A stretch of 64,000 bases of DNA from an archaeon (GCA_018651605.1 JABIDS010000010.1:32053-96052), one strand, 5' to 3'; counted from the first letter of the stretch, positions 1 to 64,000 are shown. Program-made: numbers and translations. Notes: generated by a model not told the origin, from the sequence alone.

Positions 1-32
1 TAACCTTAAGTCTTTCTCTTTTCCTTGCCATT

Positions 33-725
33 TTATTTCCTTGTAAGTTTCACCACCCCATACAAAAACAACACAAAAACAACAATATTAATAAGATAAA
101 CATTCAACAAAATCCCCTTATTCCAACTAAGATAATTCGCCAAAATAGCATTTAATATCCAAGCAGTCAAACTCAACAACATTGCTATAAAATAAAACTT
201 CAAAAACCTATGCTTATCTCCTTTCATTTTGTAGTTCCTATAACTAATAATACTTGCAATTAAAAACAAAATTATCTGAACTAAAAACATAAACAAGTAA
301 GTATCCCATAATGAATCCAACATCGCAATTAATAAAGACATAACATAAAACACCAACATCTTAAAATTAAACAACGAACTCAAAGAACCTTTATCAGATT
401 TTTCAAACCTTTTCCAAACTAAACTATAAAACAAAGAAAAACCTGCCATGATAAGAAAAAATTCAAACAAAATTATAATTATAAAATAATTTTCACTACC
501 TATAATAAATTGTGAAATCCAACGAGAACCAAGAACATACCTAAACAAAAAAGCAATTCCAAAGAAAAAGAAGGCATTTCTAAAATAACGAATCCCCTGA
601 TGCAAACTTAATTTAAACAACTTATGTGTCTTCAAAACAATAACTGCGCAGATAAACACAACTATAAACGAATAAATAAATTTAAACAACTCCATGTTCC
701 CACTAATTAAACTATAATCAAACAT
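33..725 (-). CDS. Hypothetical polytopic membrane protein (230 aa)
   Basis: The 230-aa ORF is intact. The translation is dominated by F/I/L-rich hydrophobic segments of about 20 aa separated by short basic loops. I recognise no catalytic motif. Confidence 0.5.
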   Translation of the reverse strand: MFDYSLISGNMELFKFIYSFIVVFICAVIVLKTHKLFKLSLHQGIRYFRNAFFFFGIAFLFRYVLGSRWISQFIIGSENYFIIIILFEFFLIMAGFSLFYSLVWKRFEKSDKGSLSSLFNFKMLVFYVMSLLIAMLDSLWDTYLFMFLVQIILFLIASIISYRNYKMKGDKHRFLKFYFIAMLLSLTAWILNAILANYLSWNKGILLNVYLINIVVFVLFLYGVVKLTRK

Positions 726-897
726 AAAATTATTTCCTTTCTAACTTATTTAAAGGTTTATATTCACCACTATATAGGTATTCTATCTATTTTCACTTCT
801 CACGCTTTATAAAGAAAATTTCACTTAATAAATTACAATAATCATAATAATATTAGCTATAAAGTCTGGCCAGTTTTTATAACTAATATTTTAAGAA

Positions 898-3800
898 TTA
901 ATTTTTCTTCAAAGCTTCAAAAATCTCTTCAAGCATTTCTTCATCTGAATCAAAATTCTTTTTTAGTATTTCTTTATTATTAATAATAACTTTTCCACCA
1001 TCCTTAGTAATTTTAACTAATTCCTTTAGTCCTCCAACATACCCCAATCCCGCATCAATAAATTCCCTATCTTTAGTAATCCACCTTCCCAACCCATCAT
1101 TAAAATTATATTTATAATAAGTACGTGAACCAAAAAATAACCACGCAGGATTGTAAAGAGTTATTCTAACTCCTTCCCTTAACATCTCATCAGACCAAAC
1201 AATTTTAGTTTCAATAACTTCTTCTCCCCCTTCAACTACCTCTTCTTCTCCACTAACCTCCTCCCCTTCAACCACCTCATCTCCGACCTCTCCACCATCA
1301 ACTACCTCTCCTTCCACAACCTCATCTCCACCAACATCTAAATCCCCTCCACTATCACTAACAACTTCTCCATCATTCAAATCCTCAGAAGTATCTTCAA
1401 TCCATCCATCATTTCTAATCTCAACATCCAAAAGGTTTGAAGCAACTTTATTGTAAAGTTTACCAAACCAATAAAGCCCCCGAGCCCTATAAACATTATT
1501 CACACCAAGTTCAGTCAAAAGTTCCAAATCATCAACAATACTTTTAATTTTTTCTTCAACACTTGCCTCACTCTCTCCTTTTTTAATAATCAAACCATTC
1601 ACAGAACTTTCAATTTTATTAGCCAAACTTGCACTTTCAGAACCAACAAGATAATCAACATCTCCAAAAATATCTTTCAATTCAACATTCTCTAAAATTT
1701 CATTTTCAATCCCCTTATCTCTAACAACATCTTTAACAGAATCACTATCCAACCAACATTTAACAGAAGGATCATCACAATAACCAACTTCTTTCCACCT
1801 ACTAGAAAGAGAAGACTCCTCACGATATTCTCCATTAGTAACTTGTTTACCAGGATTATCTGTAGCACAAACCCTTATAATCCCTCGAGAATAAAGTTCA
1901 GAATTCAAAAAATCCTCAACACCTGCTTGAATATTGGGATTAATCAAAGAAAGCGCAGAAGGAGTTCCAGCAACACAATTTTTCTCAGAAATAATATTAG
2001 CATCAATCTGTCCTTGAACATATTCATCATTTATTCTATTAATTGCATAAGAAGTTGAAACCTTACCAAAACCACATTCCTCACGACCATTAACACTAAC
2101 ACACAATTGTTTAAATCCCGTAGGAGCACTAAAATCTCTTGTCTTATCAACCTGACCCCCCCTTGCAACATAACCTCTATCAACATTATAATATCCAGTC
2201 GTATGAACACTGCCTGCAGAAGTAGGCAAGTCCTTCAAATAAACATTATATTGAGCACCAATATCTTTTCCAGCAAAAATATGAAAGTAAACCTTATAAT
2301 GAGAAAGGGCAGGAACAGTTGCACTAGTTAATTGACTTTCACTAAACCAAGCATGATATTGAACAGGACTATCTGGTTCTATTAGTGCCTCAAAAAAACC
2401 AGCAGAGCCAGGAACAGTTTGAGAAATAAAAGACTTGCAAACATCACTTCCTATTTCAGTTGTTGAACGAGCATTAAATGCTCTCACAGAATTAACAGCA
2501 TATTCATTTTTGAAATATCCAATAGCATTCTGAGTATTTTGCCAAGCAGATTGAATAACACTATATTCTCCACCACCACGAACCTGCCCATATGCTCCAG
2601 CAAGCAATCTTGGAACCAAAACTTCTAAAAAAGGTGCAGCTTGTTTCCAAAAAAATTCACAAACATAAATACTTTTAATTTCATCACAAACTCCAATATT
2701 CCTTCCAGTATTAACACTTTCATTTAAACAATCCACAGTTGAATTCAAAATACTTATGTAACCTTCTAATCCTGCATGAACACCTGTTAAACAAATAGGA
2801 ACAGCAATACCTTCCTTATAATTTGGCAAACATAAAACCAAACTTCCAATAATTCCTGTTTGCATTACATTATCTACCCTATATTTTCCTCCCAAATCAC
2901 ATCTTGAAGCAGGACAAACAACAGGATCACAAACATTAAACAAAAGATTACAATCAGAAATACTCATGAAATCTGTACACCTCCCAGATTCACCACCAAA
3001 AGAAGTCCCACTATCAAAAGTTTTACCATTAATTGTAATTCTCTCTCTTCCATATTGTTTAGCAGCCTCTGCAATAGCTCTCTGCGCTTTATCAATCAAT
3101 TTTTTAGAATCTCCAATACTCATTCCAGGAAAATTAATCTCTGCACCAGTTCTTTCATTATAATATCTACAAACATCATCTCCACTTTTCTTAAACTCAA
3201 TTAAACCATTCTCACCAACATTACAAATATAATAATTAACAACTCTTCCAGACTCGTCATAAGGTTTTCCAAAACCACTCAAAACATAAGTCATTTCAAC
3301 ATACCAACCATTCTCAACATCAAAAGGAACTTCTGCAGGCAAACCTTTATACGGTTCTCTATCAAAATATTTAACTTTTAACCTATCCACACCCTGAATC
3401 CTATTATTATAACCAATATCATTATCTTGTTTTAATCTATCCATTCCAGCTAAACTCATATAATCTCTAACAGATTTTTCAGCATCTCCTTCAAGTTTCT
3501 CTCCAGTTGAGACAATATAAATATCTCCTTCAGGATGATATTCTCCACCAGCCCTTTCAACCCTATTAACTTCAACAATAACTTCCTTACCACTCACAGT
3601 TTCATTAGCCGTAAAAATCTCCTTACCAAAAACTTTACTCGAAGGAATATAAATCCTCACAACCCTATTTCCAGTTTCAAAATTTTTATAAATATCATGA
3701 CTTTTATCTCCCTTAGTAATTGTTTTAATATCTCCATAAGTTACAGAATCTCCAAAAGCATTAGTCGCCTTAATCCCTAAATTTTTATAATTCTCATTAG

Positions 3801-6612
3801 CCCCTTGAGTTTTAATCGCATCGGTATTCTCCTCATAATTTTTGCCCATTAAAACCATCCTTCCCAATTCTTTATCTCCCATGTTCTTCAAAACCTCACT
3901 TCCAGAATCCTTGACATTTGACAAAGTCATTATATTTCTTCTTTGTTCATGAGTCAAACTATCCCAACTACAAATACCATTTTCACCATTAAATGAAACA
4001 CTTTTTCCACCCTCTCCAGGTAAATCAACACTTCCACCCTTACCTTTGCACCATTCATCAAATTTCACCTTAAATTTATCTTCGACTTTTTTAGTATCAA
4101 CCCTTCCTTCAAAATCCAAAAAATCACTCCTCTCAATTCCAACCTCATTCTGAATTCCTTTCAAAATATCATTAGTTTTCTTTATTTCATCAGAATAAGT
4201 TTTAACATCACTTTCAATCTCATTTTTCTTATCCAACAAACATTGTTGCAAACTAACATATTCTTTATCATTAACTAACTCCTCACATTTTTCATTCCAA
4301 CCACCAAGATTCGTCATCAAATCATTTCTCGCAATAGATTCTCCATTTAATCCAGAAAATAAACTCTTAGTAGTCAACAATGCAGACGTAGCAAAACACG
4401 CAGTCTTCATAACCTTAACCACATTACCCAATTGCGCATTAATTTTATTTAATTTCTCAATACTCTCGATTAAATCCTCTGCCATTTCCTTAGCTTTTTC
4501 AGGACTTAATTGAATAGCTCTTTTTTCAATTCCAATCCTAAATGAAAATTTCGCATTAGTTCTAGCCCCATAATCAACAGGCTGAACACTTACCTTAACC
4601 TGCTTTTTAATATTTATTCCAATCAACCTAATTCTAACCCCATTCAAATCAATTTGATTATTATCCAAACTTAATCTATGACTCTTAACATCCTTATTTC
4701 TTCGAGATTTAATAATTACATAATTTGTATCAACTTTTTCAAGTTCAATAGTTTGCTTCACATCAGCATTACTTCCAACACTTTCAACATCACCCAACCC
4801 TAAAGTTTTCTCACTTGCATCAATCATCAAAACAGCGCCAGCATCACTCTTACTAGGCCTTTTAAAATCCAATAAATCAATAAAATGTTGCTCTTCATTT
4901 ATTGAAACAACAGCCTTAGAATTACTATTATCATACTTAACCAACAAATCTTTATTCCTTTTTGCATCTCTCGCAGCAGATGAATCAGGATAATCTCTAA
5001 TAATCTGATCATAAAAATTCAAAGCCCTAGCATTCATCCCAAATTGCCGAGACAACTGTGCAGCCTCAAATAAACCATTAGCAGCATAAGCATCTTTCTC
5101 AGGCCCCTTTTCATTAGGATAAATATCAACCAAATCTCCATATTTTTGAATAGCCAAATCATAATAGTCTTTTGCTAAAAGCTCATCTGCACCAATATCT
5201 TCAACAGCCCAATTTTTATCAACCATTGCAGAAACAAAATCCAATTTAATCCCCGAATAACTATCTCCTTCTTTCAAAACCGCAACTTTTACATTATCCT
5301 CTAAAACTGCAATTTGTTCTTTAGTTAACTTTTTCTTATACCCATTTTTAATTCCTCTCTCAATCTCACTTTTCAATTCCCCAATATTCTTAGAATTTTC
5401 TTTAATTATTTCATCGACAATAGAATTAACTCCTTTCTCAACAAAATCCTTTTCAGTTCTAGAAAATTCATCCCCCACCAAAACAACATACTTTTTATTA
5501 CTCTTATCTTGCCCAAGATAAGCCAAATAAATATTCTTATTAGCATCCACTCTTTCATTAACTATAACTCTTTCTTTTATCTCATTCCCTAAACTAAATT
5601 CTGCTGCACCAGGATTTAAATCTAAAACAAATTTCCCCCCAGCCCCTGAACAACTAACACTTAACTTGCCTCCAACTCCATTTGTATCCAAACCACTAAC
5701 ACTACACTTCCCATTCAAAAACTTATCTCCTTTTGAAACCCAAGTTTGTTTATCATCAATTTGAATCAAAGCACTATCAACAGGAGCACGAATATCTTCT
5801 ACCTTAATTTTCATCCCTGCAGAACAATAATATCCATCCAAATGAATCTCCCCAGAAGTCTCACCATTCTTTAAAGTAACAGAAGTTTGCCGACTATCTG
5901 CATCCCTATAAATTCCAATTGTAGCTCCATCTGAATCAATAGATTCTGCCCGAACATACGCCTTACCATTCCAAAAACCATTCTCCAGATATTCTCTCAA
6001 CCATTCCTTATCATTCATCTCATCAATATAAAAATCACTATTCCCAATACCAAAACTCCCTTCACTATCATAATCAATAGTCGCAGTAATATTCCCCTCA
6101 ACAAAATCCGGCATATCTCTTTCAAGCGCTTGCCTTGAAACTACAATAACCAAATAACCCAAATCATTATTAACAAGAGAATCCAAAACATTAGGTTGAT
6201 TATATCTATCTGTTCTTCTTACAGCAGCCTTAGAAGGAAAATAACTAACACCTGAAACACCTTTAGGATACTCTCCCTTAAAATGTAAACTCCTAATTCT
6301 TGAAACATCAATTAAAGGATTTATCTGAATAGATCGAACCTTACAAAAAACAGGAACATTTTGCTCTTCCAATAAATCAGACCGAACAACTGCAGGACTA
6401 CAACTTCCAGGAATTATCTGCATAATTATATCCCCCCCAGATTGGCACATAGATTTATCAAAAGTCCCTCCACCAACATATCCAGAACCATAACTAGGGT
6501 TAGTAAATTGAGGATTAACAGATGAACCATAAACATTATAATCATTAACACTAACAACAAAACCAACTTGCATAAACAAAACTATTACAAATAAAAAACA
6601 AATCTTTCTCAT
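898..6612 (-). CDS. Giant (1904 aa) secreted cysteine-rich surface protein with acidic V/E/G C-terminal repeat
   Basis: The 5.7-kb ORF is uninterrupted. It has a signal-like N-terminus (MRKICFLFVIVLFMQVGFVVSV), a TPR-like helical stretch (YYDLAIQKYGDL...FYDQIIRDYPDSSAARDA), a dense Cys cluster in the C-terminal half and an acidic degenerate repeat near the end. Its start overlaps the upstream stop by 4 nt. Confidence 0.75.
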   Translation of the reverse strand: MRKICFLFVIVLFMQVGFVVSVNDYNVYGSSVNPQFTNPSYGSGYVGGGTFDKSMCQSGGDIIMQIIPGSCSPAVVRSDLLEEQNVPVFCKVRSIQINPLIDVSRIRSLHFKGEYPKGVSGVSYFPSKAAVRRTDRYNQPNVLDSLVNNDLGYLVIVVSRQALERDMPDFVEGNITATIDYDSEGSFGIGNSDFYIDEMNDKEWLREYLENGFWNGKAYVRAESIDSDGATIGIYRDADSRQTSVTLKNGETSGEIHLDGYYCSAGMKIKVEDIRAPVDSALIQIDDKQTWVSKGDKFLNGKCSVSGLDTNGVGGKLSVSCSGAGGKFVLDLNPGAAEFSLGNEIKERVIVNERVDANKNIYLAYLGQDKSNKKYVVLVGDEFSRTEKDFVEKGVNSIVDEIIKENSKNIGELKSEIERGIKNGYKKKLTKEQIAVLEDNVKVAVLKEGDSYSGIKLDFVSAMVDKNWAVEDIGADELLAKDYYDLAIQKYGDLVDIYPNEKGPEKDAYAANGLFEAAQLSRQFGMNARALNFYDQIIRDYPDSSAARDAKRNKDLLVKYDNSNSKAVVSINEEQHFIDLLDFKRPSKSDAGAVLMIDASEKTLGLGDVESVGSNADVKQTIELEKVDTNYVIIKSRRNKDVKSHRLSLDNNQIDLNGVRIRLIGINIKKQVKVSVQPVDYGARTNAKFSFRIGIEKRAIQLSPEKAKEMAEDLIESIEKLNKINAQLGNVVKVMKTACFATSALLTTKSLFSGLNGESIARNDLMTNLGGWNEKCEELVNDKEYVSLQQCLLDKKNEIESDVKTYSDEIKKTNDILKGIQNEVGIERSDFLDFEGRVDTKKVEDKFKVKFDEWCKGKGGSVDLPGEGGKSVSFNGENGICSWDSLTHEQRRNIMTLSNVKDSGSEVLKNMGDKELGRMVLMGKNYEENTDAIKTQGANENYKNLGIKATNAFGDSVTYGDIKTITKGDKSHDIYKNFETGNRVVRIYIPSSKVFGKEIFTANETVSGKEVIVEVNRVERAGGEYHPEGDIYIVSTGEKLEGDAEKSVRDYMSLAGMDRLKQDNDIGYNNRIQGVDRLKVKYFDREPYKGLPAEVPFDVENGWYVEMTYVLSGFGKPYDESGRVVNYYICNVGENGLIEFKKSGDDVCRYYNERTGAEINFPGMSIGDSKKLIDKAQRAIAEAAKQYGRERITINGKTFDSGTSFGGESGRCTDFMSISDCNLLFNVCDPVVCPASRCDLGGKYRVDNVMQTGIIGSLVLCLPNYKEGIAVPICLTGVHAGLEGYISILNSTVDCLNESVNTGRNIGVCDEIKSIYVCEFFWKQAAPFLEVLVPRLLAGAYGQVRGGGEYSVIQSAWQNTQNAIGYFKNEYAVNSVRAFNARSTTEIGSDVCKSFISQTVPGSAGFFEALIEPDSPVQYHAWFSESQLTSATVPALSHYKVYFHIFAGKDIGAQYNVYLKDLPTSAGSVHTTGYYNVDRGYVARGGQVDKTRDFSAPTGFKQLCVSVNGREECGFGKVSTSYAINRINDEYVQGQIDANIISEKNCVAGTPSALSLINPNIQAGVEDFLNSELYSRGIIRVCATDNPGKQVTNGEYREESSLSSRWKEVGYCDDPSVKCWLDSDSVKDVVRDKGIENEILENVELKDIFGDVDYLVGSESASLANKIESSVNGLIIKKGESEASVEEKIKSIVDDLELLTELGVNNVYRARGLYWFGKLYNKVASNLLDVEIRNDGWIEDTSEDLNDGEVVSDSGGDLDVGGDEVVEGEVVDGGEVGDEVVEGEEVSGEEEVVEGGEEVIETKIVWSDEMLREGVRITLYNPAWLFFGSRTYYKYNFNDGLGRWITKDREFIDAGLGYVGGLKELVKITKDGGKVIINNKEILKKNFDSDEEMLEEIFEALKKN

Positions 6613-8483
6613 CCAAACGCCACCCCCACATTTCCATCTTTAACTCTCTGATAATTACCTTGCAAATCTTCAACCTTTGAAGGAATACCAAAATCATCAA
6701 CACTAAGAATCAATTTATTAGAACCACTCAACTCACTTTCACTAACATAATAATTATTAGTTCCCCCTCCAGAAATACCGCTCTCAATATTTTGCTCAGG
6801 AACTTCCATATTAAAACATTTTTCTTCCGTAAAACCAAACACTCCTGCAACACCACTTTTAGGAACATCAACACATTTCAAACTACTATCTCCTTCTAGC
6901 TTCATATTAACATCACTATAAACATAAACTTGAACTTCATACTGCCCACCTGACAATTTAATCTTTTTTTGTTCAGGATATGCAAGAGTAACTTTACTCT
7001 CTCCATCAAATGTAACAATAGCCCGGCTATTTGAACCAATATTCATTTCTAAATCCAACTCATATTCTTTATCCAATACAATATCTACAACACCACCCTC
7101 AACACTATCCATTAAATATTTTTCAGTTTTGTAACCCTCTGCACTAGCAATTAAATAACCATTAACACATTGAGGAAACTTTTCAGTCAAGATAGCATTA
7201 TCACCAACAATCTTGCTCTCACCAATCTCACAACTACTATCAAAACACTTAAACTTAATTCTTGCCTCCACAGGCTCCAAATTACTATTATAAGTATAAA
7301 CATCAAATTCACTATTCTTATGTTCACATAGTTCTGGAATAACGTCAGGCAATCCTTCAACATCTAATGCTTCTCTTGGTTTATTTTTATCAATCATAAC
7401 AACAACTGGAAACTGAAACATTTCATTTCCTGAATACAACTGAACCAAAACTGGAAAAGCAAAATCATAAACAAAATGATAAGGAGCATAACAAAAGCCC
7501 ATCATTTCCAAACCTTCTTGATTTCCAATAGGATCTGCTCGGATAATTCCTCCATCAGAAGGCCAAACTTCCATTTTCATAGGCCAATTAGGTGAATACA
7601 TGAAATTAACATTAGTATCAACATCCTCTCCAATATCTCTAACAAAATATTTATTTTCAGAAGATTTCAAATCATAATAATCTCCTTTAATTTTAATTGC
7701 AGGAACATTTGCTTCCAAAGCATCAATCATTCCCCTTCTCACTCCATCAACCTCCCAAATTTTTGGAACACAACTAATTTCAGTTCCATCAACAGGAGCA
7801 TACAATCTCAAAATATCCACACCATAATTCTCCAAAAACATTTCATCTTTATTATTCAAATAAATCTTCTTAGCTAAATCATAAAACTTACCAATGCTGG
7901 ATTGAACATTATCTGAATGACTCTCCCCAGTCCAACTACTTTCACCAAAACTAATCTTTATCCTTTGCTTAACTTCAAAATTAATTTTATCTTTATCTAT
8001 CTCAATATCCACTCCAACTTTTTCATTATCTAATTCAACCTCAAACCCATTTTTTTCAAAATAACTAAAATCACAAAGAACAACACCGCCTTCAACAAAA
8101 TCTTCTAATTGACTCTCCATTTTACCTTCACTAGGAATTTGCTCTTTTTTAATTCCGTTTCCAGAAACATAATACCAATAAGGAATTCCCAAACCCATAA
8201 AACCTAAATGAGATGAAAAAGGCATATACTCACTTCCTGGAGAAAAATCAGGACTTTCAATATAACCTCCTTGTTCCCCCAAAATCCTAGCACCATTAGA
8301 AACTTCATTTTCAATACAACTTAAATAATAATTATAAACAGGCTCTAATTCTGCAGGAACATTAGCAAAAGAAAAACTAGCCCTAAAAATAAAAAATAAA
8401 ACAATCCCAGTAACAATAACTAATGCAAGAATAATAAAAACACTCACTTGCCCCTTAGAATCTTTCATTTTCAAATCACGCAT
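6609..8483 (-). CDS. Large extracellular protein with class III (type IV pilin-like) N-terminal signal
   Basis: The ORF-track start at 8513 is a TTG, so I prefer the ATG at 8483. The N-terminus MRDLKMKDSKGQ/VSVFIILALVIVTGIVLFFIF is a basic leader, then KG, then a roughly 20-aa hydrophobic helix. The rest of the protein is soluble and beta-rich in appearance. Confidence 0.7.
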   Translation of the reverse strand: MRDLKMKDSKGQVSVFIILALVIVTGIVLFFIFRASFSFANVPAELEPVYNYYLSCIENEVSNGARILGEQGGYIESPDFSPGSEYMPFSSHLGFMGLGIPYWYYVSGNGIKKEQIPSEGKMESQLEDFVEGGVVLCDFSYFEKNGFEVELDNEKVGVDIEIDKDKINFEVKQRIKISFGESSWTGESHSDNVQSSIGKFYDLAKKIYLNNKDEMFLENYGVDILRLYAPVDGTEISCVPKIWEVDGVRRGMIDALEANVPAIKIKGDYYDLKSSENKYFVRDIGEDVDTNVNFMYSPNWPMKMEVWPSDGGIIRADPIGNQEGLEMMGFCYAPYHFVYDFAFPVLVQLYSGNEMFQFPVVVMIDKNKPREALDVEGLPDVIPELCEHKNSEFDVYTYNSNLEPVEARIKFKCFDSSCEIGESKIVGDNAILTEKFPQCVNGYLIASAEGYKTEKYLMDSVEGGVVDIVLDKEYELDLEMNIGSNSRAIVTFDGESKVTLAYPEQKKIKLSGGQYEVQVYVYSDVNMKLEGDSSLKCVDVPKSGVAGVFGFTEEKCFNMEVPEQNIESGISGGGTNNYYVSESELSGSNKLILSVDDFGIPSKVEDLQGNYQRVKDGNVGVAFG

Positions 8484-8610
8484 TTTTCTTACCCTTTTTA
8501 ACCTTATTTTCAATTAATTTAATAATTTCAGTATTAATATCTTTTTCATTACTATCTTTAAACTTTTCCCATAATTCAGAATCTTCTATCAAAAGCAAAT
8601 ATTTTTTCAT
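8476..8610 (-). CDS. Small ribbon-helix-helix (CopG/Arc-like) protein, 44 aa
   Basis: This ORF is below the ORF-track cutoff. The ATG is at 8610, and the TGA at 8476-8478 overlaps the downstream ATG (ATGCGTGA). The translation is MKKYLLLIEDSELWEKFKDSNEKDINTEIIKLIENKVKKGKKNA, which fits a beta-strand plus two helices. It is a paralog of the ORF at 32825-32965. Confidence 0.45.
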   Translation of the reverse strand: MKKYLLLIEDSELWEKFKDSNEKDINTEIIKLIENKVKKGKKNA

Positions 8611-8787
8611 TTTAGTCTTTTCAAAATGTTAGCATTTTACACCCCAATTCCCCTTTTCTTTTTCATTTTACACCCAATCTCCCTTTTTCTTTACATTACT
8701 AAAAACATACACTATTTAAATCTTTCTTATTAACTTAGTAACTTACTTAGTAACTAAGAACAACATAAGAAACCTAAAAAGAATAAA

Positions 8788-8858
8788 TGGTCCTACCAAG
8801 AATCGAACTTGAGATTTATCCACGTCAAGGATACGTTTTGCCACTAAACTATAGGACC
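8788..8858 (-). tRNA. tRNA-Val (anticodon GAC)
   Basis: The reverse complement folds as a cloverleaf: acceptor GGTCCTA/TAGGACC, D stem GTTT/AAAC, anticodon stem TATCC/GGATA with loop TTGACGT, and T arm TCAAG-TTCGATT-CTTGG. CCA is not encoded. Confidence 0.85.
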
Positions 8859-8898
8859 CTATTATAGGATTAAAATCTTAATTTTTAAAACCTTTGTT

Positions 8899-9180
8899 TT
8901 AAATCCTTCTCTTTCCAATTTTCCCACCTTTAACCTGCCCCCAATTCCCTCTAACAAACTCAACATCCAATTCTCTAACATCAATCTTAGCCAACCTACA
9001 TAAATCTTCAAAAAATTCCGCATCCATCAATCTCCGCTCAACATAATAATTTTTCAAACTAGAATATTTAACATCAAAACCAAACTGTAAAATTCCTCTC
9101 AATGAAATACAACCCAATCTAGCCACAACTAAATCCAAAAATTTTCTCTGCATTCCTTTCTTAAACAACACTCTATCCAT
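8899..9180 (-). CDS. Hypothetical small protein (possible HTH)
   Basis: The ORF-track start at 9273 would overlap the divergent L44e gene, so I chose the internal ATG at 9180 (MDRVLFKKGMQRKF...). There is no diagnostic motif. Confidence 0.45.
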   Translation of the reverse strand: MDRVLFKKGMQRKFLDLVVARLGCISLRGILQFGFDVKYSSLKNYYVERRLMDAEFFEDLCRLAKIDVRELDVEFVRGNWGQVKGGKIGKRRI

Positions 9181-9248
9181 AAATAACTCCGACACCATCA
9201 ACATCCAAAACTTTAAAAACCCTTTCATCAACCAATTATTATACGAAA

Positions 9249-9563
9249 ATGAAAGTACCAAAAAAAACACCAAGATTTTGCCCCAAATGCAAAAAAAGAA
9301 CAGAACAAAAAATAGACTTAGTTAGTACAGGTGGTAAAAGAGGAACTTTAAAACGAGGTTCAATCGCACGTTCAAAATTAAGAAACGCTTCACCAGGTAA
9401 AGGAAACCAAGGAAAAAGAAGTAGAAAAGCAATCAAAAACTGGAAAAGAAAAACAAAAACAACTACAAGAAAAGTTTTAATCTATACATGTCAAGAATGC
9501 AAAAAATCAAAACATGCTAAAAAATCCAGAAGAGTATCTAAATTAATTGTAGGAGATAAATAA
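9249..9563 (+). CDS. rpl44e: 50S ribosomal protein L44e (eL42)
   Basis: The protein is very basic. It carries the zinc-ribbon pairs CPKCKK...CQECKK and the N-terminus MKVPKKTPRFCPKCKKRTEQKI typical of L44e. Confidence 0.85.
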   Translation: MKVPKKTPRFCPKCKKRTEQKIDLVSTGGKRGTLKRGSIARSKLRNASPGKGNQGKRSRKAIKNWKRKTKTTTRKVLIYTCQECKKSKHAKKSRRVSKLIVGDK

Positions 9564-9645
9564 GATGATATTAAAATATAGGAGAACCATACAAACTTCG
9601 AAGAAGCTTTCTTTAGGGAAGATATATAAACTAAAAGGAGGATGC

Positions 9646-9671
9646 ATCCAAGGAACCTTGGTTCCTTGGAT
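9646..9671 (+). promoter_or_regulatory. GC-rich nested palindrome/hairpin in the S3Ae leader
   Basis: ATCCAAGGAACC-TT-GGTTCCTTGGAT has perfect 12-nt arms. It is preceded by the overlapping palindrome GGATGCATCC and lies 15 nt upstream of the S3Ae ATG. Confidence 0.35.
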
Positions 9672-9686
9672 TAGGTGTCTTAGATA

Positions 9687-10646
9687 ATGGCAAAAAAACC
9701 AAAAACAACAAAAGTAATATCAAGAAGAAAAAAATTCATAAAAGTAGAAGTTCCCTTAGCAAAATCAACAATTGAACTAATTGGTTCATCACCTGAAGAA
9801 ATTCAGGGAAGAACAATAAAACTAGACTTAACAAGACAATTAAAAGGAAAATCAGTAGAAGCAACCGTTAAGATAAAAACAGAAAACGAAAAACCGATAG
9901 CAAAACCAATCAAACTAAAGCTTATGCCTTATTTCATAAGAAGAATGATAAGAAAAAGAATAAGCTATGTTGAAGATTCTTTTGAAACACCTTCACAAGA
10001 AAGCATGATAAAAATAAAACCTTTCCTAATCACAAGAAAAAGAGTATCAAGAGTTGTAAGAAAAACTCTCAGAAATAAATGTAAAAACTGGATAGAAGAT
10101 TACATTGCAGAAAGAAAAGACGACGAAATTTTCAACGAAGTTTTATCAAATAGAATGCAGAAACCATTATCTCTAATGTTAAAGAAAACATATCCTCTTT
10201 CGCTATGTGAGATAAGAGTTTTAGAAGTAAAAAGAACCTTAGAAAAAGATGAAATACCAAAAATAAAACCAAAACCAAAAAAAGTAGAACAAAAAGAAGA
10301 AATAGAACAAGGTTTAGATCAATTAGCAGAAATAGAAGAAGAAAAAAAGAAAGCAGAAGAAGAAATAAAACAAGCTCAAGAAAAAGCAGTTAAAAAGGAA
10401 GAACAAGAAGAGAAAGATAAAATAACAGAAGTAAAAGATTCTGCAAAATTACTTACTTCAGAATCAGCGGCGCTTTCAGAATCCAAAAAGGATTCTGAAC
10501 ACAAATCAGATTCTGAACCAGCTACTAAAGAAATAAAAGAAGCTAAAGAAAAAACTAAAGAAAAAGAAACTACCACTAAAGAAAAACCTAAAAAAGAAAA
10601 AACACCTGCAGGTGTACCTTCTGAAGGCAAGGAGAAAAAAGAATGA
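9687..10646 (+). CDS. rps3ae: 30S ribosomal protein S3Ae (eS1) with ~130-aa K/E-rich C-terminal extension
   Basis: The N-terminal roughly 185 aa (KKFIKVEVPLAKSTIELIG...IKLKLMPYFIRRMIRKR...CEIRVLEV) match the S3Ae family pattern. A long lysine/glutamate tail follows and ends in TPAGVPSEGKEKKE. Confidence 0.85.
   Translation: MAKKPKTTKVISRRKKFIKVEVPLAKSTIELIGSSPEEIQGRTIKLDLTRQLKGKSVEATVKIKTENEKPIAKPIKLKLMPYFIRRMIRKRISYVEDSFETPSQESMIKIKPFLITRKRVSRVVRKTLRNKCKNWIEDYIAERKDDEIFNEVLSNRMQKPLSLMLKKTYPLSLCEIRVLEVKRTLEKDEIPKIKPKPKKVEQKEEIEQGLDQLAEIEEEKKKAEEEIKQAQEKAVKKEEQEEKDKITEVKDSAKLLTSESAALSESKKDSEHKSDSEPATKEIKEAKEKTKEKETTTKEKPKKEKTPAGVPSEGKEKKE
10602..10631 (+). repeat. In-frame 30-nt module copy 1 (TPAGVPSEGK) in S3Ae
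   Basis: The sequence is ACACCTGCAGGTGTACCTTCTGAAGGCAAG. The first 14 nt are a perfect palindrome. Confidence 0.8.
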
Positions 10647-11122
10647 TAGAACAAACATTGGTCTTAATAAAACCTGATGGAGTAGCAAGAGGATTGGTTG
10701 GAGAAATAACAAAAAGATTTGAACAAAGAGGATTAAAAATAGTTGGATTAAAATTAACCCAAATAAATGCTGATTTTTCAAAAAAACATTATGCATCTCA
10801 TGTAGATAAAGATTTTTACAAAGGTTTAGAAAAATATATTCTTTCAGGACCAATTGTTGCAATAGCAATCGAAGGATTACATGCAGTAGAAACTGTAAGA
10901 AAAATAGTCGGAGGAACTGCTCCAAAAGATGCATTTGTTGGAACAATCAGAGGAGATTTTGCACATGTTTCATTCGAACATGCAGACAAAGAAAAAAAAT
11001 CAGTAGCAAATTTAATCCATGCTTCAGGAACCCTAGAAGAAGCAAAAGAAGAAGTAGCCTTATGGTTTTCAATAGATGAATTACATTCTTACAAAAGAAC
11101 TGATGATGATCATGTTTTATAA
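10643..11122 (+). CDS. ndk: Nucleoside diphosphate kinase
   Basis: MIEQTLVLIKPDGVARGLVGEI...GTIRGDF...N.IHASG is the classical NDK signature. The start overlaps the S3Ae stop (ATGA). Confidence 0.9.
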   Translation: MIEQTLVLIKPDGVARGLVGEITKRFEQRGLKIVGLKLTQINADFSKKHYASHVDKDFYKGLEKYILSGPIVAIAIEGLHAVETVRKIVGGTAPKDAFVGTIRGDFAHVSFEHADKEKKSVANLIHASGTLEEAKEEVALWFSIDELHSYKRTDDDHVL

Positions 11123-11165
11123 CGAATCAAAAATCTTTTAAACCCTTATTCTTATACTAAATCAT

Positions 11166-11237
11166 GCCTCTATAGCTCAGTGGTAGAGCAACTGATTTGT
11201 AATCAGTAGGTCGTCGGTTCAAATCCGGCTAGGGGCT
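11166..11237 (+). tRNA. tRNA-Thr (anticodon UGU)
   Basis: The cloverleaf has acceptor GCCTCTA/TAGGGGC, D arm GCTC-AGTGGTA-GAGC, anticodon stem ACTGA/TCAGT with loop TTTGTAA, and T arm GTCGG-TTCAAAT-CCGGC. Confidence 0.85.
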
Positions 11238-11288
11238 TAAAGAGGGCTGAAAGCCCTCATTAATTTCTAAATAGATTTGATGCCGCCC

Positions 11289-11369
11289 CGTCGGTTCAAA
11301 ACCTCCAAAAGCAACGGCTTTTGGATGGATCAAAAATCTTCGATTTTCTGAGTCGTCTAGGGGCTTAAA
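11289..11369 (+). repeat. Degenerate duplicate of the tRNA-Thr 3' portion (two matching blocks split by ~56 nt)
   Basis: CGTCGGTTCAAA at 11289-11300 repeats 11212-11223. CTAGGGGCTTAAA at 11357-11369 repeats 11229-11241. A perfect 9-bp hairpin (TCCAAAAGC-AACG-GCTTTTGGA) lies between the two blocks. Confidence 0.6.
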
Positions 11370-11426
11370 ACCTCCCAATATCAAACCTTCTCAAACCTTA
11401 TTAACTCCTATCTCTACAATTCAACA

Positions 11427-12209
11427 ATGCAACATATAAGTGAACTAAAAGAAGTGAAACACATTAATTTAATAGTTTTTGATGTGGATGGAGTTATTGT
11501 CCCAAGAGGAACAGAAATTATAGAATCAGGTTCTTCAGTAACTTTTAATCTAAAATTTCCTCCAAAAAAATTTATTGAAACAACAAAAGAACTTCTTAAT
11601 TATTCAAATGTAGCAATATCTTCAGGTAGAAGCATGTTAACACTAAAAACAATGTTCACTGAACTTTTTGGAGAATATAAAAATAATAACCATTTCATTC
11701 TTCAAGCAGAGAATGGGGGAAGAATTAGTATAGGTCCTGAAGAAATAGGGGCAGGACACAACCCAGATTATATAAAATCATTATCAACTTTAAGGGCAGA
11801 ATTAAGAAAAGTCCAACATCAACACATCAAAGGATTTGAACCAAAAGAAACTTTTTTAACAATCCACTGCCAGGACAGAGTTCCACAAATAGAAGAGATT
11901 ATAGACAAAAATAATTATTATCTCATTTGGAATGGTGAAGCATATGATATTGGCGACCCGAATATAACTAAAGGAACAGGACTTCAGAGAATCAAAGAAT
12001 TATTATCTCAAAGAACAGGAAAACCTATCAATGCAATAGCAATCGGAGATCGTCAAAATGATATAGACTTACTTCAGCAAGCAGACATAAGTGTTTCAGC
12101 AGATGCAAAAGTATTAACAGAAGCAAATTATTATGTACCAGATGACAATGAAACACTGCCAGGATTAATTCTTGCAAAACATCTTCTTGAAAGATTTAAA
12201 GAAAACTAG
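11427..12209 (+). CDS. HAD-superfamily hydrolase (Cof/IIB-like phosphatase)
   Basis: The protein has the DxD nucleophile motif FDVDGVIV near the N-terminus and the C-terminal motif GDRQNDIDLL. Its length is typical for HAD-IIB. Confidence 0.65.
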   Translation: MQHISELKEVKHINLIVFDVDGVIVPRGTEIIESGSSVTFNLKFPPKKFIETTKELLNYSNVAISSGRSMLTLKTMFTELFGEYKNNNHFILQAENGGRISIGPEEIGAGHNPDYIKSLSTLRAELRKVQHQHIKGFEPKETFLTIHCQDRVPQIEEIIDKNNYYLIWNGEAYDIGDPNITKGTGLQRIKELLSQRTGKPINAIAIGDRQNDIDLLQQADISVSADAKVLTEANYYVPDDNETLPGLILAKHLLERFKEN

Positions 12210-12272
12210 GTTATCTCAAAATTCTTCTTCCACCTACACAAAACTTTTAAACACTTAATCCTTCACAAAAAC

Positions 12273-12692
12273 ATGACAGAAAAAAACCAGGTTTACAAAT
12301 GCGAAATATGCGGAAACATAGTTGAAGTTTTACATGAAGGCAATGGAACATTAGTTTGCTGTGGAAAACCTATGAAACTCCAACAAGAAAACACAATTGA
12401 TGCTTCAACAGAAAAACATGTCCCAATAATAGAAAAAATAGAAGAAGGCAAAATATCCATAAAAGTAGGTTTAATCCCACATCCAATGGATCCAGATCAT
12501 TACATAGAATGGATAGAAAAAGATGTCGACGGAAAAATATGCAGAAAACAACTTAAACCTGGAGAAGAACCAGAAGCCAAATTCTGTCTCAAAGATCCTA
12601 ATGCAAAAGTAACTGCAAGAGAATATTGCAATTTACATGGACTATGGAAATCAGGAAAATCAGAAACAAAAGAGGAACCACAAGAAGAATAA
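12273..12692 (+). CDS. dfx: Desulfoferrodoxin (2Fe superoxide reductase)
   Basis: [29 protein letters not shown] is the desulforedoxin-like domain. EKHVPII...HPM...HYIEWIE...[11 protein letters not shown] is the SOR centre II pattern. Confidence 0.85.
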
Positions 12693-12693
12693 A

Positions 12694-13266
12694 ATGAACC
12701 AAACACTAATCAACCTAACTAAAGCATTCATAGGAGAATCTCAAGCTAGAAATAGATACACATTCTATGCAAAAATTGCTAAAAAAGAAGGATACGAACA
12801 AATAGCTGCAATATTCTCACATACAGCAGACCAAGAAAAAGCTCACGCAAAAAGATTATTTGAACATATTCAAGAATTAAAACAAGACAACGAAGAAATA
12901 AAAATAGAAACCTCTGCACCAACAATTTATGAAACCACAATAGAAAATCTTAAGGCTGCAATCAATGGAGAAAACTATGAACACACTCAAATGTATCCAG
13001 AATTTGCCGAAACAGCAGATAAAGAAAACTTATCAAAAATCGCAGCAAGATTCAGAGCAATTGCAAAAGCAGAACAACATCATGAAGAAAGATACAAAAA
13101 ACTTTTAACTCAATTAGAAAACAATACTATCTTCAAAAAATCAGAAAAGACTCAATGGTTTTGCAGAGAATGTGGCTACATTCACGAAGGAGAAGAGCCA
13201 CCTGAAAAATGCCCTTCTTGTGACCATCCAAAGGCTTATTATCAAGTTAAGTGCGAAGAGTATTAG
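12694..13266 (+). CDS. rbr: Rubrerythrin
   Basis: I use the ATG at 12694 (MNQTLINL...). The four-helix diiron motifs are present (ESQARNRY, EKAHAKR, ENYEHT, EQHHEERY), followed by a C-terminal rubredoxin CRECGY...CPSC. Confidence 0.9.
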   Translation: MNQTLINLTKAFIGESQARNRYTFYAKIAKKEGYEQIAAIFSHTADQEKAHAKRLFEHIQELKQDNEEIKIETSAPTIYETTIENLKAAINGENYEHTQMYPEFAETADKENLSKIAARFRAIAKAEQHHEERYKKLLTQLENNTIFKKSEKTQWFCRECGYIHEGEEPPEKCPSCDHPKAYYQVKCEEY

Positions 13267-13325
13267 GATGCAAGATTAGCAACCACACAACACTCCAATC
13301 AATTTCAACAAATCTTAAAAATAAT

Positions 13326-14069
13326 TTAACTTTCCTTCTTTAATTCACCCTCTTCACTTGCAATATCCCACAATTTATCAAAATAACTTTTATATGCTCT
13401 TGCAACTGCTGCATTTTCTATAACAACCCCCTCAGGTTCATCAGTATAAATAATAATTGCAACTTTATCACCATAAATATCCGTTATCGCTGGACTTGAT
13501 TCAACATTAGACATCCACCTATAGGTTCCTTGAGTCATACATTTTTCAAATTTTCCTTCTCGGATAATTACTTTAGTTTTTATCCCTTTTTCTTTTTTCA
13601 ATCTATTGTGTATAAGTGCAAATTCAGGCATTTCCTCAACAAATTGCCCCTCAGAACCAAAAACATAATTATTCTTACCTGTTTCAATTATGTCCATGTA
13701 AATGCTTTTAATCCCCCTAATCCCCTTAAATAATTTAACCTGCCCCTCTAAAACTCCCTTCTTACGCCTTTCGATAAGTTCAGGTAACATTGATTTGATA
13801 TCTTCCTCCTGTTCTTTTATATATTCAATAAATCTTGCAGGATCAGAGACTTGAAATCTTTTAATTTTTCCAATAGTAACATAACTAACAAATCCTTTTT
13901 CAATTAAAGATTTTAATGAATTATAACAACTACTTCTATCAATTTCTGATGTCTTTGAAATCTTTCCAGCCTTAGCAGATCCTAATCTATTTAAGATAAG
14001 ATAGACTTTTATTTCATTAGGGCTAAATCCTAACTTCTCTAACACTTTAACAATTTTAGGATTATACAT
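13326..14069 (-). CDS. TrmB-family transcriptional regulator
   Basis: The N-terminal winged helix LEKLGFSPNEIKVYLILNRLGSAKAGKISKTSEIDRSSCYNSLKSLIEKGFV is typical of TrmB. It is transcribed divergently from a sugar-acid gene pair. Confidence 0.7.
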   Translation of the reverse strand: MYNPKIVKVLEKLGFSPNEIKVYLILNRLGSAKAGKISKTSEIDRSSCYNSLKSLIEKGFVSYVTIGKIKRFQVSDPARFIEYIKEQEEDIKSMLPELIERRKKGVLEGQVKLFKGIRGIKSIYMDIIETGKNNYVFGSEGQFVEEMPEFALIHNRLKKEKGIKTKVIIREGKFEKCMTQGTYRWMSNVESSPAITDIYGDKVAIIIYTDEPEGVVIENAAVARAYKSYFDKLWDIASEEGELKKES

Positions 14070-14101
14070 ACAATATTAAGGGTTTTATAGATTATATAAA
14101 C

Positions 14102-14164
14102 ATGTTGTAGAAAACTCTACAACATAGTTGTTGTAGAACAAACATCACCTAACTTGTTGTAAGG
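14102..14164. promoter_or_regulatory. Candidate operator: perfect inverted repeat plus direct repeats of TTGTTGTA(G/A)
   Basis: ATGTTGTAGA-AAAC-TCTACAACAT lies at 14102-14125. It is followed by TTGTTGTAGAA (14128-14138) and TTGTTGTAAG (14154-14163). All sit in the divergent intergenic region next to A/T-rich TATA-like boxes. Confidence 0.45.
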
Positions 14165-14209
14165 GAATCATCAACTAAGATATATCAATTAATTTTGCTT
14201 TAGATTATT

Positions 14210-15139
14210 ATGAAAAACAAAACACTAGATTCTATTGGTTTTATTGGACTTGGAAAAATGGGTTACAATATGGCCAAATTAATTAAAAAAAAATCAGAGA
14301 TTAACGTATATGGATTTGATAAAGATGAAAAAGTTAGAAAATCAATAAAAGAGTTTGGAGCTGTTTCTGTAAATTCCTTAGATGAAATGGTTGAACAGTT
14401 AGGAGAAGATCAATTAAATTTTTGGATGATGCTCCCATCAGAACATACCAGTAAAACATTTAATCTACTGGTAAGGAAAATAAAAAATCAAGGAGATCAG
14501 CAATTCATTATAGATGGAAGCAATAGCAATTTTAAAAAAACAATTAAAAGACACAAAAAAGCAAGAAAACACGGGATTGGAATGTTAGATGTTGGTGTTT
14601 CTGGGGGAATTCTGGCAAGAGAGACAGGTTATCCAATGATGATTGGAGGAGATAAAGATATTTATGAATATGCAAAACCCTTATTTTCTTCACTTGCAAA
14701 CAAAGAAAGCTTTGGAAGGGTAGGAGAAGCTGGGACAGGCCATTATTTAAAGATGGTACATAATTGGATTGAATATGGGATTATGGAAGCTCTTGGCGAA
14801 GGCGTAAACCTATTATTTAATGGACATTATAAAAATAGGCTGGACATCGTTGAAGGATTTAGAATTTTTACAAATAACACTATAATTGATGGAACCCTTA
14901 CTAATGTTACCTATAATGCACTATTAAAAGACCCAAATTTAGAATCAGTTAAACCCTATGTGGAAGAGAACGGTGAAGGTTATTGGGCATCACTCGAAGC
15001 ATTAGAAAATGAAGTTCCCTCAGTTGTCAATTCTTATGCAGTAAGTTCTAGAAGAATTTCTCGTGGAAAGGACGACCCTAAACATAAAATTATCGCTTTA
15101 ATGAGAAAAGGTTTTGGAGGTCATGATACTAAAAAATGA
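14210..15139 (+). CDS. 6-phosphogluconate dehydrogenase-like NAD(P) oxidoreductase (short Gnd/YqeC type)
   Basis: It has the Rossmann motif IGFIGLGKMGYNM and the motif GHYLKMVHNWIEYGIMEALGEG, which resembles the 6PGDH signature GHxVKMVHNGIEYG. Confidence 0.65.
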   Translation: MKNKTLDSIGFIGLGKMGYNMAKLIKKKSEINVYGFDKDEKVRKSIKEFGAVSVNSLDEMVEQLGEDQLNFWMMLPSEHTSKTFNLLVRKIKNQGDQQFIIDGSNSNFKKTIKRHKKARKHGIGMLDVGVSGGILARETGYPMMIGGDKDIYEYAKPLFSSLANKESFGRVGEAGTGHYLKMVHNWIEYGIMEALGEGVNLLFNGHYKNRLDIVEGFRIFTNNTIIDGTLTNVTYNALLKDPNLESVKPYVEENGEGYWASLEALENEVPSVVNSYAVSSRRISRGKDDPKHKIIALMRKGFGGHDTKK

Positions 15140-16335
15140 AATTAGGACTAAGGCATTACGGAGTTAACGACGAATTTCCTATAGAAAGTCTGGAAAAAGT
15201 AGGAGCCGAATTCGTAGTAACTCTTGTTCCAAATAAAAAAATTGGAGAGGTTTGGACAAAAAATGATATAGTGTCAACAAACTTCCCAATAAAAAAGAAA
15301 ACAAATATTGAATGGAAAGTTTGTGAAAGTATCCCAATTCATGAAGACATTAAACTAGGAACAAAAAATTTTAAAGAATATACAAAAAATTTTATCGAAT
15401 CAATGAAAGAATTAGCAGAAGTGGGCGTCGAGATAATTTGCTATAATTTTATGCCTGTTGTTGACTGGACAAGAACCAGTGTAGATTACAAACTTCCAAA
15501 TGGCTCAAAAACTCTTAGATTTGATTCAGAGATATTTAGTGTTTTTGATTTATTTATTTTAGAAAGAAGTAATGCCTTAGAACAATATTCAAAGTCAGAA
15601 ATAAAAAGGGCAGGAGAAATATTTAGTGAAATGAGTGAACAATCAAGAAAAGATTTAACAAAGATTATTTCCACAGGGCTTCCAGGATCAGTCGCAGAAT
15701 CTCATGATATAGAAGGTTTAAGAAAAACAATTGATAGATATAAGGGATTATCTAAAGGTTATTGTCAAAATAACTTAAAGAATTTTTTAAATACCGTTCT
15801 TCCGGTTGCTGAAAGTTTAGGAATTAAATTAGCAATGCATCCTGACGACCCGGCATTAAATATATTTGGATTACCGAGATTAATGTCTACCGAAGACGAT
15901 ATTAAATATCTTCTAGATATTTCAGACTCACCCTCAAATGGTTTAACTGTTTGCACAGGCTCATTTGGTTCTAATAAAAATAATGATTTAGGACGCATTA
16001 CAAAAACTTATTCAGACAAAATATATTTTGCACATTTAAGAAATATTAAAAGAGGTCCAGGAAATTCATTTTATGAATCCGGACATATTACTGGAGATTT
16101 AAATATGAGTGAAATTGTTCATAATTTAATATCTGGAGAAAATAAGAGGAAAACAAAAGAGGGATTTGATTGGGAAACTTATGTTAGACCAGATCATGGT
16201 TTAGATATCTTAGGAGACTCTAGTTGCAATCAACCAGGATATCCCTTATGGGGAAGAGCATTAGGGCTTGCAGAGCTAAAGGGATTAATGAAAGGAATAA
16301 ATTATTTAGAAGAAATATATAATTCTAATAAATAA
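15136..16335 (+). CDS. uxuA: Mannonate dehydratase
   Basis: By recall, ESIPIHEDIKLGT and CYNFMPVVDWTRTSVDYKLPNGSKTLRFD closely track E. coli UxuA (ESVPIHEDIKT, CYNFMPVLDWTRTDL...DGSKALRFD). The start overlaps the upstream stop (ATGA). Confidence 0.8.
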   Translation: MKLGLRHYGVNDEFPIESLEKVGAEFVVTLVPNKKIGEVWTKNDIVSTNFPIKKKTNIEWKVCESIPIHEDIKLGTKNFKEYTKNFIESMKELAEVGVEIICYNFMPVVDWTRTSVDYKLPNGSKTLRFDSEIFSVFDLFILERSNALEQYSKSEIKRAGEIFSEMSEQSRKDLTKIISTGLPGSVAESHDIEGLRKTIDRYKGLSKGYCQNNLKNFLNTVLPVAESLGIKLAMHPDDPALNIFGLPRLMSTEDDIKYLLDISDSPSNGLTVCTGSFGSNKNNDLGRITKTYSDKIYFAHLRNIKRGPGNSFYESGHITGDLNMSEIVHNLISGENKRKTKEGFDWETYVRPDHGLDILGDSSCNQPGYPLWGRALGLAELKGLMKGINYLEEIYNSNK

Positions 16336-16408
16336 GTTTTACAAACAATCATCTTATTTAAATTAAGAAATAAAAAAAAACCACCCAAAACAACCTCCAA
16401 AATAAAAA

Positions 16409-16591
16409 TTAAATTCTAACAATGTATTTTCCAATACCTTTTTTCCAATCAACTACTTTTTTCCAAGTAGCATGAGGATATTTTTTCATGATGTCTTCAA
16501 TAATACTGTATCGCTTTTCTAGTCCAAAGTTAACTCCACCAACTAACGCAAAAGATAGCTCAATAATCATTTTTTTCCTCCACTTATACAC
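16409..16591 (-). CDS. Small hypothetical protein
   Basis: This is an ORF only, with no motif. It occupies an otherwise empty gap. Confidence 0.25.
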   Translation of the reverse strand: MYKWRKKMIIELSFALVGGVNFGLEKRYSIIEDIMKKYPHATWKKVVDWKKGIGKYIVRI

Positions 16592-16711
16592 TTTAATATA
16601 TACTTTCCTTTAAATATAATTAGTCACAACAATGCATATTTTTCACTAAACTCATCTTTATAAATCAGAAATCTAAAAAGTAGTTACAAGTAATTCTAGA
16701 GTAGTTCTAAA

Positions 16712-17113
16712 CTAATTTTCTTCCCTTATCAGTTCAGAAGAAGACTGTATTTTCTCTCCCAAACCATCAACAATTTCAATCCCTAATTCTTTACAAACAG
16801 GAGTTTCAGGGATTTCATAAGCAAATCTATCTCCCCCTTTAGCAAGAATATCCGGCCTCACAGCCCTCAAACTCTTACAAACACTCTTATCTTCATCAAT
16901 ACTGACAAAAACCTCATCAACCATCTCCAAAGCCTCCAAAATAACTTTCCTCTCCTCCAAGGGCATAAATGACTTCCCCTTTTTCAAAACAGCCTGCTTA
17001 TCATTATTCAATATAACAATTAGTTTATCTCCCAAAGCCCTAGCCAACCTAAAACACTCAATATGTCCAACATGCAAAGGATCATAATAACCAGAGACAA
17101 CCACAACTTTCAT
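16712..17113 (-). CDS. Cytidylyltransferase-family nucleotidyltransferase (HxGH)
   Basis: I use the ATG at 17113 (MKVVVVSGYYDPLHVGHIECF...). The HxGH motif and the roughly 130-aa size fit the TagD/RfaE-II/RibL-like fold. Confidence 0.7.
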   Translation of the reverse strand: MKVVVVSGYYDPLHVGHIECFRLARALGDKLIVILNNDKQAVLKKGKSFMPLEERKVILEALEMVDEVFVSIDEDKSVCKSLRAVRPDILAKGGDRFAYEIPETPVCKELGIEIVDGLGEKIQSSSELIREEN

Positions 17114-17223
17114 TTTAAAAACTAGGGACAAATCCTTTTAAATCTTAAGTATTCAAAATAATCAATTAAACATAACAAAGTTTTTGCTATAATCCTTATA
17201 AGCTTATTTTAATTAATGAAGTA

Positions 17224-17949
17224 ATGACTAAAAAAGATAAGATAAAAAGAAGATTAATAAGGGCAGAAAAGAAAAGAAAAAAACAAATTCCTGAGCCCAA
17301 AAGTTGGGTATTTGGTTTTGATGAAACAAATAATGGTTTTCATATAAAACCCAAAAACCCCTACTTTAAAACATCTCTAGTAGTAACTGGATACGCAACA
17401 GAAGATTTAGGGAGGGCAAATTATGGAAGCGAACCTTATGAACGAAAAGGCCACAATTATACAAAAAGAAATCTTCCAAAAACATTAGAAAAATGTAGAG
17501 AATATTTATCAAAACATCCAACATTTCTTTATACAACTATCTCAAAAGAAAATGCAAAAATTTATCCATTATCCAGACTAAAAGCTGACGCAATAGCACT
17601 TTTAACCCTAAGTTTATTTTTAAAATATCCCACAATAGACCCACAAAGAACTAAAATAATTATGGATGAGATGGGGGGAAGAAAAAGTTCAGAAGAAGTT
17701 GATCAAGGATTAGAACAATGGCTTAAAAAAACAGAATTACAAATACCTCACAAGATAAAAAGAGAAGCAGACGAAAAGACTATTGCAGTTAGGAAAGCAG
17801 ACAGAATAGGACATTATATCACTGCAATACATCATTTTGGAACAAACAATAAATGGCCCTATAGAAACAAAAGAATATCTTTTGATTCATTAGGAGAAAC
17901 AATAATAAGATTTTTAGAAAGAGACGAAATAGACTATCCTGAACCATAG
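17224..17949 (+). CDS. Hypothetical protein, weak RNase H-like (RNase HII/DUF3800-like) motifs
   Basis: GFDETNNG, IIMDEMGG and EADEKTIAVRKADRIGHY loosely recall the DE...D...AD carboxylate pattern of RNase HII/DUF3800. The similarity is not strong. Confidence 0.4.
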   Translation: MTKKDKIKRRLIRAEKKRKKQIPEPKSWVFGFDETNNGFHIKPKNPYFKTSLVVTGYATEDLGRANYGSEPYERKGHNYTKRNLPKTLEKCREYLSKHPTFLYTTISKENAKIYPLSRLKADAIALLTLSLFLKYPTIDPQRTKIIMDEMGGRKSSEEVDQGLEQWLKKTELQIPHKIKREADEKTIAVRKADRIGHYITAIHHFGTNNKWPYRNKRISFDSLGETIIRFLERDEIDYPEP

Positions 17950-17991
17950 AAATCTTTTTAACACCTACTTTTTTCTCTAAACTACTAAAAG

Positions 17992-19617
17992 GTGAAAATG
18001 GCAATCTACTCTCATTCAAAATTATCTTCATTTGAACAATGCCCTCTTAAATTTAAATTCAGATACATAGAAAAATTAAAACCAGACATTGAAAACACAA
18101 TAGAAGGATTCTTAGGAACAAAGGTTCACGACACCTTAGAATGGATTTACAACGAAATATTAAAGAATCAACATAAAGAATTTGAATTAGATGAAATAAT
18201 AAAATATTATGCAATTTCATGGAACAATGATTACACAGAAGACATAAAAATAGTAAAAAAAGAATTCACAACAGAACATTATTTCAACAAAGGAATAAAA
18301 TTCTTAATTGATTATTTCACTACTCATAAACCCTTCAAAGACAATACAATAGAAACAGAAAAAAGAATATTCTTAACATTAAATGATGGAAACAAAATAA
18401 TAGGATACATAGATAGACTCACACACAATAGGGAAACAAACATACTAGAAATTCATGATTACAAAACCTCAAACTCAATGAAATCTCAAACAGAATTAGA
18501 CAAAGACCGACAACTAGCACTTTATTCCTTGGCAATAAAACAATTATTTCCAAACGCAACAGATGTTCATCTGGTTTGGCATTTCTTAAATTTCAACAAA
18601 AAAGTAACTTCAAAAAGAACTTACGAACAATTAGAACAACTAAAACAAGACATAATACAATTAATTAAAAAAATAGAATCAACAACAGAATTTCCTCCTT
18701 GTAAGAGCGCATTATGTGGATGGTGCGAATACCAAAGTTATTGCCCACTAATACAACAAGAACAAATAATGCAACAAGAGAATAAACAAAAAGAATTTCA
18801 AAAAACATTAGATCTCTCTTCAAAAATAAATTTAAAAAATCCTAAAATCCTAGTAGCAAGTCCAACTTATGATGGCATGGAATATTGTCACAACGAATTC
18901 TTTAATCAAATAAAAAATTTAGATTATAAAAATTACGACCTATTAATAATAGACAATTCCAGAAACAATAAATATTTCAAGAAATTAAAAAAAGAAAATA
19001 TTTTAACAATAAAAGACAACACTCAAGAAGATAAGAATTCTTTGAGATTAGTAAGTAGCAGAAATAAAATCCTAAAATATGCTCAAGAAAATAGATATGA
19101 TTACATCCTAATGCTAGATTCAGATGTAATTCCTCCAAAAAATATAATAGAAGGATTATTAGAATGCAAAAAAGACATCGTTAGTGGGATATATTTTAAT
19201 CAGTTTAATGTTTCAGGAAAACCAGAAATTCATCCTGTTGCATATAAGTGTTTAACAGAGGAAGAATTTGAAGAAATGAAAGAAAAAGTAAACTTCCCTC
19301 CCAATGTTAAATCCCATTTAGATATAAAATATCATTTGACAAAAGAAGATACAGACAGCAAGAAGCTCCTAGAAGTCTTTATTCCTTCTGCAGGTTGCAT
19401 GTTAATTTCAAGGAAAGTTTTTGAAGAAGTAAGATACGGCCTAGTAGACACTACCAATGCAGACAATATACAAACAAGCGACGATATATATTTTATGTTA
19501 AGGGCAAAGGAATTAGGATTTAAAATTTACTGCCATACAGGATTAAAATGCGAACATTTAGTAGAAGGAAAATTCAGAAAAGATAAAAATAAATTAGTTC
19601 ATCCATTTTACGATTAA
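17992..19617 (+). CDS. Fusion protein: Cas4/RecB-like PD-(D/E)XK nuclease (N) + family-2 glycosyltransferase (C)
   Basis: The N-terminal half has YSHSKLSSFEQCPLKFKFRYI, GYIDRL...ILEIHDYKTS (D..ExK), RQLALYSLA and the CGWCEYQSYCP Cys cluster. The C-terminal half has ILVASPTYDG...LLIIDNS...MLDSDVIPP...SDDIYF, a GT-A/DxD pattern. It is one continuous ORF. Confidence 0.7.
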   Translation: MKMAIYSHSKLSSFEQCPLKFKFRYIEKLKPDIENTIEGFLGTKVHDTLEWIYNEILKNQHKEFELDEIIKYYAISWNNDYTEDIKIVKKEFTTEHYFNKGIKFLIDYFTTHKPFKDNTIETEKRIFLTLNDGNKIIGYIDRLTHNRETNILEIHDYKTSNSMKSQTELDKDRQLALYSLAIKQLFPNATDVHLVWHFLNFNKKVTSKRTYEQLEQLKQDIIQLIKKIESTTEFPPCKSALCGWCEYQSYCPLIQQEQIMQQENKQKEFQKTLDLSSKINLKNPKILVASPTYDGMEYCHNEFFNQIKNLDYKNYDLLIIDNSRNNKYFKKLKKENILTIKDNTQEDKNSLRLVSSRNKILKYAQENRYDYILMLDSDVIPPKNIIEGLLECKKDIVSGIYFNQFNVSGKPEIHPVAYKCLTEEEFEEMKEKVNFPPNVKSHLDIKYHLTKEDTDSKKLLEVFIPSAGCMLISRKVFEEVRYGLVDTTNADNIQTSDDIYFMLRAKELGFKIYCHTGLKCEHLVEGKFRKDKNKLVHPFYD

Positions 19618-19618
19618 A

Positions 19619-21541
19619 ATGTGGTCATTATATAAAAACAATCAATTACTACCTCCTCTAAAATTTTCAAACAACAAAACTCAGGAAGATTTAGTAAAAG
19701 AAATAATAACTGCAGTTGAACAAGGAAATAAAATAATTTTTCTAAAAGGAATGTGTGGAACAGGAAAATCTGCAATCGCATTAAATCTAGCAAGGCATTT
19801 TGGTAAAACATCTATCGTAGTTCCAATAAAATCTCTCCAAGAACAATACACAAAAGATTATACTAAAAATATGCATGTTCTAGATAAAAACAATGAACAA
19901 AAATTAAAAATATCATCAATATTTGGAAGAGCAAATTTTAAATGCAAATTTTTAGAACAAAATGCTCCTCCAGATATAAATAGATATTACAAAGAAAAAA
20001 ACACAAAACTCAGCGATATATTCGCAGGAGTAAATATCAAACAAAGTAATGAAAAGGACAAATCTTGTAACAACAATTTTCTTCCGTGCAAAATAGAAAT
20101 AAAAGAAAAAAATCTCCCAAGAATAAAAGATTACCTTAAACAAAATCCCTCAGTAAGTATAACTAATTTTGATTCAATTTCAGATGTAAAAAGAATGACT
20201 ATCGCCCCTGTCTGCCCATATTGGTCACCAATATTTCCAGACGATTTTGAAATCAAAAAATTCAAAGATGCAAATAAAATAAAATACAAAGGACTTAATG
20301 GAAAAAACTTCACAATTTATCAAAGAAAACCTGGTTGTGGATATTATGACCAATATGCAACTTACGACAACTCAGATGTATTTATCTTCAATAGTCCAAA
20401 ATACAAGGTAGAAACACTCATGAACAGAAAACCTGCAACAGAACTTGAAATAATAGACGAATGTGATGAATTTTTAGACAGCTTCGCAAACATAGAACAA
20501 ATAAATCTAAGCAGACTTTTATTCGCACTAGGATTTGTTTTTGCAGATGATGAAGAATCAAAAGGAATAATCAAAGATTTAGAATACATAACAAATCAAC
20601 TAAAAAAACAATACAGAGAACCTACAACAGAAATAAACGAAATCAAAAATACATTAATTTGCGATTTACTCAAAAAAATACTAAAAAACAATTCCCTTTT
20701 AGATGAAATAGAAATCGACGACTCCAACTATCTCTATCACTTAGATGAAGTCGCAAGAATTTTTATGGAATTCTTAAATGAAACATTTTTTTCAATAGAA
20801 AAAAGAGATAATGATATAATAATCCAATTAGTAACAACAAATTTAGAAAAAAGATTCAAAGAATTAACAGAAAAAAATAAAGTTTTCATAATGATGAGCG
20901 GAACAATTCATTCAGAAAATGTTTTAGAAAATATTTTTGGTATAACTGATTTTAAGATAATTGACGCAGAAACAGAGCATCAAGGCGAATTAATTCCCTG
21001 CAGACACGGATATGAGATAGATTGCAAATACGCTAACTTTCAATCACAAAAAGTTTCAAGAGAACAATATCTTAAGGCCCTATCAAAAACAATAACTTGT
21101 GCAAAAAAACCAGCATTAGTTCATGTAAATAGTTTTTCAGATCTTCCAACAGATATAGAAAAAATAAACCTCAACATAGATAACTTACCAACCTCTCATG
21201 AACTAATAACAAAACAATCTCAAGATCCCTTAGGACAAAGAGTAATTGACTTCAAAAACAAAAAAATAAACATATTATTCACAACAAAATGCAACAGAGG
21301 TGTAGACTTCCCAGGAGATATTTGCAACAGTATAATCTTAACAAAATTCCCCTATCCAAACATCTCTTCAATATTCTGGAAAGTTCTAAAAAGAAACAAA
21401 CCAACTTACTTCATGAGTTTTTACATGGATAAAGCAAGAAGAGAACTACTCCAAAAAGTTTATAGGGGTTTAAGATCAAAAACAGACAGAGTTTATCTTC
21501 TTTCTCCAGATAGCAGAGTTTTAGATGCTAAAATAAACTAA
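19619..21541 (+). CDS. XPD/Rad3/DinG-family helicase-like protein
   Basis: It has Walker A GMCGTGKS, the DEAH-like box IIDECDEF and four Cys between motifs I and II (CKF..CNNNFLPC..CPYW), which could bind an Fe-S cluster. It also has MMSGT, RGVDFPGD and YRGLRSKTD. The gene starts 1 nt after the upstream stop. Confidence 0.7.
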   Translation: MWSLYKNNQLLPPLKFSNNKTQEDLVKEIITAVEQGNKIIFLKGMCGTGKSAIALNLARHFGKTSIVVPIKSLQEQYTKDYTKNMHVLDKNNEQKLKISSIFGRANFKCKFLEQNAPPDINRYYKEKNTKLSDIFAGVNIKQSNEKDKSCNNNFLPCKIEIKEKNLPRIKDYLKQNPSVSITNFDSISDVKRMTIAPVCPYWSPIFPDDFEIKKFKDANKIKYKGLNGKNFTIYQRKPGCGYYDQYATYDNSDVFIFNSPKYKVETLMNRKPATELEIIDECDEFLDSFANIEQINLSRLLFALGFVFADDEESKGIIKDLEYITNQLKKQYREPTTEINEIKNTLICDLLKKILKNNSLLDEIEIDDSNYLYHLDEVARIFMEFLNETFFSIEKRDNDIIIQLVTTNLEKRFKELTEKNKVFIMMSGTIHSENVLENIFGITDFKIIDAETEHQGELIPCRHGYEIDCKYANFQSQKVSREQYLKALSKTITCAKKPALVHVNSFSDLPTDIEKINLNIDNLPTSHELITKQSQDPLGQRVIDFKNKKINILFTTKCNRGVDFPGDICNSIILTKFPYPNISSIFWKVLKRNKPTYFMSFYMDKARRELLQKVYRGLRSKTDRVYLLSPDSRVLDAKIN

Positions 21542-22164
21542 CTCTCTCCAACATTATCCTCAGAATTAAAAAATTGCCCAATAGAATAAAATCCCCTTAA
21601 AACAAATTCAACAATAAAGATAAATACAATAAACATCAAAATATTATTAAACAAGGCAGGAATCTCCACAATCTTTGCAATCAAATTACTTACATCAAAA
21701 AAGTTTTCACCTAAAATAAAAGTAGCCAAAACAGTAAATGGCAAAATCTTAGCCAAATCTTTTGATAAATCTTCACTAACATAAGCAGTTATTCTTGTGG
21801 ACGCAATTATCGCCGCACTAACTAAAAGAACTTGTTCAGCACCTTGTTCAGATAAAAGCAATAAAAACAAAGAAAGTATTGCAAACCAAAACAAAACCAA
21901 AAAAGGAAGTATCACTAAATACTCCACAGTATAAAGTCCAATAGCAAAAAACTTCTCTAGACCTGGATGATTAGAATAATTATACTGTTTCAAATTCAAT
22001 TGAATAATCTCCTTACTCGCAAGAAACTTATAAAATTTCCAAATAAAAATCGCATAAAGCGCAATAAAAATAGTATAAAGCAAAAGACTAATCAGAACCT
22101 TATAATCCTCTGGCACACTATCAAAGATAGATTGAATATAATTTGAAATAAAATCTAATATCAT
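21538..22164 (-). CDS. Hypothetical membrane protein (208 aa)
   Basis: It has several long hydrophobic segments. Its end overlaps the helicase gene convergently by 4 nt. Confidence 0.5.
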   Translation of the reverse strand: MILDFISNYIQSIFDSVPEDYKVLISLLLYTIFIALYAIFIWKFYKFLASKEIIQLNLKQYNYSNHPGLEKFFAIGLYTVEYLVILPFLVLFWFAILSLFLLLLSEQGAEQVLLVSAAIIASTRITAYVSEDLSKDLAKILPFTVLATFILGENFFDVSNLIAKIVEIPALFNNILMFIVFIFIVEFVLRGFYSIGQFFNSEDNVGES

Positions 22165-22225
22165 GTTTGCACCTCTTAAAGTATAAAATAAATCTTTAGT
22201 TATAAATGTTTCTTAAAATAAAATC

Positions 22226-22636
22226 TTATCTAAACGACTTCTGCCTTTTCTTTCTAGCCTTTGAATCACCAGGTTTATTCGCTTCTTTTCTTCGAGTATC
22301 TGCAACCATTAAATTCTTATCATATCTAACATACGTCTTTTTTAATTCATCAGATTTTGTAAATGCAACAATAGCTCTTGCAATAGCTAAACTAGAAGCT
22401 TCAATTCTACTTTCAGAACCTCCACCACGAACATTAACAGCGATATCAAAATCAACCTTACCCAAAACTTTCTTAGCAATTTCCAAAGGCTCCTGAATCA
22501 TTAATTTCTTAAAAAAATCCAAATTCTCATAAGGAATCTTATTAATCGTAACTTTTCCATCACCTTTCTTAATCATAGCTTTTGCTATAGCAGTTTTTCT
22601 CTTTCCACTCACAACAAGATTTTTTTCAATTACCAT
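22226..22636 (-). CDS. rps9: 30S ribosomal protein S9 (uS9)
   Basis: GKRKTAIAKA...VNVRGGGSESRIEASSLAIARAIV...RRKEANKPG...KSFR is the S9 signature. Confidence 0.9.
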   Translation of the reverse strand: MVIEKNLVVSGKRKTAIAKAMIKKGDGKVTINKIPYENLDFFKKLMIQEPLEIAKKVLGKVDFDIAVNVRGGGSESRIEASSLAIARAIVAFTKSDELKKTYVRYDKNLMVADTRRKEANKPGDSKARKKRQKSFR

Positions 22637-23040
22637 TATAATTTCTCCACCAACTCCTTTAATGTAATATATTTTAATTTATTAGGTGCACTAATTTTCA
22701 TCATTTTCTTATCTTTAAATTCTTCAGGAATACCATCATGACATTTAACCCTCAAAAAAGCTTGCTTTCCAATTCCTCTTCTATGGTCTGGCAACATTCC
22801 TCGAATTCCTCGCTTTAACAACATATATGCAACTCTTCCATGCTTAGGCCCTTTTTGCGAATGCCCACCTTTAGCTTTTAAAACTCTATATTTCTCAATA
22901 GTATCTTTTTTATTTCCAGTAATAATAACTTTCTCAGAATTCACAATAACAATCTCCCCACCTTCCAAAGCTTTCTTAGCAACAAAGCTACAAAGTCTTC
23001 CAAAAACTGCCCCACTTCCATCAATAATTATCTCACTCAT
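22636..23040 (-). CDS. rpl13: 50S ribosomal protein L13 (uL13)
   Basis: IIDGSGAVFGRLCSFVAKKAL...KGGHSQKGPKH...LKRGIRGMLP matches the L13 pattern, and the gene is syntenic with S9. Confidence 0.9.
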   Translation of the reverse strand: MSEIIIDGSGAVFGRLCSFVAKKALEGGEIVIVNSEKVIITGNKKDTIEKYRVLKAKGGHSQKGPKHGRVAYMLLKRGIRGMLPDHRRGIGKQAFLRVKCHDGIPEEFKDKKMMKISAPNKLKYITLKELVEKL

Positions 23041-23420
23041 ATTACTTCAACCCCTTCCAATTTATTATTACTTTCAATCTCATCCTTAATACTCTTAACC
23101 TCACATCCAGCCTTTTTCAACTTTTCTCTTGCTTGTTCTGAAAATCCAAGAGCACTAACCTTAATCTTTCTATTAACTTCACCTTGCCCCAAAACCTTTC
23201 CAACAACCATAATCTTATCAGTCTTGCCCTCAGAGGGTACACCTGCAGGTGTGGCATCATTCAATCCATCCAAATTAATCTTAGTATACTGACTAGCCGG
23301 TGCACTCAATCTTTTACCTAAATCCAAAAGCCCATGTTTCTTAGCCAACAAAACAGTCTCAACTATTTCAGGATTCCGTTTCTTCTTTAATCTTTTATCT
23401 ATTTGTGTTTTTGATATCAT
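23037..23420 (-). CDS. rpl18e: 50S ribosomal protein L18e (eL18) carrying a ~10-aa insertion
   Basis: KTQIDKRLKKKRNPEIVETVLLAKK...INLDGL[NDATPAGVPSEGKTDK]IMVVGKVLGQGEV matches L18e. The position between RpoD and L13 fits the conserved archaeal order. Confidence 0.85.
   Translation of the reverse strand: MISKTQIDKRLKKKRNPEIVETVLLAKKHGLLDLGKRLSAPASQYTKINLDGLNDATPAGVPSEGKTDKIMVVGKVLGQGEVNRKIKVSALGFSEQAREKLKKAGCEVKSIKDEIESNNKLEGVEVI
23223..23252 (-). repeat. In-frame 30-nt module copy 2 (TPAGVPSEGK) in L18e
   Basis: The coding-strand sequence is ACACCTGCAGGTGTACCCTCTGAGGGCAAG. It is 28/30 identical to copy 1. Confidence 0.8.
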
Positions 23421-23552
23421 ATTGTAAATTTAACAGAAAAAATATTTTCCTGCTAACGCGAATTGTCCATCTCTGAATCACTCGCAGGTTATGATTTTGA
23501 AAGATAATTAAGGTTTTTAAATCTTCGCTTTTATGGTTTGAAAAGAGAATGA

Positions 23553-23580
23553 GTTAAAAATTTCATTAGAAATTTTTAAC
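23553..23580. promoter_or_regulatory. Perfect 12-bp-arm palindrome in divergent intergenic region
   Basis: GTTAAAAATTTC-ATTA-GAAATTTTTAAC lies between the L18e start (23420, minus strand) and the ORF start at 23640 (plus strand). Confidence 0.3.
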
Positions 23581-23639
23581 GGTTTGTATGTAAACCAGAG
23601 AATAGAAAATAATAAATAATGACAATGTGATACCTTAAA

Positions 23640-24200
23640 ATGGATTTTGATGAGATAGATGAAGATGAGCTTTTGGATTTAGGAATCTATGATCCTAAGA
23701 TAAGTCTAGATGAAAAAGCAAAACTTTTATATAATCATGGAGCAAGTTATGAAGAAATTTGCAGTGTTCTTTATTCTTCAACAGACCATAATCTTTCAGT
23801 AATTGGGGTTGCAAAAAGTTTGCATAACTTTGGAGCAGATTGTTCTCAGATTCCTGAGGCATTTACAAGATTCTGTCTTACACCTTATTCAGGTCTGTGT
23901 GAAGGAGAATATTCTTATAGTTATAAAGATCTTACAAAAGCATTAAAGACACTTGATTACAGTCCTAGAGAAATAATGACTAGCTTAACAAGAAGTTTCC
24001 CAGTAGATTATAATTTAGATTCATATTATTCAGAATTAGATCTTAATCATTTAGAAGAGATTTTATTCTCACTAGGAGTTACAGATTTTAATGAACTAGT
24101 AACAGAATTACAATGTATTGGTTTTAGAAAACAAGATATTAAAATTCATTTAAGAGAAATTGGTCATTATCCTGGAAGGATTTTTGCAGAACCAATTTAG
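23640..24200 (+). CDS. Hypothetical acidic helical-repeat protein
   Basis: The 186-aa ORF has an acidic N-terminus (MDFDEIDEDELLDLG) and four loosely repeated units of about 35 aa (..L...G.S..EI...L..). It lies antisense-oriented inside the r-protein/RNAP cluster. Confidence 0.45.
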   Translation: MDFDEIDEDELLDLGIYDPKISLDEKAKLLYNHGASYEEICSVLYSSTDHNLSVIGVAKSLHNFGADCSQIPEAFTRFCLTPYSGLCEGEYSYSYKDLTKALKTLDYSPREIMTSLTRSFPVDYNLDSYYSELDLNHLEEILFSLGVTDFNELVTELQCIGFRKQDIKIHLREIGHYPGRIFAEPI

Positions 24201-24207
24201 TTAAAAA

Positions 24208-24291
24208 TGCAGGAAACAGGATTCGAACCCATGTAGGCACTAAGCCAATGCGACCTTAACGCATCCCGTTTGACCACTCCGGCATTCCTGC
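24208..24291 (-). tRNA. tRNA-Leu, class II; anticodon reads AAG by canonical numbering
   Basis: The fold has acceptor GCAGGAA/TTCCTGC plus discriminator A, a 3-bp D stem, anticodon stem ATGCG/CGCAT with loop TTAAGGT, a long variable arm and T loop TTCGAAT. It aligns position-for-position with the tRNA-Leu(CAA) at 50805. Confidence 0.75.
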
Positions 24292-24336
24292 ATAAAAACA
24301 ACCAAGATTCAACTTATAAAAACTTATCCCCAAGAA

Positions 24337-24996
24337 CTACTTAACAACCTTACCCAACTCTTTCAAATTCCCATCCAAAGCTTCAATAGCTTTCAAAAAA
24401 ATATCCTTACTATCTAACTGCCCCCAACTCTCAATCTCAAAAATCAATTCATCATTCCCTTTTGCTTTCTTAACCTTTTCAACAATCTCTTCACTAATCC
24501 CTTTCAAATCTTCATCATCATAATTAACTTTTCCTTCAGCATCAACATAAACAACATTCAAAACATCTTCATCAAGATTGTGCTTATAGTAAACCAAACC
24601 AGGAGAATACTTAATATGATCAATCCCCTTACCAAGTTTAGCATCTGCAACAATTTCAAATTCCTGCCCATCAGCTAAAATAACAATCGGCAATTTCAAA
24701 TCAGTTCCAATAGACGGACTCATATCAGTCGCATAAACAGTATTAGGCCCTTTAACTTTCAACTTAAATTTCAATTCCTTACTTGCCTTATCCATCTTAA
24801 TAGGAATCAAACCAATTCTATGAGCAATTATTTCATCATACAATGCAGAATCATTTTTATAAATCTCAACTTCATCAATAGCCAAAACCGGAATCTCCAA
24901 AACACTCCTACGAATAGCATTAGCCAAATAAACAGGCATATCGGTAACAAAACTCAACTTCAGCTTTTCTTTATTATAATTTTCTGTTTTTATCAT
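24337..24996 (-). CDS. rpoD: DNA-directed RNA polymerase subunit D (Rpo3), cysteine-free
   Basis: VYLANAIRRSVLEIPVLAIDEVEIYKNDSALYDEIIAHRIGLIPI is the RpoD/alpha-like motif, and the gene is syntenic after S11. The sequence contains no Cys, so it has no Fe-S domain. Confidence 0.85.
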   Translation of the reverse strand: MIKTENYNKEKLKLSFVTDMPVYLANAIRRSVLEIPVLAIDEVEIYKNDSALYDEIIAHRIGLIPIKMDKASKELKFKLKVKGPNTVYATDMSPSIGTDLKLPIVILADGQEFEIVADAKLGKGIDHIKYSPGLVYYKHNLDEDVLNVVYVDAEGKVNYDDEDLKGISEEIVEKVKKAKGNDELIFEIESWGQLDSKDIFLKAIEALDGNLKELGKVVK

Positions 24997-25032
24997 TTTA
25001 ATTGTTATTTTTTTAGGTTTTTAAGGTTATCT

Positions 25033-25584
25033 CTAAACCCTCCGCCCCCTTCTACCACCCTTCTTCTTCGGCCCACCACGAGCAATCCTTGTTGTATCCA
25101 TTATTGACAAAATCTTAAAACCTGCACGAGTCAAAGATTTAATAGCAGCATGAGCTCCAGGCCCAGGATTATTCTGCCCAGTCTTAGCTCTTATCTTAAC
25201 ATAAAATCCAGTAATCCCATTATCCCTAGCCTCTTCAGCAACTCTCTGCGCAATAAACATCGCAATAGTTGGATTCGCCTTCAATCTATCCTGCTTAGTC
25301 GACTGCCCACCAGAAAACTTCGCCAAACTCTTCCCAGACATATCAGTCAAATTCATAACAGTATTATTAAAAGTCGTATAAATATTCAAAACACCAATCC
25401 TATCATCTTTTCTCTTGCCCCCAGAGGGTACACCTGTAGGTGTAGGAGCTTTTCTCTCTTCTTTAACTTCTTCCTTTTTCTCTTCAACAACTTCATTCTT
25501 CGTATCTTCTTTGGTTTCAACTACTTCAGGTTTTTCTTTAGTATCTTTTACTTCTTCAACAACTTTCTTTTCTTTTTCTACCAT
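25033..25584 (-). CDS. rps11: 30S ribosomal protein S11 (uS11) with ~55-aa K/E-rich N-terminal extension
   Basis: The core is GVLNIYTTFNNTVMNLTD...GPGAHAAIKSLTRAGFKI...D.T.IARGG..KKGGRRGRRV. It is preceded by a lysine/glutamate-rich tail ending in TPTGVPSGGK. Confidence 0.9.
   Translation of the reverse strand: MVEKEKKVVEEVKDTKEKPEVVETKEDTKNEVVEEKKEEVKEERKAPTPTGVPSGGKRKDDRIGVLNIYTTFNNTVMNLTDMSGKSLAKFSGGQSTKQDRLKANPTIAMFIAQRVAEEARDNGITGFYVKIRAKTGQNNPGPGAHAAIKSLTRAGFKILSIMDTTRIARGGPKKKGGRRGRRV
25414..25443 (-). repeat. In-frame 30-nt module copy 3 (TPTGVPSGGK) in S11
   Basis: The coding-strand sequence is ACACCTACAGGTGTACCCTCTGGGGGCAAG. The arms ACACCT/AGGTGT are retained. Confidence 0.75.
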
Positions 25585-26207
25585 TATTCTTTATCCTCAC
25601 TTTCATTTACTTCTTTGCCCTCATCAGGTACGCCTTCAGGTGCAACTTCTTCAGCCTTCTCTACTTTTTTCAAATCTTCAACCACTTCACCTTCAATTCC
25701 TTCCTCCAAAACCTCTTTCTTAATTTTCTCAATCTTAGACTTCTTATTATCAGGAATTTTCATAACTAAATTCAACTTAACCTCTCCTTCTTCAACCATT
25801 CCAACTTGATAAGACGGAACATTAACAATCTGGTTACCAATCGCAACATGTTTATGAGTAATCAATTGTCTAGCTTGTTTAGGAGTATTAGCAAATTTCT
25901 TAGCAACAACAATTGTCTGCAATCTTCTCTTTAACCAATCTTCTTTATCCAAAGCCAAAGCATCAGCAATACTCTCAACAGGAAAACCCTTCTTCTGATA
26001 TCTCTCAATAAAACCACTCTTCTCTTCATCACTTGCAGTAATCAATTTCTTCGCAAGATTCCTAACTCTCTTAATAGCAGCATCAGCTTTCCAAATCTCT
26101 CTCTTAGTTTTCAAACCATATTTCTCCCTAAGAACATTCTCTTCATCTATTCTTGCCTTATCAAAAGGTTTCTGCGGTCGCGAATATTTTTTCTGTTGTT
26201 TTTTCAT
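25584..26207 (-). CDS. rps4: 30S ribosomal protein S4 (uS4) with acidic C-terminal extension
   Basis: KKYSRPQKPFDKARIDEENVLREKYGLKTKREIWKA matches S4, and the S4 RNA-binding domain follows. The tail is ...EEVAPEGVPDEGKEVNESEDKE. Confidence 0.9.
   Translation of the reverse strand: MKKQQKKYSRPQKPFDKARIDEENVLREKYGLKTKREIWKADAAIKRVRNLAKKLITASDEEKSGFIERYQKKGFPVESIADALALDKEDWLKRRLQTIVVAKKFANTPKQARQLITHKHVAIGNQIVNVPSYQVGMVEEGEVKLNLVMKIPDNKKSKIEKIKKEVLEEGIEGEVVEDLKKVEKAEEVAPEGVPDEGKEVNESEDKE
25614..25643 (-). repeat. In-frame 30-nt module copy 4 (APEGVPDEGK) in S4
   Basis: The coding-strand sequence is GCACCTGAAGGCGTACCTGATGAGGGCAAA. This is the most diverged copy. Confidence 0.65.
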
Positions 26208-26224
26208 TTTGAATTCTTAAGAAG

Positions 26225-26704
26225 TTATTTCTTCTTCTTAACCCCCACTGCTTTCTTCTTACCCTTAGCTCTAAAGTGTGCTTTAGTCCTCTGTCCTCTA
26301 GCAGGATGCCCAAACGCATGTCTAAGTCCCCTATAAGAACGAATTTTCTTCAAACGTCTAATATCAAACTCTTTCTTCATATCAAGCTTAGTTCCAACCA
26401 AATGCGAATCCTCACCAGTTTCAAAATCTTTTCTCCGATTAACTAAATGTGAAGGCAAAGAAGGATTATCTAAAAAATCAGTTATCTTTTTAATTTCCTC
26501 ATCACTTAAATCTGCAATCTTTCTATTTACATCAAAATTTAACAATTTACAAACAGCATTTGAAATAGTCCAAGAAATTCCTTTAATATAAGTCAAACCA
26601 GTCAAAAGATTTTTATTCCCAGGAATATCTGTTTGCAGAATTCTAATTATTGAAAAGTATTCTTTTTTCTTATCTGGTCTTTCTTGTTTTGTTTCTTGTT
26701 CCAT
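26225..26704 (-). CDS. rps13: 30S ribosomal protein S13 (uS13)
   Basis: RILQTDIPGNK...LTYIKGI...YRGLRHAFGHPARGQRTKAHFR is the S13 pattern. It is the first gene of the S13-S4-S11-RpoD block. Confidence 0.9.
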   Translation of the reverse strand: MEQETKQERPDKKKEYFSIIRILQTDIPGNKNLLTGLTYIKGISWTISNAVCKLLNFDVNRKIADLSDEEIKKITDFLDNPSLPSHLVNRRKDFETGEDSHLVGTKLDMKKEFDIRRLKKIRSYRGLRHAFGHPARGQRTKAHFRAKGKKKAVGVKKKK

Positions 26705-26749
26705 TTTCTATTAATCACCTAAATCTCAAATAGCCAAAGCTAATGCTTT

Positions 26750-27289
26750 CTATTTCCCCATAAATAAATAATATTTCTCCTTACCCATTATTTCATCCCA
26801 AAGTCTTTTCACAACAGCTTTCTTAGGATCTGGCAAATTTGAAACTCTTTTCTTCAAATCTTCTAAAGTCTCAAATCGTTTTTTATTTCTTTCATCTAAA
26901 ATTGACTCAGTATGCTTCTTTCCAAAACCAGGCAATAATTCAAACTGGTGCAACCTAGTATTTATCGCTTCAGCATCATTAAAAAAACTAACAATCATTT
27001 CTTCTTTCTCTCCAACATGTTTTTCAATAAAATCATTCAATTGCATCTTAGAAGTCTCGGTTAATTTATGTTCAGGAATTTTCCCAAGAATATAATAAAT
27101 CTTTTCTCTCTTGCCTTCTCCAATATAAACTTTTTCATCAACTTCTAACTTCATTCCTCTTCTAGGAACTAATTGCAATAAAGTAAAATTTCTAACTCCA
27201 ATAGCTTGAGCTACAGGCATCATTTTATTTTCTAAAGGATAACCATAAGGTAAAAAATCCAAAACTATCGCGTGTTCTTCTTTTTCCAT
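26750..27289 (-). CDS. DUF655-family putative RNA-binding protein
   Basis: AIVLDFLPYGYP...LLPGFGKKHTESIL (HhH) matches the family. The gene holds the conserved archaeal position after L21e-RpoF. Confidence 0.7.
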   Translation of the reverse strand: MEKEEHAIVLDFLPYGYPLENKMMPVAQAIGVRNFTLLQLVPRRGMKLEVDEKVYIGEGKREKIYYILGKIPEHKLTETSKMQLNDFIEKHVGEKEEMIVSFFNDAEAINTRLHQFELLPGFGKKHTESILDERNKKRFETLEDLKKRVSNLPDPKKAVVKRLWDEIMGKEKYYLFMGK

Positions 27290-27290
27290 T

Positions 27291-27623
27291 TTATTTACTG
27301 TTCTTCACAATCTCAAGAACTTTATTTACTTCTTCCTCAGACAAACTAACATCTACAAAAATCTTATTCAAATCACTTGCATCCTTTGGAAGCAAATCAA
27401 CAATCTTAACCAAATGCTCTCTTTTCATCTTCAACAAATCAAGATCCTCCAAATCCTCCTTAATCTTCTTTGCCTGAGCAGGTTTAGTCTTTAAAAATTT
27501 CTTCATATAAGCTTCCATCTCTTCCTTTTTCTCACTATCCTCAATATCTTTAAGTAACTCTTGTACTTCATTCAAATTTAATGGTGTTCTGTCTAATATC
27601 ATTTTACGAAATTTGCCCTGCAA
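27291..27623 (-). CDS. rpoF: DNA-directed RNA polymerase subunit F (Rpo4)
   Basis: The protein is 110 aa and helical. LNLNEVQELLKD...VKIVDLLPKDASDLNKIF fits RpoF, as does the synteny between L21e and DUF655. Confidence 0.6.
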   Translation of the reverse strand: MQGKFRKMILDRTPLNLNEVQELLKDIEDSEKKEEMEAYMKKFLKTKPAQAKKIKEDLEDLDLLKMKREHLVKIVDLLPKDASDLNKIFVDVSLSEEEVNKVLEIVKNSK

Positions 27624-27654
27624 ATGAGTATTTGAAAATTTTTAATTTTCATAT

Positions 27655-27906
27655 TTATTTTAATTTCCTCAAATGAACAGGATGAATAATATATGATTTA
27701 TCCTTATTTAAATCTTTTATTTCAACAATATACGAATTTCCTCGCTTACTTGCAACAACTCCACTTCTACCTTGCAACTGCTTTGGAAACTTCGGCCTTT
27801 CAGCTAACTCTCTCACAACTGCAACCCTATCTCCAGCCTTAAACTCTTGAAAGTAATTACTAAGCTTAATCTTTCCATGGTCTTTCATTTTTTTTCGCTT
27901 ATTCAT
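27655..27906 (-). CDS. rpl21e: 50S ribosomal protein L21e (eL21)
   Basis: I use the ATG at 27906. FKAGDRVAVV...GRSGVVASKRGNSYIVEI...HPVHLRKL is the L21e SH3-like pattern. Confidence 0.8.
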   Translation of the reverse strand: MNKRKKMKDHGKIKLSNYFQEFKAGDRVAVVRELAERPKFPKQLQGRSGVVASKRGNSYIVEIKDLNKDKSYIIHPVHLRKLK

Positions 27907-28042
27907 TTTAAAATCTAAACTAAGAACTAATTTTAATATTATTAGTGCTCTTAGGTCATTTAAGATGATATTGTATATCATCCACTAATTTACTTTCTCT
28001 CTAATTTTCTTAGAAATAACACCTTTAAAAAGGTTTGTATCA

Positions 28043-28207
28043 CTAAATCCGACTCTGTTCCAAATCACCTCTATCCTGTGCCTCTTCCATATTAGAAACA
28101 ATTGCCTCAAACATCCTATCTCCAAAAACCCCTTTTCCACATCGCTCACAAAAATCTATAACACTTTTATCAGCAACCTCACATTTACAGTAGATACATT
28201 TTTTCAT
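28043..28207 (-). CDS. Small zinc-ribbon protein (54 aa)
   Basis: This ORF is below the ORF-track cutoff. The translation is MKKCIYCKCEVADKSVIDFCERCGKGVFGDRMFEAIVSNMEEAQDRGDLEQSRI, with CxxC...CxxC. It lies directly downstream of the beta-propeller gene. Confidence 0.45.
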   Translation of the reverse strand: MKKCIYCKCEVADKSVIDFCERCGKGVFGDRMFEAIVSNMEEAQDRGDLEQSRI

Positions 28208-28276
28208 AATTTTACCTCTTTTAAATTTATAAAATTATTTATCAAAAAGAGTTTATAAATTTATATGTGAAAAATC

Positions 28277-30478
28277 TCAAAAAACCAACTCACCAACACT
28301 TCCCAAACCCTCCAACAAATTCATCCCAATTTTTTTATCAGAAAAAGTATACAAAATATCTCCAATATACAAACTCCTTCTAATTGCAGAACTCCCTCTA
28401 AAATAATATCCACTTTTCTTAAACTCATCATCATTATCATAATGACTCACACGACCCTTTAACTCAAATCCTTCATCTAAACTAAGCCCATAAACATAAG
28501 CTCCTTGAAAAACAAAATCCCCATATTGATTAGCTTCACTCTTCTCACCTTTAATTTCTGCCAAAGTAATCGGCAAAACCAACAATTCTTTCTCTCTATC
28601 AAACAAAAAAGCCTTATGATTATGCAAAGCTTCTGAATCAGTTCCCCTATCTCCAATAACAACCTTATGCAACTCTATAGGATTCTCAACATCACTCACA
28701 TCAAACAAAGCCATCTTAACTCCTTGATACCATGCAAAATCCCTAAACTCTCCCTCAGCCTCAACAGCCTCCTTACCAATACCAATAATGTGATTTTCAT
28801 CATAAGGATGTAGATAATCAGAATAACCCGGTATTTTCAACTTCCCCAAGATAACTGGATTATCCTCAGAAAAATCAATCACAAACAAAGGATCAACTTT
28901 CTTAAATGTAACAACATATCCTTTCTCCCCCATAAACCTAACAGAATAAATACTTTCTCCAGGAGCCAAATCTTCCAACTCTCCAATAACATTCAAATCA
29001 GAATCAAGAACATAGATATTATTCACAGATTTTTTCTCACTATCCCAAACTTGCCCAACAGTCGTCGCAATTCTAAAATTTCCTTCAAACTCATCCATTG
29101 AAAACTGATTCAAAATATGCCCCTTAACCTCACCACTACTAACAAATTTAATATCTCCCTCATCCAAAGAAAATTTACTAACAACAGTCTTCTCACGAGA
29201 ATTTTCACTATCAATCAAACCTCCAACCCTATAAACCGGCCATGAAGTCTGAGCAATATACAAATTCTCTAGAGACGCATAAACATTCTGTCCATTTCCA
29301 ACAATAACTTCTTTCACAATCTCCCTATCTTCATCATCCATTGAAATAGAAGCCATTGTTATAAAACTCTGAGCCTGAATAGGTTGAATATAACCAATAT
29401 CAACACATCTAGCAATAGGCATCATCTCACCACCATTTTCACTATATTGAGGAACAACCTCCAAACAAGAACCTTTATCATAAAAACGAGGATAAGAATT
29501 CATAACAAAATAAACATCACTACCAATTTTACGAGAAGTCAAATAATTCCCTTCAAAATCAATACCTCTCAATAATTCAGGTTCACCCTTATCACTAACA
29601 TCAAATAATTTAACAGATGTAAAATCAAACCGAGGATATCTATCCGGAGCAAAACCAATCTCTTCTTCAGGAAAACCTGTCTGAATTTCTTGAACACTCC
29701 TACCAAAAATCAACAATCTATCATCATCAATAAAAATCTCAGAACCATAAAAATCCTCAAACTTAGTAATACTCAAGATTTCTGCATCACCAACAGGATA
29801 AGCCTTAGCAATAATCAACTTACCTTCAGCAATAGCATAAATATATTCTCCATCTGTTTTAATAATATCTGCCTCATCAACTCCTGCAACTTGCACATTA
29901 GTTTCAGAATAACTTGCAGATTCATCCCCACCAAAACTCTTAGCAGTATTAGCAACAGCCATATCCATCTCCATTATCCCGCCTCCAAAACCTCCACGCC
30001 CCTGAACATTCTCAAAAGCCTTAATCAATTCATCTCCAGACTCAAACCTCAAAAGACCTCCATCTCTAACATCAACACCCTCATCATTAATCATATCTAC
30101 AACAAACAACAAAACTAACGCAAGAACAATCACAGGCAAAATCCCTTTCAAATAACTAAGACTTGGTTTTCTTCCAGGAGAAATTATAATATGTTTTCGA
30201 GCTAACTTATACATATTAATTTTCCGACCTTTAACACTCCAGAAAAAATTCTTAGCTTTCTCAACTAAACCAGCCTTAATCAAATTTTTAATATTATAAC
30301 CAACAGTATTCATAGCAATACCTGTCCCATCTGAAATCTCCTTCTCACTCGCCTCTTTAACATCTCCCAAATAATCAATTATCTTTTTACATGTTTTATT
30401 TTTAAGAACTTCTGCAACCTTTCCAGAACGCTCGTCATTCAAATCCATTAATATAAATTTGTCATCCATAAAAAACAT
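28277..30478 (-). CDS. Membrane protein: N-terminal winged-helix (ArsR-like) + TM + extracellular beta-propeller domain (COG4880-like)
   Basis: The N-terminal HTH is KVAEVLKNKTCKKIIDYLGD..ASEKEISDGTGIAMNTVGYNIKNLIKAGLV. A single TM segment (ILPVIVLALVLLFVV) follows. The remainder contains GVDEADIIKTDGEYIY and repeated blade-like segments. Confidence 0.65.
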   Translation of the reverse strand: MFFMDDKFILMDLNDERSGKVAEVLKNKTCKKIIDYLGDVKEASEKEISDGTGIAMNTVGYNIKNLIKAGLVEKAKNFFWSVKGRKINMYKLARKHIIISPGRKPSLSYLKGILPVIVLALVLLFVVDMINDEGVDVRDGGLLRFESGDELIKAFENVQGRGGFGGGIMEMDMAVANTAKSFGGDESASYSETNVQVAGVDEADIIKTDGEYIYAIAEGKLIIAKAYPVGDAEILSITKFEDFYGSEIFIDDDRLLIFGRSVQEIQTGFPEEEIGFAPDRYPRFDFTSVKLFDVSDKGEPELLRGIDFEGNYLTSRKIGSDVYFVMNSYPRFYDKGSCLEVVPQYSENGGEMMPIARCVDIGYIQPIQAQSFITMASISMDDEDREIVKEVIVGNGQNVYASLENLYIAQTSWPVYRVGGLIDSENSREKTVVSKFSLDEGDIKFVSSGEVKGHILNQFSMDEFEGNFRIATTVGQVWDSEKKSVNNIYVLDSDLNVIGELEDLAPGESIYSVRFMGEKGYVVTFKKVDPLFVIDFSEDNPVILGKLKIPGYSDYLHPYDENHIIGIGKEAVEAEGEFRDFAWYQGVKMALFDVSDVENPIELHKVVIGDRGTDSEALHNHKAFLFDREKELLVLPITLAEIKGEKSEANQYGDFVFQGAYVYGLSLDEGFELKGRVSHYDNDDEFKKSGYYFRGSSAIRRSLYIGDILYTFSDKKIGMNLLEGLGSVGELVF

Positions 30479-30530
30479 AAAACTAATTACTATTTAAATA
30501 CAGCGAAGAGTTCGAACACATTAGAACTTA

Positions 30531-31415
30531 TCAATACTTCTCTCTTCTTTTCTTCTTCTTCCACCTTCTCCAAAACCACCAACCAACACCCAAAACCACC
30601 AAACCAATAATAACATTCCTCAAAGTCTGACTCTTAACCTTTCCTAAATCTTTTCCACTATGCATAGTCAAAACTGCTGCAACCTCGTCCTCAATAGGAT
30701 TATTCATAGCATCCTTATAAGTAATTTTCAAAGGAATCAAAACCTCATCATTACCCTTCACTTTAATCCTATAATCAACAGACTCAAAATCATCAGAATC
30801 CAAATCACCAACATAAACTTTCTTCGGAGACAAAATCTTATACCTCTCAGATTCTTTTAACTCAACAGTCAAAAATTTAATATCTGCAACATTATTATTA
30901 ACAAATTTAACACTTATCTCTCCCAACTTTTTACCTCTATAAACATCACTCTCCTCAATCTGAACATACATCTTTGGTTTACTCTTAACAATTATAGAAA
31001 TTTTATATTCATCATTTCTCTCCTCACCAATATGGTTAATATAATCAACACTCAAATTAGCAACATAAATTCCTTCAGAAATTCCTGGCAAAGCAATGAT
31101 ACTAAACTCCATTACCCCACTACCTTCTGAAACTAATTTAAAAATCTTTTTTTGAGAAACATCATTAAACATCCCAATCTCATCAGGAAGTTTTAATTCT
31201 GCCCTAATATCTTTAGTAAATTCATTTCCCTGATTACTTATCTCTGCCCTCAATATTGCAGCAACACCAGGCTCAATAGTCGCAGGCTCTGTTTCCAAAC
31301 CATCAACAACAATTACATGTCCAAAATTCAATCTCTGCCAATTATCTGTATCTAATGCACTTACTCCAGCTACAAAAAATACAACCATTACAATCAAAAT
31401 TAATTTCATCCTCAT
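30531..31415 (-). CDS. Secreted, C-terminally anchored Ig-like/CARDB-like surface protein (COG1361-like)
   Basis: It has a signal peptide, two beta-rich modules, the motif YVGDLDSDDFESVDYRIKV, and a C-terminal TM plus polybasic tail WWFWRRWKKKKRREKY. It is a paralog of 47201-48079. Confidence 0.6.
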   Translation of the reverse strand: MRMKLILIVMVVFFVAGVSALDTDNWQRLNFGHVIVVDGLETEPATIEPGVAAILRAEISNQGNEFTKDIRAELKLPDEIGMFNDVSQKKIFKLVSEGSGVMEFSIIALPGISEGIYVANLSVDYINHIGEERNDEYKISIIVKSKPKMYVQIEESDVYRGKKLGEISVKFVNNNVADIKFLTVELKESERYKILSPKKVYVGDLDSDDFESVDYRIKVKGNDEVLIPLKITYKDAMNNPIEDEVAAVLTMHSGKDLGKVKSQTLRNVIIGLVVLGVGWWFWRRWKKKKRREKY

Positions 31416-31451
31416 TTTTATATTATATCAATAACACTCTCCTTTAAAAAG

Positions 31452-32666
31452 TTACTCATACCTCAAAGCATCCACTGGCCTTAATTTACTTGCTTGATAA
31501 GAAGGTAAAAACCCCGCCAACACACCAACAACAAAAGCAAAAGCCAATGAACCAAAGATAATCATAGGGTCCATAGATGCCCTCAACATATCCACACCAA
31601 AAACAACCCTCGCAGTATATTCAATTCCTTTTGAAATAATAATCCCCACAATAACTCCCAAACCCCCTCCAACCAATCCAAGAATCCCAGATTCAATAAC
31701 AAAAATACTAAGTATATCTTCATTCCTCGCACCAACAGCCTTCATAGTTCCAATCTCCTTCTGCCTCTCTAAAACAGAAGTATACATAGTATTAGCAATT
31801 CCAATCCCTCCAACCAACATAGAAATAGCCCCAATACCCAAAAGAAAACCAATCAAAATATTAAACACCATTCCAAAAGTTTCCATAATTGCTTCAGGAG
31901 TCAAGATAGAAAAATCAACAGTCTTCTCATCAACATCTCTAAAATTCATTAATTTTTTCTTAACTCTTGCAGAGACTTCACTCATATCCTCACCTTCCTT
32001 AATCTCAATCCAAAGCATATCAACTCTATCTCCAGAATCAAACAATTCCTGAAAATCATTAAAATTAATATAAACCTGCTGATCATCTCCAGGATTCCCA
32101 ACCTCACTAACAATCCCTGCAACCTCAAATTCAATATCATTAACTTCAACACTATCTCCAGGTTTAACATTCTTACCCATTAGTTTTCTATGCCCATAAT
32201 TATAACCCATAAGAATCTTTTTACTATCACTATCTTTCAAAAATCTTCCATCTTCTACTTCAATCCCAGAAGCTTCAAAAACTAATTGAGCTTCTTTTTC
32301 ATCTTCAGGCAATCCAAGAACAAAATAATATCGCGTTTTTTCATTAAACTCCATTTTTCCATTTCCAATAACAAAATATGTCACATCCTCAATACCTTTA
32401 ATTTTTTTAACAATTTCATAATCATCTAAAGTTAATTCAACAGCACCCTCCCCACCAAAACCACTTGCTGAACCTTTGGGCTGTATAAAAAATTTATTCC
32501 CTCCCAACATTTCAAATTGGTCATCAACAAAATCCTTCAAACCCAAAGACAAACTCAACAAAACAAAAATCGTAACAATAGCTAAAAAAATCCCCAAGAT
32601 AGTTAACACACTTCTAGCTTTTCTTTCAACCAAACTTCTAATCGAGAGTCTTAAATAATCATGCAT
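31452..32666 (-). CDS. ABC transporter permease, FtsX/MacB type
   Basis: The N-terminus is SIRSLVERKARSVLTILGIFLAIVTI. A large extracytoplasmic domain follows, then C-terminal FtsX helices with GIANTMYTSVLERQKEIGTMKAVGA and a RPVDALRYE ending. Confidence 0.8.
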   Translation of the reverse strand: MHDYLRLSIRSLVERKARSVLTILGIFLAIVTIFVLLSLSLGLKDFVDDQFEMLGGNKFFIQPKGSASGFGGEGAVELTLDDYEIVKKIKGIEDVTYFVIGNGKMEFNEKTRYYFVLGLPEDEKEAQLVFEASGIEVEDGRFLKDSDSKKILMGYNYGHRKLMGKNVKPGDSVEVNDIEFEVAGIVSEVGNPGDDQQVYINFNDFQELFDSGDRVDMLWIEIKEGEDMSEVSARVKKKLMNFRDVDEKTVDFSILTPEAIMETFGMVFNILIGFLLGIGAISMLVGGIGIANTMYTSVLERQKEIGTMKAVGARNEDILSIFVIESGILGLVGGGLGVIVGIIISKGIEYTARVVFGVDMLRASMDPMIIFGSLAFAFVVGVLAGFLPSYQASKLRPVDALRYE

Positions 32667-32824
32667 TTTAATTCAACACCTTTTATAACATATTATCTAA
32701 AGGAGACTTTATATTTTTAATTGTTCCAACAGAGCCTTATACCATATAAAATTTCAAGACAAAAACATTTAAATACTAAGTAAAGCTAAGTAATAATAAA
32801 TCACAATAAGTATTACTAAGTAAA

Positions 32825-32965
32825 ATGAAAAAAGAGGAAAAACTGAAGAAATTTTTATTAGAAATTCCTGAAGAAATATGGGAAAAATGGAAGCTCACAG
32901 TTCCTCGTTCTATTTCATTAAATAAAGCATTAATAGAGTTATTAAAAAAGGAAGGAAAAAAATGA
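32825..32965 (+). CDS. Small ribbon-helix-helix (CopG/Arc-like) protein, 46 aa
   Basis: This ORF is below the ORF-track cutoff. The translation is MKKEEKLKKFLLEIPEEIWEKWKLTVPRSISLNKALIELLKKEGKK. Its TGA overlaps the ATG of the 1311-aa gene (ATGA at 32962-32965). Confidence 0.5.
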   Translation: MKKEEKLKKFLLEIPEEIWEKWKLTVPRSISLNKALIELLKKEGKK

Positions 32966-35900
32966 AATTTAAAATTATTTTGTTTCTTTTTGCACTTATC
33001 TTTTCATTAAATTTAGTTTCAGGGTTTTTAATCTCAGATCAAGGAACCAATGTAATAAACTTAACTTCAGGAAATTTAACAATATTAGCTAATTTAACAA
33101 TTAGTATATATGATAATGTCACTGGAGGAAATTTAGTCTTTGAACAAAATTTCAGCGATGGAATAGCCAATGGTTCCTGGAATGTAATGATTGATCCAAC
33201 CCTAGAATACGGAATAAGTTATTATAAAGATTATAAAATAAATAACGAAGACCTTGATTTTGATGGTAATGAAAGACTAGAATTTCAATCATCAGTTGGA
33301 GAAATTAATAATGTTTCATTTATTAATTTCTCAATAATAAACTCATGTTCTGCTGGAAGTTCAATAAGATTAATCTATGAAAATGGTAGTGTAGAGTGCG
33401 AGTCAGATGATGATTCTGGAAGTTTAAATATTACAAATTATGCATTAAAAAATCAATCAGAAACATTTACAGGCAATATCACAACTTCCCAAACAGGATT
33501 CTTTGGCTGGCTTGGAAGTTTAACTTCACGAATAACAAAATTATTCGCACAAGATATTAATTTCAATGGAACAATTAATGGAAGTGGGAATATAAATATT
33601 ACAGGAAATGTAACTGCAGAGTATTATTATGGAGATGGTTCACAATTATCTAATCTTCCTTCAACAGCAGGTGAAGGAATATATAATTCAACTTCATGGA
33701 ATAGGACTGAAGGAAACGTAACTCTAGCTAATCCTGGAGATTATGTTGGTATAGGAACAACAACACCAAACAATTTATTACAGGTAGAGGGATTAATTAA
33801 TTTTGAACCGGTTAGTTATAATATTGGATTAGGAATTTCAACACTTGCAGAATTAACAACCGGACTTAGAAATATTGCTATTGGAAGTGAAGCAGGAGAG
33901 AAATTAACAGAAGGGAATAATAATGTTTTTGTTGGAGATAAGGCAGGAGAAGAAACCACAACAGGAGATAATAATATAGCCTTTGGAAGAAATGCTCTTA
34001 CTGAGAATGTAGATGGTTATAGAAACTTTGCTATAGGTGACGGGGCTCTTTCTTCAAGTGCTACTACTTCTGATAATATGGGATTAGGACTTAATTCATT
34101 AGGTTTTTTAATTTATGGAACGCAAAATACCGCGATTGGGGGTTCTAGTTTAAGATTTACAGCAAAAGGAGATAGTAATGTAGGGATAGGTTATAGGGCA
34201 GGGAAAGGTATAGAAGGAGATTCTAATAAAAGCGACAATGTTTTTATAGGGCACGAAAGTGCATTGGATGTTTTATCAGGTGCAGATGAAAATGTAATAA
34301 TTGGTTCTTCATCAGGTGCTGGATTAACAACAGGAGCAAGTAATATATTTATAGGATATAAATCAGGATTTAATCAAAATACAAGTTCAAATACTTTAAT
34401 TATAGATAATCAGGATAGAGGAAGTATTATTAATGAAATAAGTAAATCCTTGATTTACGGAACATTTGATGCAGACCCTAATAATCAAAATTTAACTTTT
34501 AATGCAAATGTAGGTATAGGAACATCCTCACCAAACCAAAAACTAGAAGTCAATGGTTCAGGAAACTTTTCAGGTAATGTTTCAGCAGACTATTTCTGTA
34601 ATTCAACAGGAAGTTGTTGGAATACTCAAGGTGGTGCAAGCGGAGGTGATGCAAACTACCAATTCACAGATAATAATTTTAATGGGAGTGGAGATTTTAC
34701 AACAACTGGGGAAATTATTATTGAGGAAGACAACAAAAAACTATTATTAGGTGCAGGACAAGATGCTTCAATATTTTATAATGGTTCTGATATGATTATA
34801 AATCCTCAAGAGGTAGGTGATGGAGATTTACTTTTAACAGATGGTTCAAATACTTTAAGAAATACTTTAACAGGAACAAGGTATGTTTATAATTATGATG
34901 GAACTCAATATGATTTCCAAATAAATGGAACAAGTCATTTTAAAGTTACTTCAGCTACAAGTGGGATTTCAGTTGGTGACCAAGTTGAAGATTCTTTTAT
35001 AACTATGGGATCAGGTAATTATTTCACCTGGGATGCTGATGAAGATAGAATTAAAACTATTGGTGACTTTGGAATTTCAAGCACCTTTTCTTTTACTTCA
35101 AACACAGGATATCCTGATTATTTTGAACATATAGATATTGAAGAAGGTGATAAGTATTTAAAATGGAATATGAATAATTCAAATTATTATAATTGGTATT
35201 TTGATGAAGAAGAATTTATGAGATTAGATAGTATAGGGAATTTTACTATTCAAGGAAACATAACTGCAGACTATTTCTGTAATTCAACAGGAAGTTGTTG
35301 GAATACTCAAGGTGGTGCAAGCGGAGGTGATGCAAGTTACCAATTCACAGATAATAATTTTAATGGTTCAGGTAATTTTACAACTTTAGGAAATGTTGGA
35401 ATTGGAACTAATACTCCTAGTGACTTATTAAGTCTCAGTGCTTTAAATCCTACTTTTAAAATTTATGCTGATGGTGGTGGTGAAGCTAGGATTTGGATGC
35501 GTTCTAATAATGCAAATGAACAATCAGAAATTAAAATGCTTAGTGGAGGATTATGGGAATTTAGACATTTAGGTGAGGATGAAGATATTGTCTTTAGTGT
35601 TAATGATGGTGGTGTAGATACCGAATCTATGAGAATACAGGGAGATTCAGGTAATGTTGGAATTGGAACTGATAATCCTAGTGAATTATTACATTTATCT
35701 GCAGATAACCCAGTTCTTAGATTATCTGCAGAAACAGGTAGTTCAGCAACTATTAATCTGAGAGGTAATAATGCTAATGAAAATGCAACTATAACTATGT
35801 TGAATGATGGAGAATGGAGTTTTAAACATTCTGGAGAGGATGAGGATATTGTCTTTAATGTTAATGATGGTGGTGTGGATACAGAAATTATGAGGATAGA

Positions 35901-36897
35901 GGGAGAATCAGGTTATTTAGGTATTGGAACTGATAATCCTAGTGAATTATTACATATTAACGGAACGCAAGAAATGACTATGGATGGAAATTCTATTAAT
36001 TTTTTAAATAATGGAACAGCATTTATAAAAGCAACAGACCCTATTGGTGATTTATATTTAGGTACAGGAGGGGCTTCTAATACAATGATTATGCGTTCAA
36101 CAGGAAATATTATATTTAATGAAGCGAGTTTAGACGCAGATTTTAGAATTGAGGGTGATGATGATGCTTATACTTTTTTTATTAAAGGTTCATCAAATAA
36201 TGTTGGTATTGGAACAAAATTCCCAAGCCAAAAACTAGAAGTTAATGGTTCAGGAAACTTTTCAGGTAATGTTTCAGCAGACTATTTCTGTAATTCAACA
36301 GGAAGTTGTTGGAATACTCAAGGAGGTGCAAGTGGTGGAGATGCAAACTACCAATTCACAAATAATAATTTTAATGGGAGTGGAAATTTTACAACTTCTG
36401 GAAGAATTGGTATTGGGACAGATAGTCCATGGACTTCATTGGACATTAAGACTGATGCAACTGATGCAGTGCATGATGATAGTGATATGATGACAATACC
36501 TGATGCATCAGATGCATTATTTATACACAACGAAAATACTGCAGCCAACTTTGTAGGGTTGATATTAAGAAATCGTGTTGGTGGGGCTTCAGTTTGGGGA
36601 ATTTTTAATGAACACCAAGGCATAGATTATGGAGACTTAGTGTTTAGAGGGCGAAGGTCAGGCGGTTCTAAAGAAGTAATGAGATTAGAAGCTGATACAG
36701 GCAACGTCGGAATCGGAACAACAACCCCAACCCAAAGACTAGAAGTTAATGGAACCATTAATGTTACAGAAGATATCATCGCAAGCGGAGATATTAATGC
36801 AACAGGAAATATAACAACAACAGACACTTTCTGCTTTACTTCAGATTGCTCAGCTAAAATGTATCATAATGGTACTGGAATAATAATCTCTAGTTAA
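32962..36897 (+). CDS. Giant (1311 aa) secreted, sequon-rich repeat protein (fibre/adhesin-like)
   Basis: It has a signal peptide (MKFKIILFLFALIFSLNLVSG) and many N-x-S/T sequons. It has degenerate N-x-A-I-G repeats and eight copies of the motif (N/Y)(V/L)GIGT..P...L.(V/L). A 40-58-aa module occurs three times. Confidence 0.75.
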   Translation: MKFKIILFLFALIFSLNLVSGFLISDQGTNVINLTSGNLTILANLTISIYDNVTGGNLVFEQNFSDGIANGSWNVMIDPTLEYGISYYKDYKINNEDLDFDGNERLEFQSSVGEINNVSFINFSIINSCSAGSSIRLIYENGSVECESDDDSGSLNITNYALKNQSETFTGNITTSQTGFFGWLGSLTSRITKLFAQDINFNGTINGSGNINITGNVTAEYYYGDGSQLSNLPSTAGEGIYNSTSWNRTEGNVTLANPGDYVGIGTTTPNNLLQVEGLINFEPVSYNIGLGISTLAELTTGLRNIAIGSEAGEKLTEGNNNVFVGDKAGEETTTGDNNIAFGRNALTENVDGYRNFAIGDGALSSSATTSDNMGLGLNSLGFLIYGTQNTAIGGSSLRFTAKGDSNVGIGYRAGKGIEGDSNKSDNVFIGHESALDVLSGADENVIIGSSSGAGLTTGASNIFIGYKSGFNQNTSSNTLIIDNQDRGSIINEISKSLIYGTFDADPNNQNLTFNANVGIGTSSPNQKLEVNGSGNFSGNVSADYFCNSTGSCWNTQGGASGGDANYQFTDNNFNGSGDFTTTGEIIIEEDNKKLLLGAGQDASIFYNGSDMIINPQEVGDGDLLLTDGSNTLRNTLTGTRYVYNYDGTQYDFQINGTSHFKVTSATSGISVGDQVEDSFITMGSGNYFTWDADEDRIKTIGDFGISSTFSFTSNTGYPDYFEHIDIEEGDKYLKWNMNNSNYYNWYFDEEEFMRLDSIGNFTIQGNITADYFCNSTGSCWNTQGGASGGDASYQFTDNNFNGSGNFTTLGNVGIGTNTPSDLLSLSALNPTFKIYADGGGEARIWMRSNNANEQSEIKMLSGGLWEFRHLGEDEDIVFSVNDGGVDTESMRIQGDSGNVGIGTDNPSELLHLSADNPVLRLSAETGSSATINLRGNNANENATITMLNDGEWSFKHSGEDEDIVFNVNDGGVDTEIMRIEGESGYLGIGTDNPSELLHINGTQEMTMDGNSINFLNNGTAFIKATDPIGDLYLGTGGASNTMIMRSTGNIIFNEASLDADFRIEGDDDAYTFFIKGSSNNVGIGTKFPSQKLEVNGSGNFSGNVSADYFCNSTGSCWNTQGGASGGDANYQFTNNNFNGSGNFTTSGRIGIGTDSPWTSLDIKTDATDAVHDDSDMMTIPDASDALFIHNENTAANFVGLILRNRVGGASVWGIFNEHQGIDYGDLVFRGRRSGGSKEVMRLEADTGNVGIGTTTPTQRLEVNGTINVTEDIIASGDINATGNITTTDTFCFTSDCSAKMYHNGTGIIISS
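34531..34703 (+). repeat. Intragenic near-identical DNA repeat R1 (173 nt)
   Basis: It encodes PNQKLEVNGSGNFSGNVSADYFCNSTGSCWNTQGGASGGDANYQFTDNNFNGSGDFT and is nearly identical to 36223-36395. Confidence 0.85.
35266..35385 (+). repeat. Intragenic repeat R2 (120 nt, shorter copy)
   Basis: It encodes ADYFCNSTGSCWNTQGGASGGDASYQFTDNNFNGSGNFT and matches the distal part of R1 and R3. Confidence 0.85.
36223..36395 (+). repeat. Intragenic repeat R3 (173 nt)
   Basis: It has the same 173-nt unit as R1, with only a handful of substitutions visible by eye. Confidence 0.85.
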
Positions 36898-36898
36898 A

Positions 36899-39800
36899 AT
36901 GGAATTAGAATTAAATAAAAAAAAATTTATTTTGCTTGTATTGTTGCCGACAGTTATATTTTTTAATCTTTTTCTACCCTTTGTAACAGCTGTAGCAGAA
37001 ATTTGTGAAGGATGCGGTGTATTTATGGGAACTAATGATACTGTCGGAACTGATTTCAATGCTGATGATACTTATTCTGCATTAAAGTGGTCAACTCAAG
37101 ATTATGATGATAATCATCTTACATACTCTGCAGGTAATCCAACCAGAATCGAAGTTGACACCACTGGTGATTATTTTATAGCATTAAATTTGCCACTTAT
37201 TGATTTATCTTATTCTGGTTCAAATGATCAGAGAGCAGCTATTGAAGCTGCTGTTTATGTCGATGGAACAATAGTTCCTGTTGGAACAGGACGAGGTTCT
37301 TATATGAGGGGTACTGACGGAAGTTATGATCATTTTCAAACAGGATCTAATCTTAATGTTTTAGTTCCAGATGTTAGTGCTGGAAGTTATATTGAAATAT
37401 ATGTTAGAGGAGTAGCAGAAACAAATGAAGCAATTGGAGCAAATGATATGTTTGCATTATATGTTGAATATATACAACCAGAAGAAGAAATTTTCTTTGC
37501 AACAGGTACAACTTCAACAGCTCCCTCATCTAATACTGACCTGAATCAAGATGCTACTTGGGCATATGATATGGAATGGACAGAGTATAGGAAAGATAGT
37601 ACTTTTACCCACGATGATGTTACAGATTCCAATGTTATTACCTTAGCTGATATTGGTTATTATTATGTTACTGTAAATATTCCACAAGGAGCAGCAGCAA
37701 CTAGAAGTAATGTTGGAGGCAGAGTTGAATTAGATGACACTATTGTTGATGGCGGAACATTTATGCAAGGTTATATTCGTAATACTGATTCTCCAGCACA
37801 TCAAGATAGTAGTGTACATTGGGCAGGTTTAGTAGAAACAACTAGTACTAACCAGGATTTAACTATTGGAATAAATCGAATGACTTCAACTACAACCACC
37901 ATTACAACCGACGGTTTAAACGCTACTGTTTATGTTAAAAAAATAGCAAATGGAAATACAGGACTTTTTCATTCCATTACTACAAATGTAACAGGAGCTG
38001 CTCCTGATGACTGGAATCCTGCAACTACTCAATATGCCATATGGTCTACTGATAATGAGAAAGACACTGATTATTATACTCATACAAATGGAGAGGAAAA
38101 CATAACAGTATTACAAGAGGGTTATTATTTGATAAGTTTTAATAGTCCGCAAACAGTTCCTTCTGGTTTAAGGTCACACCCTCAATATGATATTAGAGTT
38201 AATGGAGCAACTATTGATGCTGGAAGAACTGGTTCATCTTATATGAGAGATTCAGGTGGTCATGACGAATCAACTACTATGATAACCTACTTTGCTAATC
38301 TTTCTGCAGGAGATAATGTTTCAATTAGTGTGGTTGAAGGAGACTCAACTTTAGGAAGCACAGTTTCTGATGCTGACGAAGGAGTTATCTTAATAGAATA
38401 TAAAGAAAAGGGCTCCAATGTAGAATGGAGTATTCCCACCTTAGATATGGGTGCAAAACTTCAAGCAAATGGGAATATTACAGGTTATGTAAATGTTACT
38501 GCTTCAGGAGATCAGAATGAGGTGAATGTTACTTGCGAGTCAGGAAACTGCACAGAAATAACATCTAATTGGACAAATGGAATTGATATGACTAATGGAC
38601 AAATAATTTTAACAGAATTCACATGTTCAAATTCAACAATAGGAAGCCTATCTGCTTATTTCAATATTACTTCTTTAAATGATACTGAACCAAATCAAAT
38701 TAATGGTTTATGTATTATAAGTAATCAACAAACTGTTATCTGGAATCAAACAAGCTTTGATTTAGGGAATGTTTATGATGGAATGGAAACAAATTCAAAT
38801 GCAAGTTTTGATGTTGCTGGCACTAATGAAGATATAACTATTAATGAATTAGAAGGAGATGGAATTAGTTTTATGTCAACAATACCTACTTATGTCGGAA
38901 CTTTGGCAGGAGGCTCTAATCAAGAAGTATTGTTCAATTGCTCTCCTCCTGCAGGACAATCTCCCGGAGAGTATCAAGTTATTTATAATGTTAATTCAAC
39001 AGAAGATTCTGTTGGAAGCAATATAACTATCAATTGCACTATTGCTGCTTCTACTGCTGTCTGGGATTTAGCAACATTGGATTTAGGAAATGTTTATTCA
39101 GGAAATAGTGTTAATTTAGATGAAGGAATAATCTCCACAGGTTTTAATGTTGATGTTGCTGTAAGTGAGTTAGGTGGAGATGGTATTAGTTTTATGTCCG
39201 CAAATACTTCAAGCATTGGAAATATGACTGATGGTTCTTCTTATGAAGTTAAATTTACTTGTTCGCCTCCTGAAGACCAGGCTGCTGGAAGTTATAATGC
39301 AATTTATAATGTCAACACAACGCATAATGCAACAGGCAGGAATATAACTGTAAGTTGCGATGTTTTAGCTGCTTTAATAGAATGGAATCAGAGTTCTTTG
39401 GATGTAGGTTATGGAAATTTGAATGAAGGGAATTTCAGTACAATTATTAAAATAAACTCAACTGGAATAAGCAATAACACAGAAGTAAATTGCGTTTCAG
39501 GAGATTGTTCTGTAATATCACAAAATTACGCAAATGGTGTTAATTTCAGCGACGGAGATTTTGAAGTAATAAACTTTACTTGCGATGATGCAGTTGTTGG
39601 AAGTTATTCTGCAAACTTTAAAGTTAATTCCACACAAAATGCAGCAGGAGATACAGCAACTATAACTTGTAAAATCTATCAAACATATAGTTTATTAAAT
39701 ATTTCTTTACTAGCACCGAATATATCTGAAATAACAAATGTAACTCAGGATCAAACTTTTTGGGTCAATGCAACAGTGAATTGTGTTGGAACAGTTGGAT

Positions 39801-41386
39801 CTTTTTGCGGAAATATTTCAGGAGTTGTGAGAGACAATTCCACAAATCCATTTGGAGATGGGTCTGAGGGAGAATTAAATGTAACATATTTTGATACAGT
39901 GATTAATAATTATACTTATTTAACTATTAATGCAAGTATTGGGACTTCTAATATCAATATTAGTAATGCTTCTGAATTCTCTCCAGGAGATGAAATTTTA
40001 ATTATACAAATTCAAAATTATTCTGGAGGAATGGCAGGAACTTATGAATTTGTGACAATTTCGTCTATTGATGGGCAAAATATTACATTAAATAGGGTTC
40101 TTGAAAACAATTATTATACAGGAGTATTTAATCAGACAAATGCAACAGTTAGCCAAATTGTAAAAATTCCCCACTATACAGATGTTAATATTAATGGTTC
40201 TATTGTTGCTCCTGCTTGGAATGGTTATATTGGAGGAATTGTTGCATTTAAGGCTAATGGAAGTATTAATTTCACAGGTGGAAGTGTCAATGTCAGTGAG
40301 AGAGGTTATAGGGGAGGAGATTGTAATGGTGGAGGGAATAGTGCTTGGGGAGATCAAGGAGAAGGTTTTCTCGGATTAGGAATAGGAACTTTGGATGCTA
40401 ATGCTAATGGTGGTGGTGGAGGTTATGGTCCAAGCGGATATAATGGTGAGCCTGGTGCAGGAGGAGGGCATGGAACTGCTGGAGGAATTGGCGACTCTAC
40501 TGATGGTTATCCCTCTGATGGAGGGTCTGTAGCTGGAACTGAAAATTTAAATTTAATATTTTTTGGAGGTGGAGCAGGTGGAGGAGGAGATAATGATGGT
40601 TGCAATCCCTTTCCAGAATATGTTGATGGCGGAGGAATTGCTATTGTGATTGGAAATAAAATAATAAATGCAACAATAAATGTAGATGGAGAAAAAGGAA
40701 TAGGTAATATTAGTTGCGGAGGTTCAGGAGGTTCAGGAGGAGGAGCAGGTGGAACAGTATGGTTAAGAGCTTTAAATATTACTATAAACAATGTGAGTGC
40801 ATTGGGAAAATTGGGAGGAGTAGCTTCTGACGATACAGGAGGAGCAGGAGGAGATGGAAGAATAAGATTGGATTTTATTACATTTACTGGAAATTCCCCA
40901 GACCCTGTTTCAGGTTATAACGGAACATTGGAAAATATGTATCAAATTAATGAATCCTCTGGAAATCCTTTTTATTCAATTAGTAGTCAATCGCAAGATT
41001 GCGGTTATATGGATTCATCTTCTTCTACATGTCAATTAAATTGGAGTGTAAATGCAACCGGAAATTCAAACTCCTTATGGGAATTTGATGTTTTGTTCTT
41101 TTCAAATATAAGTCAAGTTAATTCAAATAATACAAATAATTCTATTGTTAGAATCTTAGCAGGAGCAGCAATAGACACTTGCACACCTACAGCTGGAAAC
41201 TGGGAAATTGATTGTTCTGATAATTGTGTTAAAAATACTGATTTTACTGTTCCAGATAATATCACTATGACTGGCTCAGGAACACTAACCTTGAATGCCA
41301 ATATGACTTTTACTAAAGCACATTGGAAAATTTATAAAGAAGATAATTGCGAAATAATAATTAATCCTGGAGGAAGTATAAAATGA
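36899..41386 (+). CDS. Giant (1495 aa) secreted modular protein with Gly-rich beta-helix-like region
   Basis: It has an N-terminal hydrophobic signal/anchor. Three N-terminal modules of about 160 aa follow (...YY.T.N.P...SYMR...), then at least four CARDB-like modules ending F(N/T)CSPP..Q..G.Y..IYNVN(S/T)T...G.NIT(I/V).C. A GGxGG-rich segment lies near the C-terminus. The gene starts 1 nt after the upstream stop. Confidence 0.75.
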   Translation: MELELNKKKFILLVLLPTVIFFNLFLPFVTAVAEICEGCGVFMGTNDTVGTDFNADDTYSALKWSTQDYDDNHLTYSAGNPTRIEVDTTGDYFIALNLPLIDLSYSGSNDQRAAIEAAVYVDGTIVPVGTGRGSYMRGTDGSYDHFQTGSNLNVLVPDVSAGSYIEIYVRGVAETNEAIGANDMFALYVEYIQPEEEIFFATGTTSTAPSSNTDLNQDATWAYDMEWTEYRKDSTFTHDDVTDSNVITLADIGYYYVTVNIPQGAAATRSNVGGRVELDDTIVDGGTFMQGYIRNTDSPAHQDSSVHWAGLVETTSTNQDLTIGINRMTSTTTTITTDGLNATVYVKKIANGNTGLFHSITTNVTGAAPDDWNPATTQYAIWSTDNEKDTDYYTHTNGEENITVLQEGYYLISFNSPQTVPSGLRSHPQYDIRVNGATIDAGRTGSSYMRDSGGHDESTTMITYFANLSAGDNVSISVVEGDSTLGSTVSDADEGVILIEYKEKGSNVEWSIPTLDMGAKLQANGNITGYVNVTASGDQNEVNVTCESGNCTEITSNWTNGIDMTNGQIILTEFTCSNSTIGSLSAYFNITSLNDTEPNQINGLCIISNQQTVIWNQTSFDLGNVYDGMETNSNASFDVAGTNEDITINELEGDGISFMSTIPTYVGTLAGGSNQEVLFNCSPPAGQSPGEYQVIYNVNSTEDSVGSNITINCTIAASTAVWDLATLDLGNVYSGNSVNLDEGIISTGFNVDVAVSELGGDGISFMSANTSSIGNMTDGSSYEVKFTCSPPEDQAAGSYNAIYNVNTTHNATGRNITVSCDVLAALIEWNQSSLDVGYGNLNEGNFSTIIKINSTGISNNTEVNCVSGDCSVISQNYANGVNFSDGDFEVINFTCDDAVVGSYSANFKVNSTQNAAGDTATITCKIYQTYSLLNISLLAPNISEITNVTQDQTFWVNATVNCVGTVGSFCGNISGVVRDNSTNPFGDGSEGELNVTYFDTVINNYTYLTINASIGTSNINISNASEFSPGDEILIIQIQNYSGGMAGTYEFVTISSIDGQNITLNRVLENNYYTGVFNQTNATVSQIVKIPHYTDVNINGSIVAPAWNGYIGGIVAFKANGSINFTGGSVNVSERGYRGGDCNGGGNSAWGDQGEGFLGLGIGTLDANANGGGGGYGPSGYNGEPGAGGGHGTAGGIGDSTDGYPSDGGSVAGTENLNLIFFGGGAGGGGDNDGCNPFPEYVDGGGIAIVIGNKIINATINVDGEKGIGNISCGGSGGSGGGAGGTVWLRALNITINNVSALGKLGGVASDDTGGAGGDGRIRLDFITFTGNSPDPVSGYNGTLENMYQINESSGNPFYSISSQSQDCGYMDSSSSTCQLNWSVNATGNSNSLWEFDVLFFSNISQVNSNNTNNSIVRILAGAAIDTCTPTAGNWEIDCSDNCVKNTDFTVPDNITMTGSGTLTLNANMTFTKAHWKIYKEDNCEIIINPGGSIK

Positions 41387-43059
41387 AACAATTAAAAAAA
41401 ACCCAAGTTTTATTTATCTTAATTTTATTTATCACAATTCTCTTTATTCAAAATATATCTGCACTAACTGCAAATTCTTCATCATATTCAGTAAGCATGT
41501 TTGGAACAGGAATGGCAACAGCAACACCTTCTTCAACAAATTATAATCCCACTACATTAACAGAAGCCAAAGGAACAACAAGAAATGCAGAAGGCATAAC
41601 CTATACAGGAAATATCGGATTTTTCAGCAACACCTCTTACCATAAAACAGTGAGTATAACTTCTTACACAATTTATCCAACTTCTGCTGTCCAAGGTTCA
41701 ATAATAAGATTATCAATTTCTGCATTAAATGCTCAATCAACTTGGGCAGTATTAACACTTCCAAATAGCACAGAAAAAACTATTTCCTTAACTAACAATG
41801 GGGACTCATATTATACTGGAAATGATGTTGGAACTTATACTGTAACCTTTTATGCTAATAGTTCATCAGGAAGTCTTGCATCAGCAATAGACACATTTGA
41901 AATAACCTCTCCAACATCAACTACAACCCCTTCTTCTGGAGGAGGAGGTGGCTCAACCACAATAATAGAAAAATGCACTTATGTCTGGGATTGTAGTTCA
42001 TGGAGTATTTGTTCAGATAAATATCAAATAAGAGAATGTAAAAATACAGGAAACTGCAAAGGAATAGAAGGAAAACCAATAGAAAAGAGAATTTGTTCAG
42101 ATGCTTTATTTGATGTAACTATAAAATTTACTGATTTAATAATTACTAAAGAAGATACCTTAGAGTTTAATGTTAATCTAATAGAACAAGAAGGAATAGA
42201 GAAGGTTGATGTTCAGATAAAATACACAATTATAGATAGTAAAGATAATGAAATTTTTAGTCAAATAGAAACAAAGGCAATACAAGAAGAATTAAATTAT
42301 GATAAAGAAATAAAAGAACTTAAATTAGTAGATGGAGAATATATTTTGAGAGTAGACATTCTTTATGGGAATCTTCAAAGGGCATTTGCTGAGCAAAAAT
42401 TTAAAATAAAAAAAGGAGAGCTAGGAACCACCTCAATAGGAGAATTTACAGATAAGTTATTAATAATCCTTGCAAGTTTAATAATCTTATTAATTTTAAT
42501 TATCTTTATCTTATTAAAAAAGAGAAAGAAAGAAGAAAGAAAGCCAAAAACTCATAAGGAATATAAAAATAAAATTAAACAAAACTTGAAAAAGATTAAA
42601 TCTAAAAACACCCTAATTGTCCTTGCAGGTTTTATGTTAATAGGAATTTTATCTATTAGAAAAAATAACATAACAGGATTTATTATAAGAAATACAAATA
42701 TGATTGAAAATAATTTGAATATTTTTTGGATTAGTTTAATATTAGGAGTATCAGGAGTTTTAGTTTTTACTTATAGGAAAAATATTATAGAAAAGATTAA
42801 AACTAAAATGATGAATAAATTTCCAAAAAATAGCCTTAAAGGATTAATAAAAAAGAAGGTTTACCTTGAAGAAGGAAATCTTATTGGAAAAGTTGATGAA
42901 GTTTTTTTGAGTGAAAACAAGATAGATAGTTTAAAGATTAAATTAAATAAGAAACAGAAATACAAGGTTAAAGGAATTATTGTTAAATATAGTTATGTAA
43001 AAAATATAGGACATATTGTTATTATAGATGAAAGAATTTTAGAAAAGTTAAATATATAA
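41383..43059 (+). CDS. Secreted/TM protein with Cys-rich WSxW-like motif and C-terminal PRC-barrel-like domain
   Basis: It has a signal peptide, an Ig-like region, an S/T/G linker, the motif CTYVWDCSSWSICSDKYQIRECKNTGNC and two TM segments. The C-terminus is GKVDEVFLSENKIDSLKIKL...GHIVIIDERI. The start overlaps the upstream stop (ATGA). Confidence 0.6.
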   Translation: MKQLKKTQVLFILILFITILFIQNISALTANSSSYSVSMFGTGMATATPSSTNYNPTTLTEAKGTTRNAEGITYTGNIGFFSNTSYHKTVSITSYTIYPTSAVQGSIIRLSISALNAQSTWAVLTLPNSTEKTISLTNNGDSYYTGNDVGTYTVTFYANSSSGSLASAIDTFEITSPTSTTTPSSGGGGGSTTIIEKCTYVWDCSSWSICSDKYQIRECKNTGNCKGIEGKPIEKRICSDALFDVTIKFTDLIITKEDTLEFNVNLIEQEGIEKVDVQIKYTIIDSKDNEIFSQIETKAIQEELNYDKEIKELKLVDGEYILRVDILYGNLQRAFAEQKFKIKKGELGTTSIGEFTDKLLIILASLIILLILIIFILLKKRKKEERKPKTHKEYKNKIKQNLKKIKSKNTLIVLAGFMLIGILSIRKNNITGFIIRNTNMIENNLNIFWISLILGVSGVLVFTYRKNIIEKIKTKMMNKFPKNSLKGLIKKKVYLEEGNLIGKVDEVFLSENKIDSLKIKLNKKQKYKVKGIIVKYSYVKNIGHIVIIDERILEKLNI

Positions 43060-43348
43060 ATAAAAGATCCCTAATAAAAATATCTAAAGGAGGCTGAAAA
43101 TCGAAACAAAAAAAGAATTATTAACTAGCTCAAAATTAAAGATTTTGAAAAAAGAATTTGAAAGAATTCAAAAAGCTGGAAAGTATTTAGAAGGAGAAAG
43201 AAAGAAATTAATAAGAGAAAAAGAAAAGATTAGAGCTAAAATAAGAAAAGAAAAAGAAATTCTTAGATTAAAGAAAAAGATTAAAAATATAAAAAGTAAA
43301 AAATTCTAAACAAAAACATTTAAATATTGTTATATCCATTGATATAAC

Positions 43349-43624
43349 ATGGAAATAAAACAAATATTAAGATATCCAAGACTCGACACAGTATTAATGG
43401 TAGAGAAAGCCATAAAAGATTTTGATGGAGAATTCAAAAAAAGAGCATTATGGGAAAATCTTCCAAAGAAAATGATGTATCAAACTTTTTGTGTTGTTAT
43501 AGATTATTTACTTTACTCAAGAAAAATCTCTGTAGATTCTGAAGGCAAGATTGGCTGGATATTTTATCCTGAAAATAAAAACGAACATATAAAAAACAAA
43601 AAACTTTTTTGGAATCTAAGATGA
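43349..43624 (+). CDS. Hypothetical small protein, possible antitoxin partner
   Basis: The 91-aa ORF overlaps the downstream RelE-like ORF by 16 nt. There is no diagnostic motif. Confidence 0.35.
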   Translation: MEIKQILRYPRLDTVLMVEKAIKDFDGEFKKRALWENLPKKMMYQTFCVVIDYLLYSRKISVDSEGKIGWIFYPENKNEHIKNKKLFWNLR

Positions 43625-43956
43625 AATTACCTTCAAAAGTAAGATTTAGAGATAATAAAATACAAAAAGCATTTGAAGAATTATTAAAATCTCATTCAGA
43701 TGAAAAGAAAATATATAATTGGTTGGTAAGGGCATTCAAAGATATAGAAGAAAATGCTTTCTGTGGGATTCAAATCCCTAAGAGATTAATTCCAAAACAT
43801 TATATAAATAAGTGCAAAATAAATAATCTTTGGAAATACAATTTACCAAATGCTTGGAGATTGTTATATTCTGTAGAGAATCAAGAAATATTTGTGGTCT
43901 CAATTATCCTCGATTGGATGGACCATAAAACTTATGAAAGAACTTTTAATTATTAA
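43609..43956 (+). CDS. RelE/ParE-superfamily toxin-like protein
   Basis: The C-terminal pattern LWKYNLPNAWRLLYSVENQEIFVVSIILDWMDHKTYERTF resembles the RelE-fold consensus (..yRl.Y.v.....i.v..i..H..Y). The two-gene overlapping layout also fits. Confidence 0.5.
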   Translation: MESKMKLPSKVRFRDNKIQKAFEELLKSHSDEKKIYNWLVRAFKDIEENAFCGIQIPKRLIPKHYINKCKINNLWKYNLPNAWRLLYSVENQEIFVVSIILDWMDHKTYERTFNY

Positions 43957-43959
43957 CTT

Positions 43960-45180
43960 TCAACCCCTCAACGCATCAACAGGTCTCAATTTACTTGCCT
44001 GTACAGAAGGAACTAAACCTGAAAAAATTCCAATTAAAAATGAAAACATAATAGCAGAAAAAACCAAAGCATAATTAATTTCAACAGCAATTATCTTTAA
44101 ACCCAAAGCACTATTAGCAGCAGAAGCTGCACCAAAAGATAAACCAACTCCAATCAAAACCCCCACAATCCCTCCAACCAAACCTAACAAACCAGATTCA
44201 ATTAAAAACAACATCAAGACATCAGAGTTCTTAGCACCAATAGCCTTCATCGTCCCAATCTCCTTCTTTCTCTCCAAAACAGAAGTATACATAGTATTAG
44301 CAATCCCAATTCCTCCAACAAGTAAAGATATCAATGCAATACCTACAACAACAACATTAACAGAATTAATAATGTCTGTAACAGCACCAACAGCTTCCAA
44401 AGGCGTCTCAACAGCAAAATCATCATCATCATCTTCGCCAATATTCCTATCACTTCTAAACGCTTTTTCAATTCTTTCTGCAACTTCTCTAATCTCTTTA
44501 GGCTCTTCAACTTGTGCAACAATCAAATCATATTCATCATCAAGATCCAATATATTTTTCAAATCATCCTCCATCAACAAAACAATTCCATTAACCTGAA
44601 AATTCCCACTCTTTTTCAAAATCCCAACAACCTCAAATTCCTGCCCCTGAATCTTAATACTTTTACCAACCTTAACCTCTTTATCAAATACAGATTTCTT
44701 AACCAAATCCTTTCCTAAAACAACCTTCCCAGAATCACCAGAATAAATAAGTCTCCCCTCCCCTGTCTTCAAACCCATTGCCTCATAAGCCAAATCCGCC
44801 TTCTCCTTTTCCTTAAGAATACTCGTAGCAAAAGTAAATTTAGCAGCATCATTATATTCTAATTTAACCATTCTCAACAACCTAGGAATAACCATATCAA
44901 CACCTGCAACATCTTCAATCAAATCCAAATCATGTTCATTTAATTTATCAACAACAGTACTTCCAGGAGGTCCCATTCCAGTACCAGCATTTTGAATAGT
45001 TAATTTATCCGTAGATAAAGTAGCAAATTGCGCAGTTACCGCACTCTGCAAACCCTGCCCCAAGGAAATCAAAGAAACAACTGCAGCAATTCCAATAAAA
45101 ATCCCAATCATCGTCAACCACGAACGAAGCTTCCGTCTACGCAAATTATTAAACCCAATTCTAAAATAATCTTTTATCAT
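43960..45180 (-). CDS. ABC transporter permease, FtsX/MacB type
   Basis: It has NLRRRKLRSWLTMIGIFIGIAAVV, then GIANTMYTSVLERKKEIGTMKAIGA and an RPVDALRG ending. Confidence 0.8.
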   Translation of the reverse strand: MIKDYFRIGFNNLRRRKLRSWLTMIGIFIGIAAVVSLISLGQGLQSAVTAQFATLSTDKLTIQNAGTGMGPPGSTVVDKLNEHDLDLIEDVAGVDMVIPRLLRMVKLEYNDAAKFTFATSILKEKEKADLAYEAMGLKTGEGRLIYSGDSGKVVLGKDLVKKSVFDKEVKVGKSIKIQGQEFEVVGILKKSGNFQVNGIVLLMEDDLKNILDLDDEYDLIVAQVEEPKEIREVAERIEKAFRSDRNIGEDDDDDFAVETPLEAVGAVTDIINSVNVVVVGIALISLLVGGIGIANTMYTSVLERKKEIGTMKAIGAKNSDVLMLFLIESGLLGLVGGIVGVLIGVGLSFGAASAANSALGLKIIAVEINYALVFSAIMFSFLIGIFSGLVPSVQASKLRPVDALRG

Positions 45181-45235
45181 CTTTTTACAAGATAATACGT
45201 AAAATAGACTTTATATTTTTAATTGAAAAGAATAA

Positions 45236-45940
45236 CTACCTAACAAACTTCCCATCCTTCAACTTATAAATCTTATCAGCATGCTTTGCAACATACATAT
45301 CATGAGTTACCAAAATAATTGTCTTACCCTCATCACTTAATTTATTAAACATTTGAGCAACTTCTTCTCCCCTCTTAGTATCTAAATTTCCAGTTGGCTC
45401 ATCAGCCAAAATAACTTCAGGATTATTAGCAAGCGCACGAGCAACAGCAACCCTTTGCCTCTCCCCTCCAGACAACATATTGGGTAAATGCGTTAACCTA
45501 TGACTCAAATCAACCTTCCCTAACAATTCTTTTGCCCTCTCAACTCTATCCTCATAAGGAACTCTTTGAAAAACCATTGGCAACATCACATTCTCCAAAG
45601 CAGTCAAAGTAGGAATTAAATTAAAAGTTTGAAAAACAAAACCAATCTTACGCCCCCGAATCTGAGCCAAATCAGACTCATGTAATTTTTCAATATTAAT
45701 ACCATCTAAAAAAATATCTCCCTTTGTTGCAATATCCAAAGCACCAACCATATTCATTGCAGTCGACTTCCCACTCCCCGAAGGACCAACAATCGCAACA
45801 AACTCCCCCTTATGAATCACAATATCAATCCCATCCACAGCCTTAACAATCTCATCCCCAGCCTTATACCATTTAGCAACATTCTTCAATCTAATTATCT
45901 CGTCCTTTCTATCTACTTTTTTAGTTTTCTTCTTTTCCAT
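45236..45940 (-). CDS. ABC transporter ATP-binding protein (MacB/LolD-like)
   Basis: It has Walker A GPSGSGKST, the Q-loop, the signature LSGGERQRVAVARAL, Walker B ILADEPTGNLD and the H-loop VTHD. Confidence 0.9.
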   Translation of the reverse strand: MEKKKTKKVDRKDEIIRLKNVAKWYKAGDEIVKAVDGIDIVIHKGEFVAIVGPSGSGKSTAMNMVGALDIATKGDIFLDGINIEKLHESDLAQIRGRKIGFVFQTFNLIPTLTALENVMLPMVFQRVPYEDRVERAKELLGKVDLSHRLTHLPNMLSGGERQRVAVARALANNPEVILADEPTGNLDTKRGEEVAQMFNKLSDEGKTIILVTHDMYVAKHADKIYKLKDGKFVR

Positions 45941-45980
45941 TTTAATATATCTCCAATATACTATAAAAATTTATGTCTTC

Positions 45981-47192
45981 TCACTCATATCTAAGCGCAT
46001 CCACTGGTTTCAATCTACTAGCTTGCAAAGCAGGCAAAATTCCTGACAAAGTCCCAATTACAAATGAAAATATCAACGCTCCAACAAGTATAACAGGATC
46101 CATACTCGCCTGAAGCAAAGGAGTTCCAATATATAATCCTGCAAGATATTCAGCGCTCTTGGCTAATCCAACCCCAATCGCAACACCAATCAAACCACCA
46201 ACCAAACCTAACAAACCAGACTCAATTAAAAATAACAACAAAATCTGAGAATTCCTTGCACCAATCGCCTTCATAGTCCCAATCTCTTTAGTTCGTTCTA
46301 CAACTGAAGTATACATAGTATTCATAATTCCAATTCCTCCAACCAACAACGAAATAGCTGCAATCCCAACTAAAACTCCTTGAACAACCGCAAAAATATT
46401 TTGAAAAGTATTCAACAATTGTTCAGAAGTCTGAACATTAAAAGTCTCTTGCTTCTCCCGCTCACCACGAGATTTCCTCAATTTTCTTTCAATAGTATCT
46501 GCAACTTCTTCAGTATCAAAACCAGGAGCTGTCTTAACCATTATCTGACTCTCTTCATCTTCAACACTTAAAATATCTTTCAACACATCCTTATCAACAT
46601 GAAGCAAACCATCATCAATAGGATTTCCAATTTTTCCCATAACTCCAACAATCTTAAACTCATGCCCTTCAATTTTAATCTTACTACCAATTCTCAAAGG
46701 TTTATCCCAAATATCTTTGTGAATATGATTATAGCCCACAACAACCTTAAACTTATCCCCTTTTTTTAAATTCCTTCCTTCAATGATTCCCCATCCTTGA
46801 AGCTCATTCAAGGTTTTTCTATCTTCCGGAGTTAATCCAGACGCAAAACCAATCCCAACTTCATCACCAACACTTGCTTGCCCTTGTTTAAGCAACATTC
46901 CAACTGCCCATTCAACACCCCGAACATTTTTAATAACTCTTAAATCCTTGCTTGTTAAAATCAAACTACCTCCTGCACTTCCAGGAGGACCCATACCTTT
47001 TGGTTGAATAATAATTTTATCACTTCCCAATTTTTCAAATTCATCACTAATGTAATTTTGCAACCCCTGCCCCAAAGACATCAAAGCAACAACAGCCGCA
47101 ATTCCAATAAAAATCCCAATCATTGTCAACCATGACCGAAGCTTCCGCCTCTTAAGATTGTTCAAACCCAATACAAAGAAGTCACGTAACAT
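45981..47192 (-). CDS. ABC transporter permease, FtsX/MacB type
   Basis: Its architecture and motifs (GIMNTMYTSVVERTKEIGTMKAIGA, LKPVDALRYE) match those of 43960-45180 and 31452-32666. Confidence 0.8.
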   Translation of the reverse strand: MLRDFFVLGLNNLKRRKLRSWLTMIGIFIGIAAVVALMSLGQGLQNYISDEFEKLGSDKIIIQPKGMGPPGSAGGSLILTSKDLRVIKNVRGVEWAVGMLLKQGQASVGDEVGIGFASGLTPEDRKTLNELQGWGIIEGRNLKKGDKFKVVVGYNHIHKDIWDKPLRIGSKIKIEGHEFKIVGVMGKIGNPIDDGLLHVDKDVLKDILSVEDEESQIMVKTAPGFDTEEVADTIERKLRKSRGEREKQETFNVQTSEQLLNTFQNIFAVVQGVLVGIAAISLLVGGIGIMNTMYTSVVERTKEIGTMKAIGARNSQILLLFLIESGLLGLVGGLIGVAIGVGLAKSAEYLAGLYIGTPLLQASMDPVILVGALIFSFVIGTLSGILPALQASRLKPVDALRYE

Positions 47193-47200
47193 TTTAACCC

Positions 47201-48079
47201 CTAAAAATCATCATCCTCAACTTTCAACTTTTTCCTTTTCTTAAATTTTTTATAACCAAAATAAACCACAACTAAAACAACAATTAAACCAAAATAAAAA
47301 CCAACTCGACTCTTTTCAATCAAACCCAATTTAATCGCTTCATCCCGACTATAAACACTAACTGCAACATTAAAATCCTCACTATAAACTTCATTAATTC
47401 CATCCTTGTAAATCACACGAATAGGCAAATTAATTTTCTCCTTAGCATCCTCATCAAAATAAATCTTAAATTTCACAGCATCAAAATCATCACTATCAAT
47501 ATCTCCAATATAAAAATTCTTAGAACCAAAAATATCAAAACCACTAGAATCCCTAATCTCAACTTCCACAAACTTCGCATCACTCAAACCCTTATTAGTA
47601 ACCTCTACCAAAACCTCATTCTCCTTATTCTTCAACAATAATTTATCCTCAACACTCACACCAATAACAGGCTCAGAATTAACAGTAATACTTATCAAAG
47701 AATTCTTAACCTTCTCAACATCTTCCTCAAGATAATTAATCACAATAGGAATTTTATAAATTCCAGACTCTGCATCAGTTAATGCAATCACCCTGAAAAT
47801 CGCACTATCATCATCGTCCTCATCCAAATCACCAATATCATAATCACTTGCAGAATTATGAGGTGCAAAAGGAACATTCGCAAAATCCAAACTCACACTA
47901 ACATCTTCCAAATCATTTTCACCATTATTTTCAATCTCAATTTTAATTGTAGCACTATCTCCAGGAGCAACCTCATCAGGAGTCATAGAAACAGAATCTA
48001 TAATTAAAGCAGAACTCAAATTAATAAGACTAACTAAAACCAAAATTCCAAAGATTAAACTTAACATTTTTTTATCCAT
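47201..48079 (-). CDS. Secreted, C-terminally anchored Ig-like/CARDB-like surface protein (COG1361-like)
   Basis: It has a signal peptide, the motif YIGDIDSDDFDAVKFKIYF and a C-terminal TM plus KKFKKRKK tail. It is a paralog of 30531-31415. Confidence 0.6.
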   Translation of the reverse strand: MDKKMLSLIFGILVLVSLINLSSALIIDSVSMTPDEVAPGDSATIKIEIENNGENDLEDVSVSLDFANVPFAPHNSASDYDIGDLDEDDDDSAIFRVIALTDAESGIYKIPIVINYLEEDVEKVKNSLISITVNSEPVIGVSVEDKLLLKNKENEVLVEVTNKGLSDAKFVEVEIRDSSGFDIFGSKNFYIGDIDSDDFDAVKFKIYFDEDAKEKINLPIRVIYKDGINEVYSEDFNVAVSVYSRDEAIKLGLIEKSRVGFYFGLIVVLVVVYFGYKKFKKRKKLKVEDDDF

Positions 48080-48500
48080 TTTTTTGTATCCTCACCATTA
48101 AATCTATGCACTCTCCTTGAACCTCATCCAATTCTTGTTCTAATGATTTTTTTAATTCCTCCATACCCCGATAGTACATAGTTTCCTGAGCTTTAATACG
48201 ACACTCTAACATGCATAATTTATACGCATCTTCAAATGTTTTAATTTTATGTTTCCTTTGAAAATTTTCAATATAACTATTCTCAGGGCGATATAATGTA
48301 GAAATCTTTCTAATTTCAAAAGAAAAAAAAGGACCCTTCAGAGTAGACAACCTATTTTGATTCTGTCTTGATACATTAGATTTTCTAGAATTATCTTTCA
48401 AAGGATTTTTCAACTCAAAATGGCCTTGCAATGTGTTTGAACGACTATACATATTTTTCATTTTAATCAACATCTCAGAAAATCTGAGGCAACACCTCAA
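48072..48500 (-). CDS. Hypothetical protein (start uncertain)
   Basis: This is an ORF only, with several candidate Met starts. It overlaps the downstream gene start by 8 nt. Confidence 0.3.
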   Translation of the reverse strand: MRCCLRFSEMLIKMKNMYSRSNTLQGHFELKNPLKDNSRKSNVSRQNQNRLSTLKGPFFSFEIRKISTLYRPENSYIENFQRKHKIKTFEDAYKLCMLECRIKAQETMYYRGMEELKKSLEQELDEVQGECIDLMVRIQKNG

Positions 48501-48566
48501 TTAACTCAAAAGAATTCTCTTTAAAAGCATTATGTAACAGAAATCACTATATTTGAGAACATATTT

Positions 48567-49517
48567 CTAAACCAACCCCTTCATCAACCTCTCAATCTCC
48601 TCAAAAGATTTAACCTTATTCAACTCCCTTCTCAACTCCACACTCCCCTTCAAACCCTTTGTAAACTCCTGTGCCTTCAACTTTGCATCAACAACAGAGA
48701 ATATTCCAAATTTCTTACACAACTTAATATAATTAAAATAATCTTCAACCTTCTCACTAGAAGATTGCTCAATCATCTTTTCTTTATCCAAAAACATCTT
48801 CACAGACTTAAACACAAAAGGATTTCCAATAGCACCCCTACCAATCATAACATAATCACAACCAGTTTCATCAATCATCCTCTTAGCATTCTCTCCATTC
48901 CAAACATCACCATTTCCAATAACTGGAATCTTAACAGCCTCCTTAACTTCTTTAATCACATTCCAATCAGCTTTACCACTATAACCTTGCTCAACACTTC
49001 GAGCATGAACAATAACTGCAGAAGCTCCACTGGACTCACAAATCTTCGCAATCTCAACAGCTCGATTACGACCATCAATACCACTTCTTATTTTAACTGT
49101 AACAGGAATCTTCACTACATCAACTAATGCCTTAACAATTTCTCCAACCTTCCCAGGCCTTCTTAACAATGCCCCACCCGAACCCTGCCCCATTATTTTC
49201 TTAGAAGGACAACCTAAATTAAAATCAATCAGATCAAAACCTTGTGATTCCAAAAATTTCCCAGCCTTAACAACATTCTCAATCTTTTGCCCAAAAATCT
49301 GCCCAACAACAGGCTTCTCACTTTTATCATTCAAAGCCAATTTCTCCACAGCACTATTTCCACGAGCCAAAGCATTAGCACTCAAAAGTTCTGTACTAAC
49401 CATAGAAGCCCCATATTTCTTACACAAAACTCTAAACGCAACATTAGTTATATTATGCATCGGAGCCAAAACAACTCGCGATTTCAACTTAGGAAATTTT
49501 TTTCTAACCATAAACAT
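48567..49517 (-). CDS. dus: tRNA-dihydrouridine synthase
   Basis: VVLAPMHNITNVAFRVLC...DFNLGCP...VTVKIRSG...VHARS...GNGD is the Dus TIM-barrel signature. Confidence 0.85.
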   Translation of the reverse strand: MFMVRKKFPKLKSRVVLAPMHNITNVAFRVLCKKYGASMVSTELLSANALARGNSAVEKLALNDKSEKPVVGQIFGQKIENVVKAGKFLESQGFDLIDFNLGCPSKKIMGQGSGGALLRRPGKVGEIVKALVDVVKIPVTVKIRSGIDGRNRAVEIAKICESSGASAVIVHARSVEQGYSGKADWNVIKEVKEAVKIPVIGNGDVWNGENAKRMIDETGCDYVMIGRGAIGNPFVFKSVKMFLDKEKMIEQSSSEKVEDYFNYIKLCKKFGIFSVVDAKLKAQEFTKGLKGSVELRRELNKVKSFEEIERLMKGLV

Positions 49518-49544
49518 TTATATAATTACTCCCTTAATAACTTT

Positions 49545-49808
49545 ATGAAACAACCAAAACTATCAAAACAAGAAGCAGAACAACAAATTCAAGAAACCTT
49601 CAACAACAATCCAACACCAAAACAAATCAAAAAAGCAAAAAGATTAGCCATGTCTAAAAATATCCAACTCAAACATTACAGAAAAAAATTCTGTAAAAAA
49701 TGCCTTACATTATTCAAACCCAACAACCATCAAATAAGAATAAAAAAACCACATAAAATAATCAAATGTAAAACTTGCAAACATATTTCAAGATACAAAT
49801 TAACCTAA
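49545..49808 (+). CDS. rnp4: RNase P protein component 4 (Rpp21/Rpr2 family)
   Basis: I use the ATG at 49545. AKRLAMSKNIQLKHYRKKFCKKCLTLFKPNNHQIRIKK.HKIIKCKTCKHISRY has the zinc ribbon typical of Rpp21. The upstream part of the ORF-track ORF is antisense to dus. Confidence 0.7.
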   Translation: MKQPKLSKQEAEQQIQETFNNNPTPKQIKKAKRLAMSKNIQLKHYRKKFCKKCLTLFKPNNHQIRIKKPHKIIKCKTCKHISRYKLT

Positions 49809-50273
49809 TCTCTCAATAACATCACTACTAGAATAACCTTCAACCAAATCCAAACAAATCATCTTTCCGCCATAACTTTCAACAAATTCTTTCTCAGCCC
49901 TAATCCTTTCACCAATTCCAGCCCCACCCTTAACAAAAAAATCCGGCTTCAACTCATCCAACAATTTCAAAGGATTATCTTCTTCAAAGATAACAACATA
50001 ATCAACCCCCTTAATTCCAGAAACAACAAACGCCCTATCCTCCTCATTATTGATAGGTCTACCTTCTCCCTTAAACTTCTTAACCGAAGAATCAGAATTC
50101 AACGCAACAATAAAAACATCTCCAAATTCAGACATCTTCCTCAAAATATCTATATGCCCTCGATGAATCACATCATAACATCCATTGGTCATAACAACCT
50201 TTTTTCCAATAGAACGCGCCCTCAAAACAATCCATTTCAATTCATTCAATTCTTTTAAGACCATAAAAAACAA
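49800..50273 (-). CDS. Cytidylyltransferase-family nucleotidyltransferase (RfaE domain II-like)
   Basis: VVMTNGCYDVIHRGHIDILRKM...VALNSDSSVKKFKGEGRPI matches the HxGH nucleotidyltransferase pattern. Confidence 0.75.
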   Translation of the reverse strand: MFFMVLKELNELKWIVLRARSIGKKVVMTNGCYDVIHRGHIDILRKMSEFGDVFIVALNSDSSVKKFKGEGRPINNEEDRAFVVSGIKGVDYVVIFEEDNPLKLLDELKPDFFVKGGAGIGERIRAEKEFVESYGGKMICLDLVEGYSSSDVIERLG

Positions 50274-50346
50274 ACAAACAAACCATTTATTAAGATTATG
50301 TAATTAAAATCCTCAAAAGAAAGTTTTGAACGAGTTAAAAAATTCA

Positions 50347-50544
50347 TCAGAATTTTTTAAATTTATTAATCAACTCTAAATTATCAACTTGCCCTAAGAA
50401 CATAGCCCTGCAACAATACCTATCAACACCTAAACTATCAAGAACCTTTCCACCTTCTTCACCTTTCTCAGTTCTTTCCTTAAATTCTTCCCACAGGTGC
50501 CCAATTGGCTTCCCACAACTTATACATCTTATTGGTATTATCAT
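50347..50544 (-). CDS. rpoN: DNA-directed RNA polymerase subunit N (Rpo10)
   Basis: I use the ATG at 50544. MIIPIRCISCGKPIGHLWEEF...LGVDRYCCRAMFL is the RpoN zinc-bundle signature. Confidence 0.85.
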   Translation of the reverse strand: MIIPIRCISCGKPIGHLWEEFKERTEKGEEGGKVLDSLGVDRYCCRAMFLGQVDNLELINKFKKF

Positions 50545-50584
50545 TTTTCTATTTTTATCCTTTTCTCCTAAAAGAAAATAGGTA

Positions 50585-50698
<114 letters not shown>

Positions 50699-50804
50699 AA
50701 TTATACCTAAAAACAACCCTTTATAAAACTTTTTATCAACTAAAATTCCTAAATTTTAATCCTAACAAGATTTTTATACCCTTAATTACTAAAAAAACCA
50801 TAAT

Positions 50805-50888
50805 GCAGGGGTTCCTGAGTGGTCAAAAGGGCAGGACTCAAGATCCTGTGGTTTAGTACCTTCGCAAGTTCGAATCTTGTCCCCTGCA
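50805..50888 (+). tRNA. tRNA-Leu (anticodon CAA)
   Basis: The fold has acceptor GCAGGGG/CCCCTGC plus A, anticodon stem CAGGA/TCCTG with loop CTCAAGA, a long variable arm and T loop TTCGAAT. Confidence 0.9.
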
Positions 50889-50917
50889 TTTTTATCCTAA
50901 GGAAATTATTCTTAACC

Positions 50918-51202
50918 TCAACTAACCAAACTAAAAACACCCTTTTGCAACAAAAACAAACAAACAATTATCACAATTATATTCGGCAAATCAGCTCCGC
51001 CCCCGCTAGACAAAAGAACCAACCCAATAATAATATCCAAAAAACTCATAAGACTAAAACCACTAATAAAAACAATCCCTTTAATCAATAAAATAATTCC
51101 CAACAACAAAACAATCTCACTACTTCCAAAACCCAAAATTCCAAATAACCAAAACAACAATCCTGTCAATATATCAATTACACCCAAAATTTTTATAATC
51201 AT
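50918..51202 (-). CDS. Small hypothetical membrane protein (94 aa)
   Basis: It has three hydrophobic segments. The ORF fills the gap between tRNA genes. Confidence 0.4.
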   Translation of the reverse strand: MIIKILGVIDILTGLLFWLFGILGFGSSEIVLLLGIILLIKGIVFISGFSLMSFLDIIIGLVLLSSGGGADLPNIIVIIVCLFLLQKGVFSLVS

Positions 51203-51241
51203 ACATTTTTTAAACCCTATCTCATTTAAAAATTTAACTAA

Positions 51242-51316
51242 GCGCTCGTAGCTCAGCTGGATTAGAGCGATTCCCTCCTAAGGAATAGGTCGCAGGTTCA
51301 AGTCCTGCCGAGCGCG
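51242..51316 (+). tRNA. tRNA-Arg (anticodon CCU)
   Basis: The fold has acceptor GCGCTCG/CGAGCGC plus G, D arm GCTC-AGCTGGATTA-GAGC, anticodon stem ATTCC/GGAAT with loop CTCCTAA, and T arm GCAGG-TTCAAGT-CCTGC. Confidence 0.9.
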
Positions 51317-51358
51317 TTTCAATAAACTTTAAAAACACCTTAAAACTACTAGAATTAA

Positions 51359-51430
51359 GCGCTGGTGGTCTAGTGGTTATGATCTTTGGCTTCCAACCAA
51401 ATGACCCGGGTTCAATTCCCGGCCGGCGCA
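51359..51430 (+). tRNA. tRNA-Gly (anticodon UCC)
   Basis: The fold has acceptor GCGCTGG/CCGGCGC plus A, anticodon stem TTTGG/CCAAA with loop CTTCCAA, and T arm CCGGG-TTCAATT-CCCGG. Confidence 0.9.
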
Positions 51431-51497
51431 TAAAAAATGTGACGGACGGCACTAAGAATCTTTGATTCTTTCAGTCTGAAGGTTCGTGAGAATCGAA

Positions 51498-51536
51498 AAT
51501 TCAGAAATTAAAAATTTCTGAATTGGCCGGCGCATA
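51498..51536 (+). repeat. Perfect 12-bp hairpin followed by a direct repeat of the tRNA-Gly 3' end
   Basis: The hairpin AATTCAGAAATT-AAA-AATTTCTGAATT lies at 51498-51524. It is followed immediately by GGCCGGCGCATA (51525-51536), which is identical to 51421-51432. Confidence 0.6.
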
Positions 51537-51566
51537 TTCCAAATCTAAAAAAAAGACCAAAACAAA

Positions 51567-51713
51567 ATGCCAGCAAAACTTGATAGATGTGTAAAAGAAG
51601 TAGAAAAGAAAATAAAAAAACAGGAAATCAAAAAAACCTACAAGGAAAAAGGTAAACGAAAAAAAACAAATGCCTGGGCAATTTGCAAAGCAGCTCTTTC
51701 TAAAAAGAAATAA
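51567..51713 (+). CDS. Small basic hypothetical protein (48 aa)
   Basis: This ORF is below the ORF-track cutoff. The translation is MPAKLDRCVKEVEKKIKKQEIKKTYKEKGKRKKTNAWAICKAALSKKK. It fills the gap before secF. Confidence 0.3.
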   Translation: MPAKLDRCVKEVEKKIKKQEIKKTYKEKGKRKKTNAWAICKAALSKKK

Positions 51714-51758
51714 ACCCACTCCAAACTTTTAAAAACCCCTTTTCAATCAATTTATTAT

Positions 51759-52838
51759 ATGACAACAGAAACTGCAGAAAACATCGTAACAGAATTAAAA
51801 GAAAAAAAGTTTGCAAATTGGTACAACAAGAACTACAAACTATTACTTCTAATCCCATTAATATTAATAATTCTATCTCTAGCCCAATTAGCAATCTTCT
51901 ATCAACAGAATAATGACTTCATTTTAAAAGACGTTTCATTAACCGGAGGAATTTCAATAACAATTTTTCCAGAACAAGAAATAAATCTCAATGAATTAAG
52001 AACACACTTAGAAAAAACACAAGAAGATTTCGCAATAAGAGAACTTTCAGACTTTCGTTCAGGAAATCAAAAAGCAGTTGTCATTGAAAGCCCAATAGAA
52101 CCAGAAGAAGTAGGAACATTAAAATCAGAAATAACCGATTTTCTCAACTACGAACTAACAAACGAAAACTCAAGCATTGAATCAACAGGCTCAACATTAA
52201 GTCAATCATTCTACACACAATTACTTTACGCAATAATTTTATCTTTCTCTTTTATGTCATTAGTAGTTTTATTTATCTTTGGCTCAGGAAGAAAATTAAA
52301 ACTAACCTTAACAGCAATCATAATAATTCCTGCAATTTTATTTTTCGCAGGAAGACTTCCAATAAACCTAGCAATAATCTCAGGAATCCTAGCCCTATTA
52401 ATCAATCTAGGTTTCTATTTCAAATACAGCATTCCAAGCGCCGCAGTAGTCATTTCAGCATTCGCAGACATCCTAATGACATTAGCATTAGTAAACTTTT
52501 TAGAAATAAAACTATCAACAGCAGGAATCGTAGCATTCTTAATGCTTATTGGTTATTCAGTAGACTCAGACATAATGCTCACAACAAGGTTATTAAAAAG
52601 ACACGGAAATGTAAATAAAAATCTAGCAGGAGCATTCAAAACAGGAATAACAATGACCCTAACCTCAATAGTCGCAATAACAACAGCCCTAATAATAACA
52701 CAATCATTTTCATTAATCTTAAAACAAATATTTACAATATTATTAATCGGTTTAATATTTGACATTCCAAACACATGGATAACAAATGCATCAATATTAA
52801 AATGGTATATGGATTCCAAGGAAGGTAAAATTAAATGA
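51759..52838 (+). CDS. secF: Protein-export membrane protein SecF
   Basis: It has an N-terminal TM, then LTGGISITIF, then six C-terminal TM helices with GYSVDSDIMLTTR. It overlaps secD by 4 nt. Confidence 0.75.
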   Translation: MTTETAENIVTELKEKKFANWYNKNYKLLLLIPLILIILSLAQLAIFYQQNNDFILKDVSLTGGISITIFPEQEINLNELRTHLEKTQEDFAIRELSDFRSGNQKAVVIESPIEPEEVGTLKSEITDFLNYELTNENSSIESTGSTLSQSFYTQLLYAIILSFSFMSLVVLFIFGSGRKLKLTLTAIIIIPAILFFAGRLPINLAIISGILALLINLGFYFKYSIPSAAVVISAFADILMTLALVNFLEIKLSTAGIVAFLMLIGYSVDSDIMLTTRLLKRHGNVNKNLAGAFKTGITMTLTSIVAITTALIITQSFSLILKQIFTILLIGLIFDIPNTWITNASILKWYMDSKEGKIK

Positions 52839-54337
52839 ACTGGAAAATATGGCTCCTAATAGTTTGCGTCCTAGCTTCCCTATTAGCAATCTTTCCCTTA
52901 AACTTTTCAGAGGGACTCCAAATAGTTTCATTAGACCAAAACTCAACAGAATTTGAACAAGGTTTAAGACAAGGGCAAATAATTACTGCAATAAATGGAG
53001 AATCAATAAACACCTTCAATGATTACACAAATGCAATAAACAAATTCTTCCCAACAGAAGAAAAAATAAAATTAACAATAACAACCACACAAGGAGAAGT
53101 CTTATTATTCACAGATACAATCCCAGAACTATCTGTTAAAGAAATTCCAAAAACAAGAATAAAAACAGGATTAGATTTATCAGGTGGAGCAAGAGCATTA
53201 GTGACTGCAGAAGAAAAAGATTTATCTGACACAGAATTAATGGATTTAATTGCAGTAACAAATGAAAGATTAAATGTCTATGGATTAAAAGATGTTCAAA
53301 TAAGGAAAGTAACAGATTTATCTGGAAAAAATCACATGTTAATTGAAATAGCAGGCTCAACACCAAAAGAATTAGAAGATTTAATAGCAAAACAGGGGAA
53401 GTTTGAAGCAAGAATAGGAAATGAAACCGTATTCTCAGGCGGAGACAAAGATGTAACCTATGTGGCAAGAACAGGAGAACAATCAGGAATCTACAAATGC
53501 GGAAAAGCAGAACAAGGAGAAATATGCCAATTCAGATTTTCAATTTCACTAAGTGAAGCTGCGGCAAAAAGACACGCAAAAATCACAGACGCTTTAGGAA
53601 TAAGCCCTGAAAACCCACAATACTTAGACCAAAAATTAGAATTATTTTTAGATGACCAACTAACAGATTCATTATTTATAGGAAGAGATCTAAAAGGTTC
53701 AGAAACAACTCAGATATCTATCTCAGGCTCTGGAGCAGGCGCAACAAGAGAAGAAGCTTACAATGATGCTGTAAGAAACATGAAACAACTCCAGACAGTA
53801 ATGATAACTGGCTCACTACCTTTCAAATTACAAATAGAAAAACTAGACACAATCTCACCATTACTAGGAAAAGAATTCATAAACACAATTTTAATAGCAG
53901 GAATAGCATCAATCTTGGCAGTAGGATTAATGATATTTTTGAGATATAGAAAAATAAAATTATCTCTTGCAGTAATATTAACAAGCTTATCAGAAGTTGC
54001 AATCATCTTAGGAGTTTCAGCATTATTCAGCAGAAACTTAGACTTACCTTCAATCGCAGGAATCATCGCAGCAATTGGAACAGGTGTAGACTCACAAATA
54101 ATAATCTTAGATGAAGCCCAAACCTCCTCAATCTCATTAAAACAAAGAATCAAAAGGGCATTATACATAATTTTAGGAACTTACATAACAACCTTATTCG
54201 CCCTATTACCTTTAATGTGGGCAGGAGCAGGACTTTTAAAAGGATTCGCAATCACAACTATAATCGGAATTTCAACAGGAGTATTTATAACTCGTCCTGC
54301 ATTCTCAGAAATAGTTAAAAGGATATTGAAAGAATAG
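52835..54337 (+). CDS. secD: Protein-export membrane protein SecD
   Basis: It has the GLDLSGGARALV motif, a large extracytoplasmic domain and C-terminal TM helices with GTGVDSQIIILDE. Confidence 0.75.
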   Translation: MNWKIWLLIVCVLASLLAIFPLNFSEGLQIVSLDQNSTEFEQGLRQGQIITAINGESINTFNDYTNAINKFFPTEEKIKLTITTTQGEVLLFTDTIPELSVKEIPKTRIKTGLDLSGGARALVTAEEKDLSDTELMDLIAVTNERLNVYGLKDVQIRKVTDLSGKNHMLIEIAGSTPKELEDLIAKQGKFEARIGNETVFSGGDKDVTYVARTGEQSGIYKCGKAEQGEICQFRFSISLSEAAAKRHAKITDALGISPENPQYLDQKLELFLDDQLTDSLFIGRDLKGSETTQISISGSGAGATREEAYNDAVRNMKQLQTVMITGSLPFKLQIEKLDTISPLLGKEFINTILIAGIASILAVGLMIFLRYRKIKLSLAVILTSLSEVAIILGVSALFSRNLDLPSIAGIIAAIGTGVDSQIIILDEAQTSSISLKQRIKRALYIILGTYITTLFALLPLMWAGAGLLKGFAITTIIGISTGVFITRPAFSEIVKRILKE

Positions 54338-54802
54338 GTGAACATGCTAACAAAATACCACATAACAATCGGGGCAATAGCCTCAATAATCCTCTACTTA
54401 ATTTTCCAACTAACACCCTTACAAACCCTAATAATATTCTTAGCTTCATTCCTAATCGACGTAGATCATTATCTATATTACATCTTCCACAAAAAAAATC
54501 TAAGTCTCAAAAACGCACATCATTGGTTCATAGAAAAAAGAAAAAAATGGGTTAAACTCACAAGAAAACAAAAAGAAGAACACAAACACGTAATAATTAT
54601 TTTCCATGGAATAGAATATTTAATAATCCTCATATTCTTATCTTTCTACAACCCAGTATTCACATTCATCATAATTGGAACCTTAATACACTTAGTTTTA
54701 GATTACATAGATTTATACTATCACAAAGAAAAATTACATTCTAAATTCTCACAAATCTATACTTACATAAAAAATAAAAACAAAAATAAGTTTTTAATCT
54801 AA
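54338..54802 (+). CDS. Membrane-bound metal-dependent hydrolase-like protein (DUF457/YdjM-like)
   Basis: The small polytopic protein has FLIDVDHYLYY and HLVLDYID His/Asp motifs. Confidence 0.5.
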   Translation: MNMLTKYHITIGAIASIILYLIFQLTPLQTLIIFLASFLIDVDHYLYYIFHKKNLSLKNAHHWFIEKRKKWVKLTRKQKEEHKHVIIIFHGIEYLIILIFLSFYNPVFTFIIIGTLIHLVLDYIDLYYHKEKLHSKFSQIYTYIKNKNKNKFLI

Positions 54803-54824
54803 TTTATTTTTCCAAACCTCTTCA

Positions 54825-55028
54825 TTATCTTTCTTCCCCATTCCCATTTTTCCCTTTATCCCCATCGCATAGAATTATTGCATCAAAATCCCCATAAGGT
54901 CTACGATATCTATGAATATTAATATTACCCACTCCGACTATTTCTTCCCTACATTCTGTATCAAATTTTTTACAATAACTTACTCCTTGTATAGTTTCAC
55001 AATCAGGACATTTATCTTCTAATCTCAT
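54825..55028 (-). CDS. Small cysteine-containing hypothetical protein (67 aa)
   Basis: This is an ORF only. It has CPDC...C...C and a G/N/K-rich tail, and it sits directly downstream of the GT2 gene. Confidence 0.3.
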   Translation of the reverse strand: MRLEDKCPDCETIQGVSYCKKFDTECREEIVGVGNINIHRYRRPYGDFDAIILCDGDKGKNGNGEER

Positions 55029-55031
55029 TTT

Positions 55032-55739
55032 TCAAATCCTCCTAAACCTATACGCAATAATCATAAAAATCATCCTCATTCCCAATTTAAATGTTTTAAA
55101 AAAATCTGTGGTAATTGTTGAATCTCCAATCCTTTCTCTGTAGTTTACAGGAATTTCCACACACCTTAATTTACTTCTTACACAAATAACCATAAATTCT
55201 GGGGAAAACCAATTTCCTCCAACCGAAAGTTTATTTTTTATCCAATTATAAGATTCTCTTTTTATTAATTTCATAGTACATCCAACATCAGTTAAACAAG
55301 GGCCCCCATGCAAATACTCTAATAGTTTCGCAACCGCAATATTCCCCCATCGATTAAACAAATTCATTTTAGCACCAGGACCTATAAGTGCCTTCGAAGT
55401 TCTTGTTCCAAAAACAACATCAAAATCATCAGAATACAAAAGAAGCTTAATCACATCCTTGCCAATAAAACTATTATCAGGCTCCGCAGTTATAATTATA
55501 TCCCCTGTTGCTTCCATCATGCCTCTCATCAAAGCATTACCATAACCCTGCTTTGTTTCTAAAACATAAACAGCCTCGGTTTTTCTAATTTCCTCCGAAG
55601 AATCATCTTTAGAATTATTATCTACAACAACAATTTCATCAATATATTTAACAGATAAAAAATCTTCAATCGCTCTCTTTACATTAATCCCCTCATTATA
55701 ACAAGGAAATATTACTGATACTTTTTTCCCATTCCACAT
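55032..55739 (-). CDS. Family-2 glycosyltransferase (dolichyl-phosphate sugar synthase-like)
   Basis: VSVIFPCYNEGINV...IVVVDNNSKDDS...AEPD is the GT-A/DxD pattern. It has a C-terminal amphipathic/TM tail. Confidence 0.8.
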   Translation of the reverse strand: MWNGKKVSVIFPCYNEGINVKRAIEDFLSVKYIDEIVVVDNNSKDDSSEEIRKTEAVYVLETKQGYGNALMRGMMEATGDIIITAEPDNSFIGKDVIKLLLYSDDFDVVFGTRTSKALIGPGAKMNLFNRWGNIAVAKLLEYLHGGPCLTDVGCTMKLIKRESYNWIKNKLSVGGNWFSPEFMVICVRSKLRCVEIPVNYRERIGDSTITTDFFKTFKLGMRMIFMIIAYRFRRI

Positions 55740-55798
55740 AAATTATAAGATTTATTGACATTTAAAAATGTTTGTTTACTAGAAAATATAATAATATT

Positions 55799-56728
55799 TT
55801 ATCTATTTAATTTTTCAAGAAGTTTATCAGACCATTCATTACCAAAATTATGATGTCCATATAAAACTAAACCTCCTTGGGCAGAAGGACAATAGGGGAT
55901 AGGATGAGTTTTATTAGCAAGATAATCAAATAATTCTCCTTCCATAGCAGGAGCAAATACAACTCCTATTGCATCATTTGATCTATTTTCATAAGAAACA
56001 TTTTGCATCCTTTCTTGTATTAATTTTGATTCTAAATTAACTGGAATCCACCCAACTAAATCAGGCTTATCAAGTAATTGTTCTTTATCAACAATAATTC
56101 CTCCAAAACTAAATGCTTCAGGATTATAATCTTTTATCTCAATATGAGTCTCGTCAAACATTTCTCCTTGTTGGTGTTTAGAAATATTTGTATCTGGAAA
56201 TAAAGGATTACCTCCTTGCCCATAAAGTCTTCCAGGATATATATTAGTTTTTGGTCCACGAATAGTTAAAGTTATTTGATTATCTTGGGTAAGTGCATAT
56301 GTGCAAATAGCTAAAGCAGGTCGAGGTTTATTTATTCTTTGTTCCTCATACAATTTAGAAACTTTTTCATTTTTAAGACCTTCAATAAATGGAAAATAAG
56401 TTTGTCCAACTAATAGTTCAATTCCATAATCCGATTCTTTAATATCCTTAAGTGAAACAACCGGTCCTGGCCACATTTTTAATTCATTTTTTTCATACAA
56501 TGCACTTAATGGTTGAGCAGAATTATCTAAGTGATAAGGAAGAATCTCAGTACTAATATTATCTTTTGCAAGTTGTCTTTGTTTTAATTCTAATTGATTA
56601 TTCCAACCTATCCTAATAACATCTTCAACCCCATTTGGCATTTCTAGAACAGATTCTATAAAATTAATTTGTTTAACATTTTTAGGTTCATCAAAAATAC
56701 ACAATGTTTCCCAAGTTCTTGTTTCCAT
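55799..56728 (-). CDS. Hypothetical protein (309 aa)
   Basis: The ORF is intact and I recognise no motif. Confidence 0.4.
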   Translation of the reverse strand: METRTWETLCIFDEPKNVKQINFIESVLEMPNGVEDVIRIGWNNQLELKQRQLAKDNISTEILPYHLDNSAQPLSALYEKNELKMWPGPVVSLKDIKESDYGIELLVGQTYFPFIEGLKNEKVSKLYEEQRINKPRPALAICTYALTQDNQITLTIRGPKTNIYPGRLYGQGGNPLFPDTNISKHQQGEMFDETHIEIKDYNPEAFSFGGIIVDKEQLLDKPDLVGWIPVNLESKLIQERMQNVSYENRSNDAIGVVFAPAMEGELFDYLANKTHPIPYCPSAQGGLVLYGHHNFGNEWSDKLLEKLNR

Positions 56729-56852
56729 ATAAAAAAGGCTAATAAATTCTTTTTAAATTTTTATATTATGCCATATACAATTAAATAAGTCTAATCCCCT
56801 ATAAAATCATAATAATCCTTATAAACTCCTAAACCAAAAATATATTATAAAA

Positions 56853-57860
56853 ATGGATGAGAAAATACTTGTAACAGGGGGAGCAGGATTTATAGGAAGT
56901 CATATCGTAGACGAACTAATAGAACAAGGCAATAATGTAATAGTCTTAGATGATTTAAGTGGAGGATTTATAGAAAACATAAATACTCAAGCCGAATTTG
57001 TAAATGGGAGTATAGAAGACACAAGATTAGTTCAAAAAATTTTCAGGGAAAACAAAATAAGTCATGTTTTTCATTTAGCAGCTTATGCAGCAGAAGGATT
57101 AAGCCATTTTATCAGGAGATTTAATTATAAAAATAATTTATTAGGGAGCATTAACTTAATAAACGAATCAATAAAAAATAAAATCAAATGTTTTGTTTTC
57201 ACTTCCTCAATTGCAGTATATGGAAAAAATCAGTTACCTATGAGGGAAGATATTGTCCCAACACCTGAAGACCCTTATGGGATTGCAAAGTTAGCAATAG
57301 AACAAGATTTAAAATGCGCTAAAGAATTATTCGGATTAGATTATATTATTTTTAGACCACATAATGTTATTGGAGCTCGTCAAAACATAAACGACAAATA
57401 TCGAAATGTTTTAGGAATTTTTATCAACCAAATTAAAAGAAACTTACCAATAACAATTTTTGGAGATGGAGAACAAACAAGGGCATTTACAGGAGTAAAA
57501 GACATTGCACCAGTAATAGCAAATTCAATTAAAAATCAACAAGCATACAATCAAATATATAATATTGGAGCAGATAAACCATACACAGTAAATCAATTAA
57601 CAGAAATAGTAAAAAGAGCAATGAACAAACCAGAACATGAGGTAATTTACCTAGAAGCAAGAAAAGAAGTAAAAGATGCTTATTCAGACCACAATAAAGC
57701 CAAAGAAATTTTAGGATATCAAGATACTACTTCTTTTGAAGAAGGAATTAAAGAAATGATTGAATGGGCAGAAAATGCAAGTATTAGGGAAACAGAAGAA
57801 TTCAAAAATATTGAAATAAGAGAAAATTTACCTAAGAGTTGGAGAAGCAAGGAAGAATAA
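56853..57860 (+). CDS. NAD-dependent sugar epimerase/dehydratase (extended SDR)
   Basis: It has ILVTGGAGFIGSH and the catalytic YGIAK (YxxxK). Its size is typical of the GalE/UDP-sugar epimerase family. Confidence 0.85.
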   Translation: MDEKILVTGGAGFIGSHIVDELIEQGNNVIVLDDLSGGFIENINTQAEFVNGSIEDTRLVQKIFRENKISHVFHLAAYAAEGLSHFIRRFNYKNNLLGSINLINESIKNKIKCFVFTSSIAVYGKNQLPMREDIVPTPEDPYGIAKLAIEQDLKCAKELFGLDYIIFRPHNVIGARQNINDKYRNVLGIFINQIKRNLPITIFGDGEQTRAFTGVKDIAPVIANSIKNQQAYNQIYNIGADKPYTVNQLTEIVKRAMNKPEHEVIYLEARKEVKDAYSDHNKAKEILGYQDTTSFEEGIKEMIEWAENASIRETEEFKNIEIRENLPKSWRSKEE

Positions 57861-57933
57861 TGCAATCTATTTTTAACATAAATAAAAATTCCCACTCCTA
57901 AATCTTTTTAAATAATATGTCATAAAATATTAA

Positions 57934-59589
57934 ATGAAAAAAACTACATTAATACTAGGATTTATAATTTTGCTTCATTTAACCTTTGTAATTTTATCTG
58001 CGGACCAATTATATTATGGGGATGAAGTGGTATTTTTAACTGCTGCAAAAGAAATAGCTTCTGGACAAATTTCTGGAAGTTTTGGATATGAGGAGGGAGT
58101 TTTAATAAAAGATAAATCCATAATGCTTTATCATCCCCCAACCTATATTTATCTTCTTTCATTAATAATATTTTTATTTGGAGAATCAACCTATTCAGTA
58201 AGAATAGTTTCATTACTATTTTCAATAGGTTCAATAATCTTAGTTTATTTAACCTCAAAAAAATTACTTGAAAAAAAAGAATTAGAAAACATAAAATATT
58301 GGTCATTATTTGCTGCATTTTTATATGCAATTAATCCTGTAACCATTCAAAATATAATTTTAATTGAAATTAACGGAGGGTTACTTAATTTCGCTCTTCT
58401 TTTATTTATTTATTTATATATTTCAGGTAAGCCATTTAAATATCTTATTCCTTCACTATTTCTCATATTTGCTTCAAAATTAACTGGAATAACAATTCTT
58501 TTTGTAACATTAATTATCACAAATATCTTAACAAAAAACTTTAAAGAACTTTTCAGAGTAATCAAACTTCATATAATAACAGGCATATTATTCTCATTAA
58601 TTTTCATTATCTATGTTAAAATATTTGATTTAAATTTTTATTATTTATTTTTTCATAATTCATTTTTAGGAGTTTTACAAAACTTTTTGACTAATCCTTC
58701 AGCCATACTTCGTTCCTTATGGGCATTCAGAACATTTTTTTATTTTACAACACCTTTTTTTGTATTTTTATTTATTTTAATTTCTTTTAAGATAATAATA
58801 AATGTCCTAACAAAAAAAGAATATGTCTCCCAAAATAAAGGCGCAATCTTATTGTTCTTATATTCTTTAGTAATTTTAGCATTTAATTTAATGCTTGGAC
58901 AAAGTGCTATGAATTTTGTTAAATATTATTCAATAATTATTGCTCCAATAACTATTTTATTAATTTATTTTACTCCAAAAAAAATCAGGAATTTTAAAAA
59001 AATAGTTCTTCCATTATTCTTCACATCTCTTCTTATTCTATCATATTTTATAATTTTTTTACATGACCCTCTAATACCTGAAGTACAAGGGAGAGTAAAT
59101 ACCTTAGATATCATTGAAGTCATAAAACTTGTTTTAATAAGAAGCACGCTATATGCAATAATCCCTTTATTTTTATGTTTTATCTTATTTAATAGGATTC
59201 CAAAAAAGAAATTATGGCTTATTTTAATATTTCTATTTATTCTTACATCCATTTATTTAAATATCTTACATACAAGGGCAGATTATTCAACTCATAATAT
59301 GTATGGAGATAGAGGCCTTGAAGATACAATTAGTTATTTAAAAGACAAACCTCCTGAAAACGTTCTTTGTTATATTCATTTATGTTATTTTTTAGATTAT
59401 AAAAAATCATTAGAACTTACAACCCTTTTTCGCGATATGGATAAACTAGATAAAAGTATAACCGAAAGAAACATACAATATATGGTGATATACAAAAAAG
59501 ATTTTGATATCCTTCCAGAAAACATTTTAAAAAAATTCAATATAGAAAAACAAATTGAAGATTATATCATCCTCAAAAGAACAACTTAA
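57934..59589 (+). CDS. GT-C fold glycosyltransferase (ArnT/PMT family 39-like)
   Basis: It has about 12 or more TM helices. The first loop carries YYGDEVVF (a DE motif). Its size fits this family. Confidence 0.6.
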   Translation: MKKTTLILGFIILLHLTFVILSADQLYYGDEVVFLTAAKEIASGQISGSFGYEEGVLIKDKSIMLYHPPTYIYLLSLIIFLFGESTYSVRIVSLLFSIGSIILVYLTSKKLLEKKELENIKYWSLFAAFLYAINPVTIQNIILIEINGGLLNFALLLFIYLYISGKPFKYLIPSLFLIFASKLTGITILFVTLIITNILTKNFKELFRVIKLHIITGILFSLIFIIYVKIFDLNFYYLFFHNSFLGVLQNFLTNPSAILRSLWAFRTFFYFTTPFFVFLFILISFKIIINVLTKKEYVSQNKGAILLFLYSLVILAFNLMLGQSAMNFVKYYSIIIAPITILLIYFTPKKIRNFKKIVLPLFFTSLLILSYFIIFLHDPLIPEVQGRVNTLDIIEVIKLVLIRSTLYAIIPLFLCFILFNRIPKKKLWLILIFLFILTSIYLNILHTRADYSTHNMYGDRGLEDTISYLKDKPPENVLCYIHLCYFLDYKKSLELTTLFRDMDKLDKSITERNIQYMVIYKKDFDILPENILKKFNIEKQIEDYIILKRTT

Positions 59590-59596
59590 CTTCAAT

Positions 59597-59610
59597 AATC
59601 TTTATATAAT
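59597..59610 (+). promoter_or_regulatory. TATA/BRE-like promoter box AATCTTTATATAAT
   Basis: The TATA-like box ends about 20 nt upstream of the ATG at 59630, which is consistent with a leaderless transcript. An identical 14-mer lies at 63666-63679 upstream of the paralog. Confidence 0.5.
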
Positions 59611-59629
59611 CAATTTCAATTCCAAAAAC

Positions 59630-61228
59630 ATGAAAATCCTTTTAGTAATTCCAAGATACGCTTTAACAAATAAAAGAAATTATGAATATACATTCCCACT
59701 AGGTTTAGCCTATATTTCTTCTGTAATGAAAAAAGAAGGTTACGATGTAGACTGTCTAAATTTAAATCATTACAATGGAACCACTAATCAAATATTAAAT
59801 AAAAAATTAAATTCAAAAAAATATGATATTGTATGTTCAGGGCACATAGGAATAGGATATTCAATTATAAAAAAAATAACTAATATCTCAAAATCACATC
59901 CAACCAAACCTCTAGTGATTATCGGAGGAACAATAATAACAAGTGAACCAAAATTAATGTTTGAATCTCTTAAACCAGATTTTGCAGTAGTTGGTGAAGG
60001 AGAAATAACAATAATAGAATTATTAGATACAATAAAAAATAATAAAGATTTATCCAAAGTTAACGGAATAATCTATCGGAAAAATAATAAAACAGAATTC
60101 ACAAGTCCAAGAAAAGTAATTGAAAATATAGATAATCTTCTAATTCCGGATTTTGAAAGTTTAAATTTTGAAAAACAATTAGAAAATAGGGCGGGTAATT
60201 CAATCTTCGATTATCCTAGGATTTATCCAATTATGTGTAGTAGAGGTTGCCCATTTCAATGTACCTTTTGTTATCATTGTTTAGGCTTCAAATACAGAGA
60301 ACGTTCAATAGAAAATGTAATGGAAGAATTAAGAAAAAATGTTAAAAAATACAAAATAAATATAATTAATATTTATGATGATTTATTTTCTATAAATAAA
60401 AAAAGACTTTACAAATTCTGTGATGAAATAAAAAAACTAATAGGCGAATTAGATTGGGAATGTAAATGGACCTGCCAACTTTCAGTAATAAATGTAGATA
60501 AAGAAATGCTAAAAAAATTAAAATCCTCGGGGTGTTATGCAGTAAGCTTTGGTTTTGAAAGTTATAGCCAGAAAGTTCTAGATAGCATGAGAAAACCAAT
60601 AACTCCAAAATTAATAGACAATGCAATTAGATTAGTTTTTGAAGAGAAAATGCCTTTGATGGGTAACTTCATATTTGGTGACAGGGCAGAAACAACAGAA
60701 ACAGCAAAAGAAACCTTAGATTATTGTAAAAAATATTGCAATGGACAGATAAAAATTTATTTTATTCAACCATATCCCGGAAGTGAAATATATAACCATT
60801 GTATAAAAAAAGGAATCATAAAGGACAAACTTAATTTCATAAAAAACGAAATAAGCCATATCACTTGGTATAACATGACAGATAAAATGACAGATAAGGA
60901 AGTTTTACAATTAAAAAAAGAGATTCTAAAAACAAGAAGAAAATATTTCAAACACATCATACCTTTCAAATTAAAAAGAGAAAAAAAATCCAATAAATTT
61001 TCTATCCACACTAAATGCCCTTATTGCAATAAAAAAATCCAATACAAAAACTGCATTATAGAAAATCCTTTTTATTATACAATCCAATTACATTGCAGAG
61101 AATGTTCAATGGGTTATTATGCAGTAAGCAGACCCTATAAAATAAGCACAGATTATTATGACGAATTAGATTATTTAAGAAAAAAATATCTTTTCATAAG
61201 AGACAATATTAGAAAGAAAAAAATATAA
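59630..61228 (+). CDS. B12-binding-domain radical SAM protein (class B)
   Basis: I use the ATG at 59630. MKILLVIPRY...FPLGLAYISSVMKKEGYDV is the cobalamin-binding-like N-domain, and CSRGCPFQCTFC is a CxxxCxxC radical SAM cluster. Confidence 0.8.
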   Translation: MKILLVIPRYALTNKRNYEYTFPLGLAYISSVMKKEGYDVDCLNLNHYNGTTNQILNKKLNSKKYDIVCSGHIGIGYSIIKKITNISKSHPTKPLVIIGGTIITSEPKLMFESLKPDFAVVGEGEITIIELLDTIKNNKDLSKVNGIIYRKNNKTEFTSPRKVIENIDNLLIPDFESLNFEKQLENRAGNSIFDYPRIYPIMCSRGCPFQCTFCYHCLGFKYRERSIENVMEELRKNVKKYKINIINIYDDLFSINKKRLYKFCDEIKKLIGELDWECKWTCQLSVINVDKEMLKKLKSSGCYAVSFGFESYSQKVLDSMRKPITPKLIDNAIRLVFEEKMPLMGNFIFGDRAETTETAKETLDYCKKYCNGQIKIYFIQPYPGSEIYNHCIKKGIIKDKLNFIKNEISHITWYNMTDKMTDKEVLQLKKEILKTRRKYFKHIIPFKLKREKKSNKFSIHTKCPYCNKKIQYKNCIIENPFYYTIQLHCRECSMGYYAVSRPYKISTDYYDELDYLRKKYLFIRDNIRKKKI

Positions 61229-62332
61229 TTAAATAAAATTCTTAAATCTTTCTTCAGAAGGTTTAAATCTTTCTAAATCTTCAAAATTCTCAATTAGATT
61301 CTTACATAAAAGATTTCGAGAATCATAAGTGCAATGATGCCTACAAGCAAATTTTGGATTTAAGGTCTCAAAAATTCTCTCAGCCTCTTCACTAAACCAT
61401 AAATCCCTAAAACTCCTTTCTTTCAAACTACCTAACATTCCATGTTTTGTATAAGTTTTATCATGACAAAAATAAACACAACTATCTGCCCCAATGACTG
61501 GAACAGTTTGCATTATAAAACATTTATCATATCTTCTTTCATTCACACTAGTTAATTCAAAATCATTTTCATAAGTATCATAAATAATAAAACCCTCACC
61601 ATCAAAATCATCTCTAGCCCTTTTTAATTGCTCCAAAACAGATTCTTTAAAAGGTTCATGATAACCAAAAAAATCAGTATGCATATAAACCGGAGTAAAT
61701 TTTATATGATTAACTCCAAGCTCCTTAAAATATTTAGCCGCCTCATAAACATTCATATAATTTTTATCAGTAACAACGTAATTAATTCCTAATTCACAAT
61801 CAGGACTCTTTATTTTTGAAAATTCTTTTATATTTTCTCCAAGTGAATAAAACCATTCTTTAGGTCTCTTACGAACAACTTCAAAAGTTTCAGCATCAAT
61901 TTCTCCTGCAGAGATTCTAACCCATGCAGAATCTTTCAAAACCTCTGCCTTCCCCCCCTTTAATTCCTGCCCATTTGTTATAATAGAAATTTCAATATCT
62001 AATTCCTTAGCCTTTCTCATAACTTCAACAATATGTGGATAAATTAAAGGCTCTCCGCCTCCAGAAAACGTAATAGCCTTAACTCCTATCTCTTTAAAGT
62101 CGCTTAAGATTTCCAACAACTTTTCTCTAGGAATTTCATCCATAAAATTAATCTCCTCTGAAACAGGACAATCATTTCCAGGAACATAAGAACAATAAAA
62201 ACACCTATGATTGCATTTATTTGTCGGCTTTATCCGAACATAAATTGGCGCACTAATTTTCCCCCTATAAAAATCATTTAATTTCCTTCCATGAAATGCT
62301 AATTTTGAAGCATTATAAACATTTTTTACCAT
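61229..62332 (-). CDS. Radical SAM protein with SPASM/twitch-like C-terminal Cys cluster
   Basis: I use the ATG at 62332. It has TNKCNHRCFYCSY (CxxxCxxC), GGGEPL, and the C-terminal cysteines CFIMQ...CVYFCHD...CRHHC. Confidence 0.75.
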   Translation of the reverse strand: MVKNVYNASKLAFHGRKLNDFYRGKISAPIYVRIKPTNKCNHRCFYCSYVPGNDCPVSEEINFMDEIPREKLLEILSDFKEIGVKAITFSGGGEPLIYPHIVEVMRKAKELDIEISIITNGQELKGGKAEVLKDSAWVRISAGEIDAETFEVVRKRPKEWFYSLGENIKEFSKIKSPDCELGINYVVTDKNYMNVYEAAKYFKELGVNHIKFTPVYMHTDFFGYHEPFKESVLEQLKRARDDFDGEGFIIYDTYENDFELTSVNERRYDKCFIMQTVPVIGADSCVYFCHDKTYTKHGMLGSLKERSFRDLWFSEEAERIFETLNPKFACRHHCTYDSRNLLCKNLIENFEDLERFKPSEERFKNFI

Positions 62333-62468
62333 TTTTAAAATCCTAAAACCACTCACTTTAATAAGGGTTATTTTGGAAATCTCTAAAAACAAAAATATTG
62401 TTTTTAGGATGTTTTAAAAACCATTAAATCATTTATAAATTCTACTATAGTAAAATATATAAATTTAC

Positions 62469-62873
62469 TTATTCAAAAATCTTTTCCTTAAACTCATTAA
62501 GGAAATCAATAATAACTTTTGGAACCCTATCTAATTTCATAATCTCATCAAAACTAAAAAACTCTATTTTTTGTCCCTCATTTAATTCCAATTCATCTAA
62601 TCTTGAATCTATCTTAGCCAAATAAACTACAACATCATTTCCAACACAATCATCAAATTTTGTAACCAAAACAGGATTTTTAACATCAAAATTAATCTCT
62701 TCTTTTACTTCCCTTTTCAATGCGTCAGAAACACTCTCCCCCTCATCAATATGCCCTCCAATAAATCCCCAAGTATTTGGACTTTGGATATCAGGTTTGT
62801 CATCCCTAAGATGAAGCAAAATTTTTTTATCATTATTAACAAACACTACTGAAGCAACTTTTCCTCTTTGCAT
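62469..62873 (-). CDS. NUDIX hydrolase
   Basis: It carries the Nudix box GGHIDEGESVSDALKREVKEEINF. Confidence 0.8.
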   Translation of the reverse strand: MQRGKVASVVFVNNDKKILLHLRDDKPDIQSPNTWGFIGGHIDEGESVSDALKREVKEEINFDVKNPVLVTKFDDCVGNDVVVYLAKIDSRLDELELNEGQKIEFFSFDEIMKLDRVPKVIIDFLNEFKEKIFE

Positions 62874-62910
62874 AAATAATCCAGATAACTGCTCTTTAAA
62901 TAAGTTTAGG

Positions 62911-63600
62911 TTAATATTTCATCCTACTTATTAAAATTTCATCAACCATTAGACTCTCCTTGCTCTTACTCAAATCATAAACTACCTCCGCAACTTCAGA
63001 AGGTTCCATACAATTTGTTGCATCAGCTCCAGTTAATGTATACATGTCCGTTTTCATACCACTTAAATGAACACCAATCACTCGCACACCATTTTCTTTT
63101 GCTTCATATCTTAAAGCATCTGTAAATCCCCTCAAACCATATTTTGTTGAACAATAAATACTTTGGTTTCGGCTAGGCTTTAATCCTCCCATACCATTGA
63201 TATTAATTATTATTCCTGATTTTCTTTTTGCAAAATAATCATAAATTTTTTTTGTTAAACTTATGGGTGCAAATAGGTTAACCTCTAAATTATTTTTAAT
63301 TTCTCGTTCATTTAATTCATCAAATGGCTTAATAAGACCCATGGCAGCGTTATTTATAAGAATAAAAATATTTTTTCTGATACTTATTTCAACTAGTTTT
63401 TCAATAGTTTCATCTAAAATTAAATCTCCTCCAACAACTTCACAATCAACACCCCTATTAAAAATTTCATCACGAACAATTTTCAAATCTTCTGATTCTC
63501 TACCATGAATTATAATATTATATCCTCTTTCAGCAAAAACTATTGCCAATTCTTTTCCAAGACCCCTACTAGATCCAGTTATTAAAATCCATTTAGTCAT
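62911..63600 (-). CDS. Short-chain dehydrogenase/reductase (SDR)
   Basis: It has ILITGSSRGLGKE (TGxxxGxG), NNAA and YCSTK (YxxxK). Confidence 0.85.
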   Translation of the reverse strand: MTKWILITGSSRGLGKELAIVFAERGYNIIIHGRESEDLKIVRDEIFNRGVDCEVVGGDLILDETIEKLVEISIRKNIFILINNAAMGLIKPFDELNEREIKNNLEVNLFAPISLTKKIYDYFAKRKSGIIININGMGGLKPSRNQSIYCSTKYGLRGFTDALRYEAKENGVRVIGVHLSGMKTDMYTLTGADATNCMEPSEVAEVVYDLSKSKESLMVDEILISRMKY

Positions 63601-63665
63601 AATTCTTCTTAGATTAAACCATTTTTAAAATTTATTATTGATAATTATATAAATCTTAACTTAAC

Positions 63666-63679
63666 AATCTTTATATAAT
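63666..63679 (+). promoter_or_regulatory. TATA/BRE-like promoter box AATCTTTATATAAT (second copy)
   Basis: It is identical to 59597-59610 and has the same spacing to its ATG at 63699. Confidence 0.5.
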
Positions 63680-63698
63680 GAAGTATAATTTCAAAAAC

Positions 63699-64000
63699 AT
63701 GAAAATCCTTTTAATAATTCCAAGATATTTGCTAACAGACAAACCTAATTATGAATATTCCTTTCCACTAGGATTAGCTTATATTTCTGCATCAATGAAA
63801 AAACAAAGGTATGAAGTAGATTGTTTAAACCTGAATCACCTTAATGGAAAAATAGATAAAATATTAACACGAAAATTAAAACTTAAAAATTATGAAATAA
63901 TCTGCACAGGACACATAGGAATAGGATACAGGGTTTTAGAAAAAATAATACAAACAATAAGGGATTATTCTTCAAATTCAAAAATAATTCTCGGAGGGGC
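63699..64000 (+). CDS. B12-binding-domain radical SAM protein, paralog (partial, runs off window)
   Basis: MKILLIIPRYLLTDKPNYEYSFPLGLAYISASMKKQRYEVDCLNLNHLNGK... is collinear with the N-terminus of 59630-61228. Confidence 0.7.
   Translation, partial: MKILLIIPRYLLTDKPNYEYSFPLGLAYISASMKKQRYEVDCLNLNHLNGKIDKILTRKLKLKNYEIICTGHIGIGYRVLEKIIQTIRDYSSNSKIILGG

What the first reader, a model, noticed from the sequence alone, without database searches (positions are those of the whole stretch)
32962..43059. 10-kb island of three translationally coupled, sequon-rich giant secreted proteins (1311 + 1495 + 558 aa) flanked by two ABC/surface-protein modules
The three ORFs abut or overlap (36897/36899, and ATGA at 41383-41386). 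All start with signal-like segments. They are packed with N-x-S/T sequons, with dozens visible (for example NLTSGNLTILANLTISIYDNVTGGN). They are built from internally repeated modules: fibre-like GIGT motifs, three modules of about 160 aa, CARDB-like modules and a Gly-rich helix. Only the last protein has TM anchors and a cytoplasmic PRC-barrel-like end, so it could tether the complex. The island has the opposite orientation to both flanking MacB-type modules (30531-32666 and 43960-48079). Together this makes a surface-structure locus of about 20 kb, roughly one third of the window. It is a plausible cell-cell attachment or host-interaction apparatus, and I can assign no function by motif.
Basis: partly seen in the sequence, partly recalled or inferred. 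Interest (0 to 1): 0.72.

Follow-up and report, generated by a model that had tools for sequence, protein, structure and literature searches.

The report
Modular glycosylated surface-fibre operon of DPANN archaea
This is a real, conserved operon of tiny symbiotic (DPANN) archaea that most likely builds sugar-coated surface fibres, partly made of phage-tail-fibre modules, plugged into a conserved membrane anchor, with outer parts that are swapped between lineages in the way host-recognition proteins usually are.

Summary
The three ORFs, their coupling, signal peptides, internal repeats and the TM/PRC-barrel tail are all confirmed. Sequons are about 2x enriched in P1 and P2 but not in P3.

A fourth coupled gene was missed: a 46-aa ORF overlapping the P1 start.

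Comparison with about 40 Pacearchaeota/Woesearchaeota genome loci shows one conserved, single-copy cassette: small ORF, then a protein carrying P1's N-terminal ~235 aa, then 0-3 variable proteins, then P3.
- Only three modules are conserved: P1 aa 1-235, the last ~100 aa of P2, and P3.
- Everything distal is replaced between lineages.
- P1's distal 1,075 aa is homologous to phage tail fibres and Bdellovibrio MAT fibres.
- P2 is a rare mosaic of three jelly-roll-like modules, four Ig-like repeats and an AgmC_N-like Gly-rich domain.
- P3's membrane-proximal and TM/PRC modules are fused to the C-termini of at least 24 giant sequon-rich proteins; the few that carry source names are DPANN. This marks P3 as a membrane anchor.

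Best reading: a plug-and-socket, N-glycosylated surface-fibre complex with exchangeable binding parts, probably for cell-cell or host contact.

The flanking MacB/CARDB modules are not conserved neighbours, so the "20-kb locus" is unsupported. A two-component S-layer or coat remains the main rival. I found no published description.

The parts
32763..32775 (+). Archaeal BRE/TATA-like promoter element AAACATTTAAATA, about 50 nt upstream of the 46-aa ORF
   Evidence: The motif occurs 7 times in the window against 1.6 expected, in most cases just upstream of ORFs or operons. The next exact copy on the + strand is at 43314, downstream of the island. Its promoter function is inferred.
32825..32965 (+). 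46-aa small ORF (RHH-like in appearance only). It is the first gene of the operon and overlaps the P1 start by ATGA.
   Evidence: It is conserved at 67-91% identity directly upstream of the P1N-bearing gene in 12 related loci. It is also called as a gene in the JGI annotation. Pfam does not recognise it as RHH.
32962..36897 (+). P1, 1311 aa: a secreted fibre protein with 49 sequons
33031..33666 (+). P1N, the conserved N-terminal base module (aa ~24-235): a beta-sandwich (aa 20-150) followed by a helix (aa 180-196), ending at ...YYGDGSQLSNLP
   Evidence: It is conserved at 56-75% identity in 18-19 cassette loci and in 52 of the 120 best P1 hits, with a sharp loss of similarity after about aa 235-250. 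In the AF2 model the beta-sandwich has pLDDT 66-87 and the rest is disordered as a monomer.
33667..36894 (+). P1 variable distal part (aa 236-1311): tail-spike and tail-fibre-like repeats with seven VGIGTxxPxxxLxV motifs
   Evidence: - PHROG tail spike 1.4e-24 and tail fiber 1.1e-16.
- PDB 8OJN (Bdellovibrio Bd3182 MAT fibre), E 5e-4.
- tblastn hits in 65 phage records in tail-fibre and endosialidase genes.
- Motifs and internal repeats.
- No match in any other cassette.
36899..41386 (+). P2, 1495 aa: a secreted mosaic protein with 64 sequons
   Evidence: Only one full-length homologue was found (P0122, 53% identity).
37016..38413 (+). P2 triplicated ~150-aa modules (aa 40-505), possibly BclA_C/C1q-like jelly rolls
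   Evidence: - Pairwise z scores of 6.8-9.7 against shuffles.
- The block is shared at 70% identity with other DPANN proteins and at 30% with bacterial proteins.
- Pfam BclA_C E 1.7e-5, at 25.1 bits below the cutoff of 38.
- A profile search of the PDB found nothing.
38420..39676 (+). P2, four ~107-aa Ig-like repeats (aa 508-926)
   Evidence: Self-similarity of 33-44% identity. The only Pfam signal is a sub-threshold NPCBM_assoc hit.
39848..40876 (+). P2 Gly-rich domain (aa 984-1326), homologous to the AgmC N-terminal domain
   Evidence: NCBIfam NF047640, E 9.7e-27, 93.9 bits against an equivalog cutoff of 275. It is shared with P0123, P0132 and P0134.
41087..41383 (+). P2C, the conserved Cys-containing C-terminal ~100-aa module
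   Evidence: It forms the extreme C-terminus of the ORF that abuts the P3 homologue in at least 14 loci (L004, L006/L047/L049, L010, L011, L012, L014, L015, L016, L018, L019, L020, L041, L046).
41383..43059 (+). P3, 558 aa: the conserved membrane anchor protein
   Evidence: 162 homologues at 40-74% identity, many of them over the full length; every one that carries a source name is DPANN. 40 genome loci, one per genome.
41464..41652 (+). P3 conserved N-terminal segment (aa 28-90), predicted disordered as a monomer; candidate docking site
   Evidence: It is strongly conserved in alignment A1 yet has pLDDT about 30. It is not part of the stretch matched in any of the giant fusion proteins, with P0312 (match from position 65) as a partial exception. 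The docking role is inferred.
41653..42426 (+). P3 ectodomain stalk: beta-sandwich 1 (aa 91-175), a six-Cys knot (aa 198-238) and beta-sandwich 2 (aa 244-348)
   Evidence: AF2 pLDDT is 74-88, about 58 and about 72 for the three parts. Six cysteines are invariant. Foldseek returns only generic tandem Ig/FnIII matches such as RbmA, SiiE and complement MG domains.
42460..42771 (+). P3 three TM helices (aa 360-378, 407-425, 445-463) with basic cytoplasmic loops
   Evidence: Hydropathy scan and AF2 helices.
42844..43032 (+). P3 cytoplasmic PRC-barrel domain (aa 488-550)
   Evidence: Pfam PF05239, E 3.6e-5, above the cutoff. PDB 8onw/8qzo PRC-barrel proteins, E about 4e-4. pLDDT is about 80.
43145..43309 (+). 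Small basic coiled-coil ORF (54 aa or slightly longer) after P3; possibly the last gene of the unit
   Evidence: Conserved directly downstream of P3 in L007, L029 and L046 at 58-64% identity. It lies upstream of the next promoter-like element at 43314.

Best explanation
The island is one operon: promoter-like element, 46-aa ORF, P1, P2, P3 and possibly a small coiled-coil ORF. The cassette it carries is single-copy in every genome where it was found, all of them Pacearchaeota/Woesearchaeota-type DPANN archaea. It most likely builds a membrane-anchored, heavily N-glycosylated surface-fibre complex of plug-and-socket design.

Proposed mechanism:
1. P3 is the socket. It sits in the membrane by three helices, with a PRC barrel in the cytoplasm, and raises a stalk of two beta-sandwiches and a Cys knot, topped by a conserved N-terminal segment.
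2. P1 is exported by Sec. It assembles into a fibre, probably trimeric, and plugs in through its conserved N-terminal base (aa ~24-235). Its distal 1,075 aa are phage-tail-fibre/MAT-type beta-helix modules.
3. P2 is an optional second passenger. It plugs in through its conserved C-terminal ~100 aa and displays three jelly-roll-like modules, four Ig-like spacers and a Gly-rich domain.
4. Between lineages the docking modules and P3 are kept while the distal parts are replaced wholesale. This is the pattern of receptor-binding proteins, so the fibres probably bind surfaces of other cells, such as the host of an episymbiont.

Shown: the genes, their coupling, the modules, the conservation pattern, the fusions and the homologies.

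Inferred: docking, oligomeric state, glycosylation and the adhesion function.
For: 1. Conserved order and strand in about 40 DPANN loci.
- The P1N module is present in all 15 true-P3 loci that have at least 4.5 kb of upstream sequence.
- The 46-aa ORF is 67-91% identical in 12 loci.
- Adjacent genes often abut or overlap.

2. A sharp modular conservation pattern.
- P1 aa 1-250 is conserved (mean 63% identity) in 18 loci, and nothing beyond that matches.
- The last ~100 aa of P2 end the P3-abutting ORF in at least 14 loci.
- P3 is conserved throughout.

3. Payload exchange.
- The 52 P1N-bearing proteins fall into at least 5 payload types.
- The closest relatives (P3 72-74% identical) carry Laminin_G_3 proteins in place of P2.

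4. Fusion evidence that P3 is an anchor.
- P3's Cys-knot/beta-sandwich/TM module, or its TM/PRC module, forms the C-terminal end of at least 24 giant proteins of 947-6856 aa.
- Most have 3-8 sequons per 100 aa (range 1.3-8.0), and most have a hydrophobic segment at the N-terminus.
- Three were named by a source (P0311, P0312 and P0397, the last a member of P0358's cluster); all three are Pacearchaeota or Nanoarchaeota.
- None of them carries P1N.

5. P1's distal part is homologous to tail fibres.
- PHROG tail spike and tail fiber, 1e-24 and 1e-16.
- Bd3182 MAT fibre (8OJN), E 5e-4.
- 65 phage records.
- Relatives with the same payload type carry YadA_head or Peptidase_S74 domains.

6. Signal peptides are present on all three proteins. 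The positive-inside topology places the PRC barrel in the cytoplasm. Sequons are enriched about 2x in P1 and P2 only.

7. The conserved parts that are predicted disordered as monomers (P3 aa 22-87, P1 aa 152-310) are what one expects of segments that fold on assembly.
Against: - There is no direct evidence of any P1-P3 or P2-P3 contact. No multimer model could be run.
- Monomer models are of low confidence (mean pLDDT 61 and 51), and Foldseek gave only generic Ig-like matches.
- A single copy per genome with clade-wide conservation fits a core envelope component, such as an S-layer or coat, as well as it fits an adhesin.
- No strain-level variation data exist. The only near-identical contigs come from the same population.
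- Glycosylation, expression and trimerisation are untested, and no AglB gene was looked for.
- P2 has only one full-length homologue, so its role in the complex rests on its C-terminal module alone.
- The host, and the symbiotic lifestyle of this organism itself, are assumed from its clade.
Confidence: 0.55

Rival explanations
1. The operon encodes a two-component S-layer or glycoprotein coat, as in Sulfolobales SlaA/SlaB. P1 (and P2) would form the outer, heavily glycosylated canopy or nap that covers the whole cell. P3 would be the membrane-anchored stalk that holds it. The function would be structural or protective, not host recognition.
For: - The operon logic is the same as slaAB: a large glycosylated secreted protein followed by a smaller beta-sandwich membrane-anchored protein. 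That comparison rests on established knowledge and on bioRxiv 10.1101/2023.10.27.564410.
- The cassette is single-copy per genome and conserved across the clade.
- The commonest payload type is extremely sequon-rich, with 63-73 sequons per 800-1000 aa.
- No S-layer protein has yet been established for DPANN archaea.
- A conserved anchoring end with a variable remainder is also known for some bacterial S-layer proteins (my own knowledge).
Against: - P1's distal part is built from trimeric tail-fibre and tail-spike modules, not from the Ig-like arrays typical of archaeal S-layers.
- Payloads are replaced by unrelated architectures between close relatives, including Laminin_G, fibre, repeat stalk with knob, and beta-helix. 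That is hard to reconcile with a lattice that must self-assemble.
- Sequence searches of the PDB with P1, P2 and P3 returned no S-layer protein.
- Other large secreted proteins exist in the window (G1904) that could be the S-layer.
Confidence: 0.2
2. The genes are co-transcribed but do not form a complex. P1 and P2 would be independently secreted or loosely attached adhesins or lectins. P3 would be a separate membrane protein whose cytoplasmic PRC barrel serves another process, such as division-site or envelope organisation like the CdpB-type PRC-barrel proteins.
For: - The PRC barrel matches the archaeal PRC-barrel structures 8onw/8qzo. From my own recollection, not checked here, these may be the cell-division PRC-barrel (CdpB-type) proteins described in bioRxiv 10.1101/2023.03.28.534520 (listed).
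- No contact has been demonstrated.
- P3's ectodomain has only generic Ig-like folds.
Against: - The linkage of P1N, P2C and P3 is obligate across many genomes while everything else varies.
- P3 modules are covalently fused to giant surface proteins elsewhere.
- P1 and P2 have no anchor of their own: no C-terminal TM helix and no sorting signal was seen.
Confidence: 0.12
3. The island and both flanking MacB/FtsX-ABC-CARDB modules form one ~20-kb apparatus, in which the MacB-type transporters export or assemble the fibres.
For: Immediate adjacency on both sides and divergent or convergent orientation in this window. The CARDB-like proteins in the flanks are also surface proteins.
Against: - No MacB, ABC or CARDB homologue lies within 10 kb of the cassette in about 40 related loci.
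- P1-P3 carry ordinary Sec-type signal peptides.
- The two flanking modules are paralogues of each other (MacB 38-47% identical, CARDB 26%) and look self-contained.
Confidence: 0.05
4. The island is a remnant of, or cargo from, a virus or a tailocin-like element. P1 would be a viral receptor-binding fibre and P3 a viral membrane protein.
For: Tail-fibre homology of P1. An IS240-like transposase lies next to the cassette in relatives.
Against: - The P3 family is absent from 2.9 million IMG/VR viral contigs.
- No other virion, packaging or integrase genes are adjacent.
- GC and coding-strand skew are continuous with the chromosome.
- The cassette is single-copy and syntenic across a whole clade.
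- The neighbours are housekeeping genes.
Confidence: 0.03

Closest known systems
Bdellovibrio bacteriovorus mosaic adhesive trimer (MAT) fibres (Caulton et al. 2024, PMC10769870; Bd3182 = PDB 8OJN)
   Same: - They are cell-encoded, phage-tail-fibre-derived surface fibres with chimeric distal parts, used by a cell that lives on other cells.
- P1 aa 885-1006 aligns to the Bd3182 beta-helix (E 5e-4), including the GxGTxxP motif.
- Relatives of P1 carry the S74 chaperone domain, as the S74 subfamily of MAT does.
   Different: - MAT is a family of 21 paralogues in a bacterium. Here there is one cassette per archaeal genome.
- Here there is a separate PRC-barrel membrane anchor, a conserved N-terminal docking module, dense N-glycosylation sequons and a second passenger (P2).
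- P1 itself has no S74 domain.
Phage tail fibres and tail spikes (T5 L-shaped fibre pb1, K1F endosialidase stalk; PHROGs 4636, 18345, 9942)
   Same: - A conserved N-terminal part attaches to the particle and a variable distal part binds the receptor.
- They use beta-helix modules and evolve by module shuffling.
- There is direct sequence similarity.
   Different: The cassette is chromosomal, not in a virion gene set. The fibre is anchored to a cell membrane protein and is glycosylated, and the N-terminal base (P1N) is unrelated to any phage family that was detected.
Bacillus exosporium nap protein BclA
   Same: From my own knowledge of BclA: a glycosylated filament with a TNF/C1q-like jelly-roll head, held on the surface by a short conserved N-terminal domain that docks on a basal-layer protein. 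P2 aa 40-505 gives a weak BclA_C hit (E 1.7e-5), and some P2 relatives carry PF18573.
   Different: There is no collagen-like region. The hit is below the Pfam cutoff. Here the jelly rolls are three in tandem in one chain. The system is archaeal, N-linked and membrane-anchored.
Sulfolobales S-layer pair SlaA/SlaB
   Same: An operon of a large, heavily N-glycosylated outer protein plus a smaller Sec-exported protein with beta-sandwich domains and a membrane anchor. The outer protein is held non-covalently (established knowledge).
   Different: - No sequence similarity was detected.
- P3 has three TM helices plus a PRC barrel, in place of a coiled coil and a single TM helix.
- P1 is fibre-like, and payloads are swapped between relatives.
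Trimeric autotransporter adhesins (YadA family)
   Same: Repetitive beta-roll 'head' repeats of the xNxAIGxxA type in P1 aa ~280-480. A P1-type relative (P0050) carries Pfam YadA_head.
   Different: There is no YadA_anchor beta-barrel and no outer membrane. P1 itself gives no YadA_head or Hep_Hag hit.
Giant DPANN surface proteins ending in the P3-type anchor (e.g. P0311, 'right-handed parallel beta-helix repeat-containing protein', Ca. Pacearchaeota, 1827 aa)
   Same: They share the same Cys-knot/beta-sandwich/TM or TM/PRC module (36-63% identity), are sequon-rich and, for the few with source names, come from the same clade.
   Different: In those proteins passenger and anchor are one polypeptide. 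In the window they are split, with dedicated docking modules (P1N, P2C, the P3 N-terminal part).

Membership tests
Phage tail-fibre / MAT fibre superfamily (P1 distal part) | Sequence homology of the stalk modules to tail-fibre beta-helix modules | tested here: met
   PHROG 4636 at 1.4e-24, 18345 at 1.1e-16 and 9942 at 2.3e-11. PDB 8OJN, E 5e-4. 65 phage records by tblastn.
Phage tail-fibre / MAT fibre superfamily (P1 distal part) | Repeated loop motif of the GxGTxxP type along the stalk | tested here: inconclusive
   P1 has seven VGIGTxxPxxxLxV motifs, and the motif aligns with Bd3182. I did not read the published capping-loop consensus in detail, so equivalence is likely but not shown.
Phage tail-fibre / MAT fibre superfamily (P1 distal part) | Homotrimeric intertwined assembly | not testable with these tools
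   Only monomer prediction was available. The fibre part was not modelled.
Phage tail-fibre / MAT fibre superfamily (P1 distal part) | C-terminal Peptidase_S74 intramolecular chaperone (S74 subfamily only) | tested here: not met
   There is no PF13884 hit in P1. It is present in P1-type relatives P0052 and P0063. P1 would therefore belong to a non-S74 type.
Trimeric autotransporter adhesin (type Vc) | C-terminal YadA_anchor beta-barrel translocator | tested here: not met
   There is no such Pfam hit, and the P1 C-terminus is not hydrophobic.
Trimeric autotransporter adhesin (type Vc) | YadA_head / Hep_Hag repeats | tested here: not met
   P1 aa 247-515 gives no Pfam hit even at E up to 1. Only the relative P0050 has PF05658.
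PRC-barrel domain (PF05239) | Pfam score above the gathering threshold | tested here: met
   P3 aa 488-550 scores 24.1 bits against 21.2. PDB 8onw/8qzo, E about 4e-4. Most homologues carry PF05239.
AgmC (adventurous gliding motility protein) N-terminal domain, NF047640 | Score above the NCBIfam equivalog-domain cutoff | tested here: not met
   93.9 bits against a cutoff of 275, with E 9.7e-27 over profile positions 26-396 of 412. This is a homologous domain, not an AgmC equivalog.
CARDB (PF07705) / NPCBM_assoc Ig-like modules (P2 aa 508-926) | Pfam score above the gathering threshold | tested here: not met
   There is no CARDB hit. NPCBM_assoc scores 19.8-22.7 bits against 24.4. The four-fold repeat itself is real.
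BclA_C / C1q-TNF-like jelly roll (P2 aa 40-505) | Pfam PF18573 above the gathering threshold, or structural similarity | tested here: inconclusive
   25.1 bits against 38, E 1.7e-5, two stretches. Bacterial relatives P0129 and P0130 carry PF18573. A profile search of the PDB was negative.
SlaA/SlaB-type archaeal S-layer | Sequence similarity to known S-layer proteins | tested here: not met
   Pfam, NCBIfam and PDB sequence searches with P1, P2 and P3 returned no S-layer protein.
SlaA/SlaB-type archaeal S-layer | Formation of a 2-D lattice covering the cell | not testable with these tools
   This needs microscopy.
Ribbon-helix-helix regulator (46-aa ORF) | Match to an RHH family profile | tested here: not met
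   There is no RHH family among the Pfam hits at E up to 1. The resemblance is by strand-helix-helix pattern only.

The most novel reading that the evidence does not exclude
The cassette is the host-recognition organelle of Pacearchaeota/Woesearchaeota-type DPANN archaea. It would be a single-copy plug-and-socket device built from domesticated phage-fibre modules, whose exchangeable distal parts set host range. Its anchor's cytoplasmic PRC barrel would tie the contact site to the CdpB-type PRC-barrel/FtsZ division scaffold, so that attachment and symbiont division or positioning are physically coupled.
Probability: 0.15. Interest if true: 0.85.

Novelty: new variant of a known kind. Interest (0 to 1): 0.62.

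Why it matters
Pacearchaeota and Woesearchaeota are among the most abundant uncultured archaea. They are thought to live attached to other cells, yet no attachment machinery is known for them, and according to a 2023 preprint on a cultivated DPANN archaeon not even the S-layer protein of any DPANN archaeon has been established.

This operon offers a concrete candidate that is conserved in every related genome found here:
- a fixed membrane anchor;
- two recognisable docking modules;
- freely exchanged distal binding parts, some clearly shared with phage tail fibres and with the prey-recognition fibres of Bdellovibrio.

If this is correct:
- The P1N module and P3 become sequence markers for finding the host-binding proteins in any such genome.
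- Payload type could be correlated with hosts in metagenomes.
- The anchor and docking domains are small enough for binding and structural tests.
- It would be a second, independent case of cells co-opting viral receptor-binding modules for cell-cell recognition.

Tried and rejected
- **Whole-protein family searches.** Pfam and NCBIfam scans of P1 and P2 were almost blank. Domain-wise rescans added only sub-threshold hits.
- **Structure of P3 and P1N.** The AF2 monomer models of P3 and P1N gave usable beta-sandwich domains only. Foldseek against the PDB returned generic Ig/FnIII matches, which say nothing specific.
- **P2 N-terminal block.** A profile of the block searched against PDB sequences found nothing significant.
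- **Viral origin.** The P3 family has no relative in the IMG/VR viral contigs.
- **Assembly chimera.** This is rejected for 39383-44967, which is 99.97-100% identical in three other assemblies. GC and strand skew are continuous. The upstream junction is seen only in the window's own contig.
- **RHH assignment of the 46-aa ORF.** Pfam does not confirm it.
- **Paralogy with the other giant pair.** There is none between the island and the giant pair at 898-8513.
- **DNA repeats.** A search inside the island found only the in-frame protein repeats and no separate template/variable repeat pair. A diversity-generating retroelement was not searched for elsewhere in the window.
- **Literature.** Three full-text searches found no description of this cassette.
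- **Strain-level hypervariability.** This could not be assessed. The only near-identical contigs come from the same population.

Full report
**1. Observation**

The window has about 32% GC and a strong purine excess on coding strands. It carries archaeal housekeeping genes: ribosomal protein S3Ae, SecD/F, a 5S rRNA and six tRNAs.

P1 ends with TAA at 36897 and P2 starts at 36899. P2 and P3 overlap in ATGA at 41383-41386.

Each protein begins with a single hydrophobic signal-like segment. Only P3 has further membrane helices (aa 360-378, 407-425, 445-463). The basic loops place its C-terminal PRC barrel in the cytoplasm. That barrel scores above the Pfam PF05239 cutoff and matches PDB 8onw/8qzo.

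Sequons are enriched in P1 and P2 but not in P3:
- P1 has 49 against 27 in shuffles (z 4.8).
- P2 has 64 against 29 (z 7.9).
- P3 has 6 against 6.7.
- No other ORF counted in the window exceeds 1.6 sequons per 100 aa. Another giant secreted protein, G1904, is actually depleted.

The internal repeats are real:
- seven VGIGTxxPxxxLxV motifs and several 66-88% identical modules in P1;
- a triplicated ~150-aa module in P2 aa 40-505 (z 6.8-9.7);
- four ~107-aa Ig-like repeats in P2 aa 508-926;
- a Gly-rich domain in P2.

There is no GC break across the island. The segment 39383-44967 is 99.97-100% identical in three independent assemblies.

One element was not listed as part of the island. A 46-aa ORF (32825-32965) overlaps the P1 start codon by ATGA. 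It is preceded by a BRE/TATA-like element, AAACATTTAAATA. The exact motif recurs on the + strand only at 43314, downstream of the island.

**2. What it is**

P3 belongs to a well-populated family: 162 hits at 40-74% identity, many of them over the full length. All that carry names are Pacearchaeota, Woesearchaeota, 'Nanoarchaeota' or unclassified archaeon MAGs.

A scan of one genome per species recovered 40 loci, one per genome, all in DPANN MAGs. ORF calling and comparison of these loci with the window show a conserved cassette on one strand, in this order:
- a small ORF, 67-91% identical to the 46-aa ORF in 12 loci;
- a large protein whose first ~235-250 residues are 56-75% identical to P1 (module P1N);
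- zero to three further large proteins;
- the P3 homologue, often abutting or overlapping the gene before it.

P1N was found in all 15 true-P3 loci that have at least 4.5 kb of upstream sequence.

The conservation profile is strikingly modular:
- P1 aa 1-250 is matched in 18 loci, and aa 250-1311 in none.
- P2 is matched full-length in a single genome (P0122, 53% identity).
- The last ~100 residues of P2 (module P2C) form the extreme C-terminus of whatever ORF abuts P3 in at least 14 loci.
- P3 is matched throughout.

Against the closest P1N homologue, identity is 74% up to ...GDGSQLSNLP (about aa 233) and then vanishes.

The nearest relatives have P3 at 72-74% identity. They carry Laminin_G_3 proteins in place of P2.

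The 52 P1N-bearing proteins among the best 120 P1 hits fall into at least five payload types:
- The commonest type (40 proteins) consists of short repeats with 63-73 sequons per 800-1000 aa. At least one of these ends in what looks, by eye, like a jelly-roll knob.
- P1's own type has 8 members, including proteins with YadA_head or Peptidase_S74 domains.

**3. Module identities**

P1's distal part is homologous to phage receptor-binding fibres:
- PHROG tail spike (1.4e-24) and tail fiber (1.1e-16);
- tblastn hits in 65 phage records, in tail-fibre, endosialidase and endosialidase-chaperone genes;
- PDB 8OJN, which is the beta-helix fibre fragment of Bdellovibrio Bd3182, a 'mosaic adhesive trimer' (PMC10769870).

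P2 is a mosaic:
- Its triplicated N-terminal block is shared at 70% identity with other DPANN proteins in other contexts and at 30% with bacterial proteins. It gives a sub-threshold BclA_C (C1q/TNF-like) hit.
- Its Gly-rich domain is homologous to the AgmC N-terminal domain, far below the equivalog cutoff.

The AF2 model of P3 (mean pLDDT 61) shows two beta-sandwiches separated by a six-cysteine knot, three TM helices and the PRC barrel. The highly conserved segment aa 22-87 is predicted disordered. Foldseek sees only generic tandem Ig/FnIII proteins.

The P1N model (mean pLDDT 51) has a confident beta-sandwich (aa 20-150) and a helix (aa 180-196). It has no specific structural neighbour.

**4. 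Evidence that P3 is an anchor**

An exhaustive profile search found 3,371 proteins at E 1e-3 or better and 144 at 1e-30 or better. Among the best 150 are at least 24 proteins of 947-6856 aa. In these, P3's Cys-knot/second-beta-sandwich/TM module, or its TM/PRC module (up to 63% identical), forms the very C-terminus.

Most of these proteins have a hydrophobic segment at the N-terminus, and most carry 3-8 sequons per 100 aa (range 1.3-8.0). The three for which a source gives a name are Pacearchaeota or Nanoarchaeota: 'right-handed parallel beta-helix repeat-containing protein' (P0311), an unnamed Nanoarchaeota protein (P0312), and 'LamG domain-containing protein' (P0397, a member of P0358's cluster).

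None of them contains P1N. The stretch matched in them does not include the N-terminal segment of P3, with P0312 (match from position 65) as a partial exception.

This is Rosetta-stone evidence:
- The module is a general membrane anchor for giant glycosylated surface proteins in this clade.
- In the window's cassette, passenger and anchor are separate polypeptides.
- The extra conserved modules (P1N, P2C and the P3 N-terminal part) are the obvious candidates for holding them together.

**5. Mechanism (shown versus inferred)**

Shown:
- one promoter-proximal small ORF plus three tightly coupled genes;
- Sec-type signals;
- the topology of P3;
- conserved docking-type modules at the N-terminus of P1 and the C-terminus of P2;
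- wholesale exchange of the distal parts;
- tail-fibre homology of P1;
- anchor fusions.

Inferred:
- P1, probably a trimer, docks by P1N on the P3 ectodomain.
- P2 docks by P2C on the P3 ectodomain.
- Both are N-glycosylated.
- The distal parts bind the surfaces of other cells.
- Exchange of the distal parts tunes specificity.

I put 0.55 on this overall reading. The architectural part (anchor plus docked, exchangeable passengers) is considerably more secure than the host-adhesion function.

**6. Rivals**

- **S-layer or coat (0.2).** This is the main alternative: a SlaA/SlaB-like two-component S-layer or glycoprotein nap. It fits the operon logic, the single copy, the clade-wide conservation and the extreme sequon density. 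The DPANN S-layer is still unidentified. Against it are the fibre-type modules and the replacement of payloads by unrelated architectures between close relatives.
- **Mere co-transcription without a complex (0.12).** This is disfavoured by the obligate linkage and the fusions.
- **The extended 20-kb MacB-linked apparatus (0.05).** No MacB, ABC or CARDB homologue lies within 10 kb of the cassette in related loci.
- **A viral or tailocin remnant (0.03).** This is disfavoured by the absence of P3 from viral contigs and by the chromosomal synteny.

**7. Comparison and novelty**

Functionally, the closest analogues are:
- Bdellovibrio MAT fibres and phage tail fibres, which show the same module homology and the same conserved-base, variable-tip logic;
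- BclA, a glycosylated filament docked by its N-terminus and carrying a TNF-like head;
- SlaA/SlaB, for the operon logic.

It is a member of none of these families as a system:
- It has no S74 domain, no YadA anchor and no S-layer homology.
- The CARDB, BclA_C and AgmC hits are all below their family cutoffs.

What appears undescribed, on three literature searches, is the combination:
- a single-copy cassette recurring across DPANN genomes;
- a PRC-barrel membrane anchor as a separate subunit;
- two dedicated docking modules;
- a conserved small leader ORF.

I rate it a new variant of a known kind, with moderately high interest. It gives a concrete, testable candidate for the attachment apparatus, or at least the major surface appendage, of a large uncultured archaeal group.

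Noticed in passing
window 898-8725 (- strand): A second giant-protein operon. It starts with a BRE/TATA-like element at 8713-8725. Next comes a small 43-aa ORF (about 8494-8622) that weakly resembles the island's 46-aa ORF (40% identity over 42 aa, E 0.25). Then come G634 (6609-8513), whose N-terminus looks like a class III (type IV pilin-like) signal, ...KGQVSVFIILALVIV, and G1904 (898-6612), which has a signal peptide and is sequon-depleted (4 against 13.8 expected). G1904 homologues (40-45% identity) lie about 7 kb upstream of the cassette in L028, L032, L033, L035 and L036. G1904 could be the real S-layer or another appendage.
   Followed up: partly
window 43314-43956 (+): A two-gene unit with its own exact copy of the promoter-like 13-mer: a 91-aa ORF (43349-43624) followed by an overlapping 111/115-aa ORF with weak YoeB/ParE toxin hits (E 7e-4, below cutoff). 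It is probably a toxin-antitoxin pair and not part of the cassette. A homologue of the 91-aa ORF occurs elsewhere in L008.
   Followed up: partly
window 30531-32666 and 43960-48500 (- strand): The two flanking MacB/FtsX plus CARDB-like modules are paralogues (MacB 38-47% identical, CARDB-like 26%). A 168-nt stretch is 81% identical at DNA level (31649-31814 against about 44155-44319). The upstream module has no ATPase gene of its own and sits next to an HTH plus beta-propeller (PF09826) protein (28277-30478).
   Followed up: partly
L006 5041-7201; L047 5173-7270: In the species with P3 62% identical to the window's, the P1N-bearing gene is split into 220-aa and 511/532-aa ORFs in two assemblies (one from NCBI, one from JGI). 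This is a real frameshift or pseudogene, or a recoding site.
   Followed up: no
L046 4796-5758; L047 11939-12862; L049 4955-5878: An IS240-type DDE transposase gene lies immediately downstream of the cassette in the closest relatives. It is absent at the equivalent place in the window.
   Followed up: no
window 41974-42096 (P3 aa 198-238): The invariant six-cysteine motif CxYxWDCxxWSxCSxGxQxRxCxNxGxCxGxExKPxExxxC looks like a thrombospondin type 1 repeat (WxxWSxCS...C). Pfam gave no hit even at E up to 1. The same motif alone matches unrelated proteins in Woesearchaeota and a Methanosarcinales MAG (L042-L044).
   Followed up: partly
window 17992-19617 (+): An unusual fusion of a PD-(D/E)XK/Cas4-like nuclease domain (aa 7-252) with a family 2 glycosyltransferase domain (aa 302-480), followed by a helicase gene (19619-21541).
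   Followed up: no
L011 11928-16100; L027 11563-16035: In some relatives a further giant ORF (1390-1490 aa) follows the P3 homologue on the same strand, so passengers may also be encoded downstream of the anchor.
   Followed up: no
window 57934-59589 (+): A polytopic membrane protein with a PMT_2 (dolichyl-phosphate-mannose protein mannosyltransferase-like) domain. It is a candidate glycosyltransferase for surface proteins. No AglB was looked for.
   Followed up: no
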